Part shown: positions 1-64,000 of the stretch, one piece after another | Layout: every line of letters begins with the position of its first letter | Numbering within the stretch: the stretch's first letter is position 1 | Source: Longimicrobiales bacterium | Lineage (GTDB): Bacteria > Gemmatimonadota > Gemmatimonadetes > Longimicrobiales > Gaopeijiaceae | Direction of reading: 5' to 3' | Length of the DNA stretch: 64,000 nucleotides | Assembly (NCBI GenBank): GCA_963664435.2 | Contig: CAXXKM010000002.1 | Coordinates: 224,001-288,000, forward strand | Notes under the pieces: model-generated | Databases searched by the model: none | Seen by the model: only the letters and a program-made list of their open reading frames with translations | What the model was told of the DNA's origin: nothing | Made by a program: the position numbers and the translations under genes

Positions 1-1284
1 CGTGTGTTCGGCACGGTCGTCGTCGACGGGATCGTGCTCGGTCGCGAGGGGCGCGCCGGTCTTGCGCCGCAGCTGGTCGAGGAGCGCCAGGTACAGACGG
101 TTGACGCCGGCGTCGTTGAAGCGCGAGGCCACCGTGCCGTACACCGGAAGCGCCTCGTCGGGCGCGGTCCACATGCGGTGGTTGCGCCGGTACTGCTTGC
201 GCACGTCCCGGAGCGCGTCCAGCGCCCCCGGGCGGTCGAACTTGTTGATGGCGACCACGTCCGCGTAGTCCAGCATGTCGATCTTCTCGAGCTGGCTGGC
301 GGCGCCGTACTCGGCCGTCATCACGTACAGCGACACATCGGAGTGCCCGACCACTTCGGCGCCGAACTGACCGATCCCGGGCGTCTCGATGATCACCAGG
401 TCGTAGCCGGCGGCCTTGCAGATGTCCACCGCGTGGCGCGCGTGCGGGGACAGGCCGAGGGTCGAGGCGCGGGTGGCCAGCGAGCGCATGTAGACCCGCG
501 GGCTGGCGGCGGCGTTGACCCGGATGCGGTCGCCCAGCAGCGCGCCCCCGGTGCGGCGTTTGGACGGATCCACCGAGACGATCGCGACCCGGCCGTCGGG
601 GGTGCCGGACAGGTAGCGCCGCACCAGCTCGTCCACCAGCGACGACTTGCCCGAGCCGCCCGTGCCCGTGACGCCCAGCACCGGCACGCGCCGCGCGGTC
701 GCCATCTCCGCCACCATCTCCATCGCTTCGGCCGCGCCCGGGTATCCGTTCTCGGCCGCCGAGATCAGGCGCGCGACCGCCCCCACGTCCGCCCGCCCGA
801 GCGCGCGCACGTGGCCCTCCGGATCGTCGAGCGACGAGCGCACCGAACGGCGGGCCCCCTCGAGCACTTCGTCGATCATCCCCTGGAGCCCCATCGCCCG
901 CCCGTCGTCGGGAGAGAAGATCCGGTCGATGCCGCGCCGGTGCAGCTCTTCGACTTCCGTGGGGAGGATGGTCCCGCCCCCGCCGCCGAAGACGCGGATG
1001 TCCGCGCCCCGCTCGCGCAGCAGGTCGCGCACATAGGTGAAGAACTCCATGTGCCCGCCCTGGTACGAGCTGATCGCGATGGCGTGCGCGTCCTCCTGGA
1101 TCGCACACTCGACGATCTCGAGGGCGGAGCGGTTGTGCCCCAGGTGGATGACTTCCGCGCCGGAGTCCTGGAGGATCCGGCGCATCACGTTGATGGCGGC
1201 GTCGTGTCCGTCGAAGAGCGACGCCGCCGTGACTACCCGGATGGGCTGAGCGGTACGCGGCGGGGCGGCAGCAAGGCGATCCAT
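1..1284 (-). CDS. icmF: Fused isobutyryl-CoA mutase/MeaB GTPase IcmF, N-terminal part (runs off window)
   Basis: Absent from the ORF track because there is no stop in the window. Manual translation from ATG 1284 gives MDRLAAAPPRTAQPIRVVTAASLFDGHDAAINVMRRILQDSGAEVIHLGHNRS (B12-binding domain), then MeaB motifs VLGVTGTGGSGKSSLVDEL, GALLGDRIR and INKFD. Confidence 0.92.
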   Translation of the reverse strand, partial: MDRLAAAPPRTAQPIRVVTAASLFDGHDAAINVMRRILQDSGAEVIHLGHNRSALEIVECAIQEDAHAIAISSYQGGHMEFFTYVRDLLRERGADIRVFGGGGGTILPTEVEELHRRGIDRIFSPDDGRAMGLQGMIDEVLEGARRSVRSSLDDPEGHVRALGRADVGAVARLISAAENGYPGAAEAMEMVAEMATARRVPVLGVTGTGGSGKSSLVDELVRRYLSGTPDGRVAIVSVDPSKRRTGGALLGDRIRVNAAASPRVYMRSLATRASTLGLSPHARHAVDICKAAGYDLVIIETPGIGQFGAEVVGHSDVSLYVMTAEYGAASQLEKIDMLDYADVVAINKFDRPGALDALRDVRKQYRRNHRMWTAPDEALPVYGTVASRFNDAGVNRLYLALLDQLRRKTGAPLATEHDPVDDDRAEHT

Positions 1285-1294
1285 CCAGCCTCCT

Positions 1295-2245
1295 TCACGG
1301 CACGATCACCGAGAGCGCCGAGGGGACGACATCCACGCGCACCTTGCCCGTGCGCGACTGATGCACGTCGCCGTCGACCTCGTAACGTACGCGCTCGCCG
1401 AACTGCACGGCAAAAGCGCGATGCTGGCGCAGAGAAACCTCCTTCGCGCCCACATGCCTGCCCTTCTCGGCGAGGCTGAACAGCCGGGCCCGTCCCAGCG
1501 GCGAGGAATCGGCGATCGCGCACGCGTCCAGCCGCCCATCCTCGAGGTCCGCGTCCGGGGCGATCGGGAATCCGCCCCCGAAGATGCGTCCGTTCGATAT
1601 GGTGAGGATGAGGTGCCGTCCCTCGGTCCTCCAGCCACCGCCGTCCGACAGGCGCAGCCGCGAACTCCGGTACAGGAACAACTGCTGCAGGGCGGTGACC
1701 TTGTACAGGACCGCCCCCCGCAGGAAGCGGGCTCTCAGGCTGGCGTCGATGACGGCGATGTCGAAGCCGAAACCCACCAGGTTCAGGAAGTGGCGCGGGG
1801 TATCGCGCCAGGCTGTGCCGGATGCCACCTCCGGATAGGGTGCGGGACGCCACCCCGACACCACCCGCCCCACGTCGATACGGCGGGTCCGGCCCGCCGC
1901 CAGCGCCGCCACCGCCTTCTCCGGGTCGCCGTAGCTGAGCCCGAGGCTCCTGGCGAAGTCGTTCCCGGTTCCCGCAGCCAGCAGGCCCAGCGACACATCC
2001 GTGCGCCCGGATGCCACCACGCGGTCGGCCACCTGGCTGCAGGTGCCGTCGCCCCCCACGGCCACGATCAGCTCCGCCCCGTCGGCGATTGCCTTGCCCG
2101 CGAGTTCGGCTTCCTCGCCCGGCGCCGTGGTCGACGCCCACTCGTAGGCATCGAGGTGCCTGTCGAGGAGCCCACGGTAGAGGGGGAGGCGGCGCGCGCC
2201 CCGTCCGCGGCCGGAAGCCGGGTTGAAGACGACGAAGGTGCGCAC
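1295..2245 (-). CDS. Diacylglycerol/sphingosine kinase family lipid kinase (YegS/DgkB-like)
   Basis: Motifs VFNPASG, AVGGDGT, GTGNDFA, NGRIFGGG, EVDGD. Start is GTG 2245 or CTG 2257, which overlaps the upstream stop. Confidence 0.9.
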   Translation of the reverse strand: MRTFVVFNPASGRGRGARRLPLYRGLLDRHLDAYEWASTTAPGEEAELAGKAIADGAELIVAVGGDGTCSQVADRVVASGRTDVSLGLLAAGTGNDFARSLGLSYGDPEKAVAALAAGRTRRIDVGRVVSGWRPAPYPEVASGTAWRDTPRHFLNLVGFGFDIAVIDASLRARFLRGAVLYKVTALQQLFLYRSSRLRLSDGGGWRTEGRHLILTISNGRIFGGGFPIAPDADLEDGRLDACAIADSSPLGRARLFSLAEKGRHVGAKEVSLRQHRAFAVQFGERVRYEVDGDVHQSRTGKVRVDVVPSALSVIVP

Positions 2246-2253
2246 CCCGTCGC

Positions 2254-2916
2254 TCAGATGTGCTCCAGTTCCTCGAATACCTGGACGCCGTTCCTCATCC
2301 ACTGCTCGCGAAACGGATAAGTGGCCACCTGGTCCAGGGTCAGCTGGGAGGTCATCGGGTGCTCATGCAGCTTCAGCGACCCCAGCTCCTCCTCGTGCTC
2401 GCTGTGCGGCCCCTGCATGTGGATGTCCACCTTGAAGCGGTCGTCGCCGTTGACCATGAACGACTGGTAGAGGTGATCGACCTTCGCCGACCGGTGGTCC
2501 GCGATCTCGAAATCCAGGACGGGCTGGTCTCCGTCGCGCACCTCCACCCGCATGCGTCCGTCCGAGGGCTGGAGGCTGATGTCGAGATCCTTCATGTAGT
2601 GCGGAAGATGCCAGCGCTCGATGGCGTGCTCGCGCGACGCCTCCGTGCTCGTCCCGACGAGGTAGGGGTAGAATGCGGATTTCGCCATACCCTGGCCCGG
2701 ACTCACCAGCGGCGGGACGATGACCGAAAGCACGATCTCCTGATAGGGTCCGACCATGCTGTCGGTGAAGTCGAAGGCGGTGACCGCAAGGATGCTTGCC
2801 TCGTGCTGCACTTCGAGCGGCTGCAGGTGCGGGGGAAGGATGCGGCGGGCATCCGAGGTGGCGATTTCGAAGAAGGCGCTGACCGCCTCCGAATAGTGAT
2901 ACCGGGTCAGGGGCAT
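2254..2916 (-). CDS. Acetoacetate decarboxylase-like superfamily protein
   Basis: C-terminal 220 aa of track ORF 2254..4077, from ATG 2916 overlapping the upstream stop. LPPHLQP and FTDSMVGPYQEIVLSV match the ADC fold pattern. Confidence 0.7.
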   Translation of the reverse strand: MPLTRYHYSEAVSAFFEIATSDARRILPPHLQPLEVQHEASILAVTAFDFTDSMVGPYQEIVLSVIVPPLVSPGQGMAKSAFYPYLVGTSTEASREHAIERWHLPHYMKDLDISLQPSDGRMRVEVRDGDQPVLDFEIADHRSAKVDHLYQSFMVNGDDRFKVDIHMQGPHSEHEEELGSLKLHEHPMTSQLTLDQVATYPFREQWMRNGVQVFEELEHI

Positions 2917-4316
2917 TTTCCGTATTTCTTGAGAATGGAGACGATGATCTCGGCGCCCTCCTTCAACTCCGCCCGGGTGTGGGATGCCGAGATGGACATG
3001 CGGAAACGCGACTTGTGCTTGCCCACCGCCGGGAAGCGGACGGGGTTGATGTAGACGCCCGCGTGCAGCAGATCCTCCGCGATCTGGAAGATGCCGGCAT
3101 CGTCGCGGATCATGATGGAGATCACCTGCGAAGTGGAGTCCCCGACGTCCACGCCCGCCTCGCGCATGAGTGCGTGCATGTAGCGGGCGTTGTCCCACAG
3201 CCTCTCGCGGAGCTCCGGTTCGGACCGGGCGATCTCGAGCGCCTTCAGGAGCCCGGCCGTCACCGGGGGCGGAAGCGCGCAGGAGAAGACGCGGGAACGC
3301 GCGAAGCCGCGCAGATAGTAGATGAGCTCGGCGGGTCCGGCGACGAACCCTCCCAACCCGCCCAGGCTCTTGGAGAAGGTTCCCAGGTGGATGTCGACCT
3401 CGTCGTCGAGACCGAAGTGCTCGGCGACGCCGCGGCCGTTGGGCCCGTAGACGAAGGTGGAGTGCGCCTCGTCGATGAGGAGGCGCGCCCCGTGCTTGCG
3501 GCAAACGTCGACGATCGCGGGCAGATCGGCCACGTCCCCGTCCATCGAGTACACACCCTCGACGACCACCAGCTTCTTGCCGCTGAACCCGTTCAGCTTG
3601 CGGTCCAGATCCGCCGCGTTGTTGTGCTTGAAGAAGCGGGATGTCGCCTTGGACAGGATCATCCCGTCGACGACGCTCGCGTGGGCCAGCTTGTCCGCCA
3701 CCACCAGATCGCCCGGGCGCATCAGGCCGGCGATGAGCCCGACGTTGGCGCTGTAGCCGGTCGGGAAGATGAGTGCGGCTTCCTTGCCCTTGAAGGATGC
3801 GACCTCGTTGGCGAGGCGCTTGTGCAGGTCCGTGGTGCCGGAGAGCACGGGCGATCCGGAGGCGCCTGCCCCGTACTTGCGCACGGCGTCGCAGATGGCC
3901 TCGATCACCTCCGGGCGGTAGGAAAGCCCCAGATAGTTGTAGGACGCGAAGTTGATCAGGCCCTCGAGGTTTTCCCGGGTCTTGGGATCCTCGATCTCGA
4001 CTCGGGTCGCGGGCGCGGAACCCAGCGGCAACCCGTAAAGGTAGTAGCCCGCCCCGAACTCGGCGTCCTTCCACCACTCCCCGAAGGGCTCCAGAATCCC
4101 GAAGGGATCGGTGCCTGCTCCGAAATAGAAGTTGGTGTAATCGTAGTCGCTCAAGCCCCGCAGCGGCGGCCGGTCATCGTCCTGGGGGGTCGAGCCGTGG
4201 GAGGCGCCGCGCGCTCCGTCCGAATCGACGGTAGCGAGATCCGTTGCTCCGCCGGCCGCCGCCTGCCGCGTTGACGCCGAAGCGGATTTCCTGCTAGCGT
4301 TTCGAATGTCACTCAT
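2907..4316 (-). CDS. PLP-dependent alpha-oxoamine synthase, serine palmitoyltransferase-like
   Basis: NFASYNYLGL, PTGYSAN, HASVVDG, EGVYSMDGD, DEAHS and PLP-lysine motif GTFSKS (SPT-type). Lipid-gene neighbourhood, with no bio or tdh genes nearby. Confidence 0.8.
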   Translation of the reverse strand: MSDIRNASRKSASASTRQAAAGGATDLATVDSDGARGASHGSTPQDDDRPPLRGLSDYDYTNFYFGAGTDPFGILEPFGEWWKDAEFGAGYYLYGLPLGSAPATRVEIEDPKTRENLEGLINFASYNYLGLSYRPEVIEAICDAVRKYGAGASGSPVLSGTTDLHKRLANEVASFKGKEAALIFPTGYSANVGLIAGLMRPGDLVVADKLAHASVVDGMILSKATSRFFKHNNAADLDRKLNGFSGKKLVVVEGVYSMDGDVADLPAIVDVCRKHGARLLIDEAHSTFVYGPNGRGVAEHFGLDDEVDIHLGTFSKSLGGLGGFVAGPAELIYYLRGFARSRVFSCALPPPVTAGLLKALEIARSEPELRERLWDNARYMHALMREAGVDVGDSTSQVISIMIRDDAGIFQIAEDLLHAGVYINPVRFPAVGKHKSRFRMSISASHTRAELKEGAEIIVSILKKYGKCP

Positions 4317-4370
4317 ATGTTTGCCCGATGTTCTTCCGATCGGACCACACCCGCCATTCAGGACACGTCA

Positions 4371-5141
4371 TTGGACCTCCGTGGCGCCTTGACTCTCACC
4401 GCGCTCGGCGCGGCGCTACTGGCCTGCGACCTTGTTCAGCGCCTCCTGATCGCACCCATGGCGCGATTGCTGCCGGGGAACCGTGACGCTCTGCTCACGG
4501 AGTGGCAGCGCTTCACGGCCCATGTGGTCATCTTCTTCCTTCGCCATATGGGCGGAGTGCGTTTCGGCGAGTTGCCGGACATCCCGTCAACCCGCGGCGT
4601 GCTGGTGCTCATGAACCACCAGTCGCTGCTCGACATCCCGCTCGTCGTGGCGTCGATGCGCGGCGTCTACCCCCGCATCGTCACGCGCAGGCGATACGCC
4701 CGCGGCGTTCCCCTAATATCCCACATGACAAGGCTGTACCGATACCCCTTGGTCGATGCGAGAGCAACCCTGCGCGGCGAGCTGAAGCGGCTTCGCCGGG
4801 AAGCGGCCGCTTCCACGCATCCCCTCGTCATCTACCCGGAGGGAACCCGGAGCAGGACGGGTCGCATCGGCCCCTTCAAGACGCTGGGGCTGGCGACCAT
4901 TCTGGCGGCGCGCCGCTGGAGCGTGTACGTCGTGGTGGCGGACGGATTGTGGAAGTGGACGCGACTCAGGGACTTCTTCGGAAACCTATCGTTGATGCGC
5001 ACCCGCGTCGAGTGCCTGGGACCCTTCGAATCGCCGGCGGCGGATGCCGATCTGGATGGGTTCATCATGGAGATGCGGGGCGTCATGATCGGAATGCTCG
5101 ACGAAATGCGGGGCGTCCCCACGGCGGCGGAGCCCGTATGA
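4371..5141 (+). CDS. Lysophospholipid (PlsC-like) acyltransferase
   Basis: NHQSLLD (HX4D) and YPEGTRS motifs; N-terminal hydrophobic segment. Probable TTG start at 4371. Confidence 0.88.
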   Translation: MDLRGALTLTALGAALLACDLVQRLLIAPMARLLPGNRDALLTEWQRFTAHVVIFFLRHMGGVRFGELPDIPSTRGVLVLMNHQSLLDIPLVVASMRGVYPRIVTRRRYARGVPLISHMTRLYRYPLVDARATLRGELKRLRREAAASTHPLVIYPEGTRSRTGRIGPFKTLGLATILAARRWSVYVVVADGLWKWTRLRDFFGNLSLMRTRVECLGPFESPAADADLDGFIMEMRGVMIGMLDEMRGVPTAAEPV

Positions 5142-6169
5142 CGAGCTCGGACGCGCCCATCGAGCACCTGGTTTCCGGGCTGCGGGAGACCGGCGGCGAC
5201 GGGCTGCTGGCGGTGCTGGCGTACGGCTCGCGGCTCGTGTCGGCAAGCCCGGACCGGCACAGCGCCTGGGACCTGGTCGTCGTGGTCGAAGACTACCGTG
5301 CGTTCTATCGCGCACTCCACGAAGACGGACACACGGCGCGCAGTGCGACGTTGCTCGCGACCGTGAGCCGCGTGCTGGCTCCGACCGTCATCGCCTTCTG
5401 GCCGGCTCCGCCGGACGGACCGCTGGCCAAGTGCCTCGTCCTCTCGCGCGCCGACTTCCAGCGGGAACTGGGGCCGCGCCGCCTCGACCACTTCTGCCTG
5501 GGCCGGATGGCGCACCACATCTCGGTCGTGCATGCCCGCGACCCGGACGCGGCCGCGTGGGTCGAGGGGCTGGTGGCCCGCGCACGGCAGATGGTGCTCG
5601 ACTGGACGCTCCCGTTTCTGGGGGGTTCGTTCTCCGTGGACGATTTCTGCCGGCGCATGCTCGAGATCTCGTACGCCGGAGAGATCCGGCCGGAACGCGG
5701 AGGCCGGGCAAGCGCCGTGTACGAGGCCCAGCGGGAGACGCTGCGCGGCATCTACACTCCCATCCTGGAGGCCCAGGTGGCGTCGGGGATGCTCGAGCGG
5801 ACGAACGGCAAGTACCGCGCGGCTCATCCCGCGTCGACCGTGGCCCAGCTCAGGCTGAACGCCTACTTCGGCATCAGCAAGGCACGCGCCACCACCCGCT
5901 GGGTCAAGCACATGCTCACGTTCGACAGCTGGTTCCCCTACATCGTGCGCAAGGTCGAACGGCGCACCGGGATGACGATCGAGATCACGCCTCTGGAGCG
6001 GCGCTTCCCCTTCCCGCTCCTGCTCCCCAAGGCGTTGCGGGTGCTGCGGGCACGCGGCCGGGAGCGAAACGGAAGCACAACGACGACGCGGACCGCCGCC
6101 GACAGGACGCACGGACGCCGTACGGCCGGGCCACGCGGCCGGAACCACCCCGGGGGCAAGGTCCCTTGA
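5138..6169 (+). CDS. Pol-beta-type nucleotidyltransferase, Tam41-like (putative phosphatidate/lipid-phosphate cytidylyltransferase)
   Basis: ATGA overlap with the upstream gene. AVLAYGS...WDLVVVVEDY nucleotidyltransferase signature and EISYAGEIR resemble Tam41/Mmp37. Lies between the acyltransferase and the CDP-alcohol phosphotransferase. Confidence 0.65.
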   Translation: MTSSDAPIEHLVSGLRETGGDGLLAVLAYGSRLVSASPDRHSAWDLVVVVEDYRAFYRALHEDGHTARSATLLATVSRVLAPTVIAFWPAPPDGPLAKCLVLSRADFQRELGPRRLDHFCLGRMAHHISVVHARDPDAAAWVEGLVARARQMVLDWTLPFLGGSFSVDDFCRRMLEISYAGEIRPERGGRASAVYEAQRETLRGIYTPILEAQVASGMLERTNGKYRAAHPASTVAQLRLNAYFGISKARATTRWVKHMLTFDSWFPYIVRKVERRTGMTIEITPLERRFPFPLLLPKALRVLRARGRERNGSTTTTRTAADRTHGRRTAGPRGRNHPGGKVP

Positions 6170-6900
6170 GACCCGAGCTGACGGTGCTGGTCGCGGTGGC
6201 GGGGTTCGCGCTCGCCACCATGCCGATCTTCGCGCTGAGTGCCGCCAACCGTGCGGTGGATGCGCTTGAGTCGACCACCCGGGGCAAGTTCGTTCTCGGT
6301 TCCTTTGCGCGCCGCTGGTTCTACTGGTTCGTGCGGCCTGTGGAGAAGGCCTCGCTCGCTCTTGGGCTTGCGCCGCTCTTCTACAACCTGCTCGGGGTTG
6401 CGTTCGGCGGGGTCGCCGGGTGGTTGTTCGCGTCCGGCCGATATGCCATGGGCGGCTGGTCGCTCCTGCTGAGCGGCGTCGCCGATGCCCTGGACGGGCG
6501 CATCGCGCGGGCGCGTGGACTGGCTTCGCCCCGTGGGGCGTTCCTGGACTCGACCCTCGACCGTTTCGCCGAGGTGGCCGCGTTCGTGGGGCTCGCGGTG
6601 GCGTTTCGCGGCTCCGGGGCGGCGCTCGCCGTGGTGGCGGCGGCGCTGGGTGGCTCGCTGCTTGTGAGCTACACGCGCGCGCGCGGCGAGAGCCAGGGCG
6701 TACTGTGCACGGCGGGCGTCATGCAGCGCGCCGAACGGCTCCTGCTGATCGGCTTCGGGGCGATCCTGGACGGCACCGGTTCCGCGCTGCTCGGGCGCGA
6801 CGCGGGCACGGTCCTGCTGGCCGTGCTCACGGTGACCGCGGTGGGCACCATGGCGACCGCCGTCTTCCGCACGGTGTGGATCGCGCGAAGACTGACGTAA
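6166..6900 (+). CDS. CDP-alcohol phosphatidyltransferase family protein
   Basis: Signature DALDGRIARARG...GAFLDSTLD; multiple TM helices; TTGA overlap start. Confidence 0.92.
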   Translation: MRPELTVLVAVAGFALATMPIFALSAANRAVDALESTTRGKFVLGSFARRWFYWFVRPVEKASLALGLAPLFYNLLGVAFGGVAGWLFASGRYAMGGWSLLLSGVADALDGRIARARGLASPRGAFLDSTLDRFAEVAAFVGLAVAFRGSGAALAVVAAALGGSLLVSYTRARGESQGVLCTAGVMQRAERLLLIGFGAILDGTGSALLGRDAGTVLLAVLTVTAVGTMATAVFRTVWIARRLT

Positions 6901-6981
6901 CGTCAGGGTTTGGGGCGCGGGGGACGCTGCGGTCCAAACAGATGTTCCGGCAATAGTCGCCCCGGCCGAGTCGACCCTGCT

Positions 6982-9900
6982 CTACGCGCCGCCCCGCCGC
7001 ACCGGCATCGTCACCGCTTCACCGGGGTCGGGCCGGATCCCCCGCTCGTCCAGCTGCCGGTAGAGGGCGGGCATCTCGTCGGCCACGATCTCGTTCAGCC
7101 GCTCGATCAGGGGAGGCACCCTCTCCCAGGCCCGGTCGAGCTGCCAGAGCTGGTCGGCGGTGGGGCGCGTGCTGGATGACTCGATGGCGCCGGCGCCGCG
7201 CGCGCCCGCGGCGGCCTGGTTGATGTCGCGCCCGAGTTCGCGCGCTTCCTCGAGCAGGCCGCTCACCTCTTCGCTCAACTCCTCGGGGGTCTCTTCCTGT
7301 TCGCGCAGGAGGGAGCTGACCTCCATGAGCTGGGTGGTGACGCGCCGGACGGCCTGACCGGCCTCGTAGACGGGACCGGCGAGGTCGTAGGCGCTCATCA
7401 GCGCCGCCTGGCGGGTCTCCAGGTCCGCGCGGCTCATCTCGACCCGGGGATCCAGGCGGATCGCCACCTGCCGTTCCTGCGTCACGCCGGCAGTCTCCAG
7501 CCGCACCGTATAGGTGCCGGGGAGCACCCGCGGGCCGCGCGCCTGGCCGCCCCCGAAGCCTCCGCCGAACTGCTGGGCCGGACCCGAGGGCGTGTAGGGC
7601 GGTTCGATCCGGAGATCCCATCTCACCTGCTGAATGCCCGCGGCCGCCGGCCCGGTGAGTTCGCGCACCACCTCGCCGCCGCCGCCAAGGATGGTGATCT
7701 TCGCCTGTCCCGACGCGTCTGCGGCGGCCTCCCGGCCACCGGCATCGCCGTCCCCACCGTTTCCGGGCGGCGACGCGGCCACCACACCACCCCCCGCGCC
7801 GGCCTCTCCGACGTAATAGCGGATGAGCGCCCCGGCCGGCGGATTGGGCGACACGTACACCCCGGGCGTCCATCCCTGGGGCGTGTAGGGGTTGTACAGG
7901 GTGGCCCGCCGCACCGGGAACAGGTGCGCGTCGGCGGCCAGCACCTCCGCGGTCAGGCCCTCCAGGGGAGCGATGTCCTCCATGATGTAGATTCCGCGCC
8001 CGTGCGTCCCCAGCACCAGGTCGTTCTCGCGCGGGTGGATCTTGATGTCGTCCACCGGCACCGCGGGCAGACCGTTGGCGAGGGCCATCCACTGCTCCCC
8101 GCCGTCCACCGAGAAGAACACCCCCACCTCGTTGCCCACGAAGAGCAGTCCGGCGGTGCGGTGGTGCTCGGTGATCACGTTGACCGAGGTCGCGGGCAGG
8201 CCGTCAACGATGCGGCGCCAGTTCTCGCCGTAATCCGTGCTCGCGTAGACGTGGGCGGCGAAGTCGTTGTTGCGGTGGCCGTCGAAGGTGGCGTAGACGG
8301 TGGCGACGTCGTGCGCCGAGGCGACCACCCGGCTCACGTAGGTGCGCTCGGGCAGCCCGGGGATGTTGCCGGTGACGTCCGTCCAGGAAGCGCCGCCGTC
8401 CCGCGTCACGTGCACCCTGCCGTCGTCGCTGCCCACGTAGAGGAGCCCCGCGTCGAACGGCGACTCCGAGATCGTCTCCAGGTTGCCGTAGGACGCCTGT
8501 CCGTCGTTGGCCGACATCTGCGGTTCCGAGCCGGCCACTCCCATGATCTCCAGCTCGGCACGGTCCATCGCGTGAGTCAGATCGGGGCTGATCTCCTCCC
8601 AGGTCATCCCGAGATCGCGCGAGCGGAAGAGCACGTTGCTGCCCACGTAGACGGTGTTCTCGTCGTGCTGCGACAGGAGCACCGGGGTGTCCCAGTTCCA
8701 GCGAAGCTCCCTCTCCTCGTCATCTTCCAGGGGACGCCCCACGGGCCGCATGCGGGTGCGCTCCATGGTCACCAGGTCGACGCGCATGAGGTTGCCCCCC
8801 TGCGACTCCGAGAACATCATCCGCGGGTTGTCCGGATGCATGACGGTGTAGAAGCCGTCCCCGCCCCCCACGTTGTACCAGTCGCGCGTGCGGATGCCCT
8901 GGTTGGACCAGGTGTCGCTCGGGGCGCACCAGGAGCCGTTGTCCTGCAGTCCGCCGCACACGTGATAGGGCTCGCGCATGTCCACGCCGATCTCGTAGAA
9001 CTGCGCAAGGGGGATGTTGGTCAGCTGGCGCCATGTGCGCGAGCGGTCCCAGCTGATCGCGATGCCGCCGTCTCCGCCGAGGATGAGATGGTCGGAGTTG
9101 GCGGGGTCGATCCACATGGCATGGTGATCGGGATGAACCTCGCTGGCGGCGTCGGGGGTGAAGGTGTTGCCCCCGTCGAGCGACTTGTACAGGCTCGACC
9201 CGGCCGTGTAGATGCGCTCGGGGTCGTCGGGATCGACCCAGATCTGGCTGTAATACATGGGCCGGTTGTTGGTCGTGCTGATCTGTTCCCAGGTCTCGCC
9301 CCGGTCGGTGGAACGGTAGACGCCGTTGCGCGAGGAGCCGCTCCCGCCGCCGCCGAAGCCCTGCCCGGGCGTGCGCTTGTCGGCCTCCACGATGGCGAAC
9401 ACCAGGTTGCCGTCGCCCCGGTAGATGTCCAGCCCGATGCGTCCCATGTCGCCATCGGGGAGCCCGTCCGTGAGCTCCACCCAGGAAGCCCCCCCGTCGG
9501 TGGTGCGGTGGATGCCGCTCCCGGGCCCGCCCCCGTTGAAGCCCCACGCGGTGCGCCGACGCTGGTACATGGCGGCGAACAGGGTCTCGGGATCGTTGGC
9601 GTCCATCGCCAGGTCGATGGCCCCCGTGTCCTCGTCCACGAAGAGCACCAGCTCCCAGCTCTCCCCGCCGTCGGTGGTCTTGTAGACGCCCCGCTCCGGG
9701 TTGGCGCCCCACAGCCGACCGACCGCCGCCACGTACACGATGGACGGGTCGCGCGGGTGGATGCGGATGCGCGAGATGTGGTGGGTTTCCGCCAGCCCCA
9801 TGTGCCGCCACGTGCGCCCGGCGTCGGTGGATTTGTAGACGCCGTTCCCCCAGGGCGAGCTCTGGCGGTTCTGCGGCTCCCCGCTTCCGACCCACACCAC

Positions 9901-10233
9901 GTTGGGGTTGGAGGGCGCCACCGTGACGTCCCCGACCGAGGTGGTCGGCTCGTTGTCGAAGACCGGCTCGAAGGTGGTGCCGTGGTTGACGGTCTTCCAC
10001 ACGCCGCCGGTGGCGGTGCCCACGTAGAAGGTGGACGGATCGGTCTCGACCACGGCCAGGTCCGAAACACGCCCGCCCATGATGGTCGGACCGATGTTGC
10101 GCCACTCCAGGTTGGCGACCGCCGCCTCCACCCGCGCCGCGTCCCCCTGCGCAACGGCGCCGGACGGCCAGACCGGCGCAAGCACGGCGACCAGGGCCAT
10201 CCCCACACGCAACGAACGGCTCTTGAAACTCAT
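6982..10233 (-). CDS. Secreted VPS10/sortilin-like BNR-repeat beta-propeller (glycosyl hydrolase-like)
   Basis: Signal peptide, WRNIGP..GGRV start, many S/TxDxGxxW Asp-box repeats, GGLQDNG motif. Confidence 0.88.
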   Translation of the reverse strand: MSFKSRSLRVGMALVAVLAPVWPSGAVAQGDAARVEAAVANLEWRNIGPTIMGGRVSDLAVVETDPSTFYVGTATGGVWKTVNHGTTFEPVFDNEPTTSVGDVTVAPSNPNVVWVGSGEPQNRQSSPWGNGVYKSTDAGRTWRHMGLAETHHISRIRIHPRDPSIVYVAAVGRLWGANPERGVYKTTDGGESWELVLFVDEDTGAIDLAMDANDPETLFAAMYQRRRTAWGFNGGGPGSGIHRTTDGGASWVELTDGLPDGDMGRIGLDIYRGDGNLVFAIVEADKRTPGQGFGGGGSGSSRNGVYRSTDRGETWEQISTTNNRPMYYSQIWVDPDDPERIYTAGSSLYKSLDGGNTFTPDAASEVHPDHHAMWIDPANSDHLILGGDGGIAISWDRSRTWRQLTNIPLAQFYEIGVDMREPYHVCGGLQDNGSWCAPSDTWSNQGIRTRDWYNVGGGDGFYTVMHPDNPRMMFSESQGGNLMRVDLVTMERTRMRPVGRPLEDDEERELRWNWDTPVLLSQHDENTVYVGSNVLFRSRDLGMTWEEISPDLTHAMDRAELEIMGVAGSEPQMSANDGQASYGNLETISESPFDAGLLYVGSDDGRVHVTRDGGASWTDVTGNIPGLPERTYVSRVVASAHDVATVYATFDGHRNNDFAAHVYASTDYGENWRRIVDGLPATSVNVITEHHRTAGLLFVGNEVGVFFSVDGGEQWMALANGLPAVPVDDIKIHPRENDLVLGTHGRGIYIMEDIAPLEGLTAEVLAADAHLFPVRRATLYNPYTPQGWTPGVYVSPNPPAGALIRYYVGEAGAGGGVVAASPPGNGGDGDAGGREAAADASGQAKITILGGGGEVVRELTGPAAAGIQQVRWDLRIEPPYTPSGPAQQFGGGFGGGQARGPRVLPGTYTVRLETAGVTQERQVAIRLDPRVEMSRADLETRQAALMSAYDLAGPVYEAGQAVRRVTTQLMEVSSLLREQEETPEELSEEVSGLLEEARELGRDINQAAAGARGAGAIESSSTRPTADQLWQLDRAWERVPPLIERLNEIVADEMPALYRQLDERGIRPDPGEAVTMPVRRGGA

Positions 10234-10581
10234 GTCGTCTCCCGGTTCTGAATGAGCACTCCGTTGAACTCACATTGTACGTTGCGGGCTTCCGTCGGGG
10301 GAGCCTCCGCAGGCAGCGCCCGTCCATCAGGGATTCGCACGGGTGGCGAGGTCCGGCGGCACACCGGAACCTGTCCGCCGCGGCCCGGACCGACCTCCCG
10401 GGGACGCCCCGCCGTTGTTCACATCGGAGCCCACGCACTACACTGTAATCTGCGCCGGAAGCGGGACGCGCGAACCGCGAGAGTCGATCACCACGAAGGC
10501 CGGTTTCCGGACGCGAATTCAAGCACGCCAAGCGGGGCGAACCCGATGACGGGATGGCCCCGGGACGATGAGGAGGCTCCG

Positions 10582-12087
10582 ATGAGACACCCCTGGATCC
10601 GCAACCCTGCCGGCGCCGCGGCGCTCGCGCTTCTCCTGCTCTCCGCTCCTCCGGCTCATGCCCAGCAAGCGCTCGCGGATGATCCCGGCGTCGCCGAAGC
10701 CCTGCATCTGCTGGATATCTGGATGGATGCGGCGCAGGCCTACGGGGGCATCCCCGGCGCCTCCCTCTCCGTCGTGCACGATCAGGAACTGGTGTGGGCG
10801 AAGGGATACGGGCACGCGCACCTGGAGGGCGCGGAGCCCGCGAGCCCGTCGACCATGTACTCGATCTGCTCCATCTCCAAGCTCTTCACCGCGGTCGGCG
10901 TGCTGCAGCTGCGCGACCAGGGCAAGCTGGGGCTGGACGACGCCGTGGCGAAGCACCTGGACTGGTTCAACATCAAGGACGATTACACCGAGGCGGGACC
11001 GGTCGACATCGAGGGGTTGCTCACGCACAGCTCGGGTCTCCCGCGCGAGGCGGGCGTACCGTACTGGACGGGGCCCGACTATCCCTTCCCGACCCCCGAG
11101 AAGATCGTCGAGACCCTGCCCACGCAGTCGATGCTCTATCCGCCGCGGACCTATTTCCAGTACTCGAATCTCGCACTCACGCTGGCGGGCGAGATCGTCG
11201 CGGAGGCGTCGGGGGAGAGCTACGACGACTATATCCGGGCCAACATCCTGGACCCGCTGGGGATGTCCAGCACCTTCACCGACCTGGAGGACCGCTTCCG
11301 CGGCAACCGCCTGGCCACCGGTTACACGGCGCGCGGACGGGACGGCGAGCGACATGTGATCCCGGACTACTGGGTGCGCGGCATCAGCCCGGCCGCCGGA
11401 TTCATCTCGACCGTCGAAGACCTCGGGCGCTTCGCCTCCTGGCAGTTCCGCGTACTCGATGGCGATGACGCCCTGCTCGACCGCAACACGCTGCGCGACA
11501 TGCATCGCGTGCACTGGTCGGAGCCTGACGGGAACACCACCTACGGGCTGGGCTTCTCGGTGTGGAAGTCGGACGGGGACACCTTCGTGGGCCACGGCGG
11601 CTCCTGCCCGGGATACCGCAGCCACCTGCTGCTGCGGCCCCAGGACAAGGTCGCCACGGCGTTCATGACCAACGGCCAGGGGGTGAACTCCCGGCAGTTC
11701 GCCCAGACCGCTTTCGACATCGTCGCGCCCGCGCTCCGGCGGGCGGGGAAGAAGTCGTCCGGGACTCCGGCAGACGCAGGCATGGTTGCGCCCGATGGCG
11801 CCGACGCTTCCGGCGAGAGCCTCGAGCCCTTCACCGGCACCTACCAGCGGCCCCTCGGCGGGGAGAGCGCGGTGCTGATCTGGCAAGGCGACCTGCACGT
11901 GCTGTCGCTCCCCACCAATAACCCTCTCAACTCCCTGACCCGGCTCCGCCACATCGAGGACGGCACCTTCCGGCGGGTGCGCGACAACGACGACCTGGGC
12001 GAAGCGTTCATCTTCGAAGAGATGCCCGATGGACGCATGCTGATGTGGCGCAACGACAACTACAGCGTCCGCCCGGCGGGGATGTGA
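10582..12087 (+). CDS. Secreted serine hydrolase (beta-lactamase class C/PBP family)
   Basis: SISK, LLTHSSG, YSN and HGG motifs; GAGGAGG RBS before ATG 10582; signal peptide. Confidence 0.9.
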   Translation: MRHPWIRNPAGAAALALLLLSAPPAHAQQALADDPGVAEALHLLDIWMDAAQAYGGIPGASLSVVHDQELVWAKGYGHAHLEGAEPASPSTMYSICSISKLFTAVGVLQLRDQGKLGLDDAVAKHLDWFNIKDDYTEAGPVDIEGLLTHSSGLPREAGVPYWTGPDYPFPTPEKIVETLPTQSMLYPPRTYFQYSNLALTLAGEIVAEASGESYDDYIRANILDPLGMSSTFTDLEDRFRGNRLATGYTARGRDGERHVIPDYWVRGISPAAGFISTVEDLGRFASWQFRVLDGDDALLDRNTLRDMHRVHWSEPDGNTTYGLGFSVWKSDGDTFVGHGGSCPGYRSHLLLRPQDKVATAFMTNGQGVNSRQFAQTAFDIVAPALRRAGKKSSGTPADAGMVAPDGADASGESLEPFTGTYQRPLGGESAVLIWQGDLHVLSLPTNNPLNSLTRLRHIEDGTFRRVRDNDDLGEAFIFEEMPDGRMLMWRNDNYSVRPAGM

Positions 12088-13703
12088 GCGCCGCCAGCCC
12101 GCATGCCATCCGGGCGCTGACGCGGATGCCAGGGTCCGCCCTGGTGCTGGCGTTCCTGGCCATCCCCGCAACCGGGGACGCCCAGAACGCCAGGCCACGC
12201 GACCCCGCCGAGGCCTTCCCGGTCGACCGGGCGATGATTGCGCGCATCCGCGAGGAAGGGCTGAAGCGCTCGCAGCTGGCCAACACCCTCTCCTACATGA
12301 CCGACGTGCTGGGCGGCCGCCTGACCAACTCGGACGCCATGGACCGGGCGCAGCGCTGGGTGGTCGGGGAGATGGAGCGCATCGGGCTGGTAAACGTAGA
12401 GCGCGAGCCCTTCATGCCCTACGGCGCGAGCTGGGACAACGAGTACGTCTCGGTCCACATGACCGCCCCCTCCTACCAGCCGCTGGTGGCCTACCCGATC
12501 GCCCACACGCCGGGGACCGGCGGACGTCTCGAGCTGGACGTGGTCATCGCGGACGTGCGCACGATCAACGACCTGGCCTCGGTGCGGGGCAGGCTACGCG
12601 GCAAGGCCGTGCTCTCCACCCCGCCGCCCGCCATCGACCTGACCCGCTTCGCGACCGGCACCCCGCGCAGGAGCGGGGAGGAGATGCGGCAGCTGGCCGA
12701 GGACGTGATTCCCCCCGCACCCGCGCCCGACGACTACTTCTCCCGCCTGTACCCCGACGCACCCGCCAACCCCGACATCCTCACCGCCGCGGAGCGGCTC
12801 GCCTTCTACGTGGAGGAGGGGGTGGCGCTGGTGCTCGAGTCCAACAGCGGCTGGCCGGGAGCCGTGCGCGGCTTCGCCCGGGCCGGCGCCCGCATCGACC
12901 GGTGGTCGCGGGATGCGACCCTGGCTTCCGTGCCGGTGGTGGCGGTAACCCCCGAACACTACAACCGCATGTACCGCATCCTGCGGCGTGACATCCCGGT
13001 CACGGTGCAGGCAGAGGTGCGCAACCGGCACGGGGAGGGGGTGACCGAAGCCCGCAACGTGCTGGGCGAGATCCGGGGCACCGACCTGGCGGACGAGGTG
13101 GTGATGCTGGGCGCCCATTTCGACACCTGGCACGCGAGCCCCAACGCGAGCGACAACACCTCCGGGGTGGCGGTCATGCTCGAAGCCGCGCGCATCCTGA
13201 ACGCCGTCGGGGCGCGCCCTCGCCGAACCATCCGCGTGGCGCTCTGGTCCGGCGAGGAGCAGGGGCTGTTCGGTTCGAGCGCCTACGTGCGCGAGCACTT
13301 CGGCGATCCCGCATTCGGCACCACACCCGAATACGAGACGTTCTCCGTGTACTTCAACCAGGACTACGGCCCCGGCCAGTACCGGGGCGTCTGGCTGCAG
13401 GAGAACGAACACGTGCGCCCCATCTTCGAAGCCTGGATGGAGCCCCTGCGCGACATGGGCATGACCACGCTCTCGACCCAGGGCGTCGGGAGCACCGACC
13501 ACGTCCCCTTCGACGGCGCCGGGCTGCCGGCCTTCCAGTTCCTGCAGGCGCGCGTGGGCGGCACCGGAGGCCATACCAACCTCGACTTCTACGACACCCT
13601 GCCCATCGACGAACTCATGAAGAACGCGGTCATCATGGCGTCCTTCGTCTACCATGCGGCCATCGCGGACGCGCGCATCCCGCGCAAGGGGATCGGACGG
13701 TAA
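12084..13703 (+). CDS. M28 family zinc peptidase (carboxypeptidase Q-like)
   Basis: GAHFDTW, ASDNTSG, SGEEQGLFGS and STDH motifs; GTGA overlap with the upstream gene. Confidence 0.9.
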   Translation: MSAASPHAIRALTRMPGSALVLAFLAIPATGDAQNARPRDPAEAFPVDRAMIARIREEGLKRSQLANTLSYMTDVLGGRLTNSDAMDRAQRWVVGEMERIGLVNVEREPFMPYGASWDNEYVSVHMTAPSYQPLVAYPIAHTPGTGGRLELDVVIADVRTINDLASVRGRLRGKAVLSTPPPAIDLTRFATGTPRRSGEEMRQLAEDVIPPAPAPDDYFSRLYPDAPANPDILTAAERLAFYVEEGVALVLESNSGWPGAVRGFARAGARIDRWSRDATLASVPVVAVTPEHYNRMYRILRRDIPVTVQAEVRNRHGEGVTEARNVLGEIRGTDLADEVVMLGAHFDTWHASPNASDNTSGVAVMLEAARILNAVGARPRRTIRVALWSGEEQGLFGSSAYVREHFGDPAFGTTPEYETFSVYFNQDYGPGQYRGVWLQENEHVRPIFEAWMEPLRDMGMTTLSTQGVGSTDHVPFDGAGLPAFQFLQARVGGTGGHTNLDFYDTLPIDELMKNAVIMASFVYHAAIADARIPRKGIGR

Positions 13704-13706
13704 ATC

Positions 13707-13756
13707 GGCCGATTCAAAAACCGATCTTGAATCAGCCGGCACCCACGTGCTAGCTT
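13707..13756 (+). promoter_or_regulatory. Inverted repeat overlapping a putative promoter of the AAA/DUF4143 gene
   Basis: GGCCGATTCAA (13707-13717) and TTGAATCAGCC (13727-13737), 1 mismatch. TTGAAT-18 bp-TAGCTT, with ATG 7 nt after the -10 element. Confidence 0.5.
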
Positions 13757-13762
13757 GACCGC

Positions 13763-14929
13763 ATGATTCCAAGACATCTGGCCCCGGAACTCCTCAGGGC
13801 CGCCGGCCAGGCGCCTTCCGTCACGCTCACCGGTCCGCGGCAGGGCGGAAAGACGACCCTTTGCCGAGCTCTCTTCCCCGAGCATCCCTATCGCACTCTG
13901 GAGACCCCCGACGACCGGCGGTTCGCGACAGAGGATCCCCGGGCATTCCTGGCTCAGTTTCCGGAAGGCGCGATCATTGACGAAGTTCAGCGTGTCCCGG
14001 ATCTGCTCTCCTACCTGCAAGGCATCATCGACGAGAACCCGGCACCCGGACGCTGGATTCTCACCGGTTCCCAGAACCTCTCGCTGCTGGCGTCGGTCAG
14101 CCAGTCGCTGGCCGGACGAACCGAAGTGCTGCATCTGTTGCCGCTGACCTGGAACGAGATCCGACGCTTCGATCCGCATCCCGGTTGCCTCGAAGAGGCG
14201 CTGTTCTCGGGAGGCTATCCGCGCATCTTCGACCGGCGGCTCGACCCGGTCCGCTGGTTGCGTTCCTACGTCGCCACCTACATCGAGCGCGATGTCCGCA
14301 CCATCAGCAACGTCGGGGATCTGACGACCTTTCAGCGCTTCGTCGAATTGTGCTCCGGGCGCACTGGCCAGTTGCTCAACTACTCCGGCTTGGCCGGCGA
14401 CTGCGGAATCTCCCAACCCACCGCCAAGGCGTGGATCAACATCCTGGAGACAAGCTTCATCGCCTTCCGCCTGCCCGCCTTCCACGCCAACCTGCGAAAG
14501 CGGCTCGTCAAGATGCCGAAGCTGTACTTCTACGACACCGGCCTCGCCTGCTGGTTGATGGGCATCCGGGAATCCGGACAGCTTCGATCGCATCCGCTGC
14601 GGGGGGCCATTTTCGAGACCTGGGTGGTTTCGGAGATCGTCAAGCAACGTATAAACCGGGGCGAGACCCGGGGGCTTTCCTTCTATCGTGACCGAAGCGG
14701 CGCCGAGGTCGACCTGGTCATCGACCAGCCTTCCGGACGCACCCTGCTGGAGGCCAAGTCCACCGGAACGCCGTCCGCGAGCCTGCTCCGTGGCGCCGAG
14801 CGGGTGCGCGGCCATTTCGGCCGTGGAACAGCGCCCGATGTGGCCGTCGTATACGGAGGCGAAGACCTTCAGGAGCGCACGGGCGGACGACTGATACCGT
14901 GGCGGATGCTGGGGAACACAACCTGGTGA
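13763..14929 (+). CDS. AAA_14 ATPase with C-terminal DUF4143 (PD-(D/E)xK-like) domain
   Basis: GPRQGGKTT, IIDEVQR, LTGS, GGYP, PKLYFYDTG and FYRDRSGAEVD...EAK motifs. Confidence 0.9.
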   Translation: MIPRHLAPELLRAAGQAPSVTLTGPRQGGKTTLCRALFPEHPYRTLETPDDRRFATEDPRAFLAQFPEGAIIDEVQRVPDLLSYLQGIIDENPAPGRWILTGSQNLSLLASVSQSLAGRTEVLHLLPLTWNEIRRFDPHPGCLEEALFSGGYPRIFDRRLDPVRWLRSYVATYIERDVRTISNVGDLTTFQRFVELCSGRTGQLLNYSGLAGDCGISQPTAKAWINILETSFIAFRLPAFHANLRKRLVKMPKLYFYDTGLACWLMGIRESGQLRSHPLRGAIFETWVVSEIVKQRINRGETRGLSFYRDRSGAEVDLVIDQPSGRTLLEAKSTGTPSASLLRGAERVRGHFGRGTAPDVAVVYGGEDLQERTGGRLIPWRMLGNTTW

Positions 14930-14987
14930 GAATCGGCACCGCCGGCGTGTGAAGCAAACCACCCGCAAACCTAGTATGTTGGAAGCC

Positions 14988-15659
14988 ATGAATACCCACC
15001 GCATCGTGCTCTTCGCACTCCTCGCCGCCACCCAGGCCTGCGCCGGCTCCGGCCCCGGCGCACCCCCGCCCGCCGCGCGCCCCGACGCAGACCGCATCGC
15101 CCGGCTCGAGGCCATCTACCAGGCGCGCGCCGACAGCCTTCTGCTCAACCCGCACGAGGCCGACGTGCATTTCATCACCGGGATGATCGGGCACCACGCC
15201 CAGGCGTTGGTCATGGCGGGTTTCGCGCCCGAAAACGGCGCCAGCCCCGCGGTCCAGGTCCTCTGCGCGCGCATCATCAACGCCCAGAGCGACGAGATCG
15301 CGATCATGCAGCGCTGGCTGCGCGAACGCGGCCTTCCGGTGCCCGAGATCCACATCGAGGGCAGCACGCTCATGGTCCACGGACCGGAGCACGCGATGAA
15401 CATGCCGGGGATGATCTCTCCGGAGCAGCTGCGCGAGCTGGAAGCGGCCCGGGGACCGGACTTCGACCGGCTCTTCCTCACCTACATGATCCAGCACCAC
15501 GAGGGCGCCGTCACCATGGTGCACGATCTCTTCGCCTCCGACGGCGCGGCCCAGGGCGACTTCATCTTCAAGATCGCCTCCGACATCCAGGTCGATCAGG
15601 CCACCGAAATCGCCCGCATGGAGCTGATGCTCGCGGAGATGACGACGCCCGGCCCGTGA
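14988..15659 (+). CDS. DUF305 ferritin-like lipoprotein
   Basis: Two MIxHH motifs (MIGHHAQA, MIQHHEGAV), Q..EI..M repeats, lipobox TQAC. Confidence 0.88.
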   Translation: MNTHRIVLFALLAATQACAGSGPGAPPPAARPDADRIARLEAIYQARADSLLLNPHEADVHFITGMIGHHAQALVMAGFAPENGASPAVQVLCARIINAQSDEIAIMQRWLRERGLPVPEIHIEGSTLMVHGPEHAMNMPGMISPEQLRELEAARGPDFDRLFLTYMIQHHEGAVTMVHDLFASDGAAQGDFIFKIASDIQVDQATEIARMELMLAEMTTPGP

Positions 15660-15763
15660 CCTGGAGCAAAGCCCCTCGATGCCGGCCCCGACCTGCCTGC
15701 CCGCGCTGACCCGACCCCACCGCCTGTTCTGACCGATACATCCACTCGAAACGAGGAAGTGAC

Positions 15764-17764
15764 ATGACCTCTCCGCGATCGACGCGTGACCGCGTCCGGG
15801 TCCCCGCGCGCCTCGGTGCGCTCCTCTCCTGCGCGGTGCTGCTGGTGCTCCTGCCGGCCTGCTCCGCCTACCAGTCCCCCGACACCGGCATGGCTCCCGC
15901 AGGGCTCGCCCCGCTGCGCGTGAATGCACCCGCTCCGGATCCGCGCGTCGGCCTGGCCCCCGGCCTGTTCGACGCCGGAGAGGCCGCCTGGAACCTGCGA
16001 CTGATCTCGACGACTCCTCCCACGGAGCCCTTCGTCGGCCAGACCAACTCCGACCTGGCCTTCACCGGCGATTACGTCATCCAGGGCAACTACGACGGCA
16101 TCCAGATCTGGGATATCTCCGATCCGACCAGCCCGGAGTCGGTGGTCACCTACCGGTGCCCGGCGTCGCAGAGCGACGTGTCGGTCCACGAGAACCTGCT
16201 CTTCGTGTCGGGCGAGGGACTCGGCGGGCGGCTCGACTGCGGCGACGAGGGCGTCCAGGAGGCAGTGAGCCACGACCGGCTGCGCGGCATCCGCATCTTC
16301 GACATCACCGACATCACCGCGCCCGAATACGTCGCCAACGTCCAGACCTGCCGCGGCTCGCACACCCACACCGTGCTCGAGCATCCCGGCGACGACGAGA
16401 ACGTATACATCTACGTTTCGGGCTCTTCGGCGGTACGGCCCGCGGAGGAACTCCCGGGCTGTTCCGATGGGCCGGTCGAGGACAACCCCAACACGGCGCT
16501 CTTCCGCATCGAGGTCATCCGGGTGCCCCTGGCGGATCCGGCCAGCGCCGAGATCGTGAGCTCGCCCCGCATTTTCGGGGACCTGGTGGCGCCTCCGACC
16601 CATGGCCTGGCGCCCGATGACCTCCTGGAAATCGAGGAAGCGCGCGAGCGCGGCGCCTTCATCATGGAAGGCGCGGGCCAGCCGAGGGTGCTGCGCGACC
16701 GGCAGGTGGTTCAGCTGCTCGAACAGATCGTGCAGCAGCGGGGCGGCGAAGGTCCCCCGACCGCCGCGGACAGCGCGACCCTGCGGCAGATGCTTCCACA
16801 GATGGCAGCGCAAAGGGCCGCCAGAAGCAGCAGCGGGCCGACCCAGTGCCACGACATCACCGTGTACCCCGCCATCGGGCTCGCGGGCGGCGCCTGCGGC
16901 GGATACGGCATGCTGATCGACATCAGCAACGCGGAGGCCCCGTTCCGCCTCTCCGAAGTGGCCGACTCCAACTTCTCGTACTGGCACTCGGCGACGTTCA
17001 ACAACGACGGAACCGCCGTCATGTTCACCGACGAATGGGGCGGCGGCGGATCCCCGAAGTGCCGCGCATCCGACCCGATGGAGTGGGGCGCCAACGCCGT
17101 GTTCACCATCGAGGACGGCGACATGGTGTTCCAGAGCTACTACAAGATGCCGGCACCCCAGACGACGCTCGAGAACTGCGTCGCGCACAACGGCTCGCTC
17201 ATCCCCATTCCGGGCCGCGACATCATGATCCAGGGCTGGTACCAGGGCGGCATCTCGCTCATCGACTGGACCGATCCGGCCAACCCGGTCGAGATCGCGT
17301 TCTTCGATCGCGGACCGGTGGATGCCGAGGTCATGCGGAGCGGCGGCAGCTGGTCGGTCTACTGGTACAACGGCCTGATCGTCAACTCCGAGATCGCGCG
17401 CGGGCTCGACATCTTCGAGCTGACCACGAGCGAGGTGATGACGCAGAACGAGATCGACGCGGCCAACTCGGTGCGTCTGACCCAGCTCAACTCCCAGGGC
17501 CAGCCCATCTTCGAGTGGCCTGCAACCTACGCGCTGGCTCGTGCGTATCTGGACCAGCTGGAGCGGCACCGCGGGCTGAACGCGGCGCGGATCCGGGAGG
17601 CGCGGAGCGAGCTGGCCAGGACCGAGGAGATGGCGTGGCCGGCGCAGGGTGCGGCGCTGCGCTCCCTGGCCGACGCGCTCAGCTCCGATGCCCTCGGAGC
17701 GCTGGATCGAGCCAAAGTGGCGAAGCTGGCCGACGCGGTGCGCGACCTGGCAGCCGCGGGCTGA
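15764..17764 (+). CDS. LVIVD-repeat-like beta-propeller lipoprotein, paralog 1
   Basis: Lipobox LPAC, NSDLAF, repeated IWDISDP/IFDITD/LIDIS strands, CRGSHTHT, QCHDIT, YWHSATF, NCVAHNG. Confidence 0.75.
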   Translation: MTSPRSTRDRVRVPARLGALLSCAVLLVLLPACSAYQSPDTGMAPAGLAPLRVNAPAPDPRVGLAPGLFDAGEAAWNLRLISTTPPTEPFVGQTNSDLAFTGDYVIQGNYDGIQIWDISDPTSPESVVTYRCPASQSDVSVHENLLFVSGEGLGGRLDCGDEGVQEAVSHDRLRGIRIFDITDITAPEYVANVQTCRGSHTHTVLEHPGDDENVYIYVSGSSAVRPAEELPGCSDGPVEDNPNTALFRIEVIRVPLADPASAEIVSSPRIFGDLVAPPTHGLAPDDLLEIEEARERGAFIMEGAGQPRVLRDRQVVQLLEQIVQQRGGEGPPTAADSATLRQMLPQMAAQRAARSSSGPTQCHDITVYPAIGLAGGACGGYGMLIDISNAEAPFRLSEVADSNFSYWHSATFNNDGTAVMFTDEWGGGGSPKCRASDPMEWGANAVFTIEDGDMVFQSYYKMPAPQTTLENCVAHNGSLIPIPGRDIMIQGWYQGGISLIDWTDPANPVEIAFFDRGPVDAEVMRSGGSWSVYWYNGLIVNSEIARGLDIFELTTSEVMTQNEIDAANSVRLTQLNSQGQPIFEWPATYALARAYLDQLERHRGLNAARIREARSELARTEEMAWPAQGAALRSLADALSSDALGALDRAKVAKLADAVRDLAAAG

Positions 17765-17849
17765 ACGGAAACCCGACGGAGGTGCGGTTCGTCCCTGATC
17801 AGGGGGCGAACCGCAGCTCCCGTACATCCATTCTCAGATAGAGGAATCG

Positions 17850-19853
17850 ATGACCTGTCTACCATCGACGCGTGACCGCATCCAAACCCCGGCGCGCCCG
17901 GGCGCGCTGTTTTCCTGCGCGGCGCTGGTCGTGCTCCTGTCCGCATGCGGCGGTTATTCGCCCCCCGGAACCGGCATGACTCCGGCAAGCCTCGCGCCGC
18001 TGAGCGTGAATCCGCCCACGCCCGACCCGCGCGTGGGGTTGGCGCCGGGACTCTTTGACGCCGGTGAAGCGATCTGGAATCTGCGCCTGGTCTCGGCCAC
18101 GCCCCCGACCGAGCCCTTCGTGGGTCAGACCAACTCGGACCTCGCCTTCACCGGCCCGTACGCGATCCAGGGCAACTACGACGGCATCCAGATCTGGGAC
18201 ATCTCCGACCCGGCCAACCCCGAGTCGGTGATCACCTACGTGTGCCCCGCCTCGCAGAGCGACGTCTCCGTCTACGAGCATCTGCTCTTCGTGTCGGGCG
18301 AGGGGATGGGCGGGCGGCTCGACTGCAGCGGGGAGGGAATCGAGGAGGCCGTGAGCCACGACCGGCTGCGCGGCATCCGCATCTTCGACATCTCCGACAT
18401 CACCGCGCCCGAGTACGTCGCCAACGTGCAGACCTGCCGCGGCTCGCACACGCACACCGTGCTCGAGCACCCCGGCGACGACGAGAACGTGTACGTCTAC
18501 GTGTCCGGCTCCGCTCCGGTCCGGCCCGCCGAGGAGCTTCCGGGCTGCTCCGATGCCCCCCCGGAGGAGGATCCCAACACGGCGCTCTTCCGCATCGAGG
18601 TCATCCGCGTGCCCCTCGCCGATCCGGCGAGCGCCGCGGTCGTGAGCTCGCCCCGCATCTTCGAGAACCTGGTGGCGCCGCCGACCCACGGGCCGGCCCC
18701 CGATGACCTCGCGCAAATCGAGGAAGCCCGCGAGCGCGGCGCCTTCATCGTCGAAGTCATGGGCCAGGAGATGGTCATGCCGGACTTCGCGGTCGAACAG
18801 ATACTCGGACAGATGTTGGCCGAGCGCGGGGAGGAAGGACCACCCACCGCCGCGGACAGCACGATGTTGCGCGAGATGCTTCCCATGATGATCGCCGCAC
18901 AGATGCCGGGGAGCGACGACGCCGGCCCGACCCAGTGCCACGACATCACCGTGTACCCGGCCATCGGCCTCGCGGGCGGGGCCTGCGAAGGGTACGGCAT
19001 GCTGATCGATATCAGCGACCCGGAGAACCCGGTGCGGCTCTCCGAAGTGGCCGACTCCAACTTCTCGTACTGGCACTCGGCGACGTTCAACAACGATGGC
19101 ACGGCCGTCATGTTCACGGACGAGTGGGGCGGCGGCGGATCGCCCAAGTGCCGTGCCTCGGACCCGGTGGAGTGGGGCGCCAACGCCATCTTCACCGTCG
19201 AGGACGGGGAGATGGTATTCCAGAGCTACTACAAGCTGCCCGCGCCGCAGACGCCGCAGGAGAACTGCGTCGCGCACAATGGTTCGCTCATCCCGATCCC
19301 CGGCCGCGACATCATGATCCAGGGCTGGTACCAGGGGGGTATTTCCCTGATCGACTGGACGGATCCCACCAACCCGGTCGAGATCGCCTACTTCGACCGC
19401 GGGCCCGTCGACGGCGAGGTGATGCGGATGGGCGGCAGCTGGTCGGTCTACTGGTACAACGGCGTGATCGTCAACTCCGAGATCGCGCGCGGGCTGGACA
19501 TCCTCGAGCTCGTTCCCAGCGACGTGATGACCCGGAACGAGATCGACGCGGCCAACGCCGTTCAGCTGACCCATCTCAATTCCCAGGGCCAGCCCATCTT
19601 CGAGTGGCCGGCGACCTTCTCGCTGGCCCGGGCCTACCTGGACCAGCTGGAGCGGCATCGGGGTCTGGACGCTGCCCGAATCGCGTCGGCGCGCGGCGAG
19701 CTGGACGCGGCCGAGGGCATGATGGGGTCGGGGCGCGCCTCGGCGTTGCGCTCTCTGGCGGATGCGCTGGATGGCGACGCCGGCAGAGCGCTCGATTCCG
19801 CGAAGGTAGAGAAGCTGGCGGAGGCCGTGCGGGAGCTGGCGGACGCGGGTTAG
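17850..19853 (+). CDS. LVIVD-repeat-like beta-propeller lipoprotein, paralog 2 (tandem duplicate)
   Basis: Highly similar to 15764..17764 over its whole length except the central segment; lipobox LSAC. Confidence 0.75.
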   Translation: MTCLPSTRDRIQTPARPGALFSCAALVVLLSACGGYSPPGTGMTPASLAPLSVNPPTPDPRVGLAPGLFDAGEAIWNLRLVSATPPTEPFVGQTNSDLAFTGPYAIQGNYDGIQIWDISDPANPESVITYVCPASQSDVSVYEHLLFVSGEGMGGRLDCSGEGIEEAVSHDRLRGIRIFDISDITAPEYVANVQTCRGSHTHTVLEHPGDDENVYVYVSGSAPVRPAEELPGCSDAPPEEDPNTALFRIEVIRVPLADPASAAVVSSPRIFENLVAPPTHGPAPDDLAQIEEARERGAFIVEVMGQEMVMPDFAVEQILGQMLAERGEEGPPTAADSTMLREMLPMMIAAQMPGSDDAGPTQCHDITVYPAIGLAGGACEGYGMLIDISDPENPVRLSEVADSNFSYWHSATFNNDGTAVMFTDEWGGGGSPKCRASDPVEWGANAIFTVEDGEMVFQSYYKLPAPQTPQENCVAHNGSLIPIPGRDIMIQGWYQGGISLIDWTDPTNPVEIAYFDRGPVDGEVMRMGGSWSVYWYNGVIVNSEIARGLDILELVPSDVMTRNEIDAANAVQLTHLNSQGQPIFEWPATFSLARAYLDQLERHRGLDAARIASARGELDAAEGMMGSGRASALRSLADALDGDAGRALDSAKVEKLAEAVRELADAG

Positions 19854-19967
19854 TGGAGTGACGTCAGGTCGGGCGCCTGGTGCCTGACCGGGATCCCGCG
19901 GAAAGTTACGGCCCGTCCCCATCGGGGGGCGGGCCGTGTTTCCCATGGCCAGCGGCGGAACGCCGTG

Positions 19968-20207
19968 TCACCGGACCTCCACCGACAAGGGCTCCGCAGG
20001 ATTGAGCCCATTCTCCAGCAATGTCTCGATGAAGAGACGTTTTGCGGCCTGCAGGTTGCGCCGCGCTTCCCGGGGAGTGTCTCCGTGACTCTCGCACCCG
20101 GGCAGCTCGACTACGCGCGCCAGGTAGCACCGGGTGCCGTCCGTACAGTCCTCAAGGCTGACCTCTTCCCTGTAGGGGAGTCCGGCGTAATACTCAACGT
20201 TTTTCAT
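19968..20207 (-). CDS. hicB: HicB family antitoxin (short, no DNA-binding domain)
   Basis: YLARVVELPGCESHGDTPREARRNL...P.EP is the HicB RNase H-like pattern. Confidence 0.85.
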   Translation of the reverse strand: MKNVEYYAGLPYREEVSLEDCTDGTRCYLARVVELPGCESHGDTPREARRNLQAAKRLFIETLLENGLNPAEPLSVEVR

Positions 20208-20421
20208 GGCGGATGTCCCCACTCACCTGTTCAAGATCTTCGATGAGCCTCAGTGCGGTCCGAACATAGCCCGCAGGTAACGACCTGTGACGCGCTACGG
20301 TCGCGACGAGTCGCGGATGGTCAGGGTGCCAATCTACACTATGCCTGCCTCCTTCGCGCCTCTTGAAGCCGTAGCTGGCCCGAATCTCCGGGCGACAGGA
20401 TGGAAGAATGACGCGTTCCAT
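20194..20421 (-). CDS. hicA: HicA family toxin, N-terminus atypical or possibly degraded
   Basis: YGFKRREGGRH...HP...TVARH..L..GYVR..L directly upstream of and overlapping hicB. Confidence 0.6.
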   Translation of the reverse strand: MERVILPSCRPEIRASYGFKRREGGRHSVDWHPDHPRLVATVARHRSLPAGYVRTALRLIEDLEQVSGDIRHEKR

Positions 20422-20540
20422 GCCCTCCATATCTTGCCGCACGCGTGCGCGCGCCGTACTAGTCAATTGGATGCAAGGCTCTTCGCGTCGCTGGAAATCG
20501 GTGGCGGGAGGGAAGCCGCTCACCCTGGCCGGAGGTCGAG

Positions 20541-21356
20541 ATGGTGGAAGTTGATCGCAAAACCTTCCTCGCAAGCCTTCCCGCGGGTGCTCTCGCCGTC
20601 ATGTCGCACGAGGACAAGGCGGAGGCGCTCGAGCACTACATGGAAGACGAGCTGGACGACAGGATCGCCGCACGGCGAGGGGAGGCGGACGGAGAAGCCG
20701 GCTCCATCATCACTCTCGATGAGCTGGAGCAGGAGGGACCCCGGGCGCCGCGCGGCACCGGACGGCTCTTCCAGCCGACGGAAGACGAATTCGCGCCGAT
20801 GCCGGACGTCCCGACGCTGCTCGACTTCTTCCGGCTGCGCTTCGCGCCCGCGAACCACGTCCTGCAGAGCGCCACGCACGCGCTCACCACGGGACAGCCC
20901 GAGCGGACGATCTTCGCGTGCCTGATGCACGACGTGGTGCTCAACCTGATCAAGGGCGACCACGGCTGGTGGGGCGCCCAGCTGATCGAGCCCTACGTGG
21001 ACGAGCGCATCTCCTGGGGCATCCGCTATCACGGGCCGCTGCGCTTCTATACGGATGAGGAGTTCGGGTACGAGTATCCGGAGATGTACAACCGCATCTT
21101 CGGGCACGACTACGTGCCGGAGCCCTACATCAAGCAGGCCTACGAGTTCGCGCGCGGCCACCGCTACTACGCGGAGGCGCGGCTGATCACGGTCAACGAC
21201 ACCTACGCGTTCCAGGACAACATGGACGTCGACATCGAGGTGTTCACCGACATCATCGGGCGTCAGTTCAAGCAGCCGAAGGAAGGGCTGGGCTACGACA
21301 ACAGCCCGGTCGCGCACATGTGGCGGACGATGGCGAACCCGAACAGGCCGCTGTAG
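20541..21356 (+). CDS. HD-domain protein (PhnZ/TmpB-like metal ligand pattern)
   Basis: NHVLQSAT, ACLMHDV, DHG...AQLIEPYV, WGIRYH and a terminal ND; GGAGG RBS. Confidence 0.7.
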   Translation: MVEVDRKTFLASLPAGALAVMSHEDKAEALEHYMEDELDDRIAARRGEADGEAGSIITLDELEQEGPRAPRGTGRLFQPTEDEFAPMPDVPTLLDFFRLRFAPANHVLQSATHALTTGQPERTIFACLMHDVVLNLIKGDHGWWGAQLIEPYVDERISWGIRYHGPLRFYTDEEFGYEYPEMYNRIFGHDYVPEPYIKQAYEFARGHRYYAEARLITVNDTYAFQDNMDVDIEVFTDIIGRQFKQPKEGLGYDNSPVAHMWRTMANPNRPL

Positions 21357-21762
21357 AGGGAAGAACTTCTCAAAGGGAGCCGGGACGAGTTCGGAGTGTT
21401 GAACTCGGACCGGCGGCGAGGTTCCGAGCCGGATCGAGGCTCGCCGGAACCTGGAGCGCGCGTCGAGACCCGCGGGCTCGGCCTGATCGGCCGGGTTCGC
21501 GGGCTTGCCATTTGCCGGCGACGGATGTGCGTGGCCCCGGTTGGTCCTCCGGTCCCGGATCAGCCCGGCTCTTCCCGGGGGACGGGTGTCCATGCCGGGA
21601 TCCTGACAATTCCCTTGCACCCGGATCGTTGAGCGCGGCTGCCTGACCGGTACCTTCAGAGTATGGTAAAGGACCGCATGATGACCCGCCGGCGTCGGAT
21701 GGTCACGTGTGACGAGTGTGCGTTTGCCGACATTGGTGTTGGCGGGGATGGGGGGCAGTCAG

Positions 21763-24657
21763 GTGGATGAGAAGGCAAGGCAGGAACGGATCGGAGCCCG
21801 GCACCGACGCACCGTCGGGGGCCTGGCTCCGAGTTTTTTCGTGATGGCTCTGTGCTCGCTGGCGATGGTCCGGCCCCTCCCGGCATTGGCCGCGCCCCGG
21901 CCGGACAGCCCTGCGGCATCGAGCGCCCCGGCCACGCCGCTGCAGGCGCCGCGGGAGTACCGGGTGCGGGGCGTCGTGACCGACTCGTCGGGCGCGGCGT
22001 TGCACAACGCCATGGTGGTGGCGCTTGCGAGGCAGGACTCGGTGCTGGTCGAGTACACGCTCAGCTCCCAGGACGGCCGCTTCACCATCGAGGGCCTGCC
22101 GGCGGGCGGCTACATCCTCCAGGTCACGCTGATCGGTTACGGGACGTTGCGCCGCGACTTCGACATCGCCAACACCGATATCGATGCCGGCGGCATCGCG
22201 CTCTCGTCCACGGCGCTGGAGATGGACTCGGTGGTCGTCAGCGTGGAGCACGTCCCCTTCGTGAATCAGCGCGACACCTTCAGCTACAACGTGCAGGCGT
22301 TTCCAACGCCGCCCAACGCGACCGTCGAGGAGTTGTTGCGGCGGCTTCCCGGGATCGATGTCGACGCCGACGGGTCGATCACGGCACAGGGCGAAGCGGT
22401 CGCGAAGATCCTCGTGGACGGCAAGGAGTTCTTCGGCGACGATCCGACGGTCGCGATGGAGAATCTGCCCGCGGACGCCATCGAGCAGATCGCCGTGTAC
22501 GACAAGGAATCGGACATGGCCGAGTTTACCGGCATCCCCGACGGCGAAGAGGAGCGCACGATCAACCTGAAGCTCAGGGAAGAGGCGAGAAGCGGCTATT
22601 TCGGGCGCGCCCGGGGCGACATCGGGGGCGACGGCGGCAGCCGGGCCCGGCTTACCGCGCCCGTGGGCAGCGAAGCGAGGTACAACGGTTCGCTTTCCCT
22701 GAACCGCTTCTCGCCCACCGTCCAGCTGGCGCTGACCGCAAACGCGAACAACGTGAACCAGGGACGCTCCCGCGGTGGCTTCCCGAATCTCGCCGCCGGC
22801 ATGCCGGGTGGAGGAGGCGGGAGGTCGAGCGACGGTCTTACCGAAACGATGAGCCTCGGGGTCAACGGAAGCCGGGAGTACAGCGAAGAGACCTGGCTGC
22901 GGGGCAGCTACACCATCAGGCAGCTGGACAATCTCCAGGACCGGAGCCTGCAGCAGCGGGCCCTGTTCGGATCGGATGTCGCGTCGCTGGTCGACCAGAC
23001 GAGCAAACAGGAAGCCGGCAACGTGAGTCATCGCCTGGACCTGAACGGGCAGGTCGAATTCTCGGAAGGGCATGGGCTGCGGCTGCGCATGAGAGGAAAT
23101 GCGCGCGGGTCCTCGCTCACCTCGTTCGCCAATCGGCAAACGCACACCCTCGGCGGGGACATGCTCAATTCCGCCACCACCGCCTACGGGGTGAACGGGG
23201 ACGAACTGGGCGGGGACGGTCGGCTCACCTGGCGCAAGCGTCTGAACGAGGAGGGCCGCAGCCTCGTCGCGGAACTGACGAGCGACCTTGAGGATTCCGA
23301 CCTCTCCGCCGACCTGTCTTCGCTGGTTACGGGAGAGAGGCTCACCAGGGACGCCGGAGACGATGTCGACGATGTTCGCGAGATCCTTCAGGAGCAGTCG
23401 CGCGTGGGGTGGACCCGCAGCAATTCGGCGCGCCTCTCGCTGACCCAGCCGCTCGCGGAAGGCCACACCATCGAGCTGTTCGGCCAGCGTAACGCGACCC
23501 ACCAGGACCGCAACAATGCGGTCTACGATCGCGTCGACGGCACCCTGGTTCACAACCCCGGGATGAGCTCGGGATTCGAGCGAGCCTACACCTATTTGCA
23601 GGGCGGCACCCGCTACAGCCGCAACACCGAGAGCTCCTGGCTCACGCTCGGGATTCGCGTGCAGAGATCCAACCTCGACGGCGTCATCCTGGGCCGGAAC
23701 GAGTCCATCGCCAACGGCTACACGCACCTGCTCGGCAACGCGCGGCTGAAGAAGGAGATCAAGGAAGGGCAGACCCTCCAGGTCCGCTACGAAGGCTCGA
23801 GTCGCGAGCCGTCGCTGACGCAGCTCCAGCCCTACGCCGACAACACCGATCCCCTCAACGTCTACTCCGGGAACCCGGATCTGCGCCCGGAATACCGGCA
23901 CCGGGTCAACGCCGACTACCGTCTGTTCGACGAGGTGACCTTCATCAACCTCCGCACCTTCGCCCGCTTCACCTACACCGACGACAACATCTCGACATCC
24001 CGGGTTTTCGACGAGCGCGGCTTTCAGACGCGGATGCCGGTCAACACCAGCGGCGAGTGGTCCGGCAACATGGGAGCCAACTTCGACACCCCGGTCCGGA
24101 GGCTGGGCATCGACGTGGAGCTCGAATACGAGGTGTCCTATTCGGAGGGGACGGAACTCGTGAACCACGCGGCCAACGAGAGCCGCATCCTGCGCAACTC
24201 GCTCGAGATCGGAGTGGACAACCGGGAGAAGGACCGGCTGGACGTGCGCGCTTCGGTCAGCTTCAACTTCAACAACGTCGCGTACTCGCTGAACCAGGAG
24301 CTCGACCGCGGCTACGTCAACAGCCAGTACCGCGCGGAAGCTACCTGGCACATCGGTGACGCCTGGACCCTGGAATCGGATTTCCGCCACCGGGTCTTCG
24401 ACCAAGGCCTCTTCGGGGAGGCGCGCAACGTCGCGCGCTGGGATGCCGCCATCTCCCGGCGCGTGCTCGAGGAACGCGCCGAGATCGAGCTGCGGGCCTA
24501 CGACCTCCTGAACCAGAACCAGGGCGTCGCCATCACCAATTCGGCGAACTACATCGAGGAGTCGCGGACGGACGCGCTCGGGCAGTACTTCATGCTGAGG
24601 GTGATGTACCGGCTGGGAACGCCGATGAACCGTAGGGGGTCGAGGAGAGGACGGTAG
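21763..24657 (+). CDS. TonB-dependent-receptor-like outer membrane beta-barrel with carboxypeptidase-regulatory-like N-domain
   Basis: VRGVVTDS..., LLRRLPGI, ILVDGKEFFGDDP, GNPDLRPE and C-terminal YFMLRVMYRL. Start uncertain (21709-21844). Confidence 0.85.
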   Translation: MDEKARQERIGARHRRTVGGLAPSFFVMALCSLAMVRPLPALAAPRPDSPAASSAPATPLQAPREYRVRGVVTDSSGAALHNAMVVALARQDSVLVEYTLSSQDGRFTIEGLPAGGYILQVTLIGYGTLRRDFDIANTDIDAGGIALSSTALEMDSVVVSVEHVPFVNQRDTFSYNVQAFPTPPNATVEELLRRLPGIDVDADGSITAQGEAVAKILVDGKEFFGDDPTVAMENLPADAIEQIAVYDKESDMAEFTGIPDGEEERTINLKLREEARSGYFGRARGDIGGDGGSRARLTAPVGSEARYNGSLSLNRFSPTVQLALTANANNVNQGRSRGGFPNLAAGMPGGGGGRSSDGLTETMSLGVNGSREYSEETWLRGSYTIRQLDNLQDRSLQQRALFGSDVASLVDQTSKQEAGNVSHRLDLNGQVEFSEGHGLRLRMRGNARGSSLTSFANRQTHTLGGDMLNSATTAYGVNGDELGGDGRLTWRKRLNEEGRSLVAELTSDLEDSDLSADLSSLVTGERLTRDAGDDVDDVREILQEQSRVGWTRSNSARLSLTQPLAEGHTIELFGQRNATHQDRNNAVYDRVDGTLVHNPGMSSGFERAYTYLQGGTRYSRNTESSWLTLGIRVQRSNLDGVILGRNESIANGYTHLLGNARLKKEIKEGQTLQVRYEGSSREPSLTQLQPYADNTDPLNVYSGNPDLRPEYRHRVNADYRLFDEVTFINLRTFARFTYTDDNISTSRVFDERGFQTRMPVNTSGEWSGNMGANFDTPVRRLGIDVELEYEVSYSEGTELVNHAANESRILRNSLEIGVDNREKDRLDVRASVSFNFNNVAYSLNQELDRGYVNSQYRAEATWHIGDAWTLESDFRHRVFDQGLFGEARNVARWDAAISRRVLEERAEIELRAYDLLNQNQGVAITNSANYIEESRTDALGQYFMLRVMYRLGTPMNRRGSRRGR

Positions 24658-24707
24658 TTGGTCCGCGGGTGAACCGCGCGAGCAGGCGCGGGGCTGGCTG
24701 GGTCACG

Positions 24708-24737
24708 GATTACGTAATTTACGTATTTTATGTAATC
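24708..24737. repeat. AT-rich triple 9-bp tandem repeat with dyad symmetry (candidate operator)
   Basis: TTACGTAAT/TTACGTATT/TTATGTAAT at 24710-24736. GATTACGTAA...TTATGTAATC is an inverted pair with 1 mismatch. Confidence 0.6.
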
Positions 24738-25019
24738 TGCTCGATCCAGCGCCGAGGCATCGCCGTTCAAATGCCGGGGGGAGAGTTCACCTGCGGGCTG
24801 GCGGTGCATTGGAGATGGCCAGCCGCACTGGGCGCGGCGCCCCTGGCACGGTCGAGGTCGCGGTTCACGGAAACCCACGCTGTCCGCGTTGCGTGCTCTG
24901 CGCGCATGGCATAGCCTTGCGGAAGTTTCAGGCTCGTCACGTCCGAGGGTCCTCGTGCGTGGCGGCCCGCACCCATTGAAGACGCAGCGCACACCACGTC
25001 ACACGGAGCAAGAGCGCAA

Positions 25020-26642
25020 ATGCGAGCAATCCGAGTCCTGGCCCTGGTCCTGATGACGGCAGGAGCTCCCTTGTGGGTGGCGACCTGCGGCGGTGACGGC
25101 GGTACGGAACCGACCCCTACCACCCCTCCCACGCCTCCCCCACCCCCGCCACCCGCGAATCGCGCGCCGACCGCCACGGGCAGCATAGATGCCCAGACGG
25201 TCGTCGCCGGGGAGAGCGTTTCGGTCAATGTGGCCGGAAACTTCACCGACCCGGACGGCAACACGCTGTCCTTCTCGGCGGCGAGCTCCGACGACGCGGT
25301 CGCCACGGCTTCGGTTTCGGGGAGCAACGTGACCATCAACGGCGTCGCGGCAGGAACCGCGACCGTGACCGTGACGGCAAGCGACCCGGGCGGACTGTCC
25401 GCGACCCAGAGCATCAGCGTGACGGTCGAAGCCGTCAACCAGGCGCCCGTGGGAGAGGGCATCATCGACGACCAGGGTATGGTCGTGGGCGATGAGGTTA
25501 CCGTGGACGTGACCGACAACTTCAGCGACCCGGACGGCGACGAACTGACCTACGCCGCCACCAGCTCGGATACGGCCGTGGCGACCGTCGCGACCGAGGG
25601 TGCGATGGTGACCATCACGGCCGTGGCCGCGGGGAGCGCCACCATCACCGTGACCGCCACCGATCCGGGCGAGCTCTCGGCCAGCCAGGAGTTCGGCGTG
25701 ACCGTCGAGGAATCCAACGAGGCACCCGTGGCGGAAGGCGCCATCGACGACGTGACCGTGGTCGCGGGCAGCGAGGCGACGGTGGACGTGACGGACAACT
25801 TCCGCGATCCGGACGGTGACGACCTGACCTACGCCGCGACCAGCTCGGATGAGGCGGTGGCAACCGTCTCCACCGAGGGTGCCGTGGTGACCGTCATGGG
25901 CATCGGGCCGGGCGACGCCACCGTGACCGTGACCGCCTCGGACGCGGGCATGCTTTCGGCCAGCCTGGAGTTCGGCGTGACCGTCACGCCGCCCCCGGTC
26001 CCACCCGAGATCACCGACACGATCCCGACGCACGACATGATCGTGGACAGCATGGTGGTGCTCGACGTGTCGTCGTACTTCGAGGACGCCGAGCTGACCT
26101 ACATGGCCACGACCTCGGACGAGACGGTGGCGTCGACATCCGTGGACGGCAGCACGGTGACCACGACGGGCACGGGCGCCGTCGAGGACAGCATCAGCGT
26201 GGCGATGCTGGCGGTCACGGCCACGAACGAGGACGGGTTGTCGGTCACCCAGGACTCGATCATGGTGCGGGTGCACCAGGAGGCGTATGACAGCCTGCCG
26301 GGGATCACGGTGAGAGAGGACGGCGTTCTGCTTGCCGAGGTAGTCGGAACGACCACCCCGCTCACCATCTGCCTCCAGGTTCGCAACTTCCCGGTCGCCG
26401 GAACCAGTTTCACCGTGTTCTGGTCGGAGTGGCAGCGCGCGGTGGGCAGCGGCTGGGTCGTCGCCCAGGACAACAACAAGGCCCACGTAACCGCCGGCGA
26501 GGGTCTGGGAGGCTCGGTCTGTCCGATCAATATCCTCGAAGACGCGTTTCCGCCGGGCATCTACCGTCTCGTCGGCTTTGTGATGCTCGGCGAGGAGACC
26601 GGGTACTACAAGACCAACACCTTCGAGAAGCGGCAGCCGTAG
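25020..26642 (+). CDS. Lipoprotein with tandem cadherin/Ig-like repeats
   Basis: Lipobox-like VATC, Pro-rich linker, three 93-aa repeats (NxAP at 25158, 25437, 25716) with NFxDPDG motifs, a degenerate fourth repeat and a unique C-terminal domain. Confidence 0.85.
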   Translation: MRAIRVLALVLMTAGAPLWVATCGGDGGTEPTPTTPPTPPPPPPPANRAPTATGSIDAQTVVAGESVSVNVAGNFTDPDGNTLSFSAASSDDAVATASVSGSNVTINGVAAGTATVTVTASDPGGLSATQSISVTVEAVNQAPVGEGIIDDQGMVVGDEVTVDVTDNFSDPDGDELTYAATSSDTAVATVATEGAMVTITAVAAGSATITVTATDPGELSASQEFGVTVEESNEAPVAEGAIDDVTVVAGSEATVDVTDNFRDPDGDDLTYAATSSDEAVATVSTEGAVVTVMGIGPGDATVTVTASDAGMLSASLEFGVTVTPPPVPPEITDTIPTHDMIVDSMVVLDVSSYFEDAELTYMATTSDETVASTSVDGSTVTTTGTGAVEDSISVAMLAVTATNEDGLSVTQDSIMVRVHQEAYDSLPGITVREDGVLLAEVVGTTTPLTICLQVRNFPVAGTSFTVFWSEWQRAVGSGWVVAQDNNKAHVTAGEGLGGSVCPINILEDAFPPGIYRLVGFVMLGEETGYYKTNTFEKRQP

Positions 26643-26746
26643 CCCAGATGTGACCGCTCCCGGTCCTGCCGGATCTCTCTGACGCGCCACAGGTCGCGTT
26701 TCGGCGCCGTCGCTCGTTGAAGAGACGGGGGCGCCGAAGCGTGATT

Positions 26747-29700
26747 TCAATCACTCACCGGCGGCGGATCCTCTTCCTCCTCCTCTTCCGGCGGCCGCGG
26801 GCGATTCATGCGCAGCGTGACCCCTCCGAAGAAGGTGGAGCCTGAGCGCTCGACCTTGTGGTCGCCCTCGTACAGGTAGTCGAGGATGGCCTGGTCCCAC
26901 GAGAGCCCTGCCTTCGCGACCAGCTCCATCCACGGGCCGTACGCAGTTTCGTCGGGCGCCTCGGTGGTGCCGCTCCAGATGGTGACCCGCGGGTTGTAGC
27001 CGCCCCCGCCCCCTCCCGATGATCCCTTGAGGGGCATCTGGATCAGGACGCTGTCGGTCATGGGCAGGCGGAAGACGTCCGTGTCGAAGTCGGCGCCGTA
27101 GCGCTGGTAGCGGGCGTAGGTGCGCTGGTTCATCTCGAAGACATCGCGGTTCGAATTGATGCCCCGGGTGATGTAGTCGCGCAGCTGGAAGGCGGCGTCC
27201 CGGTGCCGCGGGAACTCCGGGTTGTCGATGTAGCCGAATCCCGGCATGAACCAGCCCTTGTTGAATCCCCAGTTGCGCTCGGTTACGCGCCCGCGGCGCA
27301 CGAGCCCCGTGTATTCCGAGAAGAGCTGCACCACCTGGTGCGAGGGATAGCCGTGCGGGTTCAGGAAGATGTCGGGCAGCCACGCCTCCCAGAGCCGGCC
27401 GCGCACCTTCGATTCCGGGTAGATGGGATGGTCGTCGCCCGAGCCCGAACTGACGTCGATGCCGAGCGAACCCAGGTAGCCCGCGTGCAGGATGTAGTCG
27501 GGGGTGGAGCGGTACAGGTCGTACGCCAGCTGGGCGCCGTCCGGGTTGGTGAAGGGATGGATGATGACGTTCACGCGGTCCAGCTTCGGGCGCTGCTCCG
27601 GGTCGGTGAGGAGCAGCTCGGCGTGGCGCAGCACGTGGCTTGTGGAGGACACCTCGTTGGCGTGCTGGCGCGCGGAATAGATGACGGTCGGCTTGTACGT
27701 GGTGGCCTTGGCGCGGGACCAGTGTGAGGCGGTGATCGCCGGCATCAGGTCCATCGCCCAGGTGGTCTTGCCCAGGTAGGACTCACCGACCTGGTAGACG
27801 TGCGCCTCCTCGAAGGTCGCCCCCATCTGCGCCAGGATGCGATGGCCCTCCGGCGGCGGCATGGGCGTATCCCACTGCACGAGGCGCTCGCCCGAGTAGC
27901 TCCAGCCCTCGGGGAGGAGCGCGCGCCAGTCCGGTAGCGGGGCGGGCGTGCCATTGGCCGCAAGATGGATGGTGCGGCGGGACTCGGGGTCCTCTTCATG
28001 CGTCCATTCGGCGTGCACCTCCAGCGATCCCAGACCCGGGAACGCCAGCGCCGATGCGTACATGCCGCGGTCGCGCATGGCCTCGATGTGCCCGAGGGTC
28101 GCCTCGACCTGCTCGGCCGAGAGCATGCGCTCGTCGACCTGCAGGGGCTGGGCGTAGGCGAGCAGACTGTCGCGCATGTCGGCTTCGGTGTCGACGCGCA
28201 CGCGCAGGGCGAGGTGCGAGAGGCCGGGCGTGCCCTCGCGCACGTGTGCTTCGCGCGCGGAGGGGCGCTCCATGGTGATGCGCGGGATGTCCAGGCGCAC
28301 CTCGCCGGTCTCGCCGGAGCGGTCGCGATATCGGACGACCACCGCTGGCCGCGAGGTGGCGAACCCCGAGAGGGAGATGTTGGCGGTTCCCGCCGTACCG
28401 TCCGATTTGGGCGTCATCAAGGGGATGACGCGGCCGGGGAAGGTGAGCCCCTGCCCCCGCGAGTTGCGGCCGATCAGGTCGAAGAACTCGATGGTGCCGA
28501 AATACACCTCCTCGTGGAGGGCATCCATGGTGGAGTGGATCTCGTTGTCGATCTCCAGGCGGTAGTCGGGCTCGCTCAGCTGGACCTCGGCCACCAGCTC
28601 ACCGAAGAACGGGGCATCCGCGTTTCCGCCCCGCGGGATGCCCTCGTGGCGCTCCATGACGTAGTCGTAGACGGCCGGCAGGATGGTCTCCTGGTAGTAG
28701 TCCCAGAACGCCTCCGGGTCGGTGACGATGCGTTCGTCCGCCAGGACGCGGTCCGCGGCGCGCGCCTCGATCCAGCCGGTGGTGACGCGCACGTGCTCGT
28801 AGTCGCGGAAGCGGTCGACGTACGGGCGCATCACCCACTTGGGGTCGAAGGTCTCGGTGAGGAATACATCGCCGGACGGATCGGTCACTTCGACTTCGTA
28901 GGTCGGGCCCTCCAGCACCTCCTCGAAGCGGATCCGTTCCAGGTCGATGCCCAGGTCGCGCGCCAGCACTTCGTCGATGGGGAAGATCTCGTGCAGCCAG
29001 CGCACCGGCGTGTGGATGGCCTGCTGGGGCCACTCCTCGGGCGGGTCGTTGCGCCGGAAACGGATGAGAATTTCGCCGATTTCGGCGCCCTCCAGTTGCG
29101 GGCGCACGCCCTCGTACAGCCAGTAGTAGCCCTGTTTGAAGGCCGAGCGTACTTCGACGACGGTCGCTTCCGGGTCGGCGCCGCGCTCGAGGAGGGCGCT
29201 CCGCACCTCTTCCTCCAGCCGGCGGCGCACCTCCGGCGGCTCGCTCAGGCGGGCGTGGACGGTGACCGGCTCCCCGGATGCGACGGCCGGGAGCACGTCT
29301 TCGTCGACGATGGCGCGGAAGCGCTCCACCTCGGAGGGCAGCGTGATGGACTCGGAGAAGATGGAGGCTGCGTTCTGCACGTCGCGGTCGTCGACCGTCA
29401 CGTTGATCTCGCCGGCGCCCAGGGCGGCCGCGCGCTCGCGGACGAGGTCGGAGAGGCCGGGATCGGGCTTCTCCACGGAGATCAGCACTTCGGCGGCGGC
29501 CAGGTCGCGGCCGCCGAGATCTGCCAGGATGCGGTCGAGCTTGTAGAGGCCGATGGCCGCCTGACCCGCGGGGGAGCGGCCGGAGAGCGCACTCCAGAGT
29601 GCCTGCTCCACATCGTCGAGGGTGGGGCGGTCGTCGCCCCGGGCATCCAGGTGGGGGAGGGTGAGGGCAAGGTGGTCGAGGGCGCGGCGCGCTCCCGCGG

Positions 29701-31300
29701 GGTCCCCACCGGTCACCACCAGCGAAGGCTTGCTGCCGAAGGCGTCGGGCACGAGTTGGATGAGTCCCTCCCCGGGCTGGAGGCCGGCCAGGTCGACCCT
29801 GCCGCTGTCGGCGAGCTGCTCCGTGAGCGGGTTGTCGGTGCCGGCCAGCACCAGGGTGGGACGGGAGGCGGGGCGGTCCAGGCCGGCGGCGGGCTCCACC
29901 AGCGGCACCACCAGCCCGGTCGCCTCCAGCCCGAGGCGGGCGGCAAGGTCGGGCAGCGCCTCCACCGCGGCCGCGCCCGGGGCGAGCAGGGCGTCGATCC
30001 GGTCGGGAATCTCGTTGTTGTCGGAGTCGCCCAGCAGGCCGTCGGGGGTGTACAGGTTGGACAGGTCGAGCGACCCCTTCGCGCCGCTGCCCGGTCGACC
30101 CGCGACCGGTCCGGGCGCGTCCGGGGCGGCCCGGCCCGGGATACGCACCACTGGACCGGAGGCAAGGCGCACCTCCACCGAGCCCAGGCCGGGATAGGCG
30201 AACGGGTCGTCCGACTGTTCCGGTGCATCGGCCGCCTGCGGGTCGTCCTGCCCGGCGGGGTCCGCCCCGGGGTCAGCCGGGCCGGCGGGTTCCGTCGCGG
30301 CCGGCGTGTCCTGCCCGGTGGCGGCGTCCTGCCCGGTCGTGGTCGGGACGTCCTCTCCGGCGGCGAGCGCGCGCAGCACCCCGGCCGCCTCCTCGACATC
30401 GGCCACCGCCACCCGCACGTTCGCGATCAGGCGGTTCACCCCGTCCGATCCGGCGCGCGCCCGGGCCTGCCAGAGCCGGACCTCCTCCACCTCCACCCCC
30501 GACGCTTCCAGCGCGTCGCGCACGTCGTCGCCCGCGGCCGACAGCAGCGGCGCGGACAGGGTGCGCGTGTGCGGCAGCGCGCCCGCGAACATGCGGGCCG
30601 CCGCCACCAGCCCCTCGTCATCCCCACCCACCACCACCACCCAGCGCCGGCCGTCCGCCTCGCGCACCACCACCGCCCCCTCATCCGCATCGAGCGAGGC
30701 CGGATCGACCCCCGGCGAATCCAGCCCCGACGCGGCCAGGCCACCCCGGCCCACCACGACCAGCACCCCTTCCGCCTCCGTGCCGCGAGCCAGCGGCAGG
30801 TCCAGCGCCATGGTCTCGAAGCCCAGGCGGGCCGCAATCTCGGCGGCTGCGCGCGTCTCGCCCGGCGTCGGCGCCTCTCCCGTCACCAGCGAGGCGTTGA
30901 CAAAGTCCGGCACCTCGTCGCCGTTGGTATCCAGGACGAGGCCGCCGACCTCGAAAAGCGTGGTCAGGTCACCAGGAGTGGAGACGGCCGGAGCTGCCTG
31001 GGAGGCCCCGGGCGCGGGCACCAGCGCCCACAACGCCAACGCGGCCATGGCCGACAGCCACGCCGCCAATGCCGGAGGTCGCGAGAAACCCGCGATGCGT
31101 CCTGCGTCCACACCTGAACGTCTACGGCCGGCCGCTCGTGGGCCGTGGGTCGCCAGCCCTCCAGCGTCGGGCGCGTCACGTCCCTCGTCGCCCGCCGCTG
31201 AACCGCGGTACGCCGGCCCCACAACCTCCGTCGCAACCTTCAGCCTGCTCCGGCCCGCCCCGAACCGCGCGCGGAGCGCCTCCGGCCGGAGCGCGCTCAC
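26747..31300 (-). CDS. Very large M14-family zinc carboxypeptidase-domain protein
   Basis: C-terminal ARQHANE, NPDG and LNPHGYP motifs. GTG at 31300 overlaps the cstA stop (GTGA); alternative ATG at 31048. Signal-like segment and a duplicated N-terminal module. Confidence 0.8.
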   Translation of the reverse strand: MSALRPEALRARFGAGRSRLKVATEVVGPAYRGSAAGDEGRDAPDAGGLATHGPRAAGRRRSGVDAGRIAGFSRPPALAAWLSAMAALALWALVPAPGASQAAPAVSTPGDLTTLFEVGGLVLDTNGDEVPDFVNASLVTGEAPTPGETRAAAEIAARLGFETMALDLPLARGTEAEGVLVVVGRGGLAASGLDSPGVDPASLDADEGAVVVREADGRRWVVVVGGDDEGLVAAARMFAGALPHTRTLSAPLLSAAGDDVRDALEASGVEVEEVRLWQARARAGSDGVNRLIANVRVAVADVEEAAGVLRALAAGEDVPTTTGQDAATGQDTPAATEPAGPADPGADPAGQDDPQAADAPEQSDDPFAYPGLGSVEVRLASGPVVRIPGRAAPDAPGPVAGRPGSGAKGSLDLSNLYTPDGLLGDSDNNEIPDRIDALLAPGAAAVEALPDLAARLGLEATGLVVPLVEPAAGLDRPASRPTLVLAGTDNPLTEQLADSGRVDLAGLQPGEGLIQLVPDAFGSKPSLVVTGGDPAGARRALDHLALTLPHLDARGDDRPTLDDVEQALWSALSGRSPAGQAAIGLYKLDRILADLGGRDLAAAEVLISVEKPDPGLSDLVRERAAALGAGEINVTVDDRDVQNAASIFSESITLPSEVERFRAIVDEDVLPAVASGEPVTVHARLSEPPEVRRRLEEEVRSALLERGADPEATVVEVRSAFKQGYYWLYEGVRPQLEGAEIGEILIRFRRNDPPEEWPQQAIHTPVRWLHEIFPIDEVLARDLGIDLERIRFEEVLEGPTYEVEVTDPSGDVFLTETFDPKWVMRPYVDRFRDYEHVRVTTGWIEARAADRVLADERIVTDPEAFWDYYQETILPAVYDYVMERHEGIPRGGNADAPFFGELVAEVQLSEPDYRLEIDNEIHSTMDALHEEVYFGTIEFFDLIGRNSRGQGLTFPGRVIPLMTPKSDGTAGTANISLSGFATSRPAVVVRYRDRSGETGEVRLDIPRITMERPSAREAHVREGTPGLSHLALRVRVDTEADMRDSLLAYAQPLQVDERMLSAEQVEATLGHIEAMRDRGMYASALAFPGLGSLEVHAEWTHEEDPESRRTIHLAANGTPAPLPDWRALLPEGWSYSGERLVQWDTPMPPPEGHRILAQMGATFEEAHVYQVGESYLGKTTWAMDLMPAITASHWSRAKATTYKPTVIYSARQHANEVSSTSHVLRHAELLLTDPEQRPKLDRVNVIIHPFTNPDGAQLAYDLYRSTPDYILHAGYLGSLGIDVSSGSGDDHPIYPESKVRGRLWEAWLPDIFLNPHGYPSHQVVQLFSEYTGLVRRGRVTERNWGFNKGWFMPGFGYIDNPEFPRHRDAAFQLRDYITRGINSNRDVFEMNQRTYARYQRYGADFDTDVFRLPMTDSVLIQMPLKGSSGGGGGGYNPRVTIWSGTTEAPDETAYGPWMELVAKAGLSWDQAILDYLYEGDHKVERSGSTFFGGVTLRMNRPRPPEEEEEEDPPPVSD

Positions 31301-33075
31301 GAACCGTGACGCGCCGGAGCCCCCGGTCCGCCCGCGGCAATCGCCATCCGGATCGCCGCCAGCGCCTCGAACACGAGCCACAGCACCAGCACGAAGATCA
31401 GGCCCCCGACCCCGAACAGGAGCCAGGTCTCGCTGGTCCAGTAGCCGATCATGTTGATGACCATGGCCCACGTCGTCATCACGAGCAGGAAGCTCAGCGG
31501 CACGACCGTCACCCAGATCCTCCGCTTCAGGCTGAAGAGGAAGAGGCTGATGACAAGAAGGCTCATCGCCCCCGTGAGCTGATTGGTGGTGCCGAAGAGC
31601 GGCCAGAGGCGCATGCCCCCCGCGCCCCGGTCCACACCCAGCGCCAGCAGGGCGCAGCTGGAAACCGCGAGCGTCGTCGCGATCCAGCGATTCTGCGCGA
31701 ACTTGATCTTGTACTCGGCTCCCAGCTCGGAGATGATGTAGCGCTGCAGCCGAACCCCGGTGTCCATGGTGGTCGCCGCAAAGCTGATGACGACCACCGC
31801 CGCGAAGGTGACCGCGAGCCCCTGCGGAATGCCGATCCCCTGCGCCAGGAATCCCACGCCCTGCACGAACGCCTGGGTCGCACCCGCCGAAGCCGACGCG
31901 AACGACCCGTAGTGATCGTGCCAGCCGTCCACCCCCACCACGACCGCGAAACCGGCGGTGGTGGCGAGAATCGCGGTGAGCGCCAGCGATCCCTCGCCGA
32001 TCGCGCCTCCGTATCCCACGTAGCGCGCGTCCGTCTCCTTGTCGAGCTGTTTGGACGACGTCCCCGACGACACCAGCCCGTGGAAGCCGCTGATCGCCCC
32101 ACAGGCGATGGTCACGAAGAGGAGCGGGAACCAGTTGGGGGTATCGGGCGGCAGATTCGTGTTGATCGCGGGCGCCACCACCGGGGCGTTGGTAAAGATG
32201 ATGCCGAGCCCGATGATGCCGAGCGCCACGAACAGCTGGTGGCTGTTGACGTAGTCGCGGGGCTGGAGCAGCAGCCAGACCGGCAGCACGCTGGCGAAGA
32301 AGGCGTAGACGAAGAGGACGATGACCCAGCCCGCGCGCACGCCGTCGGTGGTCGCCGCCGCCGCCGCGGCGGCCTGATCGCCCCCGCTGGCCGCTATCTG
32401 GGCAGCCGTGGGCGCGAAGCCGAAGAAGTCGGGCAGCTGGAGCGGGACCGACTGGCCCACCCAGATGAGGAAATAGAGCACCGCCAGCGCTCCGAGCGAC
32501 GGCAGCAGCAGCCCGGCGCCCGACCGGTAGATGAGGAAGCCCACCGTGATCGCGACCACAAGGCTGCCCCAGACGGGAAGCACCGCCCCCGGGTTGCCGA
32601 TGAACAGGTTGGAGATGACGACGGCGAATACCGCGTTCACCAGCAGCAGCAGGAAGAAGATCACCAGCATGAAGAGCACCCGGCCCCGGTCCCCCACGAT
32701 CTTGCCTGCCAGCGTCCCGATGGAGTTCGCCTTGTGCCGGGTCGAGATCCACAGCGTGCCGAAGTCATGCACCGCGCCCGCGAAGATGGTGCCCAGCACC
32801 ACCCACAGGAACGCGGGCAGCCACCCCCAGATGACCGCGATCGCCGGGCCCACGATGGGTGCGGCTCCCGCAACGGAGGTGAAATGGTGACCGAAGAGCA
32901 CGTTGCGGTTGGTGGGCAGGAAGTCCACCCCGTCCTCGAACTCGTGCGCCGGCGTGCGGAAGTCGGGGTCGAGCCGGTAGATCTTCTGGGCGACGTACCG
33001 GGAATAGACCCGGTATCCGGTGGCGAACGCGGCCAATCCGATCAGTAGGAGTACGATTGAACTCACGGAAGCCAT
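31297..33075 (-). CDS. cstA: Carbon starvation protein A (CstA) family transporter
   Basis: TPAHEFEDGVDF, LFGHHFTSVAGAAPIVGP, LLQPRDY, IACGAISGFH and LWPLFGTTNQL motifs. Confidence 0.95.
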   Translation of the reverse strand: MASVSSIVLLLIGLAAFATGYRVYSRYVAQKIYRLDPDFRTPAHEFEDGVDFLPTNRNVLFGHHFTSVAGAAPIVGPAIAVIWGWLPAFLWVVLGTIFAGAVHDFGTLWISTRHKANSIGTLAGKIVGDRGRVLFMLVIFFLLLLVNAVFAVVISNLFIGNPGAVLPVWGSLVVAITVGFLIYRSGAGLLLPSLGALAVLYFLIWVGQSVPLQLPDFFGFAPTAAQIAASGGDQAAAAAAATTDGVRAGWVIVLFVYAFFASVLPVWLLLQPRDYVNSHQLFVALGIIGLGIIFTNAPVVAPAINTNLPPDTPNWFPLLFVTIACGAISGFHGLVSSGTSSKQLDKETDARYVGYGGAIGEGSLALTAILATTAGFAVVVGVDGWHDHYGSFASASAGATQAFVQGVGFLAQGIGIPQGLAVTFAAVVVISFAATTMDTGVRLQRYIISELGAEYKIKFAQNRWIATTLAVSSCALLALGVDRGAGGMRLWPLFGTTNQLTGAMSLLVISLFLFSLKRRIWVTVVPLSFLLVMTTWAMVINMIGYWTSETWLLFGVGGLIFVLVLWLVFEALAAIRMAIAAGGPGAPARHGS

Positions 33076-33132
33076 CCTTTGCTGAGGGAACGATGCGGCT
33101 TCGCCAGCCTGCCGACGCGCGGAACGGTCAGT

Positions 33133-34110
33133 TTACGTCGCGCGCTCCGACCTCGGCAACGCCCCGGCCAGACGTTCCAGCGCCCCCAGCCCATGCAGCC
33201 GGCCCTCGAACAGAGGAATGGCGTGCACCGGATATCCGGAGAAACTCCTGCGCACCCGATCGGCGTATTCCCGCTGGCGGTCGCGCCGGGCCCCCAGCAA
33301 CGTCCCGTCCGCGTCCTCAGGCACCACCTGGTTCAGGAAGATGGCCGCGACCGGGATCCCGTACTTGTCGAGCATCTTCACCGAACGCTCCGTCTCCGCG
33401 ACGGGCAGATGCTCCGGCGTGACCACGAAGACGAAGCCGGTGCGGTGCGGGTCCGTGATCAGGGCGCGTGCATGGCGGAAGCGGGCCCGGCGTTCGGTGA
33501 GCGCGCCGAGCACCGGATCCTCAGCGGGATCCTCGGAGCCCGCCGCCGCGCCCGCCACGTTGCGCCACATGCGCCCGAGCACGTTGACCTTCCTGCGCCG
33601 CGAGATGAGCCCGCTGATCCATGTGTCCATCAGCTCCGGCAGCGAGAGCAGCCGTAGCGTGTGGCCTAGCGGGGCGGTGTCGAAGATCAGGCGGTCCCAG
33701 CTGTCGCGGGCCTCCTCGGCGATGCGCGTGAACCGGTCGAACAGCGCGGCTTCCTCGGCCCCGGGGGTCACGCGCGCGATGTCGATCTGGCGCTCGACCT
33801 CCGCCATCAGGCGCGGTGGCGTGCTGTCGGCGATGCGCGCCTTCACGTCGTCGATGTAGCGGTCGGCTTCCTCCGCGGGATCGATCTCGAGCGCCCACAG
33901 CCGCGGGCGAACCTCCCGCGCCTCCCCGCCCAGCCTGGTCTCGAGCACGTCCGACGTCGAGTGCGCGGGATCCGTCGAGACCAGCAGGGTGCGGTGCCCC
34001 TCGCGCGCGGCCTCGAGGGCCATGGTGGCGGCCAGGGTGGTCTTGCCGACCCCGCCCTTGCCGCCGAAGAAGACGACCTCCCGGTCGAGAATGCGGCGCG
34101 GCCTGGCCAT
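33133..34110 (-). CDS. Single-domain ArsA/Get3 family ATPase
   Basis: GKGGVGKTT, STDPAHS and DTAPLGH motifs. No cysteines in the translation. Confidence 0.92.
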   Translation of the reverse strand: MARPRRILDREVVFFGGKGGVGKTTLAATMALEAAREGHRTLLVSTDPAHSTSDVLETRLGGEAREVRPRLWALEIDPAEEADRYIDDVKARIADSTPPRLMAEVERQIDIARVTPGAEEAALFDRFTRIAEEARDSWDRLIFDTAPLGHTLRLLSLPELMDTWISGLISRRRKVNVLGRMWRNVAGAAAGSEDPAEDPVLGALTERRARFRHARALITDPHRTGFVFVVTPEHLPVAETERSVKMLDKYGIPVAAIFLNQVVPEDADGTLLGARRDRQREYADRVRRSFSGYPVHAIPLFEGRLHGLGALERLAGALPRSERAT

Positions 34111-34191
34111 CAGCGTGGAGCCGGAGCGGGCCTCACCGGCGATTCGTTCCGCGGGCCGCGCGGGGTCCCGGCTTCAACCGCGGGCCCGGTC

Positions 34192-34512
34192 TCAGCAGCA
34201 CCTGAATCCGCCGTCCGGCGGACGGGGCATGCCGATGCGCCGGTGCCACTGGTGGAATTCCTCGATCACGTCGGGATAGATCTCGAGGGCGTAGAAGGCC
34301 ACCGGGTTCGGGGCTCCCAGCAGGTCTGCAAACCCCAGGAGCAGGAAAGTGTCGCGCTCTTCGCGGTACGCTCGATAGATCTGGGACCGGTAGGGCGCGA
34401 AGTAGATGCCCTCGTAGATCTCGCCCGCGGCCCGCAGGCCCTTCCTCACGCGCCGGATGGCCTTCCGGATCCGGGACGCCAGCCGACCCTCCCTACCCGG
34501 CATCGTATTCAT
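34192..34512 (-). CDS. Small protein ending in Cys-Cys (resembles the 'cory-CC-star' family)
   Basis: APYR...LGAPNPVAFYALEIYP...FHQWHRRIG...GFRCC-stop, next to ArsA-like and CstA genes. Confidence 0.78.
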   Translation of the reverse strand: MNTMPGREGRLASRIRKAIRRVRKGLRAAGEIYEGIYFAPYRSQIYRAYREERDTFLLLGFADLLGAPNPVAFYALEIYPDVIEEFHQWHRRIGMPRPPDGGFRCC

Positions 34513-34885
34513 CCTCCGTCACCGGATCTCCCCAGCTCGTCACCGCGTTCACGTTGAGCGCGATGTGGGTCATGGCTCCGCCGGGCGCGGCGCCGTGCCA
34601 GTGGTTCTCGCCGGGCTCCACGACGATGAGGTCTCCCGGCCCGGCTTCCCCGACGGGCTCGCCTTCCTTCTGGTATCGGCAACGGCCCTCCACGATGTAG
34701 AGCATCTGATGACCGCTGTGCGTGTGCCAGTTGGTGCGCGAGCGGGCCTCGAAGTGGACGCGGTAGACGTTCACCCGGGGATCGGCGGGGAGGGCGCCCT
34801 CGATGCGGCGCAAGCTCCCGGGGCCGGTGAAGTTGACCGGATCCGAGGATTCGCGCTCCAGGGTCTCAAGGGGGAAGACGTTCAT
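34493..34885 (-). CDS. Cupin domain protein
   Basis: NFTG, RTNWHTH.GHQ.L and PGENHWHGA motifs. Confidence 0.88.
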   Translation of the reverse strand: MNVFPLETLERESSDPVNFTGPGSLRRIEGALPADPRVNVYRVHFEARSRTNWHTHSGHQMLYIVEGRCRYQKEGEPVGEAGPGDLIVVEPGENHWHGAAPGGAMTHIALNVNAVTSWGDPVTEDEYDAG

Positions 34886-35060
34886 CTTTGCAGTCTCGCC
34901 GTTTTGCGGTTTGGAGAGGTGTTGCCGCGTGCCCATGATCGCGCCTGCCGCGTGCATTGGCCAGTGGACTCCCGTGACGAGGCTCAACATATTTCCGGGC
35001 TGAAGCAAGTGGATTCCGGAGCCGAAGCAGGAATCACGCAGTCGACCGTCTCGCAGAACA

Positions 35061-36053
<993 letters not shown>

Positions 36054-36054
36054 G

Positions 36055-36987
36055 GTGAACCGGCCGGTCGCTCCATCGGGCCCGGATGTCGACCGCATTA
36101 TCCGGGCGGCGCTGGCCGAAGACCTCGGGGACGCGGGCGACATCACCAGCCGGGCGGTGATCCCGCGGGGCGCGCGCACGAGCGCGGCGCTGGTCGCGCG
36201 CGAGGCGGGGGTGGTGGCCGGCCTGCCGGTCGCCGCGCGCGTGTTCGCGCTGGTGAACCCGGAAGTGGCGACCGAACCGCTGTGCAGGGACGGGAGCGCG
36301 GTGACCGGAGGCAGCGTCCTGGCCCGCATCCACGGATCGGCGAGGGATGTGCTGGCCGCTGAGCGGACCGCCCTCAACTTCCTGGGACACCTGAGCGGCA
36401 TCGCCACCCGCACCGCCCGTTTCGTGACGGCCGTCGCGGGAACGCGCGCCCGCATCCTCGACACGCGCAAGACCACGCCCGGGCTGCGCGCGCTGGAGAA
36501 GTACGCGGTGCGCGCCGGCGGCGGAGCCAACCACCGCATCGGCCTATACGACGCGGTGCTGATCAAGGACAACCACATCGCGGTCGCGGGGAGCGTCGCC
36601 CGAGCCGTGAAGGCGGCCCGCGCCGGGACCGGCACAGCCATCGAAGTGGAAGTCGAGACGTGCGGCCAGGCACGAGAAGCGGTGGAGGCGGGCGCGGATA
36701 TCATCCTCCTGGACAACATGGACCCTGCGACCATGCGTGAAGCGGTGCGCCTCATCGACGGAAGAGCCCTCACCGAGGCATCCGGGGGCATCGACCTGGA
36801 ACGTGTGCGCCAGGTGGCCGGGACGGGGGTGGACCGGATCTCCGCGGGGGCGCTGACCTATGGCGTTCCGCGCCTGAACGTCGCCCTCGATTTCGAGAGC
36901 GCCGGCCCCGACGCCAGCCCTGACCTCGACGACGCCGGCCCCGACCTCGACAGCGCCGGCCCCGACCTCGTGAACGCCGCCCCGTGA
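36055..36987 (+). CDS. nadC: Nicotinate-nucleotide pyrophosphorylase NadC
   Basis: EDLG..GDITS, ERTALN, DTRKTTPG, NHR.GL.D, LIKDNH, LLDNM and EASGG motifs. Confidence 0.97.
   Translation: MNRPVAPSGPDVDRIIRAALAEDLGDAGDITSRAVIPRGARTSAALVAREAGVVAGLPVAARVFALVNPEVATEPLCRDGSAVTGGSVLARIHGSARDVLAAERTALNFLGHLSGIATRTARFVTAVAGTRARILDTRKTTPGLRALEKYAVRAGGGANHRIGLYDAVLIKDNHIAVAGSVARAVKAARAGTGTAIEVEVETCGQAREAVEAGADIILLDNMDPATMREAVRLIDGRALTEASGGIDLERVRQVAGTGVDRISAGALTYGVPRLNVALDFESAGPDASPDLDDAGPDLDSAGPDLVNAAP
36901..36975 (+). repeat. 21-bp tandem repeat in the nadC 3' end (AGPDLDx)
   Basis: Units at 36913, 36934 and 36955 (GCCGGCCCCGACCTCGAC...), plus a partial unit at 36901. Confidence 0.8.
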
Positions 36988-37826
36988 GTCCGCCGGACGC
37001 GACTCCGCGCGAATTGCGCCGCCTTCACGACGAAGCTTCGCGCAACCGCGAGACCTTCTACCTCGATCCCGAGACCGGCCTGGCCGTCTTCACCGAATTC
37101 GGCCTGCGCCAGCGGGGCAGTTGCTGCTGGAGCGGCTGCCGCCATTGCCCCTACGAAGCTGAGCGGGCAGACACCGTGGAGGGCGGCCCGGCCGCGGAGC
37201 CTCCGCGGTGGCTCACCTCCCTGCGCCCTGCGCCCGAGCCCGTCGACGTGCTCTTCTGGAGCGGCGGCAAGGACAGTTTTCTCGGCTACCGGGCCCTGGC
37301 GCGCGAGGGGGCCCGTCCCGTCGTCCTCCTGACGACCTTCGACGCGGCCAGCCGGACGATCGCGCACCAGGAGCTGCGGGTGGACTTGGTGATCCGGCAG
37401 GCCGAGCACCTGCAGGCGCCCCTGCTGGGCGTTCCCCTTCATCCCGGCCTCGCCTACGAAGCACGCATAGCCGAGGCCGTCGCGTCGATCCCGGCGATCG
37501 CGCGTTTCGTCTTCGGCGATCTGCACCTCGAGCACATTCGCGAGTGGCGCACGGGGGCGTTCCGGGAGCTCGCGGAGAGCCGCGGCGCATCGCTACATTT
37601 CCCCATCTGGCAGGTGCCCTACGAGGCGCTGATGGCGGATCTGGAGGCCAGCGGCATCGTCTGCGAAGTGTCCGCCGTTACCGATGCGGCGCTGGGCGCG
37701 CTCGTCCCCGGCCAGCGCTTCGACCGACAGGTGATGTCGCGGCTCCCCGACGGCGTGGACCGCTTCGGCGAGAACGGGGAGTTTCACACCCTTGCAAAGG
37801 TGTGGGAGGTGGTCGACCTCCCTTGA
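36984..37826 (+). CDS. Fusion of Cys-rich DUF5522-like domain and PP-loop (diphthine-ammonia ligase/MJ0570-like) ATPase
   Basis: N-terminal FYLDPETG..VFT...RGSCCWSGCRHCPY; then WSGGKDS, FGDLHLEHIREWR and GENGEFHT. Confidence 0.8.
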   Translation: MSPPDATPRELRRLHDEASRNRETFYLDPETGLAVFTEFGLRQRGSCCWSGCRHCPYEAERADTVEGGPAAEPPRWLTSLRPAPEPVDVLFWSGGKDSFLGYRALAREGARPVVLLTTFDAASRTIAHQELRVDLVIRQAEHLQAPLLGVPLHPGLAYEARIAEAVASIPAIARFVFGDLHLEHIREWRTGAFRELAESRGASLHFPIWQVPYEALMADLEASGIVCEVSAVTDAALGALVPGQRFDRQVMSRLPDGVDRFGENGEFHTLAKVWEVVDLP

Positions 37827-37884
37827 CAGCCTTGGGCGAGCAGTGCCACTCTGTGATTGGGTGTCATACTTCATACTTGGTGAT

Positions 37885-38124
37885 ATGATGCGCACGACCA
37901 TCTCCCTTCCCGACAGCCTCGCCAACCTCGCCCGAAGCGAGGCCCGGCGGCGAGGTGTGAGTTTTTCCGCCCTCGTCCGTCTTTCCCTTGAGCGGCATTT
38001 GTGCCGATCAGCCGGAGACAGGCTGCCCTGGCAAGGCATCATCGCGGACTCCTCATACGCCGCGCGCGACCTCGATCGAGCGATGGCGGCCCGATGGCCT
38101 GACGATGTTGCTGGCGATCGTTGA
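37885..38124 (+). CDS. vapB: VapB-like ribbon-helix-helix antitoxin
   Basis: MRTTISLPD...ARRRGVSFSALVR, overlapping the PIN gene. Confidence 0.8.
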   Translation: MMRTTISLPDSLANLARSEARRRGVSFSALVRLSLERHLCRSAGDRLPWQGIIADSSYAARDLDRAMAARWPDDVAGDR

Positions 38125-38515
38125 CAGCGGACCACTCCTGGCAAGCGCGAACTCCGCCGATCCCGATCACGCGGCTTGCGTGGAAGCGCTGACCGAGTCC
38201 GGCGTCGATCTCGTCATCCCGGCTCTCTGCGTCGCGGAAGTCGCGTGGTTCCTCGGACGCCGCCACGGGGCTCAAGCGGAAAGCCGGTTCGTGGACGCCC
38301 TGTCCAGGTTCACGGTCCTGGCCCCTGACGCGAAAGATTGGCCCCGCATTGCCGGCCTCGTCCGCCAATACGCGGATCTTCCACTCGGAACCACGGACGC
38401 TTCAGTCGCGGTGCTAGCCGAAAGGCTCGCGACGACGCGGATCATTACGCTCGACAGGAGGCACTTTTCGGTGCTGCGCAACGCGCGCGGGCAAGCGTTC
38501 GATCTTCGCCCCTGA
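38105..38515 (+). CDS. vapC: VapC PIN-domain toxin
   Basis: [21 protein letters not shown] and TLDRRHF motifs. Confidence 0.9.
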
Positions 38516-38548
38516 GTTGGGCGGGTTCGATCTGATCCGGACCCGTTC

Positions 38549-41500
38549 TCACTTCCGCGCCAGGCGAAGCGCGTCCTCCTGCAACACCTCGTCGAGGTGG
38601 CTCGCGAGCCGGTCGGCGTCGTCTTCGTCGAAGACCAGCGGCGGCTTGATCTTCACCACGTTGTGGAGCGGGCCGTCGGTGCTGAGCAGGATGCCGCGGT
38701 CGCGCATGCGCTCGACCAGGTAGCCCGCGTGGCGGGGGGCCGGTTCGAGCGATTCGCGGTCCGTCACCAGCTCGATCCCCTGGAAGAGGCCGGTCCCGCG
38801 CGCGTCTCCCACGATCGGATGGCGTTCCACCAGGCCCTTCAGCCCAGCGAGCAGCCGCTCTCCGACGCGGCGAGCGTGGTCCTGCAGCCCTTCCTCTTCG
38901 ATCACGTCCAGAACCGCCAGGCCGATGCTGCACGACACCGGATTGCCGCCGAAGGTGTTGAAGTACTCCATCCCGTTGTTGAAGGAGTCGGCGATCTCCG
39001 GGGTGGTGACCACGGCGGCGAGCGGATGGCCGTTGCCGATGGGCTTGCCCATGGTGACGATGTCCGGCACCACGCCGTGGTCCTCGAAGGCCCAGAAGGA
39101 CGAGCCGGCCCGCCCGAACCCGACCTGCACCTCGTCGGCGATGCAGACGCCCCCGGCCGCCCGCACGCGCTCGAACGCGTCCCGCAGGAAGCCGTCCGGA
39201 AGCACGATCTGGCCGCCGCAGCTCAGGATCGACTCGAAGAGGAAGCCGGCGGGCCGTCCCCCGAGCGCGTCGATGGCGCGGCCAACCTCCTCCGCGTAGC
39301 GCGCGCCGCAATCGGGATCGGAGGACCGGTAGCGGCCGCGGTAGCCGTCCGGCATGGGGACGCACGCCACCCACGGCGGCGGCCCCGCGCCCCCGGGCCC
39401 GTCGAACTTGTAGGAGCTGAGCTGCACCAGGGAGCTGGTGTTGCCGTGGTACCCACCCTCCAGCACGACCATGCCCTCGCGGCCGGTGTGGGTGCGGGCC
39501 ATGCGCAGCGCCAGCTCGTTGGCCTCGCTCCCGGTGCAGACGAAGAAGCAGACGCCGAGCGGGTCGGGTAGTGTGCCCGCGAGACGCCGGGCGTACTCGG
39601 TGAGGCTGTCGTGCAGGTAGCGGGTGTTGGTGTTGAGCACCGCCATCTGCTCGATGCCAGCCTTCACCACGCGCGGGTGCGCGTGGCCCACCTGCGCGAC
39701 GTTGTTCACGCAGTCCAGGTACGGCTGGCCCCCGTCGTCGAACAGGTAGGCGCCGCTGCCGCGCACCATCTCCAGCGGACGACGGTAGGAGATGGAAAGC
39801 GACGGCCCGAGGAGCTGTCGGCGCGCGCCCAGCAGCTCCGGGGCCGCATTCCTGCCGGCCGGGGTCAGCTCCGGGATCCCCAGCACCAGGTTGGGATCGG
39901 GCGAGAGGCTCAGCCACACCTCGCGCTGGCCGGGGGGCGCCACGCCGGGGAAGTCGCCTTCGCGGCCCAGCAGGTCCGTCATCAGCTGGAAGTGCAGATG
40001 CGGGGCCCAGTCTCCGTTCTCCGGATACGGCCCGATTCTGCCGATTTCGTCTCCGGCGGCGATCTGCTGCCCGGGCTCGAGCCCCGCCAGGGAATCGCGC
40101 GACAGGTGGCCGTAAAGAGTGTACCACGCCCCGACCTCACCGGCGTCGGCTCGCGCGCCTGAGTCGGCCGCCCCCCCGGCTTCTCGCGCGCCTTCTTCGC
40201 GTGCCTCGTGCCGCAGAACGATGGTCGGCCCGTAGTCGAGGTGCGCATCGTTGTCGCGGAAACTGTGCACGGTCGCGGCGAAAGGAGCGTGGACCGGCGT
40301 GCCGGGTTCGGCGAAGAGGTCGATGCCCACATGGACGGTTCGCCGCTCGAGGCCGTCTTCCCCCTGGATGGCGAAGGCGTCGGAATCGTACCACCGGCGC
40401 GCTTCGTCATAGCGTCCGACGCCCACGCCGGCCCCGACGGCGCGCATGTGCCGGAACAGCAGATCGGTCCAGCCGCGCGCATCGAGGTCGCCCGTGGTTC
40501 CGAGCCATCGGCTGCCGACGCTCAGGTCGAAGACGGTGTGCGGACCCTCGGCCAGCGCTCGCGGCAGGACCGGCGCGAAACAGCCCTCGTCACGGCGGCG
40601 CTCGAGCCAGGCGCGCAGCGGCCCTGTCCGCGGACACGCTTCCAGGTTACACGCCTCGCGCAACCGGTAATGGACGAAGTCCGGGTGGAACTCCTCCCCG
40701 CGGTCGAGGCGTTCCAGAAGTTCCCAGACGTGCGTTTCGCTGATGCTCAGATACTCGTTGCCCGGCTCCCGGGCCCGCTGGTAGGCAGCCATGGTCGCGC
40801 TCAGGCAGAGCCGCATCCCGGTGAGCGGAAAGACCGCGGCGATTTCCTCCTCCCCGAGGGAATACTCCTCGTGGAAGCCGCTCACGAGCTGCGCCAGGGC
40901 CCCGACGGGATCGCGCTTGGAAAGCATCGCGTAGGCTCCCGCGACTGCCGGTTCGGAAGCCAGCCAGGTGCGCATGGCATCGCCGAAGTCGATGATGCCG
41001 GTGACGCGCCGATCGCCGTAGCGGCCCCCCGGCGGCGTCTCCTCGGCCCGGTTGGCCAGCACGTTGTAGTCGTTGGCGTCCCCGTGCACCACCTGGGTTC
41101 GAAGGGCCGGGATCAGGGGCGCCAGCCGCTTCTCGCAGTCCGCCATCCTGCGGCGTAGCAATGCCCGGCGGTCCTTCGCCTTCACGGTCCCCACCCGCTC
41201 CTCGAAGATGGCGGACGCGGTGCGCAGGTCCCAGTGGAAGCCGGTCTCGGACGCCGGATGCTCGAAATCGGCGAGCGCGGCGTCCAGGCGGGCCAGCAGG
41301 CCTCCCCAGGAGCGCAACAGCTCCAGACTCTGCGGGCGTACCTCGGCAACCGGCACCCCGGGCAGCCAGGTGACGAGACGGAGGGGGTAGTGGATGCCCT
41401 CCTTCTCGATGGACGAAAGTGTGGCTCCGTCCAGATCCGGAAGAACAGCGGGAAATGGTGATCGCAGCGATTCACTGTCGCGTCCATCGCGCGGCAAGCG

Positions 41501-41857
41501 GGTACGGGGATCCGCCGATGCCGCGATGGAGCCGGCAGCAGGCATGCCGTCACCGACGCCGTCGCGCCGAGCCCATCGCTGCGCCAAGCGGGCGAGAATC
41601 GTGTTTTGCATCGCCAGGGAAGCTTCGTCTTCCTCAGAGTTGGCGATCTTGAGGATGCAGGCTTCGCAGTCAGCGGACTCCCCGCCGGCCAGCAACGGAA
41701 CCCGGTCCTTCGGGTCGACCCGCCCGCCATGCCCGCGCGGGCGCAAGAGGAAGTTCTGGTCCCGCTCGCTGGGGAGTTCCTTGGCGCGGACCGCGAGGCC
41801 GTAGCGTTCGATGGCCAGCGTCTCGGCTCGTTCGGGGGTGAAGCTGGGACGGTTCAT
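38549..41857 (-). CDS. Triple fusion: APH-family (hydroxylysine-kinase-like) + M23-like + class III PLP (phospho-lyase-like) domain
   Basis: [19 protein letters not shown] and IIDFGD; HVGIDL, YGHL and [29 protein letters not shown] and GKPIGNGHP. Confidence 0.88.
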
Positions 41858-42171
41858 GGCTCGCAATGCGGAGTCCGGCTTGCTCCTCGCTGGTTTCGCT
41901 CGCGTGATGTTGGACAGTTCTCGGAATCGAACGCTCCATAGTCGCCTGGCCGGCGTGCGACGGCAAAAAAGAGACGGCGGGATGGGATGCGCCTACTGGA
42001 AAATACCGCCGGCGGGCCGGCGCCGCCTCGGCGCACCTCCGTTACCGCCATGCCGGCTTCCATGCTCAGCCGTCACGCGTGAGTTGATCCGCGTCCACCC
42101 CAAGACCATCTTGGGCGTCATGAAACATCATCAGACGGGAAACCCGACGCGGCGGGGGCCAAGGAAGCGGC

Positions 42172-43359
42172 ATGCTGTTCCGTAGACTCACGGTCAAGGG
42201 GCTGCTGTCCTTCGGGCCGAAAGGGATCGATCTTCCCCTGGAACCGCTGAACGTTCTAATCGGCCCCAATGGTTCTGGGAAAACCAACCTCTTGGAAGCC
42301 TTGGCGGTGTTGCAGGCTGCGCCCGGCAACCTGAGTGAGCCGTTCGTCACCGACGGCATTGTCGAGTGGCTCTGGAAGGGACCGAATGCGCGTGATTCAT
42401 GCACCATTGAGGTCTCGATACGCGACAGCAGCCGCTCGATGAAGCACTCCCTGACGTTGACCCACCACGCAGGACACCCGGTCATAAAGGACGAAAGGCT
42501 GGAATCGCGGACGATGCCCGATCAGGATGACGACTCCCTGCGTTTCCGTCGTTCTCGCGAGGACGGTTGGCCAACCGAAGCAGCGGGACGATTCATCGTT
42601 GATATGCGAGAATCGGAGTCAAAGCCGAGAAACCTGATTCTATTCGATGCCGCCTATCACCCCGAAATGTCATTCGTTTCGCTCGTAAGCCCACCCGACT
42701 TCCCCGAGCTTTGGCGACTAAAGGAACAATACACGCGCATCAGTCTCTTTCGGGACTGGTCCTTTGGGCCAAAAGCGGGATCGCGCCAATCCCCGAGCGC
42801 CCATGACCGCGCGGACTTTCTGAGCGAGGGCGGAGCGAACCTGCCTGTGGTGCTCTCGCACTTCCACGGTGAATCCAAGGCGCGAATGGTTAAGGCGCTG
42901 CGGCAGCTGTCGGGTGACATCATGGACTTCAGCTGCTCCGTGGCGGGCGGCAGGGTATTGCTCTTCCTTACGGAGCGTGGATCTCGGCTCATCCCCGCAA
43001 CCCGCCTCTCCGACGGCACACTCCGCTATCTGTGCCTGCTCGCCATACTGCTGCACCCTGAACCACCCCCACTCGTCGCTATCGAGGAACCGGAGCTCGG
43101 GCTTCACCCCGACTTGTTGCCGACGCTGGCCGATCTCCTGGTCGATGCGTCCCAACGCACGCAATTGGTCGTTACGACCCACTCCGACATCCTGGTGGAT
43201 GCGCTGACCGAGAAGCCGGAGAGCATCGTGGTGTGTGAAAAACACGACGGCCAAACCGAAATGCGCCGGCTGGACAGGAACGACCTGGAGAAGTGGCTCA
43301 AGGACTACCGCCTTGGCGAGCTTTGGACCTCGGGAGAGTTGGGCGGCAACCGTTGGTGA
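42172..43359 (+). CDS. AAA_21/ABC-type ATPase (COG4637-like)
   Basis: GPNGSGKTN, LSDGT, IEEPELGLHP and TTHS motifs; C-terminal LGELW..GELGG. Confidence 0.9.
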   Translation: MLFRRLTVKGLLSFGPKGIDLPLEPLNVLIGPNGSGKTNLLEALAVLQAAPGNLSEPFVTDGIVEWLWKGPNARDSCTIEVSIRDSSRSMKHSLTLTHHAGHPVIKDERLESRTMPDQDDDSLRFRRSREDGWPTEAAGRFIVDMRESESKPRNLILFDAAYHPEMSFVSLVSPPDFPELWRLKEQYTRISLFRDWSFGPKAGSRQSPSAHDRADFLSEGGANLPVVLSHFHGESKARMVKALRQLSGDIMDFSCSVAGGRVLLFLTERGSRLIPATRLSDGTLRYLCLLAILLHPEPPPLVAIEEPELGLHPDLLPTLADLLVDASQRTQLVVTTHSDILVDALTEKPESIVVCEKHDGQTEMRRLDRNDLEKWLKDYRLGELWTSGELGGNRW

Positions 43360-43952
43360 CCGCCAAGCTGTACATCGAGGGCGGTGGGGAAAGGTCGAAG
43401 AGCCAAGCGGCGCGTTTCCGTCAGGGTTGGAATCGCTTCTTCGAGAAGGTCGGGGTAGGTGGGCGTGTCAAGATCGTGCGCGGTGGAAGCCGCGATCGCA
43501 CCTTTGACCGGTTTGTCAGTGCGGTTTCGGAACCCTCGCATGACGATTTGCCCATTCTCGTTGTCGACAGCGAAAGCGTCGTTCAGCCGGAACATTCTGT
43601 CTGGGAGCATTTGAGGACGAGAGACAACTGGCGCCAGCCGCAGAACGCGGGCGACGATCAAGCCTTCCTGATGGTCCAGTTCATGGAAACCTGGTTCCTG
43701 GCCGATCGCGAGGCGTTGCAACGCTACTTCGGTGCAGGCTTTCGGAAGAAGAAACTGAAGCAGTGGCCTCGGTTGGAAGCGGTGGGAAAGGCGGCCGTCC
43801 TGACCGCACTTGACCAAGCCACGTCAAAATGTTCGAAGCCCTACGGGAAGGGCAGAGCCTCCTTTGAGCTACTGGGGACGATCGATCCCGGTCGGGTCGC
43901 GCAAGCGTGTCCTCATGCCAAGTCACTGATGGATCGCCTCAAGGAGCTTTAG
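43356..43952 (+). CDS. DUF4276-like (TOPRIM/RloB-like) protein
   Basis: LYIEGGG, VVDSE, METWFLAD and YGKG motifs; GTGA-coupled to the ATPase. Confidence 0.8.
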   Translation: MTAKLYIEGGGERSKSQAARFRQGWNRFFEKVGVGGRVKIVRGGSRDRTFDRFVSAVSEPSHDDLPILVVDSESVVQPEHSVWEHLRTRDNWRQPQNAGDDQAFLMVQFMETWFLADREALQRYFGAGFRKKKLKQWPRLEAVGKAAVLTALDQATSKCSKPYGKGRASFELLGTIDPGRVAQACPHAKSLMDRLKEL

Positions 43953-44021
43953 CAACGTCCGCCTGAGCCAATCCGACTCGCCCTGCTCGAGCGAACCACC
44001 CCTTATCCCTTCCCCGCCACC

Positions 44022-45494
44022 TCACCCATCTCCCAGCGCCCGCCGCAGGAACTTCGCCGCGCGCGGGATGACGCCGTTCAAGTCGAAGACCTCGTGTCCG
44101 GCGCCCTCGTAGATGAACGCCTCGAATTCCGGCGGTTGCCGCCCCAGCGCCTCCATGACCCGGATCAGGGAATGCGCCTGGCTTACGGAGACGGTCTCGT
44201 CGACGACTCCGTGATGCAGCTGGACGGCAGGCAGATCCTCGGCGAAAAGCACGGCGGAGCGGCGAACCAGCTCCAGGCGAACCCTGCCAAGTTCCATCCG
44301 ACCGCCCAGATAGGGCTGGACGAGTGTGGAATCCATGTGCGCGACCCCGGTGAGTTCGCGCGGCATTCCCAGCGCCGCCTCGCGCACGATCTCCCGCACC
44401 CATTGGTCGAAAAAGTCGGTGGGACCGAACAGGGTGATGATGTTCTCGACCCGTTCGTCCCGAATTCCGGCCAGCAGAGCCACGCCTCCGCCCCGGCTGC
44501 CTCCCAGGAGGCTGAGGCCTTCGGGTTTCGCCTGCGGGGTCAGCGCCAGCGCCACGTTCAGGAGCGCCAGGGCATCGTCCACGTCGTAGTCCCAGTGCCC
44601 GCCGGGGCCTGTCGAGGTCCACTCCCGGTCGCCGTGCCGCAAGGGCTCGCTGCGATACGACGGAATCACGTACACGAAGCTGTCGCGCAGCTCCCCGAGC
44701 GCGAAGGCGAGGAACTGGACATCGTCCACGTCAACGCCGTTGTCGCCGCCGTGCAGGTACATCAGGACGGGCAGGCTGGCCGCCCGCCTCGTCTTCGGGG
44801 CGACGATCGCTCCGTAGTGACGCACCTCGCCGACCAGGTGGGACACCACGCGCAGCGTCGCCGGGGAACCAAAGAGAGAATAGGCCTCGGTCAACTCGAT
44901 GGTCAGGCCGGCGGGCGAAATGTCGCGGTCCGCCCAGTCGGCGCGCACGGCCGCGATCTCCGCAGCGGTGGCCGGCGCGAAAAGGACCTCGAGTTCGGCT
45001 TCCAGGTCGATCGCGTTGGCAGTGACCGCCGTCGCGGCCAGGCCCGCCGCGACCAGGAGCGTCTGGACGCCGGGATCGGGTCCGATCGTCCACGTGATCG
45101 ACACGTCGCCGTTCTGGTCGGTGGTGGCTCGACCCGGCTCCACCCCGCCGCTCCCCGGGGTCGTCACGAAGTCGACGGAGATGCCGGGAACCGGAAGTCC
45201 GTCCGCATCCAGCGCGCGGAACACGATCGGTTCGTCGAGCCGGGTGCCGATCAAGGCCGGCTGACCTCCGCCGGACACGACGGTGATGGCGACCGCCGAG
45301 GGCCCGGGGTCGAGCTCGACCGGATCGCTGGTCCGTTCGCACCCCGCCAGTACTGTGAGCGTCAGCAGCGCCGGCAGCGGGCGCCAGCGTCCCGGCCGCG
45401 CGGCCTTCCGGCGAAACAACGCGGTCGCGGGTCGCACAGGCGGGCCGAACACCTCGTGGTGCACGGCACGGGTTGTCCGGAGCCGGGGTGTCAT
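44022..45494 (-). CDS. Lipoprotein with Ig-like domain and alpha/beta hydrolase (S9-like) domain
   Basis: Lipobox LAGC, Big_1-like VVSGGGQ...TTDQNG segment, LHGG, GGSRGG elbow, HG..D..V and GAGH. Start uncertain. Confidence 0.8.
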
Positions 45495-45688
45495 TCGGCT
45501 ATCGGCACTGCTCGGCAAATCAAGCCTCCTCAAATCGCGCTCGCCGGTTTCTCGTCCCATGGCATCCGCTTGCCGGGAACGATAACCCCAACCGTGTCCC
45601 AGCGGCGCATGGCTCTTCCGCTTGCCCGCACGGGAGGCGGAGACCCACATTCGCGCGGTCCGTCAGGCGATTCAACCCGGAGGCCTCC

Positions 45689-47401
45689 ATGTCCCCAGGC
45701 GTTCAAGCCGCGCTCGCGCTCCTCCCCATTTTCATCGGAGGAACCCTGCTCGTCGGATTCCGGGTGCCGGCGAAGTTCGCGATGCCCATCGCCTACGTCT
45801 CGGCCGTCGTCGTGGCGCTGACGGCGTGGCAGGTGGCCCCGGTGCGCGTCGCGGCGTCTTCCGTCCAGGGGCTGTTCCTGACCTTCGATCTGCTGGTCAT
45901 CATCTTCGGCGCGATTCTGCTGCTGAATACGCTGGAACAGTCCGGGGGCGTCTCGGCCATCCGGCGCAGTTTCCGCAGCATCAGCGAGGACCGCCGGGTC
46001 CAGATCATCATCATCGCCTGGCTGTTCGGATCCTTCATCGAGGGGGCCGCCGGGTTCGGCACGCCGGCTGCGGTGGCCGCGCCGCTCATGGTGGCGATGG
46101 GCTTTCCGGCCGCCGGGGCCGTGATGATCGGCATGATGATCCAGAGCACCGCGGTGACCTTCGGCGCCGTGGGCACGCCCGTGCTGGTGGGGGTGCAGGG
46201 CGGCCTGGGGGGAGAGGCCTTCGACGCCCAGCTCCTGGCCGCCGGCATCACCATGGACGAGTTCCTGCGCCTGGTGACCGACCGGGTCGTGGTCCTGCAT
46301 GCCATCGCGGGCACCCTGATGCCCACCTTCATGATCGTCATGACCACCCGGTTCTTCGGCGCCAACCGGTCGTGGACGGAAGGGCTGTCGATCTTCCCCT
46401 TCGCGCTCTTCGCGGGGGTCGCGTTCACCGTCCCCTACATGTTCACGGGCTGGCTCCTGGGACCGGAGTTTCCCGCGCTGCTCGGGGCACCGGTCGGCCT
46501 CGCGATCGTGATCTTCGCCGCGCGCCGGGGTTTCCTGATCCCGGACGACACATGGGACTTTCCGGAGCGGAGCCGCTGGGGCCGGGGCTGGGCCAGCGGG
46601 CTGGAGGCCCGGCAGGACCTGGACGACGACGACAGGCGGGTTACGGTGGGCATGGCCTGGGCGCCCTACGCGCTTCTGGCGGTGCTGCTGGTGCTGAGCC
46701 GGCTGGCGGCGCTGCCCGTACAGGACTGGCTGCGCACGCCCGCCATCACCTGGGCGAACGTCTTCGGGACCGACATCACCGCCACCACCACCCCGCTCTA
46801 CCTTCCCGGCACCATCCTGATCGCGGTGGTCGCCGTGACCTTCTTCCTGCACCGCATGAAGTTTGCCGAGCTGCAGCGCGCGTTCACCAAGTCGTCGCGC
46901 GTGCTCCTCGGGGCCGGTTTCGTGCTCATCTTCACCGTGCCGATGGTACGCATCTACATCCAGTCGGGCGTGAACGCGGCCGACCTGGTAAGCATGCCCA
47001 TCGCCATGGCCGCCTGGGTTGCGGACAACGTGGGGCAGGTGTGGCCGCTGTTCGCCGGCGTCACCGGGGCGCTGGGAGCCTTCATCGCCGGGTCGAACAC
47101 GGTCAGCAACCTCATGTTCTCGCTCTTCCAGCACGGCGTCGCGGAGAGGCTGGCGGTGTCGAGCGCGATGATCGTGGCGCTGCAGGCGGTCGGGGCCGCG
47201 GCCGGAAACATGATCGCGATCCACAACGTGGTCGCCGCATCCGCCACCGTGGGCCTGCTGGGTCAGGAGGGGGTCACGCTGCGCAAGACCATCCTGCCCA
47301 CCATCTACTACCTGACCGTCATCGGCGTGCTGGGGCTGATCGCCGTGCACCTCATCGGCCTGGCCGATCCACTTATGGTGGCGAGCGGCGGAAGTCCCTA
47401 A
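45689..47401 (+). CDS. lctP: L-lactate permease family transporter
   Basis: [27 protein letters not shown] and [10 protein letters not shown] motifs; GGAGG RBS. Confidence 0.92.
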
Positions 47402-47622
47402 GCCACGTTGCGAGCCGGCGAGGCGGCTGATCCGGGCGCCGATCGATCCGGAAATCATCCAACCGGTTACCCCCGGACGGCTGTCCGGCGCGGACACGGT
47501 TCGGCGCGGGAATCCTTGACCGGGGTGTGGCGGGCCAATCTCTTGGATGAGGGGAGTCGCCGCGTTCAGGCTCGCCTCGCGGACCCCGCCCGAAGCTTCG
47601 CCCCGAACAAGGACGGTCTCGC

Positions 47623-48933
47623 ATGTCCGACTCTCGACGACACGGCTTCATCCACGGCATCGCCGCTCCGCTGCTTGTCCTCACCCTCGCCGGCTGCGCG
47701 CCCGCCGACGCGCCATCGCCGGATCGCGTGGTCGCTTTCACCGGCATGCGCCTCATCGACGGGCTCGGCGGCGCGCCGGTCGATGACGCGGCGATGGTGG
47801 TGCGGGACGGGCGCATCGAAGCGGTGGGCCCGGCGGCCGGGATGGAAATCCCCGAGGGCGCCGAACAGATCGACCTGAGCGGCCGACATGTGGTGCCCGG
47901 ACTCATCAACACCCACGGCCACGTGGGCCGCTCGGCCGTCGTCGGGCTGGAAAGGGAGGCCGCCGACGAGGCCGTCCGCGACGAACTCCGGCTGTACGCG
48001 GCCTACGGCGTGACCACTGTGAACAGCCTGGGCGGGGGCGTGGAGCCGAGCATGCGCGTGCGCGACGCCCAGAGGGACAACCCCGGCCTCAACTACGCCC
48101 GCCTGCTCATGTCCGGCCCCGTCCTCACGGGCTCAACCCCTGACGAAGTGCGCGCACAAATCGAGGAGAACTCCCGCCTGATCCCCGACTGGCTCAAGCT
48201 GCGCGTCGACGACAATCTGGGCTCCTCGACCAAGATGCCGCCCGAGGCCTATCGGACGGCCATCGACGAAGCTCACGCCATGGGCCTCCGCCTCGCTTCC
48301 CACATGTTCTACCTCGAAGACGCCAAGAACCTGCTGCGCTCGGGCAGCGACTTCCTCGCCCACAGCGTGCGCGACACGAACATCGACCAGGAGTTCGTCG
48401 ACCTCGTCATGGAGACGGGCGTGTGCTACTGCCCGACCCTGACCCGCGAAGTGTCCACTTTCGTGTACCGCGAGCGCCCCGTCTTCTTCGACGATCCGTT
48501 CTTCACCCGTTACGCCAACGCCGAGGAAGTGGCCACTCTGCTGGACGAGGAGCGCATGAACTCGGTCCGGGAAAGCCGCTCTGCGGCGCTGTACGAGGAA
48601 GCGCTGGCCGTGGCGCTGGGCAACGTGAAGGCGGCGGTCGACGCGGGTATCATCGTGGCCATGGGCACCGACACCGGGCCGTTCGGCCGCTTCCAGGGCT
48701 ACTTCGAGCACATGGAGATGGAGCTCATGGCCGCCGCCGGGCTCTCCCCGTCCCAGATTCTCGCCTCTGCCACCGGGGACGCCGCAGCGTGCCTCGAACT
48801 GGACGACGTGGGCACGCTCGAGGCCGGCAAGTGGGCCGACTTCGTCGTCGTCAGCGACGATCCCCTCGCCGACATCATGAACCTGCGCTCCATCGAGTCG
48901 GTGTGGATCGCGGGAAACCAGGTGGAGCGCTGA
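47623..48933 (+). CDS. Amidohydrolase family lipoprotein
   Basis: Lipobox LAGC, PGLINTHGH, GVTT, GTD and GTLEAGKWADFVV motifs. Confidence 0.88.
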   Translation: MSDSRRHGFIHGIAAPLLVLTLAGCAPADAPSPDRVVAFTGMRLIDGLGGAPVDDAAMVVRDGRIEAVGPAAGMEIPEGAEQIDLSGRHVVPGLINTHGHVGRSAVVGLEREAADEAVRDELRLYAAYGVTTVNSLGGGVEPSMRVRDAQRDNPGLNYARLLMSGPVLTGSTPDEVRAQIEENSRLIPDWLKLRVDDNLGSSTKMPPEAYRTAIDEAHAMGLRLASHMFYLEDAKNLLRSGSDFLAHSVRDTNIDQEFVDLVMETGVCYCPTLTREVSTFVYRERPVFFDDPFFTRYANAEEVATLLDEERMNSVRESRSAALYEEALAVALGNVKAAVDAGIIVAMGTDTGPFGRFQGYFEHMEMELMAAAGLSPSQILASATGDAAACLELDDVGTLEAGKWADFVVVSDDPLADIMNLRSIESVWIAGNQVER

Positions 48934-50060
48934 CAAATCCCAGGTCCCCACTCGTCGTCGTGCCGGTGAAGAGCCGCGCCGACCTGCGACGCTTCGTCGA
49001 CCTGCCATGGTCCATCTATCGCGACGACCTCGACTGGGTGCCGCCGCTGAAGCGCGATGTCCGTGCCGCCTTCGACACGGCGAAACACCCCTTCCACTCA
49101 CACTCCGAGGTCCAGCCCTGGCTCGCATTGCGCGGCCGCCGGGTCGTGGGGCGCATCTGCGCAATCCGGAACCGGAATCACGAACGGGTGCACCGGGAGG
49201 CGGTTGGTTTCTTCGGCTGGTTCGAGTGCATCGACGACGCAGAGGTGGCGGAGGGGCTGTTCGAGGCCGTTCGGGGCTGGCTGCGGGATCGCGGTCTCAC
49301 GGCCATGCGCGGCCCGACCAGCTTTTCCACCAACGAGACCACCGGCCTCCTCATCGAAGGAGACAGGGGGCCACCGGCGCTTCTTCTGGCCCACAACCCG
49401 CCCTGGTATCCGACCCTGCTCGAGGGCTGCGGGCTCCGGAAGGTCAAGGACCTCTACGCCTGGCACATCGTGGCGGGGAACTGGCCCGAATACCTGTTTC
49501 GCGCCGAGAGGATCGTGACGCACCGCTACGGCATCCGCATCCGCACATTCGAAATGCCGAGGTTCGACCAGGAACTCGCCCTCGTTCGGCGACTCTACAA
49601 TTCCGCCTGGAGGAAGAACTGGGGCTTCGTGCCCATGACGGACGCCGAGATTGATCGCATGGCCGCCGAGCTGAAGCCGATCATGGATCCGAGCCTGGCC
49701 CTGTTCGCGGAAACACCCGCAGGGGAAGTGATCGGACTCGCGCTCGCCTTGCCGGATTTCAACCAGGTGCTGCACAGGCTCAACGGGCGGCTCACTCCGC
49801 TCGCAATCATCAAGCTGCTGGTCCACAAGCGCAGGATCACGCGCCTGCGCGTCCTCATCCTGGGGCTCCTGGAGGAGTGGCGGGGCAAGGGCATCGATGC
49901 GCTCCTCTACCTCGCGCTGTTCCGAAACGCCAGTGCAGCCGGGATGACGGAGGCGGACATGTCCTGGATTCTCGAGGGAAACCACCGAATGAACGCCGCG
50001 ATCGAACGCATGGGAGGCAGGATCTACCGCACCTACCGCCTCTACGAGGCTCCGCTGTAG
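48930..50060 (+). CDS. Double-GNAT acyltransferase resembling bacterial ceramide synthase bCerS
   Basis: FVDLPWSIY..D..WVPPL, GFFGWFEC, MRGP, HNPPWY, NWGFVP, LPDFN, WRGKG and SWILEGN. Start CTG 48930 (overlap) or GTG about 48960. Confidence 0.7.
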   Translation: MTNPRSPLVVVPVKSRADLRRFVDLPWSIYRDDLDWVPPLKRDVRAAFDTAKHPFHSHSEVQPWLALRGRRVVGRICAIRNRNHERVHREAVGFFGWFECIDDAEVAEGLFEAVRGWLRDRGLTAMRGPTSFSTNETTGLLIEGDRGPPALLLAHNPPWYPTLLEGCGLRKVKDLYAWHIVAGNWPEYLFRAERIVTHRYGIRIRTFEMPRFDQELALVRRLYNSAWRKNWGFVPMTDAEIDRMAAELKPIMDPSLALFAETPAGEVIGLALALPDFNQVLHRLNGRLTPLAIIKLLVHKRRITRLRVLILGLLEEWRGKGIDALLYLALFRNASAAGMTEADMSWILEGNHRMNAAIERMGGRIYRTYRLYEAPL

Positions 50061-50174
50061 CCGGGCTCCTTTCTCGCCTGGCACGCTTCCGCTCTGATCA
50101 CAACCGCGCGGCCCGGCAGCCCATACCGTAGCGGCAGTTCACCGCGGATCCGCGCGAACCGGGCGTCCCCCCCG

Positions 50175-50203
50175 TTGACCCCCTTCACGCCTCCGGCTAG
50201 AAT
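50175..50203 (+). promoter_or_regulatory. Sigma70-type promoter for the B12 riboswitch/btuB unit
   Basis: TTGACC-17 bp-TAGAAT. Confidence 0.75.
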
Positions 50204-50207
50204 CTCG

Positions 50208-50380
50208 CTTCAGTAGAGGCCGGAGGGGCCCACGGAAGCCGGTGCGAATCCGGCGCGGCCCCGCCACTGTGATGGGGTCCGGGTTTTCCCGGAAACTCCG
50301 GCTCCGATGTGCCACCGGGCCCTGAAGGCGAGCCCGGGAAGGCGAGACCGGAGGCCTCAAGCCAGGAGACGAGCCCGTCC
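50208..50380 (+). ncRNA. Cobalamin riboswitch
   Basis: GGAAGCCGGTGCGAATCCGGCGCGGCCCCGCCACTGTGA core, GCCACCGGG...GGGAAGG and B12-box AGCCAGGAGAC, upstream of btuB. Confidence 0.93.
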
Positions 50381-50486
50381 GGCGCCCTTTTCGACCACCT
50401 CCGCGGGGAGGTGAGGGGCGCCTTCCAAGACGCGTTCGCGTCGGTCGGCATCTCCTCTTTCTTCCGCGCGGCAGAGGAGAGCCGAC

Positions 50487-52565
50487 ATGAGCCGTGCTGG
50501 ATCCGCCCGTCTTGCCGCCGCGGCCACCCACCTCGCCTCCGCGACCGCCCTCCCTGGCGCCGCCAACGCACGCCCTGCTGCCGCGACCGAACGTCTTGCT
50601 GCCGCGGCCGCTGTGTGCCTTGGCGCCATTGCCATCACCATGGCCTGTCCTGCCGTGCCCGTTGCCGCCCAGGGACCGGGCAGCCTGCAGGGGCTGGTGG
50701 TCACCGCCAACCGGCTGCACCAACCCGAATGGGCCGCCGCGGCCCACACGACCATCCTCCACGGCCCCGAACTGGAACGGGCCGGCATCGAGTACGTGGC
50801 CGACGCCCTGCGCCAGCTCCCGGGCGTGGCGCTGGCCCGGAGCGGCTCGTTCGGCGCCATCACTTCGCTCTTCCTGCGCGGAGGCGAGTCGGACTACGTG
50901 CAGGTGCTGGTCGACGGGGTGCACGTGAACGAACCCGGCGGAGCCTTCGATTTCGCCTCCCTCACCACGGACAACGTGGAGCGCATCGAGATCGTGCGGG
51001 GGCCCGCCTCCGCGCTCTACGGCTCGGACGCGGTGAGCGGCGTCATCCAGATCTTCACCCGCCGGGGAAGCGGCCGGCCCCGGGGAGACCTGTCCTTCCA
51101 GGGGGGCAGCTACGGCACCCGGCGCTGGCAAGGGGGACTCTCGGGCGGCACCGGGTCGCTCTCCTATGCATTTTCCGCCGGGAGGAACGAGACCGACGGC
51201 ATCCTCGATTTCAACAACGAGTTTCTGCAGACCACGGTCACGGGACTCGTCCAGGGGAGGCTCGATGAAGCTGCCGACGCATCGGTGTCGGTGCGTTACG
51301 AGGATCGACGCTTCCACTATCCCACCGACGGCTCCGGGAACCTGGTGGATGAGAACGCCAACAGCTTCGGGGACGCCCTCTCGGTCAACATCGGCGCGGG
51401 ACGGCGCTGGAGCGACGCCTTCGAGACCCGCTTCGGGATAAACGTCCACGAATCGGACGCGGGCACCGACGACGCCCCGGACGGACCGGCCGACACGCTC
51501 GGCTACCACGGTTTCAAGAGCCTCGCCGACCTGCGGCGGACGACGTTGGGCGCACGGGCCATCTGGCGTCCCGGCGAGGGAAGGTCGGTCGCCGCCGGAT
51601 ACGAGCTGGAGCAGCAGTCGGTACGCGATTTCAGCGAATCCCTCTCCCAGTGGGGCCCGAGTTCGGCCAACTCGCGGAACGAGCGCGGAAACCAGGCTTT
51701 CTACGCCCAGCTGTCGGAGTTTCGCGGGCCGGCGGCGCTGAACGCCGGGCTGCGCCTCGAGGACAACGAGCGCTTCGGCGCGGCGATGACCTGGCGCGCG
51801 GGTGCGGCGTGGCGCGTGGCGTCCTCGGGCACGCGCATGCGGGCGTCGGCGGGCACAGGGATCAAGGAGCCGACCTTCTACGAGACCTACGCCACCGGCT
51901 TCGCGACCGGCAACCCGGAACTCGAGCCGGAGGAATCGACCAGCTTCGAGGCTGGGCTGGACCAGGAACTGGGGAGCATCGGCCGACTCTCGATCACCGG
52001 ATTCAGCCAGAGCTACCGCAACCTGATCCAGTACACCTTCTCGCCTCCCGAGCCGGGGGGTCCCAACTACCACAACGTGGCACGGGCGCGCAGCCGCGGG
52101 CTTGAGGCGGAGGCGTCGGTTGCGGCGAGCCGCGTGCGGCTGTCCGGCTTCTACACGTACCTAGACACGGAAGTGGAGGACGCGGGCTTCGACGAGGGCC
52201 CTTCGGCGACGTTCGTGGAGGGGGAGCCGTTGCTGCGCAGGCCGAGGCACACCGTCGGGGCGAGCGCCTTGGTCCAGGTCGCGAGCGGGATCGGGCTCGA
52301 CGCGAGCGTGCGGCGCACGGGAGAGCGCGGCGACCGCGACTTCAGCGGCTATCCGGCCGTCCCGGTCACGCTGCCCGCGTACACGCTGGTGGATCTCGCG
52401 GCAAGCTTCGAGCTGGCCCCGGGCCCGGGACGCCCGGGGATGCGGCTGACCCTGCGCATGGAAAACCTGCTGGACGAATCCTACCATGAAGTGTGGGGAT
52501 TCGCCGCGCCCGGGCGGGCCGTCTACGTTGGCGGCAGCGTGGCGGTGGGCGGCAGCGAAGGATAG
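50487..52565 (+). CDS. btuB: TonB-dependent cobalamin receptor
   Basis: VVTANR, LRGGESD..VLVDG, ERIEIVRGPASALYGSDA, GNPELEPE and LLRRP motifs; downstream of the cobalamin riboswitch. Confidence 0.9.
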   Translation: MSRAGSARLAAAATHLASATALPGAANARPAAATERLAAAAAVCLGAIAITMACPAVPVAAQGPGSLQGLVVTANRLHQPEWAAAAHTTILHGPELERAGIEYVADALRQLPGVALARSGSFGAITSLFLRGGESDYVQVLVDGVHVNEPGGAFDFASLTTDNVERIEIVRGPASALYGSDAVSGVIQIFTRRGSGRPRGDLSFQGGSYGTRRWQGGLSGGTGSLSYAFSAGRNETDGILDFNNEFLQTTVTGLVQGRLDEAADASVSVRYEDRRFHYPTDGSGNLVDENANSFGDALSVNIGAGRRWSDAFETRFGINVHESDAGTDDAPDGPADTLGYHGFKSLADLRRTTLGARAIWRPGEGRSVAAGYELEQQSVRDFSESLSQWGPSSANSRNERGNQAFYAQLSEFRGPAALNAGLRLEDNERFGAAMTWRAGAAWRVASSGTRMRASAGTGIKEPTFYETYATGFATGNPELEPEESTSFEAGLDQELGSIGRLSITGFSQSYRNLIQYTFSPPEPGGPNYHNVARARSRGLEAEASVAASRVRLSGFYTYLDTEVEDAGFDEGPSATFVEGEPLLRRPRHTVGASALVQVASGIGLDASVRRTGERGDRDFSGYPAVPVTLPAYTLVDLAASFELAPGPGRPGMRLTLRMENLLDESYHEVWGFAAPGRAVYVGGSVAVGGSEG

Positions 52566-52675
52566 GCGGGAAGGAGGCCCCGGCGACCCGGGATGGGACG
52601 CGGTCGGGGGGAAGAGAATCGACGGCCGGAAAGAGGCCGCTCATCGGACAAACCGGAGAAGAAGGAGGAAGGGAG

Positions 52676-53281
52676 ATGAAACCGCGGCTTTCCGTGATCG
52701 TGGCGATGCTTGCCGTGGCCGTCTGCGTGCGGCTGGCCCCGTATCTGCTGGCGCAGTTCGGGATGTCGATCGACCCGGAGCGGACCACCTATCCGTGGAA
52801 CTTCTCGCCCATGCTGCCGCTCTGCCTGTTCGGGGGAGCGTTTTTCGCGCAGGCGCGAACCGCGTACCTGGTCCCGTTCGCCGCATGGGTGCTCGGCGAC
52901 CTGGGGATCCTGGCGCTGACCGGTCGGGTCGACTGGGCGTTCTACCCCAACCAGCCGCTGGTCTACCTGTCGCTCGCCCTAGTGGCGACCACGGGATTCG
53001 CGCTGCGCGGCGAGACGTCGTGGACGCGGGTGGCGGGCGCCGGGCTGGCGTCGTCGGTCGGGTTCTTCGTGATCACCAACTTCGGCGTGTGGGCCTTCGG
53101 CGACGGCCTGCTCTACCCGAAAACGCTCTCCGGGCTGGTGGACTGCTACGTGCGCGCGATCCCCTTCTTCCGCAACACCCTGATCAGCATGGTGGTCTTC
53201 CTGCCGCTCCTGTTCAGCCGCGTCGCCCTGAGAAACCCGGCGCCCATCCCGCTCTCCCGGCTCGCGTCCAGCCGCACATAA
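52676..53281 (+). CDS. DUF6580-like membrane protein (putative B12 transporter)
   Basis: About 6 hydrophobic segments; WNFSP, FFVITNFGVW and YPKTLSGLVDCY..AIPFFRNT motifs; strong RBS. Confidence 0.75.
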   Translation: MKPRLSVIVAMLAVAVCVRLAPYLLAQFGMSIDPERTTYPWNFSPMLPLCLFGGAFFAQARTAYLVPFAAWVLGDLGILALTGRVDWAFYPNQPLVYLSLALVATTGFALRGETSWTRVAGAGLASSVGFFVITNFGVWAFGDGLLYPKTLSGLVDCYVRAIPFFRNTLISMVVFLPLLFSRVALRNPAPIPLSRLASSRT

Positions 53282-53301
53282 CACGGACATCAGGCACCGG
53301 G

Positions 53302-54237
53302 ATGTCCCACCGGATCGTCTCGCTCATCGCGAGCGCGACCGAGATCGTGTGCGCGCTGGGCTTCGAGCGCGAGCTCGTGGGCCGGTCGCACGAGTGCGAT
53401 CATCCGCCCGGCGTCGCCCGGCTGCCCACCTGCTCCAGCTCGAAGGTGCAGGTGGCGGCCTCTAGCCGGGCCATCGACGACCAGGTGCAGGCGATCGTCC
53501 GGGACGGCCTGTCGGTGTACAGCGTCGACCCCGTCCTTCTGGACCGCCTGGCGCCGACCGTGATCGTCACCCAGACCCAGTGCGAGGTGTGCGCGGTCAG
53601 CCTGAGGGATGTGGAGCGGGCGGTGTGCGACCTGGTGCGCTCGCACCCCGCGATCGTGTCGCTCGAACCGATGGCGCTCGCCGACGTGTGGAGCGACATC
53701 CGAGCGGTCGCGGGGGCACTGGGGGAGCCGGCGCGCGGCGAGGAACTGGTGGCGCGCCTGACGGGTCGGCTCAAGGTGCTCCGCGCCGCTACGAGCACCC
53801 TGCGGCCGCGACCCTCCATCGCCTGCGTCGAGTGGATCGACCCGCTCATGATGGCGGGCAACTGGGTGCCGGAGCTGGTGGAGTGCGCCGGCGGGGTGGA
53901 TCCGCTCGGGGAGGCGGGAAAGCACTCGGGCCATATGGACATCGATGAGCTCGTTGCCGCTGACCCGGATGTGATCGCAATCATGCCCTGCGGGTTCGAT
54001 ATCGAGCGCGCCGAGCGGGAGATGCCCGCGCTCACGGGGCGTCCGGAATGGCGGAGGCTTTCCGCCGTGCGCGCCGGGCGGGTGGTGATCACCGACGGGA
54101 ACCAGTACTTCAACCGGCCGGGACCTCGCGTGGTGGAGTCGGCGGAGATCCTGGCGGAGTGCCTGCACCCCGGGCGCTTCGACTTCGGGCACCGCGCGCG
54201 CGGATGGAGGAACTGGGAGCCGGGCCGGTTCCGCTAA
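53302..54237 (+). CDS. BtuF-like cobalamin-binding protein without signal peptide
   Basis: RIVSLIASATEIV, GRSHECD, TQ.QCEVCAV, EWIDP..AGNWVPE, MPCGF and DGNQYFNRPGPR motifs. Confidence 0.85.
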   Translation: MSHRIVSLIASATEIVCALGFERELVGRSHECDHPPGVARLPTCSSSKVQVAASSRAIDDQVQAIVRDGLSVYSVDPVLLDRLAPTVIVTQTQCEVCAVSLRDVERAVCDLVRSHPAIVSLEPMALADVWSDIRAVAGALGEPARGEELVARLTGRLKVLRAATSTLRPRPSIACVEWIDPLMMAGNWVPELVECAGGVDPLGEAGKHSGHMDIDELVAADPDVIAIMPCGFDIERAEREMPALTGRPEWRRLSAVRAGRVVITDGNQYFNRPGPRVVESAEILAECLHPGRFDFGHRARGWRNWEPGRFR

Positions 54238-54303
54238 CTGCTGCGGGCGGATTCCGTAAACCGGGCGGCGCCAGGGGATCCACAGGCCCAACGTCGACGG
54301 GTA

Positions 54304-55242
54304 TCAGCCGCGGGTCCACTCCACGCTGCGCTCCCACAGCTCGCGCGCCAGCGCCCCGTCGCGCGCCTGCGGGCTCGGAGTCTTCTCCCGCTGGACGTGG
54401 AAGTACCGTCCAGTCAGGGCGTCCCGGGAAGGATCCGCTACGAGGTTCATCACCGCCTTGCCGCCCACGTCCGGGCCTGCCATGAACCAGGTGAAGGGAA
54501 GAAACAGCAGGCGCGGGGCCATTGACGTCTTCTTCCAGATCTCCGTCGCCAGCACGCCGGGATGCACCGCATTGGCCGTGATTCCGCGCCCGCCCCAACG
54601 CCGAGCCGTCTCGAAGGTGAAGAGGACGTTGGCCAGCTTCGAGTCCGCGTAGGCCTGCAGGCTCCCGGTCCAGGCGCGGCCGCGGGCGATGTCCTCCAGC
54701 CCCGCCCGCCTCAGATCGCCGCTCTGGTGACCCCGCGAGCTCACGTTGACGATGCGCCCCCGCCCGGCTTCAAGTTGGTCGCGCAGGAGACGGGTGAGCA
54801 GGAAGTGGCCCAGGTGGTTGGTGGCGAAGGTGAGCTCGAACCCCTCCGGCGAATGCACGCAACGTGGCCGCGAGACGCCGGCGTTGTTCACCAGGATGTC
54901 GATCGCCGGCAAGCGGGCGGTCAGCCGCCCGGCCAGCGCGCGCACGTCGTCCTGCCGGGAAAGATCGGCGAGTTCGAGGTCGACCCGAGCTCCAGTGCCC
55001 TTTTCGCCCGCTGTCCCGACAGCGTGAGCGCCCTTCCCGACCTGGCGCTTCGCCCCCGCGGACCCGCCCGCCGCGCGCTCCCGCAGCTCTTCCAGCGCGC
55101 GCTCGCCGCGTTCGCGGCTGCGGCACACCATCGTGACGTGCGCGCCCGCGTCAAGGAGCATCCCGGTCGCCGACCGGCCTACCCCCGAGTTGGCCCCGGT
55201 CACGACGGCCACCTGCCCTTTCAGGGAACCGGCCATCGCCAC
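54304..55242 (-). CDS. Short-chain dehydrogenase (retinol dehydrogenase/WWOX-like)
   Basis: TGANSGVG, NNAG, ATNHLGHF, YADSK and HPG motifs. Confidence 0.9.
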   Translation of the reverse strand: MAMAGSLKGQVAVVTGANSGVGRSATGMLLDAGAHVTMVCRSRERGERALEELRERAAGGSAGAKRQVGKGAHAVGTAGEKGTGARVDLELADLSRQDDVRALAGRLTARLPAIDILVNNAGVSRPRCVHSPEGFELTFATNHLGHFLLTRLLRDQLEAGRGRIVNVSSRGHQSGDLRRAGLEDIARGRAWTGSLQAYADSKLANVLFTFETARRWGGRGITANAVHPGVLATEIWKKTSMAPRLLFLPFTWFMAGPDVGGKAVMNLVADPSRDALTGRYFHVQREKTPSPQARDGALARELWERSVEWTRG

Positions 55243-55244
55243 CG

Positions 55245-57587
55245 TCAGCTGCCGTCCTCAGCCGCGCTCCTCTCCCGCTCTTCCCCGAAGTGCTCGGCGA
55301 ACCAGTCGAACATGCGCTGCCAGTGGTCCACGAAGTCGGCCTCGCTGCTCGCGCGCCCGGCACCGTGCCCGCCCGCGGTGTAGTGCACCCACACCACCTC
55401 CTTCCCCAGCCGCCGCAGCGCGTAGTACATCTCGCGCTGGTTGGTGGCCGGTACGTTCCAGTCGCCCTCGCCCGAGAGCATCAGCAGCGGCGTCTCGATG
55501 CGGTCGGCGAACATCACCGCCGAGTGCTCGATGTACTTGTGCGGCTGTTCCCAAAGCGTCGCTCCGATGCGGTCCTGCCCCACCTCGGCGGCCGCGTAGT
55601 TGCGTGTGGTGATCTTGGGCGAATCCCCCAGGAAGGAGATGATGTTCACCTTGCCCGACACGTTCGCCGCCGCGGCAAAGCGGTCCGTCTGGGTGATGAG
55701 CAGGTTGGTCGCATAGCCGCCGTAGCTCTGACCGTAGACGCCCACCTTCTCCGGGTCGACCAGCCCCCGCTCGATGATCTTGTTGATTGCGTTCGGCACC
55801 GCCTTCAGCCAGGCCTCGCCCGGAAATCCCTCCTCGAAGCGCACCGAGGGCCGGAACCCGAACCATCCCTGCGCGGTGATCAGGTTCATGTTTTCGTTGA
55901 ACCCGTTGTCGAAGTACTGCTCATAGATCTCCGCCACCATCGGGTAGGCTCGTCCCGGCTCGTAGTTGGCCGGATAGTAGAGGATGCCGTAGAGGGTGTT
56001 GCCGTCCACGTCCAGGTACTCGACGAGTTCGCTTCGGGTCAGGGCGACATCCTCGAGCCGGGGATTGGATTCGGTCAGCTGCCGGGGTGAGGTGCCGTCG
56101 CCCCGGGCCACCCAGATCTCGTTGGGATGGTCCCCGTCCGACATGGCGTACACGAAAGTGGAGCCATCCTCGGAGATGTTCCACGAACGATAGAGGGCGT
56201 CGTCCAGCATCAGCGTCTCGATGTTGCCGGAGGCCGTGTCGAGGCGCTTCAGGCCTCGATCCCAGCGATCCCGGGCCGAGTAGCTGAAGTAGAGATGCCG
56301 GCCGTCGCCGCTCCACCCGTGGACCTCCCGGCGGGGGCGTTCCTCTTCGCCCTCTTCGAGTTCGAGCAGGGTGCGCATGTCGTTGGTGTCGAGATCGAGG
56401 AGATGCCAGGCATCCTGCGAGGTCAGCAGAAGAGCGTCGCCGGAAGGACCCCAGCGCTCGACGGAGAACTGCGGGCCGTCGGAATCGGACTCTTCGTCGT
56501 CGGTCGGCGGATTGGCCTCTGTTGCGCCGTTGGCGGATTCGGCTGGCGCCGGTCGATGACCCTCGGTCACATCTACCGCCTCGTCCTCGTCGAGCCGCCG
56601 TACGAAGACGGAGCCGTCCTCGGCGTAGGCGAAAGCGTCCCGGGCGTCGCTCCACGAGATGTTCAAGCGCTCCTCGCCCGTGTCCCGGAGCGATTCGGGC
56701 TCGGCCCCGGTTTCCAGCCCGAGCCGGAAGAGCTCGTACTCGGTACCGTCGCGCCGAGTATACGACGTCTTCGTGCGCGTGGCCGTCGAAAACGTGATGA
56801 AGGTCCCGTCCTCGGAGAAGCCCGGAGCGACGAGCGTCTCGCCGGAGAGCACCTCCCGCACCGAGCCGTCGGCGACGGAGACGAGCACCGTTTCCTGCCG
56901 GTTGGCGAGGTTTCGTACACGGTCCCAGGCGAGGAAGTCGTTCCGGGAGTCCTGCACGATGACGGACGCGTCGGTCAGGGCGTGGAACGCCGCGCGCGCC
57001 TCATCCGCCCAGCCCCGGGGGCGAAGTCCGAGGAGGAGGCTGGTCCCATCCGGCGACCAGACCAGCGGCGAGGACGAAGCGATCTCGTTGTCCGTGCGGA
57101 GCGAGACGGCCCTGCCCGCACCCGCGCCCGCGTCGAAGATGCGGAGCCGGTACTGCCCGTCCTCCACGGCGAAGTAGGCCAGGTGCCGTCCGTCCGGCGA
57201 CCATGCATGGCCGCGCAACTGCGCCGGATCCTCGTGCACCCAGGTACGGTCGCCGCTCTCGGTGTCGATGACCATCAGCCGGGTCGACACGGGCGAAATG
57301 TAGGTGGGGTCGCCAAAGCGCTGGTGGTCGACGTCGGTGCGATCCCGCCGGGTCGTGACCGTGATGGCCACGCGCCCGCCGTCCTCCGTCACGGCCACAA
57401 TGCCCGGTGTGCGCACGTCGAGCGCCACCTCCGGGGTGAAGGGTTGCTGCTGGGCGGTGACGGGGACCGGCGTGGAGAATGCCAGCACAACACCGCAGGC
57501 GGCGGCGACGACGCCGGGTGCGCGGACGATGAACGACGGAATCACCGATAAGGCGCGGGAAGCAGTGATGGGTCGGACAATACTCAT
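55245..57587 (-). CDS. S9 family secreted peptidase
   Basis: Signal peptide, WSPDG propeller repeats, GQSYGG nucleophile, GEGDWNV and GGH. Confidence 0.9.
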   Translation of the reverse strand: MSIVRPITASRALSVIPSFIVRAPGVVAAACGVVLAFSTPVPVTAQQQPFTPEVALDVRTPGIVAVTEDGGRVAITVTTRRDRTDVDHQRFGDPTYISPVSTRLMVIDTESGDRTWVHEDPAQLRGHAWSPDGRHLAYFAVEDGQYRLRIFDAGAGAGRAVSLRTDNEIASSSPLVWSPDGTSLLLGLRPRGWADEARAAFHALTDASVIVQDSRNDFLAWDRVRNLANRQETVLVSVADGSVREVLSGETLVAPGFSEDGTFITFSTATRTKTSYTRRDGTEYELFRLGLETGAEPESLRDTGEERLNISWSDARDAFAYAEDGSVFVRRLDEDEAVDVTEGHRPAPAESANGATEANPPTDDEESDSDGPQFSVERWGPSGDALLLTSQDAWHLLDLDTNDMRTLLELEEGEEERPRREVHGWSGDGRHLYFSYSARDRWDRGLKRLDTASGNIETLMLDDALYRSWNISEDGSTFVYAMSDGDHPNEIWVARGDGTSPRQLTESNPRLEDVALTRSELVEYLDVDGNTLYGILYYPANYEPGRAYPMVAEIYEQYFDNGFNENMNLITAQGWFGFRPSVRFEEGFPGEAWLKAVPNAINKIIERGLVDPEKVGVYGQSYGGYATNLLITQTDRFAAAANVSGKVNIISFLGDSPKITTRNYAAAEVGQDRIGATLWEQPHKYIEHSAVMFADRIETPLLMLSGEGDWNVPATNQREMYYALRRLGKEVVWVHYTAGGHGAGRASSEADFVDHWQRMFDWFAEHFGEERERSAAEDGS

Positions 57588-57779
57588 GGACAGGATCACT
57601 TCCGAGAGGTGGCACGGATTCTCAGGGCTGCAACGTACGTCCCCGCGGCTCAGGTGCGAAAGCGGATGCCAGAAGACCAGGTTGAGCACCGCGACGGCGG
57701 CCATCATGGCAGCAGGCGCAACCCCGAGGCGCTGGGTTGCCCGGGACCGGTCGCCCTCTCGACCGACTCGCTGGTACCG

Positions 57780-58385
57780 CTACTCCCGCGCCCGCATCCA
57801 GAAAGCCACGGTCGCGCAGGCGAACGACGCGACCCACGCCAGGTAGCCGAACTGCAGCGTTTTGTCGCCTTCGCTCGCGACCCAGGAGGGCCAGAACCAC
57901 GCGTTCAGGACAGTGGCCGCGGCCAGGACGAGCACCGGCCAGCGCGCGTCGGACGACCATCTGCCATGCATGGCGCTTCCCAGGATCAGCAGCGTGGTCA
58001 ACGCGCTGATCACGCCGAGAGGTCCCGCCGCCCCTCCAACGGCCAAAAGGAACGCATGATAGCCCGTTACGAGGTCTTCGAACACCTGAGAGTCGTCCCG
58101 AGAGGGAGGTGCCGGCGAGGTTTCCCTCGGCTCGGCGGACGTAGCGGAGGCTTCGGTTGCGGTCGAATCAGCCGGAGGTGGTGGAGGAGCCGGGGCATCA
58201 GGGGCATCACAGGAGTACGACAACGCCGGCAACAGGAACGAAACCGCGAACAGCAACCAGCTGGCAGACAACACACGCCGCCAGCGTGGCGCAAGGAACC
58301 GCGCAAGCCTCCCGTGGCGCCCGTTCACCCTCGTCGGTAGTCCGGCGTGCGGCATCTCGCTGCCTCCTCCGGCTGGGTGGATCAA
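57780..58385 (-). CDS. Hypothetical membrane protein with Pro-rich loop
   Basis: Several hydrophobic segments; overlaps the upstream stop; C-terminal FGYLAWVASF. Confidence 0.6.
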   Translation of the reverse strand: MIHPAGGGSEMPHAGLPTRVNGRHGRLARFLAPRWRRVLSASWLLFAVSFLLPALSYSCDAPDAPAPPPPPADSTATEASATSAEPRETSPAPPSRDDSQVFEDLVTGYHAFLLAVGGAAGPLGVISALTTLLILGSAMHGRWSSDARWPVLVLAAATVLNAWFWPSWVASEGDKTLQFGYLAWVASFACATVAFWMRARE

Positions 58386-58969
58386 CCCGGCGGCCCGTCC
58401 GGATGCAGTTCGCAGGTCGGCGGCTGAAGCCGGGTCCAGGAGAGCGAGGTGATCTGCCAGTCCCCGCCGTCGCGCATGAGAATGAAGGCGTCGGCCCCGC
58501 AGTGGCTCAGGTCTTCGCCCACGTAGAAGTCGTACGGCGTCCAGACCATCGCGAGGTCGCCGCTGATGCGCACTTCAGGATCCCACATGCGCTCGGTCAT
58601 GCGCGGCCCTTCGGCTTCAAGGCGGGCAACCATGCCGTCCAGCGTGGATGTGGAGGAGGAGCGCTCCCCATCGGCCGACAGCTCCACCGAATGCATCAGG
58701 ATGTCGGGATGCAGGATGGCGGTCAGCAGCTCCGTGTCCCGTTCGCCGAGGGCGTCGAAGAGCGACTGGACGGTGGCGAGAATCGCCGCCCGGTCGGCAT
58801 CCGAAGGCATGTGATCGGCGGATGCCATGGCCTGGGCCATGGGCGCGCCCCCGTCGGCGGCCGACATCATGGTCCCGGCCTCCGAGCCCTCGCCCTGTTG
58901 GTCTCCGGAAGAGCTGCACGCGGCAAGCGCGAAGGTGGCGAGGACGGAAACAGCGGTGTTGCGGATCAC
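58382..58969 (-). CDS. NTF2/SnoaL-like lipoprotein
   Basis: Lipobox LAAC; ER.WDPEVRISGDLAMVWTPYDFY...SHCGADAF.L...G.W.I. Confidence 0.8.
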   Translation of the reverse strand: MIRNTAVSVLATFALAACSSSGDQQGEGSEAGTMMSAADGGAPMAQAMASADHMPSDADRAAILATVQSLFDALGERDTELLTAILHPDILMHSVELSADGERSSSTSTLDGMVARLEAEGPRMTERMWDPEVRISGDLAMVWTPYDFYVGEDLSHCGADAFILMRDGGDWQITSLSWTRLQPPTCELHPDGPPG

Positions 58970-59127
58970 GATATGGTTCCTCCCGGGGACGGCGGGGAAT
59001 CAGCCTCTCACAAGGTCGATGCACGGTCCTTCAACGTATTGCCGCCGTGCCCGCCTCGCAGCCCGCCCCGCAACCGGCCCGGGAAGACCGCGGACATCGC
59101 CTGTCGAAAACCTGACCCGCCCCCCAT

Positions 59128-60657
59128 CTACCAGAAGACGACGTACAGCACCGCCGCCCCGGCGATCACCCCGCCGGCCCAGAACCGCCCGCCCGGCGCC
59201 GGCGTCAGATCCACGGCCGCTTCGGACCGCGGCAGCGCGCGCGCTTCCTCCAGCGGACGCACTCGCGTGACCATCCCCATGAACGCGCAGATCACCAGGA
59301 ACGTGATCGCCATGTGGTGCAGGAACGCCACTTCGGGAAGCAGCCATAGGAGCAGACCGTAGACCGGAACCCCGAGCAGCATGCCGCCGAAAGCTGCCCG
59401 CGGCGGCGTCCGGGGCACGAACAGGCCGAACAGGAAGGCGGCCACGATCCCGGGCGAAATGAAGCCCCAGAACATCTGGATGTACTCGAAGACGCTCCCC
59501 GCCCGCGCGACCAGCGGCGCCCACAGACACCCCACCACGGCCAGAACCGCGGTCGTCACCCGCCCGACCGTCATGAGCCGGCGCGATGAGGCCTGCGGGC
59601 GCAGGTGCCGCTTGTAGAGGTCGACGCTGAAGATCGTCGCCGCCGAGTTGAGCATCGAGTCAAGCGAACTCATCACCGCCCCGAAGAGCGCCGCGAACAT
59701 GAGCCCGGTGAGACCCGCGGGCAGCAGCTCGCGCATCATCACCGGGTACGCCTGGTCCGGATTCGACACCTGCTCGGCGAACAGCTCCGCGGCCATGATC
59801 CCGGGGAAGACGATGATGAAGGGGATGAGCAGCTTGATGAAGCCGGCCAGGAAGATGCCGCGCTGCGCGTCGGCCAGGCTGCGGGCGGCCAGCGTCCGCT
59901 GGGTGATGAACTGGTTCAATCCCCAGTAGAAGATGTTGGGGATCCAGAGCCCGCCGATGAAGACCGCAAGCCACGGCATCTCGGGATGATTCCATGGGAG
60001 AACGGTGTGAAGCTTGCCCTCGGCGGCCGCGAGAAAGGGTTCGATGCCCCCGATCGCGCGAAAGCCGAGCACCGTCACCAGCACGCCGCCCAGCAGCAGG
60101 GCCACGCCCTGGATGAGATCGGACCACACGACGGCCCTCAATCCGCCGTAGATGGTGTATCCGCCGGCCAGCACGCCGATCAGCCAGATGCCCGCCCCGA
60201 TGTCCAGCCCGAAGATGGATTCCAGCGCAAGCGCCCCGGAGTACAGCACCGTGGCAAGGGCGACCAGGACATACGCCGCCATGATGTACATTGCCATGAG
60301 CGTGCGCGTGCGCACGTCGTAGCGGTACTCGAGGAACTCCGGGATGGTGTAGATGCCCGCCTGCAGGAAGCGCGGGAGGAAGAACAGGCCCACCAGCACG
60401 AGCGTGACCGCGGCCATCCACTCGTAGCTGGCGATGGCGAGCCCGAGATCGTACCCGCGGCCCGCCATGCCTACGAAGTGCTCCGTGGAGATGTTGGACG
60501 CGATCAGGGAGAAGCCGATCAGCCACCACGGCAGATTGCGGCCCGCGAGGAAGTAGCCCGCCGCATCGTGCCTGCCGCGGGAGGCGTACAGCGACACCCC
60601 CACCACGAGGGCCAGGAAGCCCGCGAAGGCGGCGAGGTCGAGCGGTTGGAAGGTCAC
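59128..60657 (-). CDS. Sodium:solute symporter (SGLT-like)
   Basis: YFLAGR, SLIASNISTEH, YGGLRAVVWSD, YWGLNQFITQR and AALFGAVMSSL motifs. Confidence 0.93.
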   Translation of the reverse strand: MTFQPLDLAAFAGFLALVVGVSLYASRGRHDAAGYFLAGRNLPWWLIGFSLIASNISTEHFVGMAGRGYDLGLAIASYEWMAAVTLVLVGLFFLPRFLQAGIYTIPEFLEYRYDVRTRTLMAMYIMAAYVLVALATVLYSGALALESIFGLDIGAGIWLIGVLAGGYTIYGGLRAVVWSDLIQGVALLLGGVLVTVLGFRAIGGIEPFLAAAEGKLHTVLPWNHPEMPWLAVFIGGLWIPNIFYWGLNQFITQRTLAARSLADAQRGIFLAGFIKLLIPFIIVFPGIMAAELFAEQVSNPDQAYPVMMRELLPAGLTGLMFAALFGAVMSSLDSMLNSAATIFSVDLYKRHLRPQASSRRLMTVGRVTTAVLAVVGCLWAPLVARAGSVFEYIQMFWGFISPGIVAAFLFGLFVPRTPPRAAFGGMLLGVPVYGLLLWLLPEVAFLHHMAITFLVICAFMGMVTRVRPLEEARALPRSEAAVDLTPAPGGRFWAGGVIAGAAVLYVVFW

Positions 60658-60720
60658 GGATCACGTTCTCGTCCACGGGGAGGCACGGGAAGGATACGCC
60701 CTGCAGACCCGGACCTGGTG

Positions 60721-60735
60721 TGACCAGTATGGTCA
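60721..60735. promoter_or_regulatory. Palindromic operator candidate upstream of the SSS transporter
   Basis: Perfect TGACCA-GTA-TGGTCA about 65 bp upstream of the start. Confidence 0.5.
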
Positions 60736-60898
60736 AGACAGGCCGATCGGCCGTCAAGCTCAACGCACGGCACCCTGACGCAACTTAAGGGCCTACCGTC
60801 GCCGCCAGTGACGGGAATCCGGACGGCCGCGGTGGGGCGATGCTAGTTTCGACCATGGGAACAACCATGACGGCATTGATTCAGGAGCCTCGAGAGCG

Positions 60899-61135
60899 GT
60901 GACCGGATACCTGTTCGTGGCGCTCGCGGTGCTCGTGGCCCTGGCCGGATGGCGGGTCCGGAACCGGCTGCGTCACCGGACCCGGAGCGGGGTGACGGAT
61001 GAGATCGTCCATGAAATCGAGACGCTCGGGCGTGTGGACGCGGAGGATGTCGAGCCGGTGGACCTGGAGCGGGCGCGGGCCGAAGAGGACGAGTTCTGGG
61101 CCCAAACCTGGGACCAGCCTGAAGAGGACTGGTAG
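60899..61135 (+). CDS. Small single-pass membrane protein with acidic C-terminus
   Basis: N-terminal TM helix, basic stretch, and acidic tail EEDEFW..TWDQPEEDW. Confidence 0.7.
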   Translation: MTGYLFVALAVLVALAGWRVRNRLRHRTRSGVTDEIVHEIETLGRVDAEDVEPVDLERARAEEDEFWAQTWDQPEEDW

Positions 61136-61282
61136 GCCCTTGACCCTGACGTAACGGGGGGGAGGTTACACTGGAACCATTCCCCGGTGGCTACCGGGGT
61201 GCATCCCGCCGATACCCGCCCACGAGGGGATCGTATCAACGGGATCGGCGACGGGATTTTGTCGGTCAGCGGGGCAGCAGGG

Positions 61283-61753
61283 CTATGGGGAAACGTGGGC
61301 TTCCGGATCGCGATCTGCCACCACGTCCAGGGCGATGCCGTGCTCCAGCCATGCCTTGAGCGCGGCGAGGACGAGAGTGAAACCGCCCATACAGTCGAGT
61401 GCCATGCCGACAACCTCCTCTTCGGTCCCCCGGAACCCGGTGTTGGAGATCTGAACGAGGGTCGCTTCCGCTCCGAGCGAAGTGAACTGCCACTCCACGG
61501 TCGTCGAGGGCTCGCCCCATTCGATGAGGATGCTGGAGGGCCGCTCGATCGCCTTGACGTGGACATCGGCAGAGACGCCGTAAATCTCCCACTCCCAGGT
61601 CACCTTCGCGCCCGGCTCCAGCGTTCCGCTGCTCCTGGTGAACCAGAAGCGGGTAGTGATGGTGGGATCGATGAACGCGTCGAATACCTCGTCGGCCGGC
61701 CGCCGGACGAGCATCTGTGCCTGAACGACAGGATCGATCACCTCGCCTCCCAA
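61283..61753 (-). CDS. SRPBCC/AHSA1-like domain protein
   Basis: MLVRRP..EVFDAFIDP.ITTRFWF and GGFTLVLAALKAWLEHG motifs. Confidence 0.88.
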   Translation of the reverse strand: MGGEVIDPVVQAQMLVRRPADEVFDAFIDPTITTRFWFTRSSGTLEPGAKVTWEWEIYGVSADVHVKAIERPSSILIEWGEPSTTVEWQFTSLGAEATLVQISNTGFRGTEEEVVGMALDCMGGFTLVLAALKAWLEHGIALDVVADRDPEAHVSP

Positions 61754-61845
61754 CGGTCGGGGCGCTCATCTGCGACCGTCAGATGGTCGACTGGTCGCTC
61801 GGTACCATCCTGGCACATCGCGATGCCGCCGGGAAGGGCGTCCCC

Positions 61846-61876
61846 TTGATCCTGACGTAACGTCATGCGGTGTCAT
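61846..61876 (+). promoter_or_regulatory. MerR-type promoter/operator candidate
   Basis: TTGATC followed by dyad TGACGT-A-ACGTCA within a 19-bp spacer before a weak -10 (TGTCAT). A near copy lies at 61137-61156. Confidence 0.5.
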
Positions 61877-61903
61877 GTTTGTATCTTTCTGTGGTCGTTG
61901 GCG

Positions 61904-63113
61904 TTACGTGTTCGGCAGCCCGGATTCCCGCTGTTTGACTCCCGCTATTCTCGACTCCCGTCGCGACCCGCGGCGGCGGGCTTCCAGAGCGTTCCGAAGC
62001 TGTCCTTCATCGGCTCGCTGATAGCACTGAAGCACCGTCTTGGCGGTCTTCCAGCCTCCGAGTTCGCACAACACTTTGAGCGGTTGGTCCATGAGGTCGG
62101 AGGCAAACTTCCGCCTCAAGGAGTGCCAGCCTCTCCCGCGCTTGGGTTCCAACCCCGCCAGCTTCTGGGCCCTGTCCCACCAAAAGCGTACAAGCGTCCG
62201 TCCCGCGCATCTCGAAGCGTCCCTCGGCGCAGGGAGCACCGGACCGTTGCCGGTCCCCGGGCTTCTACGTCGCGCCTCCATGAGGGCTGCGCTCGCCTCA
62301 GCAGTCACCGGTGTGTAGTGCTCGTATCCTGTCTTCTCGTGCTCCGCCCGCCACCGAACCGTTTCCGCTTCAAGATCGATATCCGACCATCGGAGCTGGC
62401 GAATGGCTCCGATGCGGTGTCCCGTCTCGTGCGCGAGCACGAGCGCGACGTAGAAGCGCCAATTGACCTGCCCGGACACTCCGAGAAGCGCCTGGTATTC
62501 CTCTTCGGACAACACCACTCGCGTGGGGTTCTTCTCCGTGGGCGTCTTCAGGCCTCTCAGGGGATTCGAGTCAAGGAGCAGGTTGCCCTGCACGTCCCTC
62601 GACTTGGCGGCCCAGTTGAGCACGGCGATCAGGAACTTCAGGTCGCTTTCGATGGTCCGGTCGGACACCGGCCTGCCGCTCGGGCCGATCTTGCCCGCGC
62701 GCCGTGCCCGGATGAACCGGTCCCAGTCGCGCTGAGAGAGCGTCGCGGGACTCCGGCCCCGTCCGAAGAACCGGAGGAACATCGTTGTCGCCGCCCGGTC
62801 GGATCGTTGAGATGTCTCCGCCTTCGTGGGCGTCACCTCTTCACCGTAGATGTCAAAGAGCCTCTCCAGCGTGAGCGGCTCGGGTTCCTTGTGGCCGTTC
62901 GGCTCCGGCTTTGCGAACCCTGCGGCGAACTCGTCCGCCTCCCGCTTCGCGCGCCTCCAGTCGCGGTGCTTCAGCGACCGGGTGAGCCTGCGTCCGTTCT
63001 CGCGCCACTCCATCTGGTACAGGCCGGTCTTGGCGTCGGGAAACACCCTCACCCGGTTCCGGCCCCATTCACCGGCGCCGTAAGAGCGCCGACTTCCGTT
63101 TCGTGCGTGCCAT
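61904..63113 (-). pseudogene. Tyrosine integrase with an apparent +1 frameshift near codon 6
   Basis: Catalytic pattern TGHR...HEK...HSLRR...LGGW...CY in 61904..63052. ATG 63113 (MARTKR) is one base out of frame with SRRSYGAGEWGRNRVRVFP. Confidence 0.75.
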
Positions 63114-63759
63114 CATTCGATTCCTCCGATGATGGACTGCACGATCTGCGCACTTGAAAGCTCGCATGTGGGTGGCGTTTTCTCCAGTCGCGCTCAGAAG
63201 CGCGTTTCCGGTCCGGAATCGCGTCGCCGGGGCCGTAGCGCGAAGTGCCATCCGCATCGTGGGTGGGCGGGCACGAAAACGGCTTACGGGGGACACACGT
63301 CCGATTCCAAATATCGTTGGACGCCTTGTGGGTACGGCGCAAAGGGGCGGTGGCGGTGATCCTTGGGATCGTTCCAACCTCCTGATGCCGTTGCCGTCAC
63401 TACGGTGGAGCGCCGGGGTGTGATCAACCTCGTTCCCGTAGCGGCCTAACTTAGCGCAACGCCAGTTGGTGGCGTGGAGTACGGTTCGGCGGAGGCCTCT
63501 AGCGGTGCCAAGCGAGCGAGCGGTGAAGTTTGCTCATGCGATCAAGGGCCGGCAACGTAGACCGCGAGCCAAAGAAGGATGGATCCACCGGAAACAGGAG
63601 CCAAGATTGAGCAGCCACCAAGACCAACAAGTGGATGCGATTCTGGAAATGCTGCAGCGAATCCTGACGGCGCTCGAAAGGCACAACAAGACGCGGGGCA
63701 CATCTCCACAACTCCACGCGGTTTCCGAGTTGTACGATGAGCCCCATTACATCAGAGTC

Positions 63760-63860
63760 AGTGCCGCCATGCTGGCCCGCCAAAGCGATCCACTCGGCCT
63801 GCCGGCCCGTCAGCGCAAACCGCTCCAACGCCCTCTCGGGGGCTTGAGATGGACGAGCAT
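63760..63860 (-). pseudogene. Frameshifted, truncated remnant of an element-associated gene
   Basis: ATG 63860 MLVHLKP, a frameshift in a C run, then ERALERFALTGRQAEWIALAGQHGG, after which coding-like character is lost. Confidence 0.35.
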
Positions 63861-64000
63861 GCTCCGTCCGCCGTCGTCTCCATGGCGAAGCGGTGAAGAA
63901 CCGGTCGGAGGGAAGTCAACCCGTCGGGAACCTCCAAGATATCCGTAGTTGTGCGACCGGGAGCCCTCCCGGAGGGCGCTCGCGATAGACGCTCGCTCGC

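Follow-up and report, generated by a model that had tools for sequence, protein, structure and literature searches.

A divergent cluster of six genes in a Longimicrobiales genome encodes a lipid module that is inherited as a unit in many uncultured Gemmatimonadota. From sequence and predicted structure, we see about an even chance that the product of this module is a sphingolipid-like phospholipid with an inositol-phosphate head, assembled by way of a CDP-activated lipid on a backbone derived from an amino acid, in steps ordered as in glycerophospholipid synthesis. The proposal is built upon the observed genes, folds, catalytic motifs and co-inheritance, together with the missing canonical genes in the genomes searched. 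Compared with an earlier note on this DNA, two features are distinctive: the transferase is of the phosphatidylinositol-phosphate (PIP)-synthase type, and the module stands without CerR and sometimes without the bacterial ceramide synthase (bCerS).

Gene Layout and Co-Inheritance

The window is the whole stretch of DNA that was analysed, 64,000 nucleotides in length, and its numbering is used throughout. The open reading frames of all six genes are in place, in the divergent layout that the earlier note had described, and a bCerS homologue lies 42 kb away.

1295 to 2245, minus strand: YegS/BmrU/DAGK-family lipid kinase (alternative start GTG 2302; PF00781 E 2e-28, PF19279)
2254 to 2916, minus strand: acetoacetate-decarboxylase (ADC)-fold protein, 220 aa, His/Glu-rich (PF06314 26.3 bits, below the Pfam cut-off)
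2907 to 4316, minus strand: alpha-oxoamine synthase (AOS), serine palmitoyltransferase (SPT)-like, in its own clade (PLP lysine K316 in GTFSKS)
4371 to 5141, plus strand: PlsC-family acyltransferase (start TTG 4371; longest ORF from ATG 4317; PF01553 E 3.6e-13)
5138 to 6169, plus strand: Tam41-fold predicted cytidylyltransferase, probable CpgC-family homologue (Pfam 20.3 bits, below cut-off; structure search)
6166 to 6900, plus strand: CDP-alcohol phosphotransferase (CDP-AP) of PIP-synthase type (NCBIfam, PDB matches, residues)
48930 to 50060, plus strand: orphan bCerS homologue, start uncertain, outside the conserved module

The two triplets had been described as translationally coupled and about 54 bp apart. 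Starts and stops overlap by 4 nt on the plus strand only (ATGA at 5138-5141, TTGA at 6166-6169); on the minus strand, the AOS and ADC genes overlap by 10 nt and the ADC gene and the kinase gene are spaced by 8 nt. The 54 bp gap is obtained when the acyltransferase starts at TTG 4371; its longest ORF, from ATG 4317, stands back to back with the ATG of the AOS. The divergent layout recurs in another family of Gemmatimonadota at 34-62% identity, and soil contigs carry all six colinearly as a single operon, so the arrangement is more than chance. Judging by source names, the phylum range takes in Gemmatimonadota, Ca. Krumholzibacteria and Ca. Eisenbacteria.

The co-occurrence on which the earlier note had staked its pathway was found in related genomes and in metagenome loci alike. 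Among 61 related genomes, orthologues of the AOS (at least 55% identity), the ADC-fold protein and the CDP-AP (at least 50%) are each present in the same 28, referred to here as carriers, against 33 non-carriers, and the AOS and ADC genes never occur without the transferase. The Tam41-like protein is present in 27 of the 28 carriers, plus a distant paralogue in one fragmented genome, and the PlsC-like gene in 26 of the 61 genomes, all of them carriers. The ADC-fold gene directly follows the AOS gene in every carrier, and where the AOS is unlinked from the module, a second ADC copy adjoins it. Of 79 metagenome loci examined, 26 had enough flank; these hold the ADC, PlsC-like and CDP-AP genes in all cases, the kinase in 22 and the AOS in 7. 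A separate housekeeping set (CdsA, two other PlsC-family genes, PgsA-like and PssA-like) is encoded elsewhere in this genome which, along with the shared inheritance, identifies the six genes as a dedicated module. Replacement of housekeeping phospholipid synthesis is ruled out by the same set. A literature search, for which subscription papers and bioRxiv supplements were mostly out of reach, found no description of the six-gene module and no paper that treats serine palmitoyltransferase and sphingolipids together with gemmatimonads and acidobacteria.

The AOS and Its Probable ADC-Fold Partner

The best PDB match of the AOS is the Sphingobacterium SPT (291 bits vs 253 for the next), and the lead over the next solved match is about 40-50 bits in sequence and family-profile searches. 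The enzyme keeps GTFSKS (Lys316) and equivalents of SPT His138, Asp210 and His213; with residues as given in PMC10196870, it retains G80/S81, H138 and GTFSKS of the Sphingobacterium enzyme. The residue at SPT Ser53 is Asn, like in human SPTLC2. In the substrate loop, GSRFLN of the Sphingobacterium SPT is replaced by GSPVLS, and GSP(V/I)LSG is found in 25 of 25 orthologues, as against GSRxxNG in SPT. Asn52, which contacts the serine hydroxyl via water in the Sphingobacterium enzyme (PMC10196870), is Tyr126 here, and an additional conserved Arg lies next to the Met271 position.

The earlier note had anticipated an SPT rather than a BioF or Kbl enzyme, and half of this stands. In a quick tree (32 rows, no eukaryotic LCB2), the BioF/Kbl group is separate with 99% support and includes this genome's second AOS, while the canonical bacterial SPT clade reaches 98% support without the AOS, whose lineage forms its own clade at 100%. 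Misannotation of a BioF or Kbl is rejected by this tree and by the NCBIfam cut-offs, both missed (BioF 367 vs 426, Kbl 334 vs 460). All three SPT cut-offs are missed as well (362 vs 640, 335 vs 500, 270 vs 670), although the Roseomonas and Bacteroides references pass. Given the position outside the SPT clade and far below these cut-offs, serine use is only predicted: the AOS would condense an amino acid, most likely serine, with a long acyl thioester. Its N-terminus may resemble LCB2, but a search with residues 40-145 matched no LCB2 chain, and the family profile reaches human SPTLC2 from residue 109, with 276 bits vs 365 for bacterial SPT.

The ADC barrel fold of the neighbouring protein is confirmed by a model with pLDDT 95.5 and a Foldseek match to 3bh2 (E 4.5e-11). 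A sequence search against the PDB gave nothing significant, and a direct alignment with Clostridium Adc spans residues 19-61 only. The family alignment of 100 sequences has about 40 invariant columns, including W102-H-L-P-H106, with no invariant lysine; this WHLPH presumably stands where ADCs have the Schiff-base lysine after W-x-x-P. The ESM Atlas again returned "ADC", with low recognition. A predicted AOS-ADC complex scored 0.40 against 0.00 for the best control, which is a weak pass: the mark is reached by 116 of 157 solved pairs as against 2 of 215 mismatched ones, yet passes at or below 0.60 comprise just 18 of the 157 solved pairs plus both passing mismatched pairs. The prediction runs have at least 50% of contacts in common, with a partner pLDDT of at least 88. 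The ADC-fold protein is likely the partner of the AOS.

These two proteins are also the source of the foremost alternative, an unlikely one in our estimate, in which the CDP-lipid line is the same and the product is a non-serine aminolipid, the ADC-fold protein remodelling the aminoketone (by rearrangement, dehydration or decarboxylation) before phosphorylation. The separate clade, the invariant altered loop, the Tyr in place of the serine-contacting Asn and an obligatory His/Glu-rich partner with so many invariant columns agree with it, as does the absence of a conserved reductase; the lead of SPT among solved matches and the SPTLC2-like Asn argue for serine instead, which would also provide the hydroxyl that the kinase requires.

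Predicted Lipid Activation and Head-Group Transfer

The Tam41-like assignment of the earlier note was borne out by structure search (model pLDDT 89.1; Foldseek to 7ecd, a bacterial Tam41, E 8.3e-10, and to 6ig2, E 8.2e-8), and a sequence search against the PDB gave nothing significant. With 29% identity over 284 columns (E 8e-23), the protein matches the product of x in the Roseomonas cluster cpgA-cpgB-x-spt-acp, an alphaproteobacterial sphingolipid cluster in which x occupies the place of cpgC. It is nearer to such CpgC-position proteins than to Tam41 of solved structure (profile E 0.12). CpgC has a Tam41 InterPro domain (PMC11324152 supplement); PF09139 gives no match in the Caulobacter control genome and Pfam is therefore unable to confirm CpgC. 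Activation to a CDP-lipid, which the earlier note had offered as an undescribed logic, is not a new idea, since NDP-ceramide/ceramide-1-phosphate activation by CpgC was proposed for Caulobacter in 2024 (PMC11324152); it remains a proposal. Mutation of cpgC in Caulobacter abolishes CPG but leaves ceramide phosphate in place (PMC9393093), and as late as May 2026 the CpgC mechanism was described as unidentified (PMC13228409). CpgA, the CDP-alcohol transferase of Caulobacter, comes into play after CPG, and its presumed substrate is CDP-glycerate rather than a CDP-lipid. Bacterial CDP-ceramide by that name was not found in the literature search, subscription papers being mostly out of reach.

The top five PDB matches of the transferase are PIP synthases, and its best NCBIfam match is archaetidylinositol-phosphate/PIP synthase, under the cut-off (NF040950 125 vs 180, NF045883 97 vs 170). 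The CDP-AP signature DxxDGxxAR...GxxxDxxxD (D107, D110, G111, A114, R115, G124, D128, D132) is conserved to at least 95% in 85 homologues. Invariant S168, R171, R191 and R235 match S132, K135, R155 and R195, the inositol-phosphate residues of the Mt enzyme (PMC4634129), although the HMMER alignment is out of register by one position at R235. The genome has no other PIP-synthase type, its two further CDP-APs being PgsA- and PssA-like. All 28 carriers have Ino1, but an Ino1-linked PIP synthase was seen in only 3 of them, as against 28 of the 33 non-carriers; the other 25 carriers have the cluster CDP-AP as their only PIP synthase, so that it may also serve PI synthesis.

That count agrees with a further alternative, which we regard as decidedly improbable: the plus triplet would be a dedicated glycerolipid route (from lyso-PA through PA and CDP-DAG to phosphatidylinositol phosphate), and the minus triplet would make another product or consume that lipid. 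Such a route would use the textbook activities of the PlsC, Tam41 and PIP-synthase families, a bacterial Tam41 makes CDP-DAG (PMC11646218), and the AOS is physically apart from the plus-strand-type triplet in 19 of the 26 metagenome loci. It is opposed by the CdsA and PlsC genes encoded elsewhere, by the AOS/ADC pair never lacking the transferase, by the colinear operons and by the closeness to CpgC-position proteins. Gene context points to a sphingoid substrate for the Tam41-like protein.

Kinase, Acyltransferase and Ceramide Genes

The kinase exceeds the TIGR00147 cut-off, its gene is this genome's single DAGK_cat gene, and GGDGT is kept by all 64 homologues compared. It resembles the kinase encoded next to spt in Bacteroides, at 27% over 312 columns (E 8e-25); matches to CpgB homologues (E 5e-5 and 3e-4) cover the N-terminal 100 aa or so only, and it is not a full-length orthologue.

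In the acyltransferase, HX4D and EGxR are invariant (NHQSxxD and PEGxR in 69-70 of 70 homologues), and 5 of 13 long matches scanned are fused with a Tam41-like domain. We take EGxR to be the motif for a phosphorylated acceptor, and its invariance suggests that the acceptor here would be phosphorylated. The PlsC family is known for O-acylation; we know of no N-acylating member, and the literature search found no precedent. In one lineage the PlsC gene is absent from 4 of 4 genomes and bCerS with a CerR-like SDR stands beside the kinase instead; this swap was seen there only, and the lineage additionally holds an alphaproteobacterial-type spt cluster.

The set of Spt, ACP, bCerS and CerR is incomplete in this genome, with no CerR orthologue (best 69 bits to the CerR profile, identity at most 32%), no dedicated ACP (best E 0.002) and an unlinked bCerS that matches the protein in the bCerS position of Roseomonas at 36.6% (E 4e-60). 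The bCerS is kept in 21 of 28 carriers, this genome included, and was not found in the other 7, four of which are 1-2-contig assemblies, 96-100% complete. Canonical CerR occurs in just 2 of the 28 carriers but in 22 of the 33 non-carriers; in a sample of the phylum, the corresponding counts are 0 of 12 and 68 of 109. This exclusion is largely family-level: kin are not independent, and 41 of the 121 genomes of the phylum lack both routes. The six-gene cluster contains no reductase, ACP or acyl-ligase, and no reductase is conserved across module loci. Next to the kinase, 4 loci have an SDR (a fifth has it 4.5 kb away) and 6 an MDR, without clear orthologues here, the MDR having a 36% match elsewhere in the genome. 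There is a slim chance that ceramide is made by the orphan bCerS and an unlinked reductase, the kinase being a CpgB-like ceramide kinase and the PlsC-like enzyme adding only an extra O-acyl chain, for the prevalence of bCerS, the normal chemistry of the PlsC family and the SDR or MDR gene after the kinase in 10 loci are outweighed by the four near-closed carriers without detectable bCerS, the missing CerR orthologue and the phosphorylated acceptor suggested by EGxR.

Proposed Pathway

In the preferred inositol-phospholipid pathway, the AOS and its ADC-fold partner would join an amino acid, serine most likely, to a long acyl thioester, giving a 3-keto long-chain base. The kinase would phosphorylate C1, and the PlsC-type enzyme would acylate the phosphorylated base, as an analogue of lyso-phosphatidate, in place of bCerS. 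The (oxo)ceramide-1-phosphate would be turned into a CDP-lipid by the Tam41/CpgC-type enzyme, and the PIP-synthase-type enzyme would join this to inositol-1-phosphate from the unlinked Ino1. We infer every substrate, the order of the second and third steps, and whether the 3-keto group is reduced. More tentatively, and with some doubt, the module may be a second ceramide-type route without bCerS and CerR, in which an AOS/ADC two-protein synthase, the kinase and a PlsC amide synthase lead, with Tam41/CpgC and the PIP synthase as the last enzymes, through CDP-ceramide to inositol phosphoceramide, and which would stand in for the canonical ceramide operon as well as for the PI synthase linked to Ino1.

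Significance and Comparison with Known Systems

Bacterial sphingolipid producers are predicted from Spt, bCerS and CerR, and a module independent of bCerS and CerR would extend the list to abundant lineages of sponges, the sea and soil, which screens of this kind overlook. The module would offer a compact six-gene system, with the head-group transferase adjoining, for the CpgC question of whether CDP-ceramide is real, and two candidate new activities, one being that of a PlsC-family enzyme as an N-acyltransferase and the other that of an ADC-fold protein which apparently lacks the lysine.

The Caulobacter crescentus cluster spt-cpgC-cpgB-cpgA (CC_1162-CC_1159; ceramide phosphoglycerate) likewise brings together an SPT-type gene, a DAGK-family kinase, a Tam41-domain protein and a CDP-alcohol transferase. 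The module here differs in having no ACP, acyl-ACP synthetase, CerR, bCerS or CpgD, an AOS of another clade, a kinase that is not a CpgB orthologue, a PIP-synthase-type transferase, and extra PlsC-like and ADC-fold genes. Tam41 CDP-DAG synthases (PF09139; 7ecd, 6ig2) have in common with the protein here the fold, at a Foldseek E of 8e-10 and a TM of 0.56/0.68, as well as one acidic NTase residue, conserved Lys/Arg and SY-x-G-E/D-x-R; the protein here, however, is only 11-15% identical, falls under the Pfam cut-off and belongs to a genome that already has CdsA. The canonical Gemmatimonadota cerR-spt-bcerS operon belongs to the same phylum and also initiates ceramide synthesis with an AOS, but that AOS is about 41-46% identical and of another clade, and the operon occurs in 2 of 28 module carriers. 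Bacteroides thetaiotaomicron (BT_1522-1526) has Ino1 and a PIP synthase and ends in inositol-phospho-dihydroceramide, its AUR1-like enzyme moving the head group from PI-DAG to ceramide (PMC9246714), whereas the module here is without an AUR1-like gene and the lipid itself would be CDP-activated.

A Dedicated and Co-Inherited Gene Module

The lipid genes of the window form two divergent triplets, and all six open reading frames are present where an earlier note had placed them.

Features of the window (ORF call and family search; bCerS homologue by homology)
1295-2245, minus strand: lipid kinase of the DAGK family
2254-2916, minus strand: acetoacetate decarboxylase (ADC)-fold protein
2907-4316, minus strand: alpha-oxoamine synthase (AOS)
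4371-5141 (alternative start 4317), plus strand: PlsC-like acyltransferase
5138-6169, plus strand: Tam41-like protein
6166-6900, plus strand: CDP-alcohol phosphotransferase (CDP-AP)
48930-50060, plus strand: orphan bCerS homologue whose 5' part overlaps the stop codon of a gene resembling amidohydrolases (the two together span 47623-50060), without spt or cerR

Translational coupling, proposed for both triplets, holds for the plus triplet with its 4-nt start/stop overlaps, whereas the minus triplet is only close-packed (10-nt overlap, 8-nt gap). A co-oriented gene (1-1282, minus), which we take to resemble a fused B12 isobutyryl-CoA mutase/MeaB, lies 12 nt after the kinase, an adjacency confined to the genus. 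Elsewhere, at 42001-44000, G+C falls to 0.61 across an AAA-ATPase-like gene pair.

Among 61 genomes (its own and 60 relatives), the ADC protein and orthologues of the AOS (at least 55% identity) and CDP-AP (at least 50%) occur in an identical set of 28, and because 18 of these carriers belong to one genus, the counts are not independent. The Tam41-like orthologue is found in 27 carriers, with genome G025 (830 contigs, its CDP-AP at a contig edge) yielding just a distant paralogue, and the PlsC-like gene in 26. The ADC gene immediately follows the AOS in 28 of 28; a relocated AOS still has it behind, while a second ADC copy remains with the other module genes. The conserved neighbourhood that the earlier note had named as a check appears in these genomes and in metagenomes. 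From 343 metagenome matches the top 80 were taken and one near-identical entry was dropped; among the 79 loci left, the 26 with sufficient flank all carry the ADC, PlsC-like and CDP-AP genes (kinase in 22, AOS in 7). The divergent six-gene layout is found again in another family, where the proteins are 34-62% identical, and metagenome loci also show a colinear operon. In an even sample of the phylum, 12 of 121 genomes have the ADC gene. The genome separately encodes CdsA, two further PlsC-family genes, PgsA-like and PssA-like transferases, and Ino1. The six genes are a dedicated, co-inherited module.

The AOS and Its Putative Partner

The best solved match of the AOS is the serine palmitoyltransferase (SPT) of Sphingobacterium (291 vs 253 bits by single sequence, 365 vs 316 by profile), whose PLP machinery and GTFSKS it retains (PMC10196870). 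Its NCBIfam scores stay below the cut-offs for SPT, BioF and Kbl alike. A quick IQ-TREE analysis of 32 sequences, none eukaryotic, places the 11 AOSs from modules in a separate clade (support 100) that belongs neither to the canonical SPTs (98) nor to the BioF/Kbl group (99); the tree does not fix the branching order of this clade against PigH and PKS-type AOSs. Cut-offs and tree position rule out BioF or Kbl; the SPT assignment stands for closest structure and motif, and fails for canonical clade and cut-offs. The SPT loop GSRFLN reads GSP(V/I)LS in 25 of 25 orthologues, the Asn52 position is Tyr, and a conserved Arg lies beside the Met271 position. A non-serine aminolipid backbone is a doubtful alternative, and serine is our best guess for the predicted amino-acid substrate.

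A predicted model and structure search confirm the ADC fold of the 220-aa protein, which is strongly conserved (at least 59% across 100 sequences) and in which many His and Glu residues are invariant. Those 100 aligned sequences contain no invariant Lys, and WHLPH presumably occupies the Schiff-base lysine site of ADCs; a direct alignment with Clostridium Adc covered residues 19-61, short of that site. Modelled as a complex with the AOS, the protein passed weakly, scoring 0.40 where the best control scored 0.00; 116 of 157 solved pairs and 2 of 215 mismatched pairs reach that score, and of those reaching it only 18 of the 157 solved pairs, and both mismatches, score 0.60 or less. The runs shared at least 50% of contacts, with partner pLDDT of at least 88. 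Because of this pass and the constant adjacency, the protein is a likely AOS partner.

Proposed CDP Activation and Head Group

The Tam41-like identity is upheld by structure search of its AlphaFold model (pLDDT 89), whose first matches are bacterial (E 8e-10) and yeast (E 8e-8) Tam41. Plasmid homologues (14 records) sit in alphaproteobacterial-type sphingolipid clusters. The Roseomonas homologue, after CDP-AP and kinase and before spt and acp, occupies the position of Caulobacter cpgC; this Roseomonas, not Caulobacter, protein aligns at 29% identity (E 8e-23), and its cluster's spt scores above an NCBIfam SPT cut-off. Clusters of the cpg type lie on Pseudomonas plasmid pPNP1 (L053) and a Roseomonas plasmid (L052). 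At locus L068 (5099-7753), where the module is absent, a distant CpgC-like gene diverges from flippase-like and two glycosyltransferase-like genes. A PlsC domain is fused to a Tam41-like domain in 5 of 13 long profile-search matches scanned (predicted proteins; read-through possible); other long matches join the latter to CDP-AP, EEP phosphatase or MobA-like NTP transferase, and predicted proteins P0128 and P0133 to cytochrome P450.

The earlier note's central logic, in which a phosphorylated long-chain base or ceramide becomes a CDP-lipid before the head group is added, survives as a hypothesis and not as an undescribed one, since Olea-Ozuna et al. already published the same unproven idea for Caulobacter CpgC (PMC11324152). 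A Firmicutes Tam41 produces CDP-DAG (PMC11646218), so the fold by itself leaves the substrate unfixed; that the back half of the module is a glycerolipid route is improbable.

The five best PDB matches of the CDP-AP are all phosphatidylinositol-phosphate (PIP) synthases. Inositol-phosphate-binding residues of the mycobacterial enzyme (PMC4634129) correspond to invariant S168, R171 and R191, with R235 offset by one. Ino1 occurs in 56 of 61 genomes, including all carriers. A different PIP synthase (38-46%) is present in 28 of 33 non-carriers, adjoining Ino1 in 26, and in just 3 of 28 carriers; the module CDP-AP is therefore usually the sole PIP-synthase-type gene. This supports inositol phosphate as the predicted acceptor, yet also allows that the enzyme may make ordinary PI.

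Kinase, Acyltransferase and Canonical Ceramide Genes

The cerR-spt-bcerS operon occurs in most non-carriers. CerR orthologues (E 1e-40 or better) are found in 22 of 33 non-carriers vs 2 of 28 carriers, while the phylum sample has them in 68 of its 121 genomes and 0 of 12 module carriers, 41 genomes having neither module nor CerR; this exclusion pattern is largely family-level. Within the genus, 19 genomes were searched for the orphan bCerS homologue, this one among them, and 14 retain it. Some Longimicrobiales have a second, alphaproteobacterial-type spt-acp-acyl ligase-bCerS-cpgB cluster (L157, genome G031, contig C68; L059, genome G025, contig C795), its SPT about 55% identical to that of Roseomonas.

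The PlsC-like gene was not found in 4 of 4 genomes of one lineage; a fifth genome, of another lineage, has it. The lineage lacking it has bCerS, a CerR-like SDR after the kinase and additionally an alphaproteobacterial-type spt cluster. Directly 3' of the kinase lies a zinc-dependent alcohol dehydrogenase gene at six loci (L073, L109, L134, L144, L189, L190) and, in another lineage, a CerR-like SDR gene (L037-L039, L065); these are candidates for a lineage-specific 3-keto reductase. The acyltransferase retains HX4D, which serves catalysis, and EGxR, which serves phosphate binding. The module kinase is not orthologous to CpgB and shares 27% identity with the kinase adjoining Bacteroides spt; a bacterial dihydrosphingosine kinase is known (PMC10331486; see also PMC9045371). 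A search of 28 carriers did not find bCerS in 7, four being assemblies of 1-2 contigs, and a bCerS-dependent ceramide with extra O-acylation is very improbable.

Proposed Route and Comparison with Known Systems

In the route we infer, the kinase would phosphorylate a long-chain base, the PlsC-type enzyme would acylate the 1-phosphate, the Tam41-type enzyme would CDP-activate the product, and the PIP-synthase-type enzyme would transfer it to inositol-1-phosphate. This order is suggested by long-chain-base-1-phosphate being the structural analogue of lyso-phosphatidate. The route would explain all genes and why bCerS is dispensable; that it is the right one is, to us, an even call. The open-access literature searched contained no description of the six-gene module, which is real and conserved and probably a new form of bacterial phosphosphingolipid system. 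Bacteroides makes inositol ceramide differently, via PI-DAG and an AUR1-like enzyme (PMC9246714). In Caulobacter, CpgD activates the soluble head group (PMC12275187), in contrast to the lipid activation proposed here.

Follow-up and report, generated by a model that had tools for sequence, protein, structure and literature searches.

What a small protein ending in two cysteines and an ATPase of the Get3/ArsA family contribute to a carrier of the CstA family is the question raised by a compact gene run in the window, i. e. the 64,000-nucleotide stretch of DNA from a Longimicrobiales bacterium analyzed here. The initial annotation had recognized a co-oriented run of a cupin gene, a gene for a GFRCC-ending protein, a gene for a Cys-free single-domain ATPase and cstA, which was confirmed on the minus strand with outer limits at 34885 and 31297. 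The cupin gene (34885-34493) encodes a Cupin_2 protein of 130 amino acids (PF07883, 1.2e-10) that scores under the cut-off of NF049940, and it overlaps the gene for the small protein (34512-34192; 106 amino acids from the first ATG, ending GGFRCC directly before TGA). This product belongs to the cory-CC-star family (DUF7990) with 98.7 bits against NF041419 (cut-off 80), while PF25952 is carried by its homologues, and is referred to as CstX in the following. Translation of cstX probably starts at the second ATG at 34503, giving 103 amino acids, which is favored by a well-spaced GGAGG and by relatives that begin with MP. Going by the coordinates, 81 nucleotides separate cstX from the gene of the Get3/ArsA-family ATPase (34110-33133; 325 amino acids, single domain, PF02374 with 2.3e-76) and another 57 nucleotides lie between the latter and cstA (33075-31297), which encodes a short-type CstA-family carrier of 592 amino acids (PF02554, 4.2e-144). 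All four genes occur as one copy each in the genome according to tblastn. The ATPase gene is in frame with cstX, but read-through between the two was ruled out, as they are separated by two TGA codons and both stop codons and spacers differ among relatives. An Rfam search of positions 24000-42000 gave no match, and promoter and terminator scans of the locus remained at chance level. One sponge metatranscriptome (word share 0.07) matched through contigs only, mostly from relatives less than 95% alike, and thus offers no evidence on expression, co-transcription or habitat.

Not every member of this run belongs to its conserved part. The cupin gene adjoins the other three in all 15 closest loci (L021-L035) but nowhere else among L001-L374; it is a local neighbor outside the conserved module, so that of the run as initially annotated cstX, the ATPase gene and cstA stand as the conserved members. 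The same holds for a large M14 zinc-carboxypeptidase-domain protein (26747-31162, minus strand, start approximate; PF00246, 1.9e-11) encoded directly downstream of cstA, which accompanies 13 of the 15 closest loci, is absent from all others and may supply substrate. These 15 loci stem from genomes labeled Gemmatimonadota/Longimicrobiales, but five of them carry the label Gammaproteobacteria. The absence of ars genes noted before was borne out: no ars family was found among the ten neighboring proteins, the level at which arsB, arsC and acr3 were covered, and tblastn revealed no second ArsA-like gene genome-wide.

That this gene association might already be catalogued had been anticipated, and it is indeed both in print (PMC2963123) and represented by NF041419. 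Castillo and Saier described cstA-cstX-arsA operons in 2010, comprising 26 cstA-arsA associations, 24 of them with a small cstX, proposed CstX as a linker that couples CstA transport to ATP hydrolysis, and reported co-evolution of the three genes, with single-domain ArsA homologues lacking ArsA's cysteines; the CstA-linked homologues form their clusters 14-18 (PMC2963123). Hence, both the operon architecture and the idea that the ATPase energizes the carrier precede the present work. From context and size, we infer that their CstX of about 90 amino acids corresponds to the NF041419 family, and the locus shares all features of their operon: a PF02554 permease, a Cys-free ATPase of 325 amino acids (about 330 in their single-domain homologues), a small CstX and no ars neighbors. 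Their main text makes no mention of Gemmatimonas, and its parts covering CstX are silent on the CC tail, its loss and selenocysteine (Sec) forms (PMC2963123). At the family level, CstX of the locus lies above the curated cut-off of NF041419 and shows no difference from cory-CC-star/DUF7990 proteins, a family that in its wider form also holds Cys-less and Sec-Cys members. The locus is thus a further member, of the Gemmatimonadota (Longimicrobiales-like), of a published, catalogued operon type, apparently without experimental follow-up: a literature search, mostly of sources outside subscription journals, found no experimental study of the cstA-cstX-arsA operon or of a Sec-containing CstX.

How firmly the three genes belong together was addressed with a neighborhood survey of 252 loci (L021-L272; L273 and L274 were removed as duplicates and L001-L020 excluded for short flanks), which were drawn with chosen queries by taking the 80 best of 385, of 567 and of 105 matches. 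Proportions in this set are therefore not natural frequencies. The ATPase gene lies directly behind cstX in 241 of 252 loci, at a median distance of 24 nucleotides and within 300 nucleotides in 234, an order that is not due to chance; the other 11 are accounted for by nine contig ends and two broken genes. The position of cstA is more variable. Full flanks were available for 169 loci: 67 have cstA upstream and 49 downstream, 13 have one on either side, nine have it on the opposite strand, and in 31 none was seen. A same-strand cstA within about 4 kb is therefore found in 129 of 169 loci, spanning archaea and several bacterial phyla, and where no cstA is nearby, a CstA was found elsewhere in ten of ten genomes checked. 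The family occupies the same operon position in haloarchaea, Bacillota, Pseudomonadota and others, including forms with duplicated cstX and arsA, and even a divergent Cys-less CstX from Bacillota (17 of 251 genomes matched) still has cstA on one side of its gene and one or two ATPase genes on the other. The initial claim that the three genes are kept together is thereby upheld.

Further support comes from an even sample of 201 genomes of the phylum, in which CstX occurs in 31, the ATPase in the identical 31, YbdD/YjiX in 87 and CstA in 153, with zero overlap between the CstX and the YbdD/YjiX genomes; these tallies include kin, which do not count as independent, and the division between CstX and YbdD tracks that between short and long CstA clades. 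The counts include genomes flagged as unpublished, namely G097 (among the 31, and among the 94 of the C474 count below), G057 and G157 (among the 87) as well as G182, and the conclusions depend on none of the four. These data support the original suggestion that the three parts form a conserved unit in parallel to CstA/YbdD. Pairwise distances across 76 loci correlate with a Spearman coefficient of 0.78 for CstX and ATPase versus 0.81 for CstX and CstA (partial 0.44 versus 0.52). Natural fusions of module proteins were not found among 8000 candidates in a search for longer forms, which is a weak test; apparent fusions among 142 representatives (P0264 and P0346 with CstA then CstX, P0375 and P0340 with CstX then ATPase) look like frameshift or chimera artefacts.

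The ATPase itself resembles Get3 rather than ArsA. Its closest single-domain PDB matches are the archaeal Get3 structures 3zq6 and 3ug6, to which it aligns near-gaplessly over almost its entire length and through the TRC40 insert, and it reaches 295 bits against TIGR00345 (cut-off 135), whereas its score of 145 bits is far below the cut-offs of 650 and 800 for true ArsA. With the Get3/TRC40 proteins it shares the insert and a predicted hydrophobic groove; it differs in that the CxxC motif is replaced at 269-272 in the alignment to both structures, in that only three Met are found in the groove region, and in having a dedicated partner gene. The ArsA-ArsB-ArsD pump has in common with it the ATPase superfamily and the DTAP motif, but the ATPase studied here is single-domain, lacks As-binding Cys and has no ars neighbors in view; without tandem domains and metalloid-binding cysteines, it does not qualify as an arsenical pump ATPase ArsA. 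Its P-loop, switch I and switch II are intact, and of 233 complete relatives 230, 230 and 232, respectively, preserve these motifs. While the protein of the locus has no Cys, as the initial annotation had it, this is not a family trait, since only 66 of 121 close homologues are Cys-free; CxxC occurs in 0 of 121. Bacterial Get3 homologues with the insert but no CxxC are described as uncharacterized, are thought likely to bind hydrophobic sequences and have been suggested as general chaperones (PMC6593721). TkGet3 from Thermococcus, likewise devoid of CxxC, binds tail-anchored proteins as an oligomer (PMC11170914), and a Thermococcus kodakarensis homologue is found in the CstA-linked cluster 14 (PMC2963123); we infer that the two are the same protein.

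CstX is a small helical protein, with helices at 7-60, 62-65, 72-76 and 79-92 and an extended tail in an AlphaFold2 model (pLDDT 86), and is probably a membrane-associated adaptor. Its sequence combines a basic amphipathic N-terminal helix, a hydrophobic core (about 55-75), an HxWH motif and the Cys-Cys-stop ending. The core is moderately hydrophobic (best 19-residue hydropathy 1.33; just two of 252 CstX reach 1.6), so that CstX does not represent a typical Get3 client. Fold searches returned nothing specific (Foldseek best E 5.2; VIA best Z 5.5 with rmsd 9.1, long helices), a null result that does not establish a new fold. Homology to YbdD/YjiX was not detectable with Pfam up to E 10 or with hhalign (2.1% and 1.7%), PF04328 has no match in the source genome, and CstX thus shows no detectable profile homology to that family (hhalign probability about 2%).

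The carrier has about 14 hydrophobic segments, and the CstA family is predicted to adopt the LeuT fold (PMC10862720); no sequence relative of solved structure was found, the lone match having an E value of 0.18. In a tree, module CstA falls into a short clade (about 590 amino acids) as opposed to a long one (about 700 amino acids), to which the CstA proteins of the E. coli systems belong. The comparison with E. coli had been drawn from the outset, and the cited gene order btsT-yjiX-yjiA is correct. CstA-YbdD and BtsT-YjiX-YjiA (PF04328) indeed pair a CstA-family carrier with a small Arg-Cys-Cys-ending protein that also has Sec variants, and the btsT operon includes a P-loop NTPase gene, albeit of a family unlike the ATPase here. 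BtsT alone has reportedly been reconstituted in liposomes. In RefSeq, BtsT is annotated as a pyruvate:H+ symporter. E. coli CstA requires the small partner YbdD, and the relevant part of that report names no ATPase (PMC5847655). With 241 bits against a cut-off of 1188 for NF011590, the equivalog of the E. coli CstA pyruvate/proton symporter, the substrate of the latter is not transferable to the carrier of the locus. For ten short CstA loci in the phylum, the stretches examined contain neither cstX nor the ATPase gene. Five of these solo-CstA genomes, all metagenome-assembled, were searched further: CstX was not found in a search without an internal positive control, and the ArsA-family matches were of other types or weak. 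Solo short CstA interleave with module-linked CstA in a quickly built tree, in which some long branches were flagged; this argues against an obligatory ATP energizer, although incomplete assemblies could hide genes. Residues that mark module-linked carriers are confined to three minor positions.

The cysteine pair of CstX, at first sight its most striking trait, is far from universal. GGFRCC ends 120 of 120 close homologues among the matches listed, yet CC is found in only 83 of 142 distant representatives, and the 252 surveyed loci comprise 114 CC, three single-Cys and two Sec-Cys forms next to 133 without terminal Cys or Sec, including haloarchaea, many Clostridia and Synergistota. If the tail replaced the CxxC clasp of Get3, CxxC should be kept in ATPases beside Cys-less CstX. 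It is not: two of 122 partners of Cys-less CstX have it versus none of 108 partners of CC CstX, and the ATPase has no Cys conserved across the tail groups, so that such complementarity, with the CC tail as stand-in for CxxC, was rejected. HxWH is present in 95 of 114 CC CstX versus 0 of 138 others; in the tally behind the CxxC and HxWH counts, the two Sec-Cys loci were placed among the Cys-less. Cysteine 474 of CstA tracks the CC-HxWH group (42 of 42 versus 0 of 68; 85 of 94 versus 7 of 78 by pairwise alignment), and as both traits are confined to one clade, they represent a single event. The CC tail probably serves as a redox or metal switch that is optional, and not as the core of the mechanism.

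In some lineages, the first of the two cysteines appears to be exchanged for Sec. A pattern with TGA at this position identified four metagenomic loci. In all of them the codon for the second Cys is immediately followed by a stop, although this was no part of the pattern, and all four are flanked by cstA and the ATPase gene. Together with two Acetomicrobium-type loci (L064 and L065), this yields six loci in two branches with a putative Sec-Cys CstX. Five of them (three metagenomic, L064 and L065) have in common a SECIS-like hairpin with a GGC loop, a constant distance from UGA and one compensatory pair in the apical stem. This hairpin is absent from the fourth metagenomic locus, L374, and selA is present in both genomes checked (L064 and L065). 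Among non-CC CstX ending in TAA or TAG, none of 86 has Cys and a stop next. The putative Sec-Cys endings suggest that the tail thiol is reactive. In Campylobacter, relatives of YbdD/YjiX carry a Cys-Sec end (bioRxiv 10.1101/2022.07.06.499078), with Sec in the second position in YbdD-type and in the first position in CstX-type proteins. CstX of the locus was ruled out as a selenoprotein, both Cys being encoded by TGC; the stops after CC vary between TGA (60), TAG (39) and TAA (15). The source genome has tRNA-Sec and selA, yet its CstX uses Cys codons.

Two explanations would place the tail at the center. According to the initial annotation, it provides thiol or metal ligands in trans, either by rebuilding the zinc clasp of Get3 or by an ArsD-like hand-over to the ATPase. 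The invariant GGFRCC of the 120 listed close homologues, a possible His2Cys2 site formed by HxWH and CC, and the cysteine at CstA 474 would fit such a role. As a general rule it finds no support, since more than half of the surveyed CstX (133 of 252) have no terminal Cys or Sec and their ATPases equally lack CxxC, the ATPase offers no Cys conserved across groups, and HxWH and C474 amount to one event in one clade. Moreover, exchange of Cys and Sec reportedly marks redox-active thiols and usually not structural zinc ligands (Fomenko and Gladyshev). Ligand supply in trans is improbable. A catalytic redox center that acts on the substrate or on a CstA cysteine such as C325, during import of sulfur, selenium or metal-chelated compounds, would agree with the Sec-Cys forms of six loci in two branches, the hairpin apex and compensatory pair shared by five of them, selA in the two genomes checked and the Cys-Sec ends in Campylobacter, as well as with C325, H63 and H332 of CstA, which are invariant in 110 of 110 sequences. 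This is still rather unlikely: whole lineages (haloarchaea, many Clostridia, Synergistota) are tail-less while C325 stays, and E. coli CstA/YbdD imports pyruvate (PMC5847655).

The alternative put forward by Castillo and Saier, in which the ATPase energizes transport by CstA in an ArsA-ArsB-like manner with CstX as coupling subunit, draws on the three-way linkage and co-evolution, the intact ATPase motifs (230-232 of 233) and the presence of CstA in every module genome checked. Genomes that hold related short CstA, but in which CstX and the ATPase were not found, weaken the same idea in the initial annotation; in addition, no residue pattern clearly marks module-linked carriers apart from the three minor positions, characterized members of the CstA family are annotated as H+ symporters, and the ATPase is Get3-like. 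Energization is thus unlikely, though the foremost of these four alternatives. Least of all would we expect CstX and the ATPase to work independently of CstA, as a chaperone or membrane-targeting pair that serves other clients while cstA is just a co-regulated neighbor. The 31 loci with no cstA within about 4 kb, the nine with cstA on the opposite strand and the suggested general chaperone role of bacterial Get3 homologues (PMC6593721) would be accommodated, but the predominance of same-strand cstA (129 of 169), the linkage kept even for the most divergent CstX and the exclusion of YbdD by CstX in the phylum sample speak against it.

The most parsimonious reading, which we favor with a rough probability of 0.45, is a secondary carrier that is assembled or switched by CstX and the ATPase as an accessory module, the reactive tail being optional. 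All protein contacts, the substrate and the role of ATP in this scheme are proposals, set against genes, families, linkage, tail variation and CxxC absence as observed. Going by its family, CstA would most likely adopt the LeuT fold and couple the transport of a small carboxylate, amino acid or peptide to that of an ion, with CstX as its adaptor at the membrane. The ATPase may form a Get3-type dimer whose hydrophobic groove holds a hydrophobic helix, most plausibly the CstX core, and ATP could be used to deliver, dock or release CstX on the carrier. Such ATP-driven handling of CstX implies that the carrier is assembled or switched and not powered in each transport cycle. The Cys-Cys tail, being Sec-Cys in some lineages and missing in others, could then serve as an optional redox- or metal-sensitive element. 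This assembly or switching role is consistent with the near-constant succession of cstX and ATPase gene, their identical set of 31 genomes, CstA found elsewhere in ten of ten genomes, the proximity of the ATPase to insert-bearing archaeal Get3, the interleaved solo short CstA and the Sec-Cys forms, and likewise with a CxxC-less Thermococcus Get3 that binds tail-anchored proteins (PMC11170914) and with an E. coli CstA that needs YbdD (PMC5847655). Against it count the distance correlations, which do not favor CstX-ATPase over CstX-CstA, the lack of fusions in a weak test, the CstX core hydropathy of 1.33, the strict conservation of the ATPase motifs, which equally fits an energizing role, and the nature of the solo-CstA genomes as metagenome-assembled ones in which CstX was sought without a positive control.

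Tentatively, and with more doubt than trust, the ATPase could be pictured as a Get3-type protein with one dedicated client, CstX, that is loaded onto or stripped from the LeuT-fold carrier, redox-gated in the Cys-Cys and Sec-Cys lineages, with YbdD/YjiX as an unrelated, convergent solution. Two questions meet at this point, i. e. the role of bacterial Get3 homologues (PMC6593721) and the reason why CstA needs a small Cys-Cys partner (PMC5847655). From the survey, the CC tail emerges as optional, exchangeable with Sec, and no substitute for the CxxC of the ATPase. If the dedicated-client reading were true, CstX would be the first physiological client for the widespread bacterial and archaeal Get3 homologues, its Sec-Cys forms would constitute a new selenoprotein branch, and the module would use ATP to assemble a secondary transporter or to turn it on and off.

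Thirteen of the 15 closest loci have, directly 3' of cstA, a gene for a protein with an M14 zinc-carboxypeptidase domain; its representative in the window (26747-31162, minus strand) encodes about 1,450 aa, with the domain at the C-terminus and a likely signal peptide. Further genes, on the plus strand, were assigned by a domain scan of the neighbors, i.e. those for a beta-barrel protein of the outer membrane and for one with Ig repeats (21709-26642) as well as nadA-nadC followed by a fusion of DUF5522 with a diphthamide-synthase domain (35061-37826), a run that is divergent relative to the cupin gene. By eye, a small gene and a PIN-domain-like gene (37792-38515, plus strand) resemble a VapBC-type pair, and the 1105-aa ORF at 38549-41866 (minus strand) looks like a fusion in which a putative phosphotransferase is combined with an M23-like segment and with a class III aminotransferase. 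Outside the window, 17 tRNA genes are arrayed on one strand (C2, 689401-692178).

In Vicinamibacterales (L116-L138; 13 loci with full flanks), cstX and the ATPase gene are flanked by two CstA paralogues, the second of which carries Gln in place of His64 and forms a clade of its own in the tree. Bacillota loci (L354-L362 and L364-L370) harbor one or two divergent cstX genes together with two ATPase genes in tandem, and four of these genomes have an extra cstX-like gene on the opposite strand about 4 kb away. At three Gemmatimonadota loci (L331, L332 and L333), long-type cstA or cstA-ybdD is followed by a gene of about 830 aa, which in two cases lies between cstA and ybdD; by eye, its product is a candidate prolyl-oligopeptidase-type enzyme.

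In the ESM Atlas, two of the three best clusters for the CstX-family query P0002 bear the automatic name "DNA helicase", an apparent mis-annotation. In the window, the 81-nt spacer between cstX and the ATPase gene (34192-34110, minus strand), which share one frame, contains two TGA codons along with a GC-rich hairpin, an arrangement not conserved in relatives. Six cstX genes (metagenomic loci L371-L374; Acetomicrobium-type loci L064, 4193-4244, and L065, 255-306) terminate in TGA-Cys-stop, which, judged from sequence, probably encodes Sec-Cys. Gene callers predict such genes too short, as in P0265, whose end lacks two residues. A SECIS-like hairpin is common to five of the six loci, and the genes fall in two branches of the CstX family.
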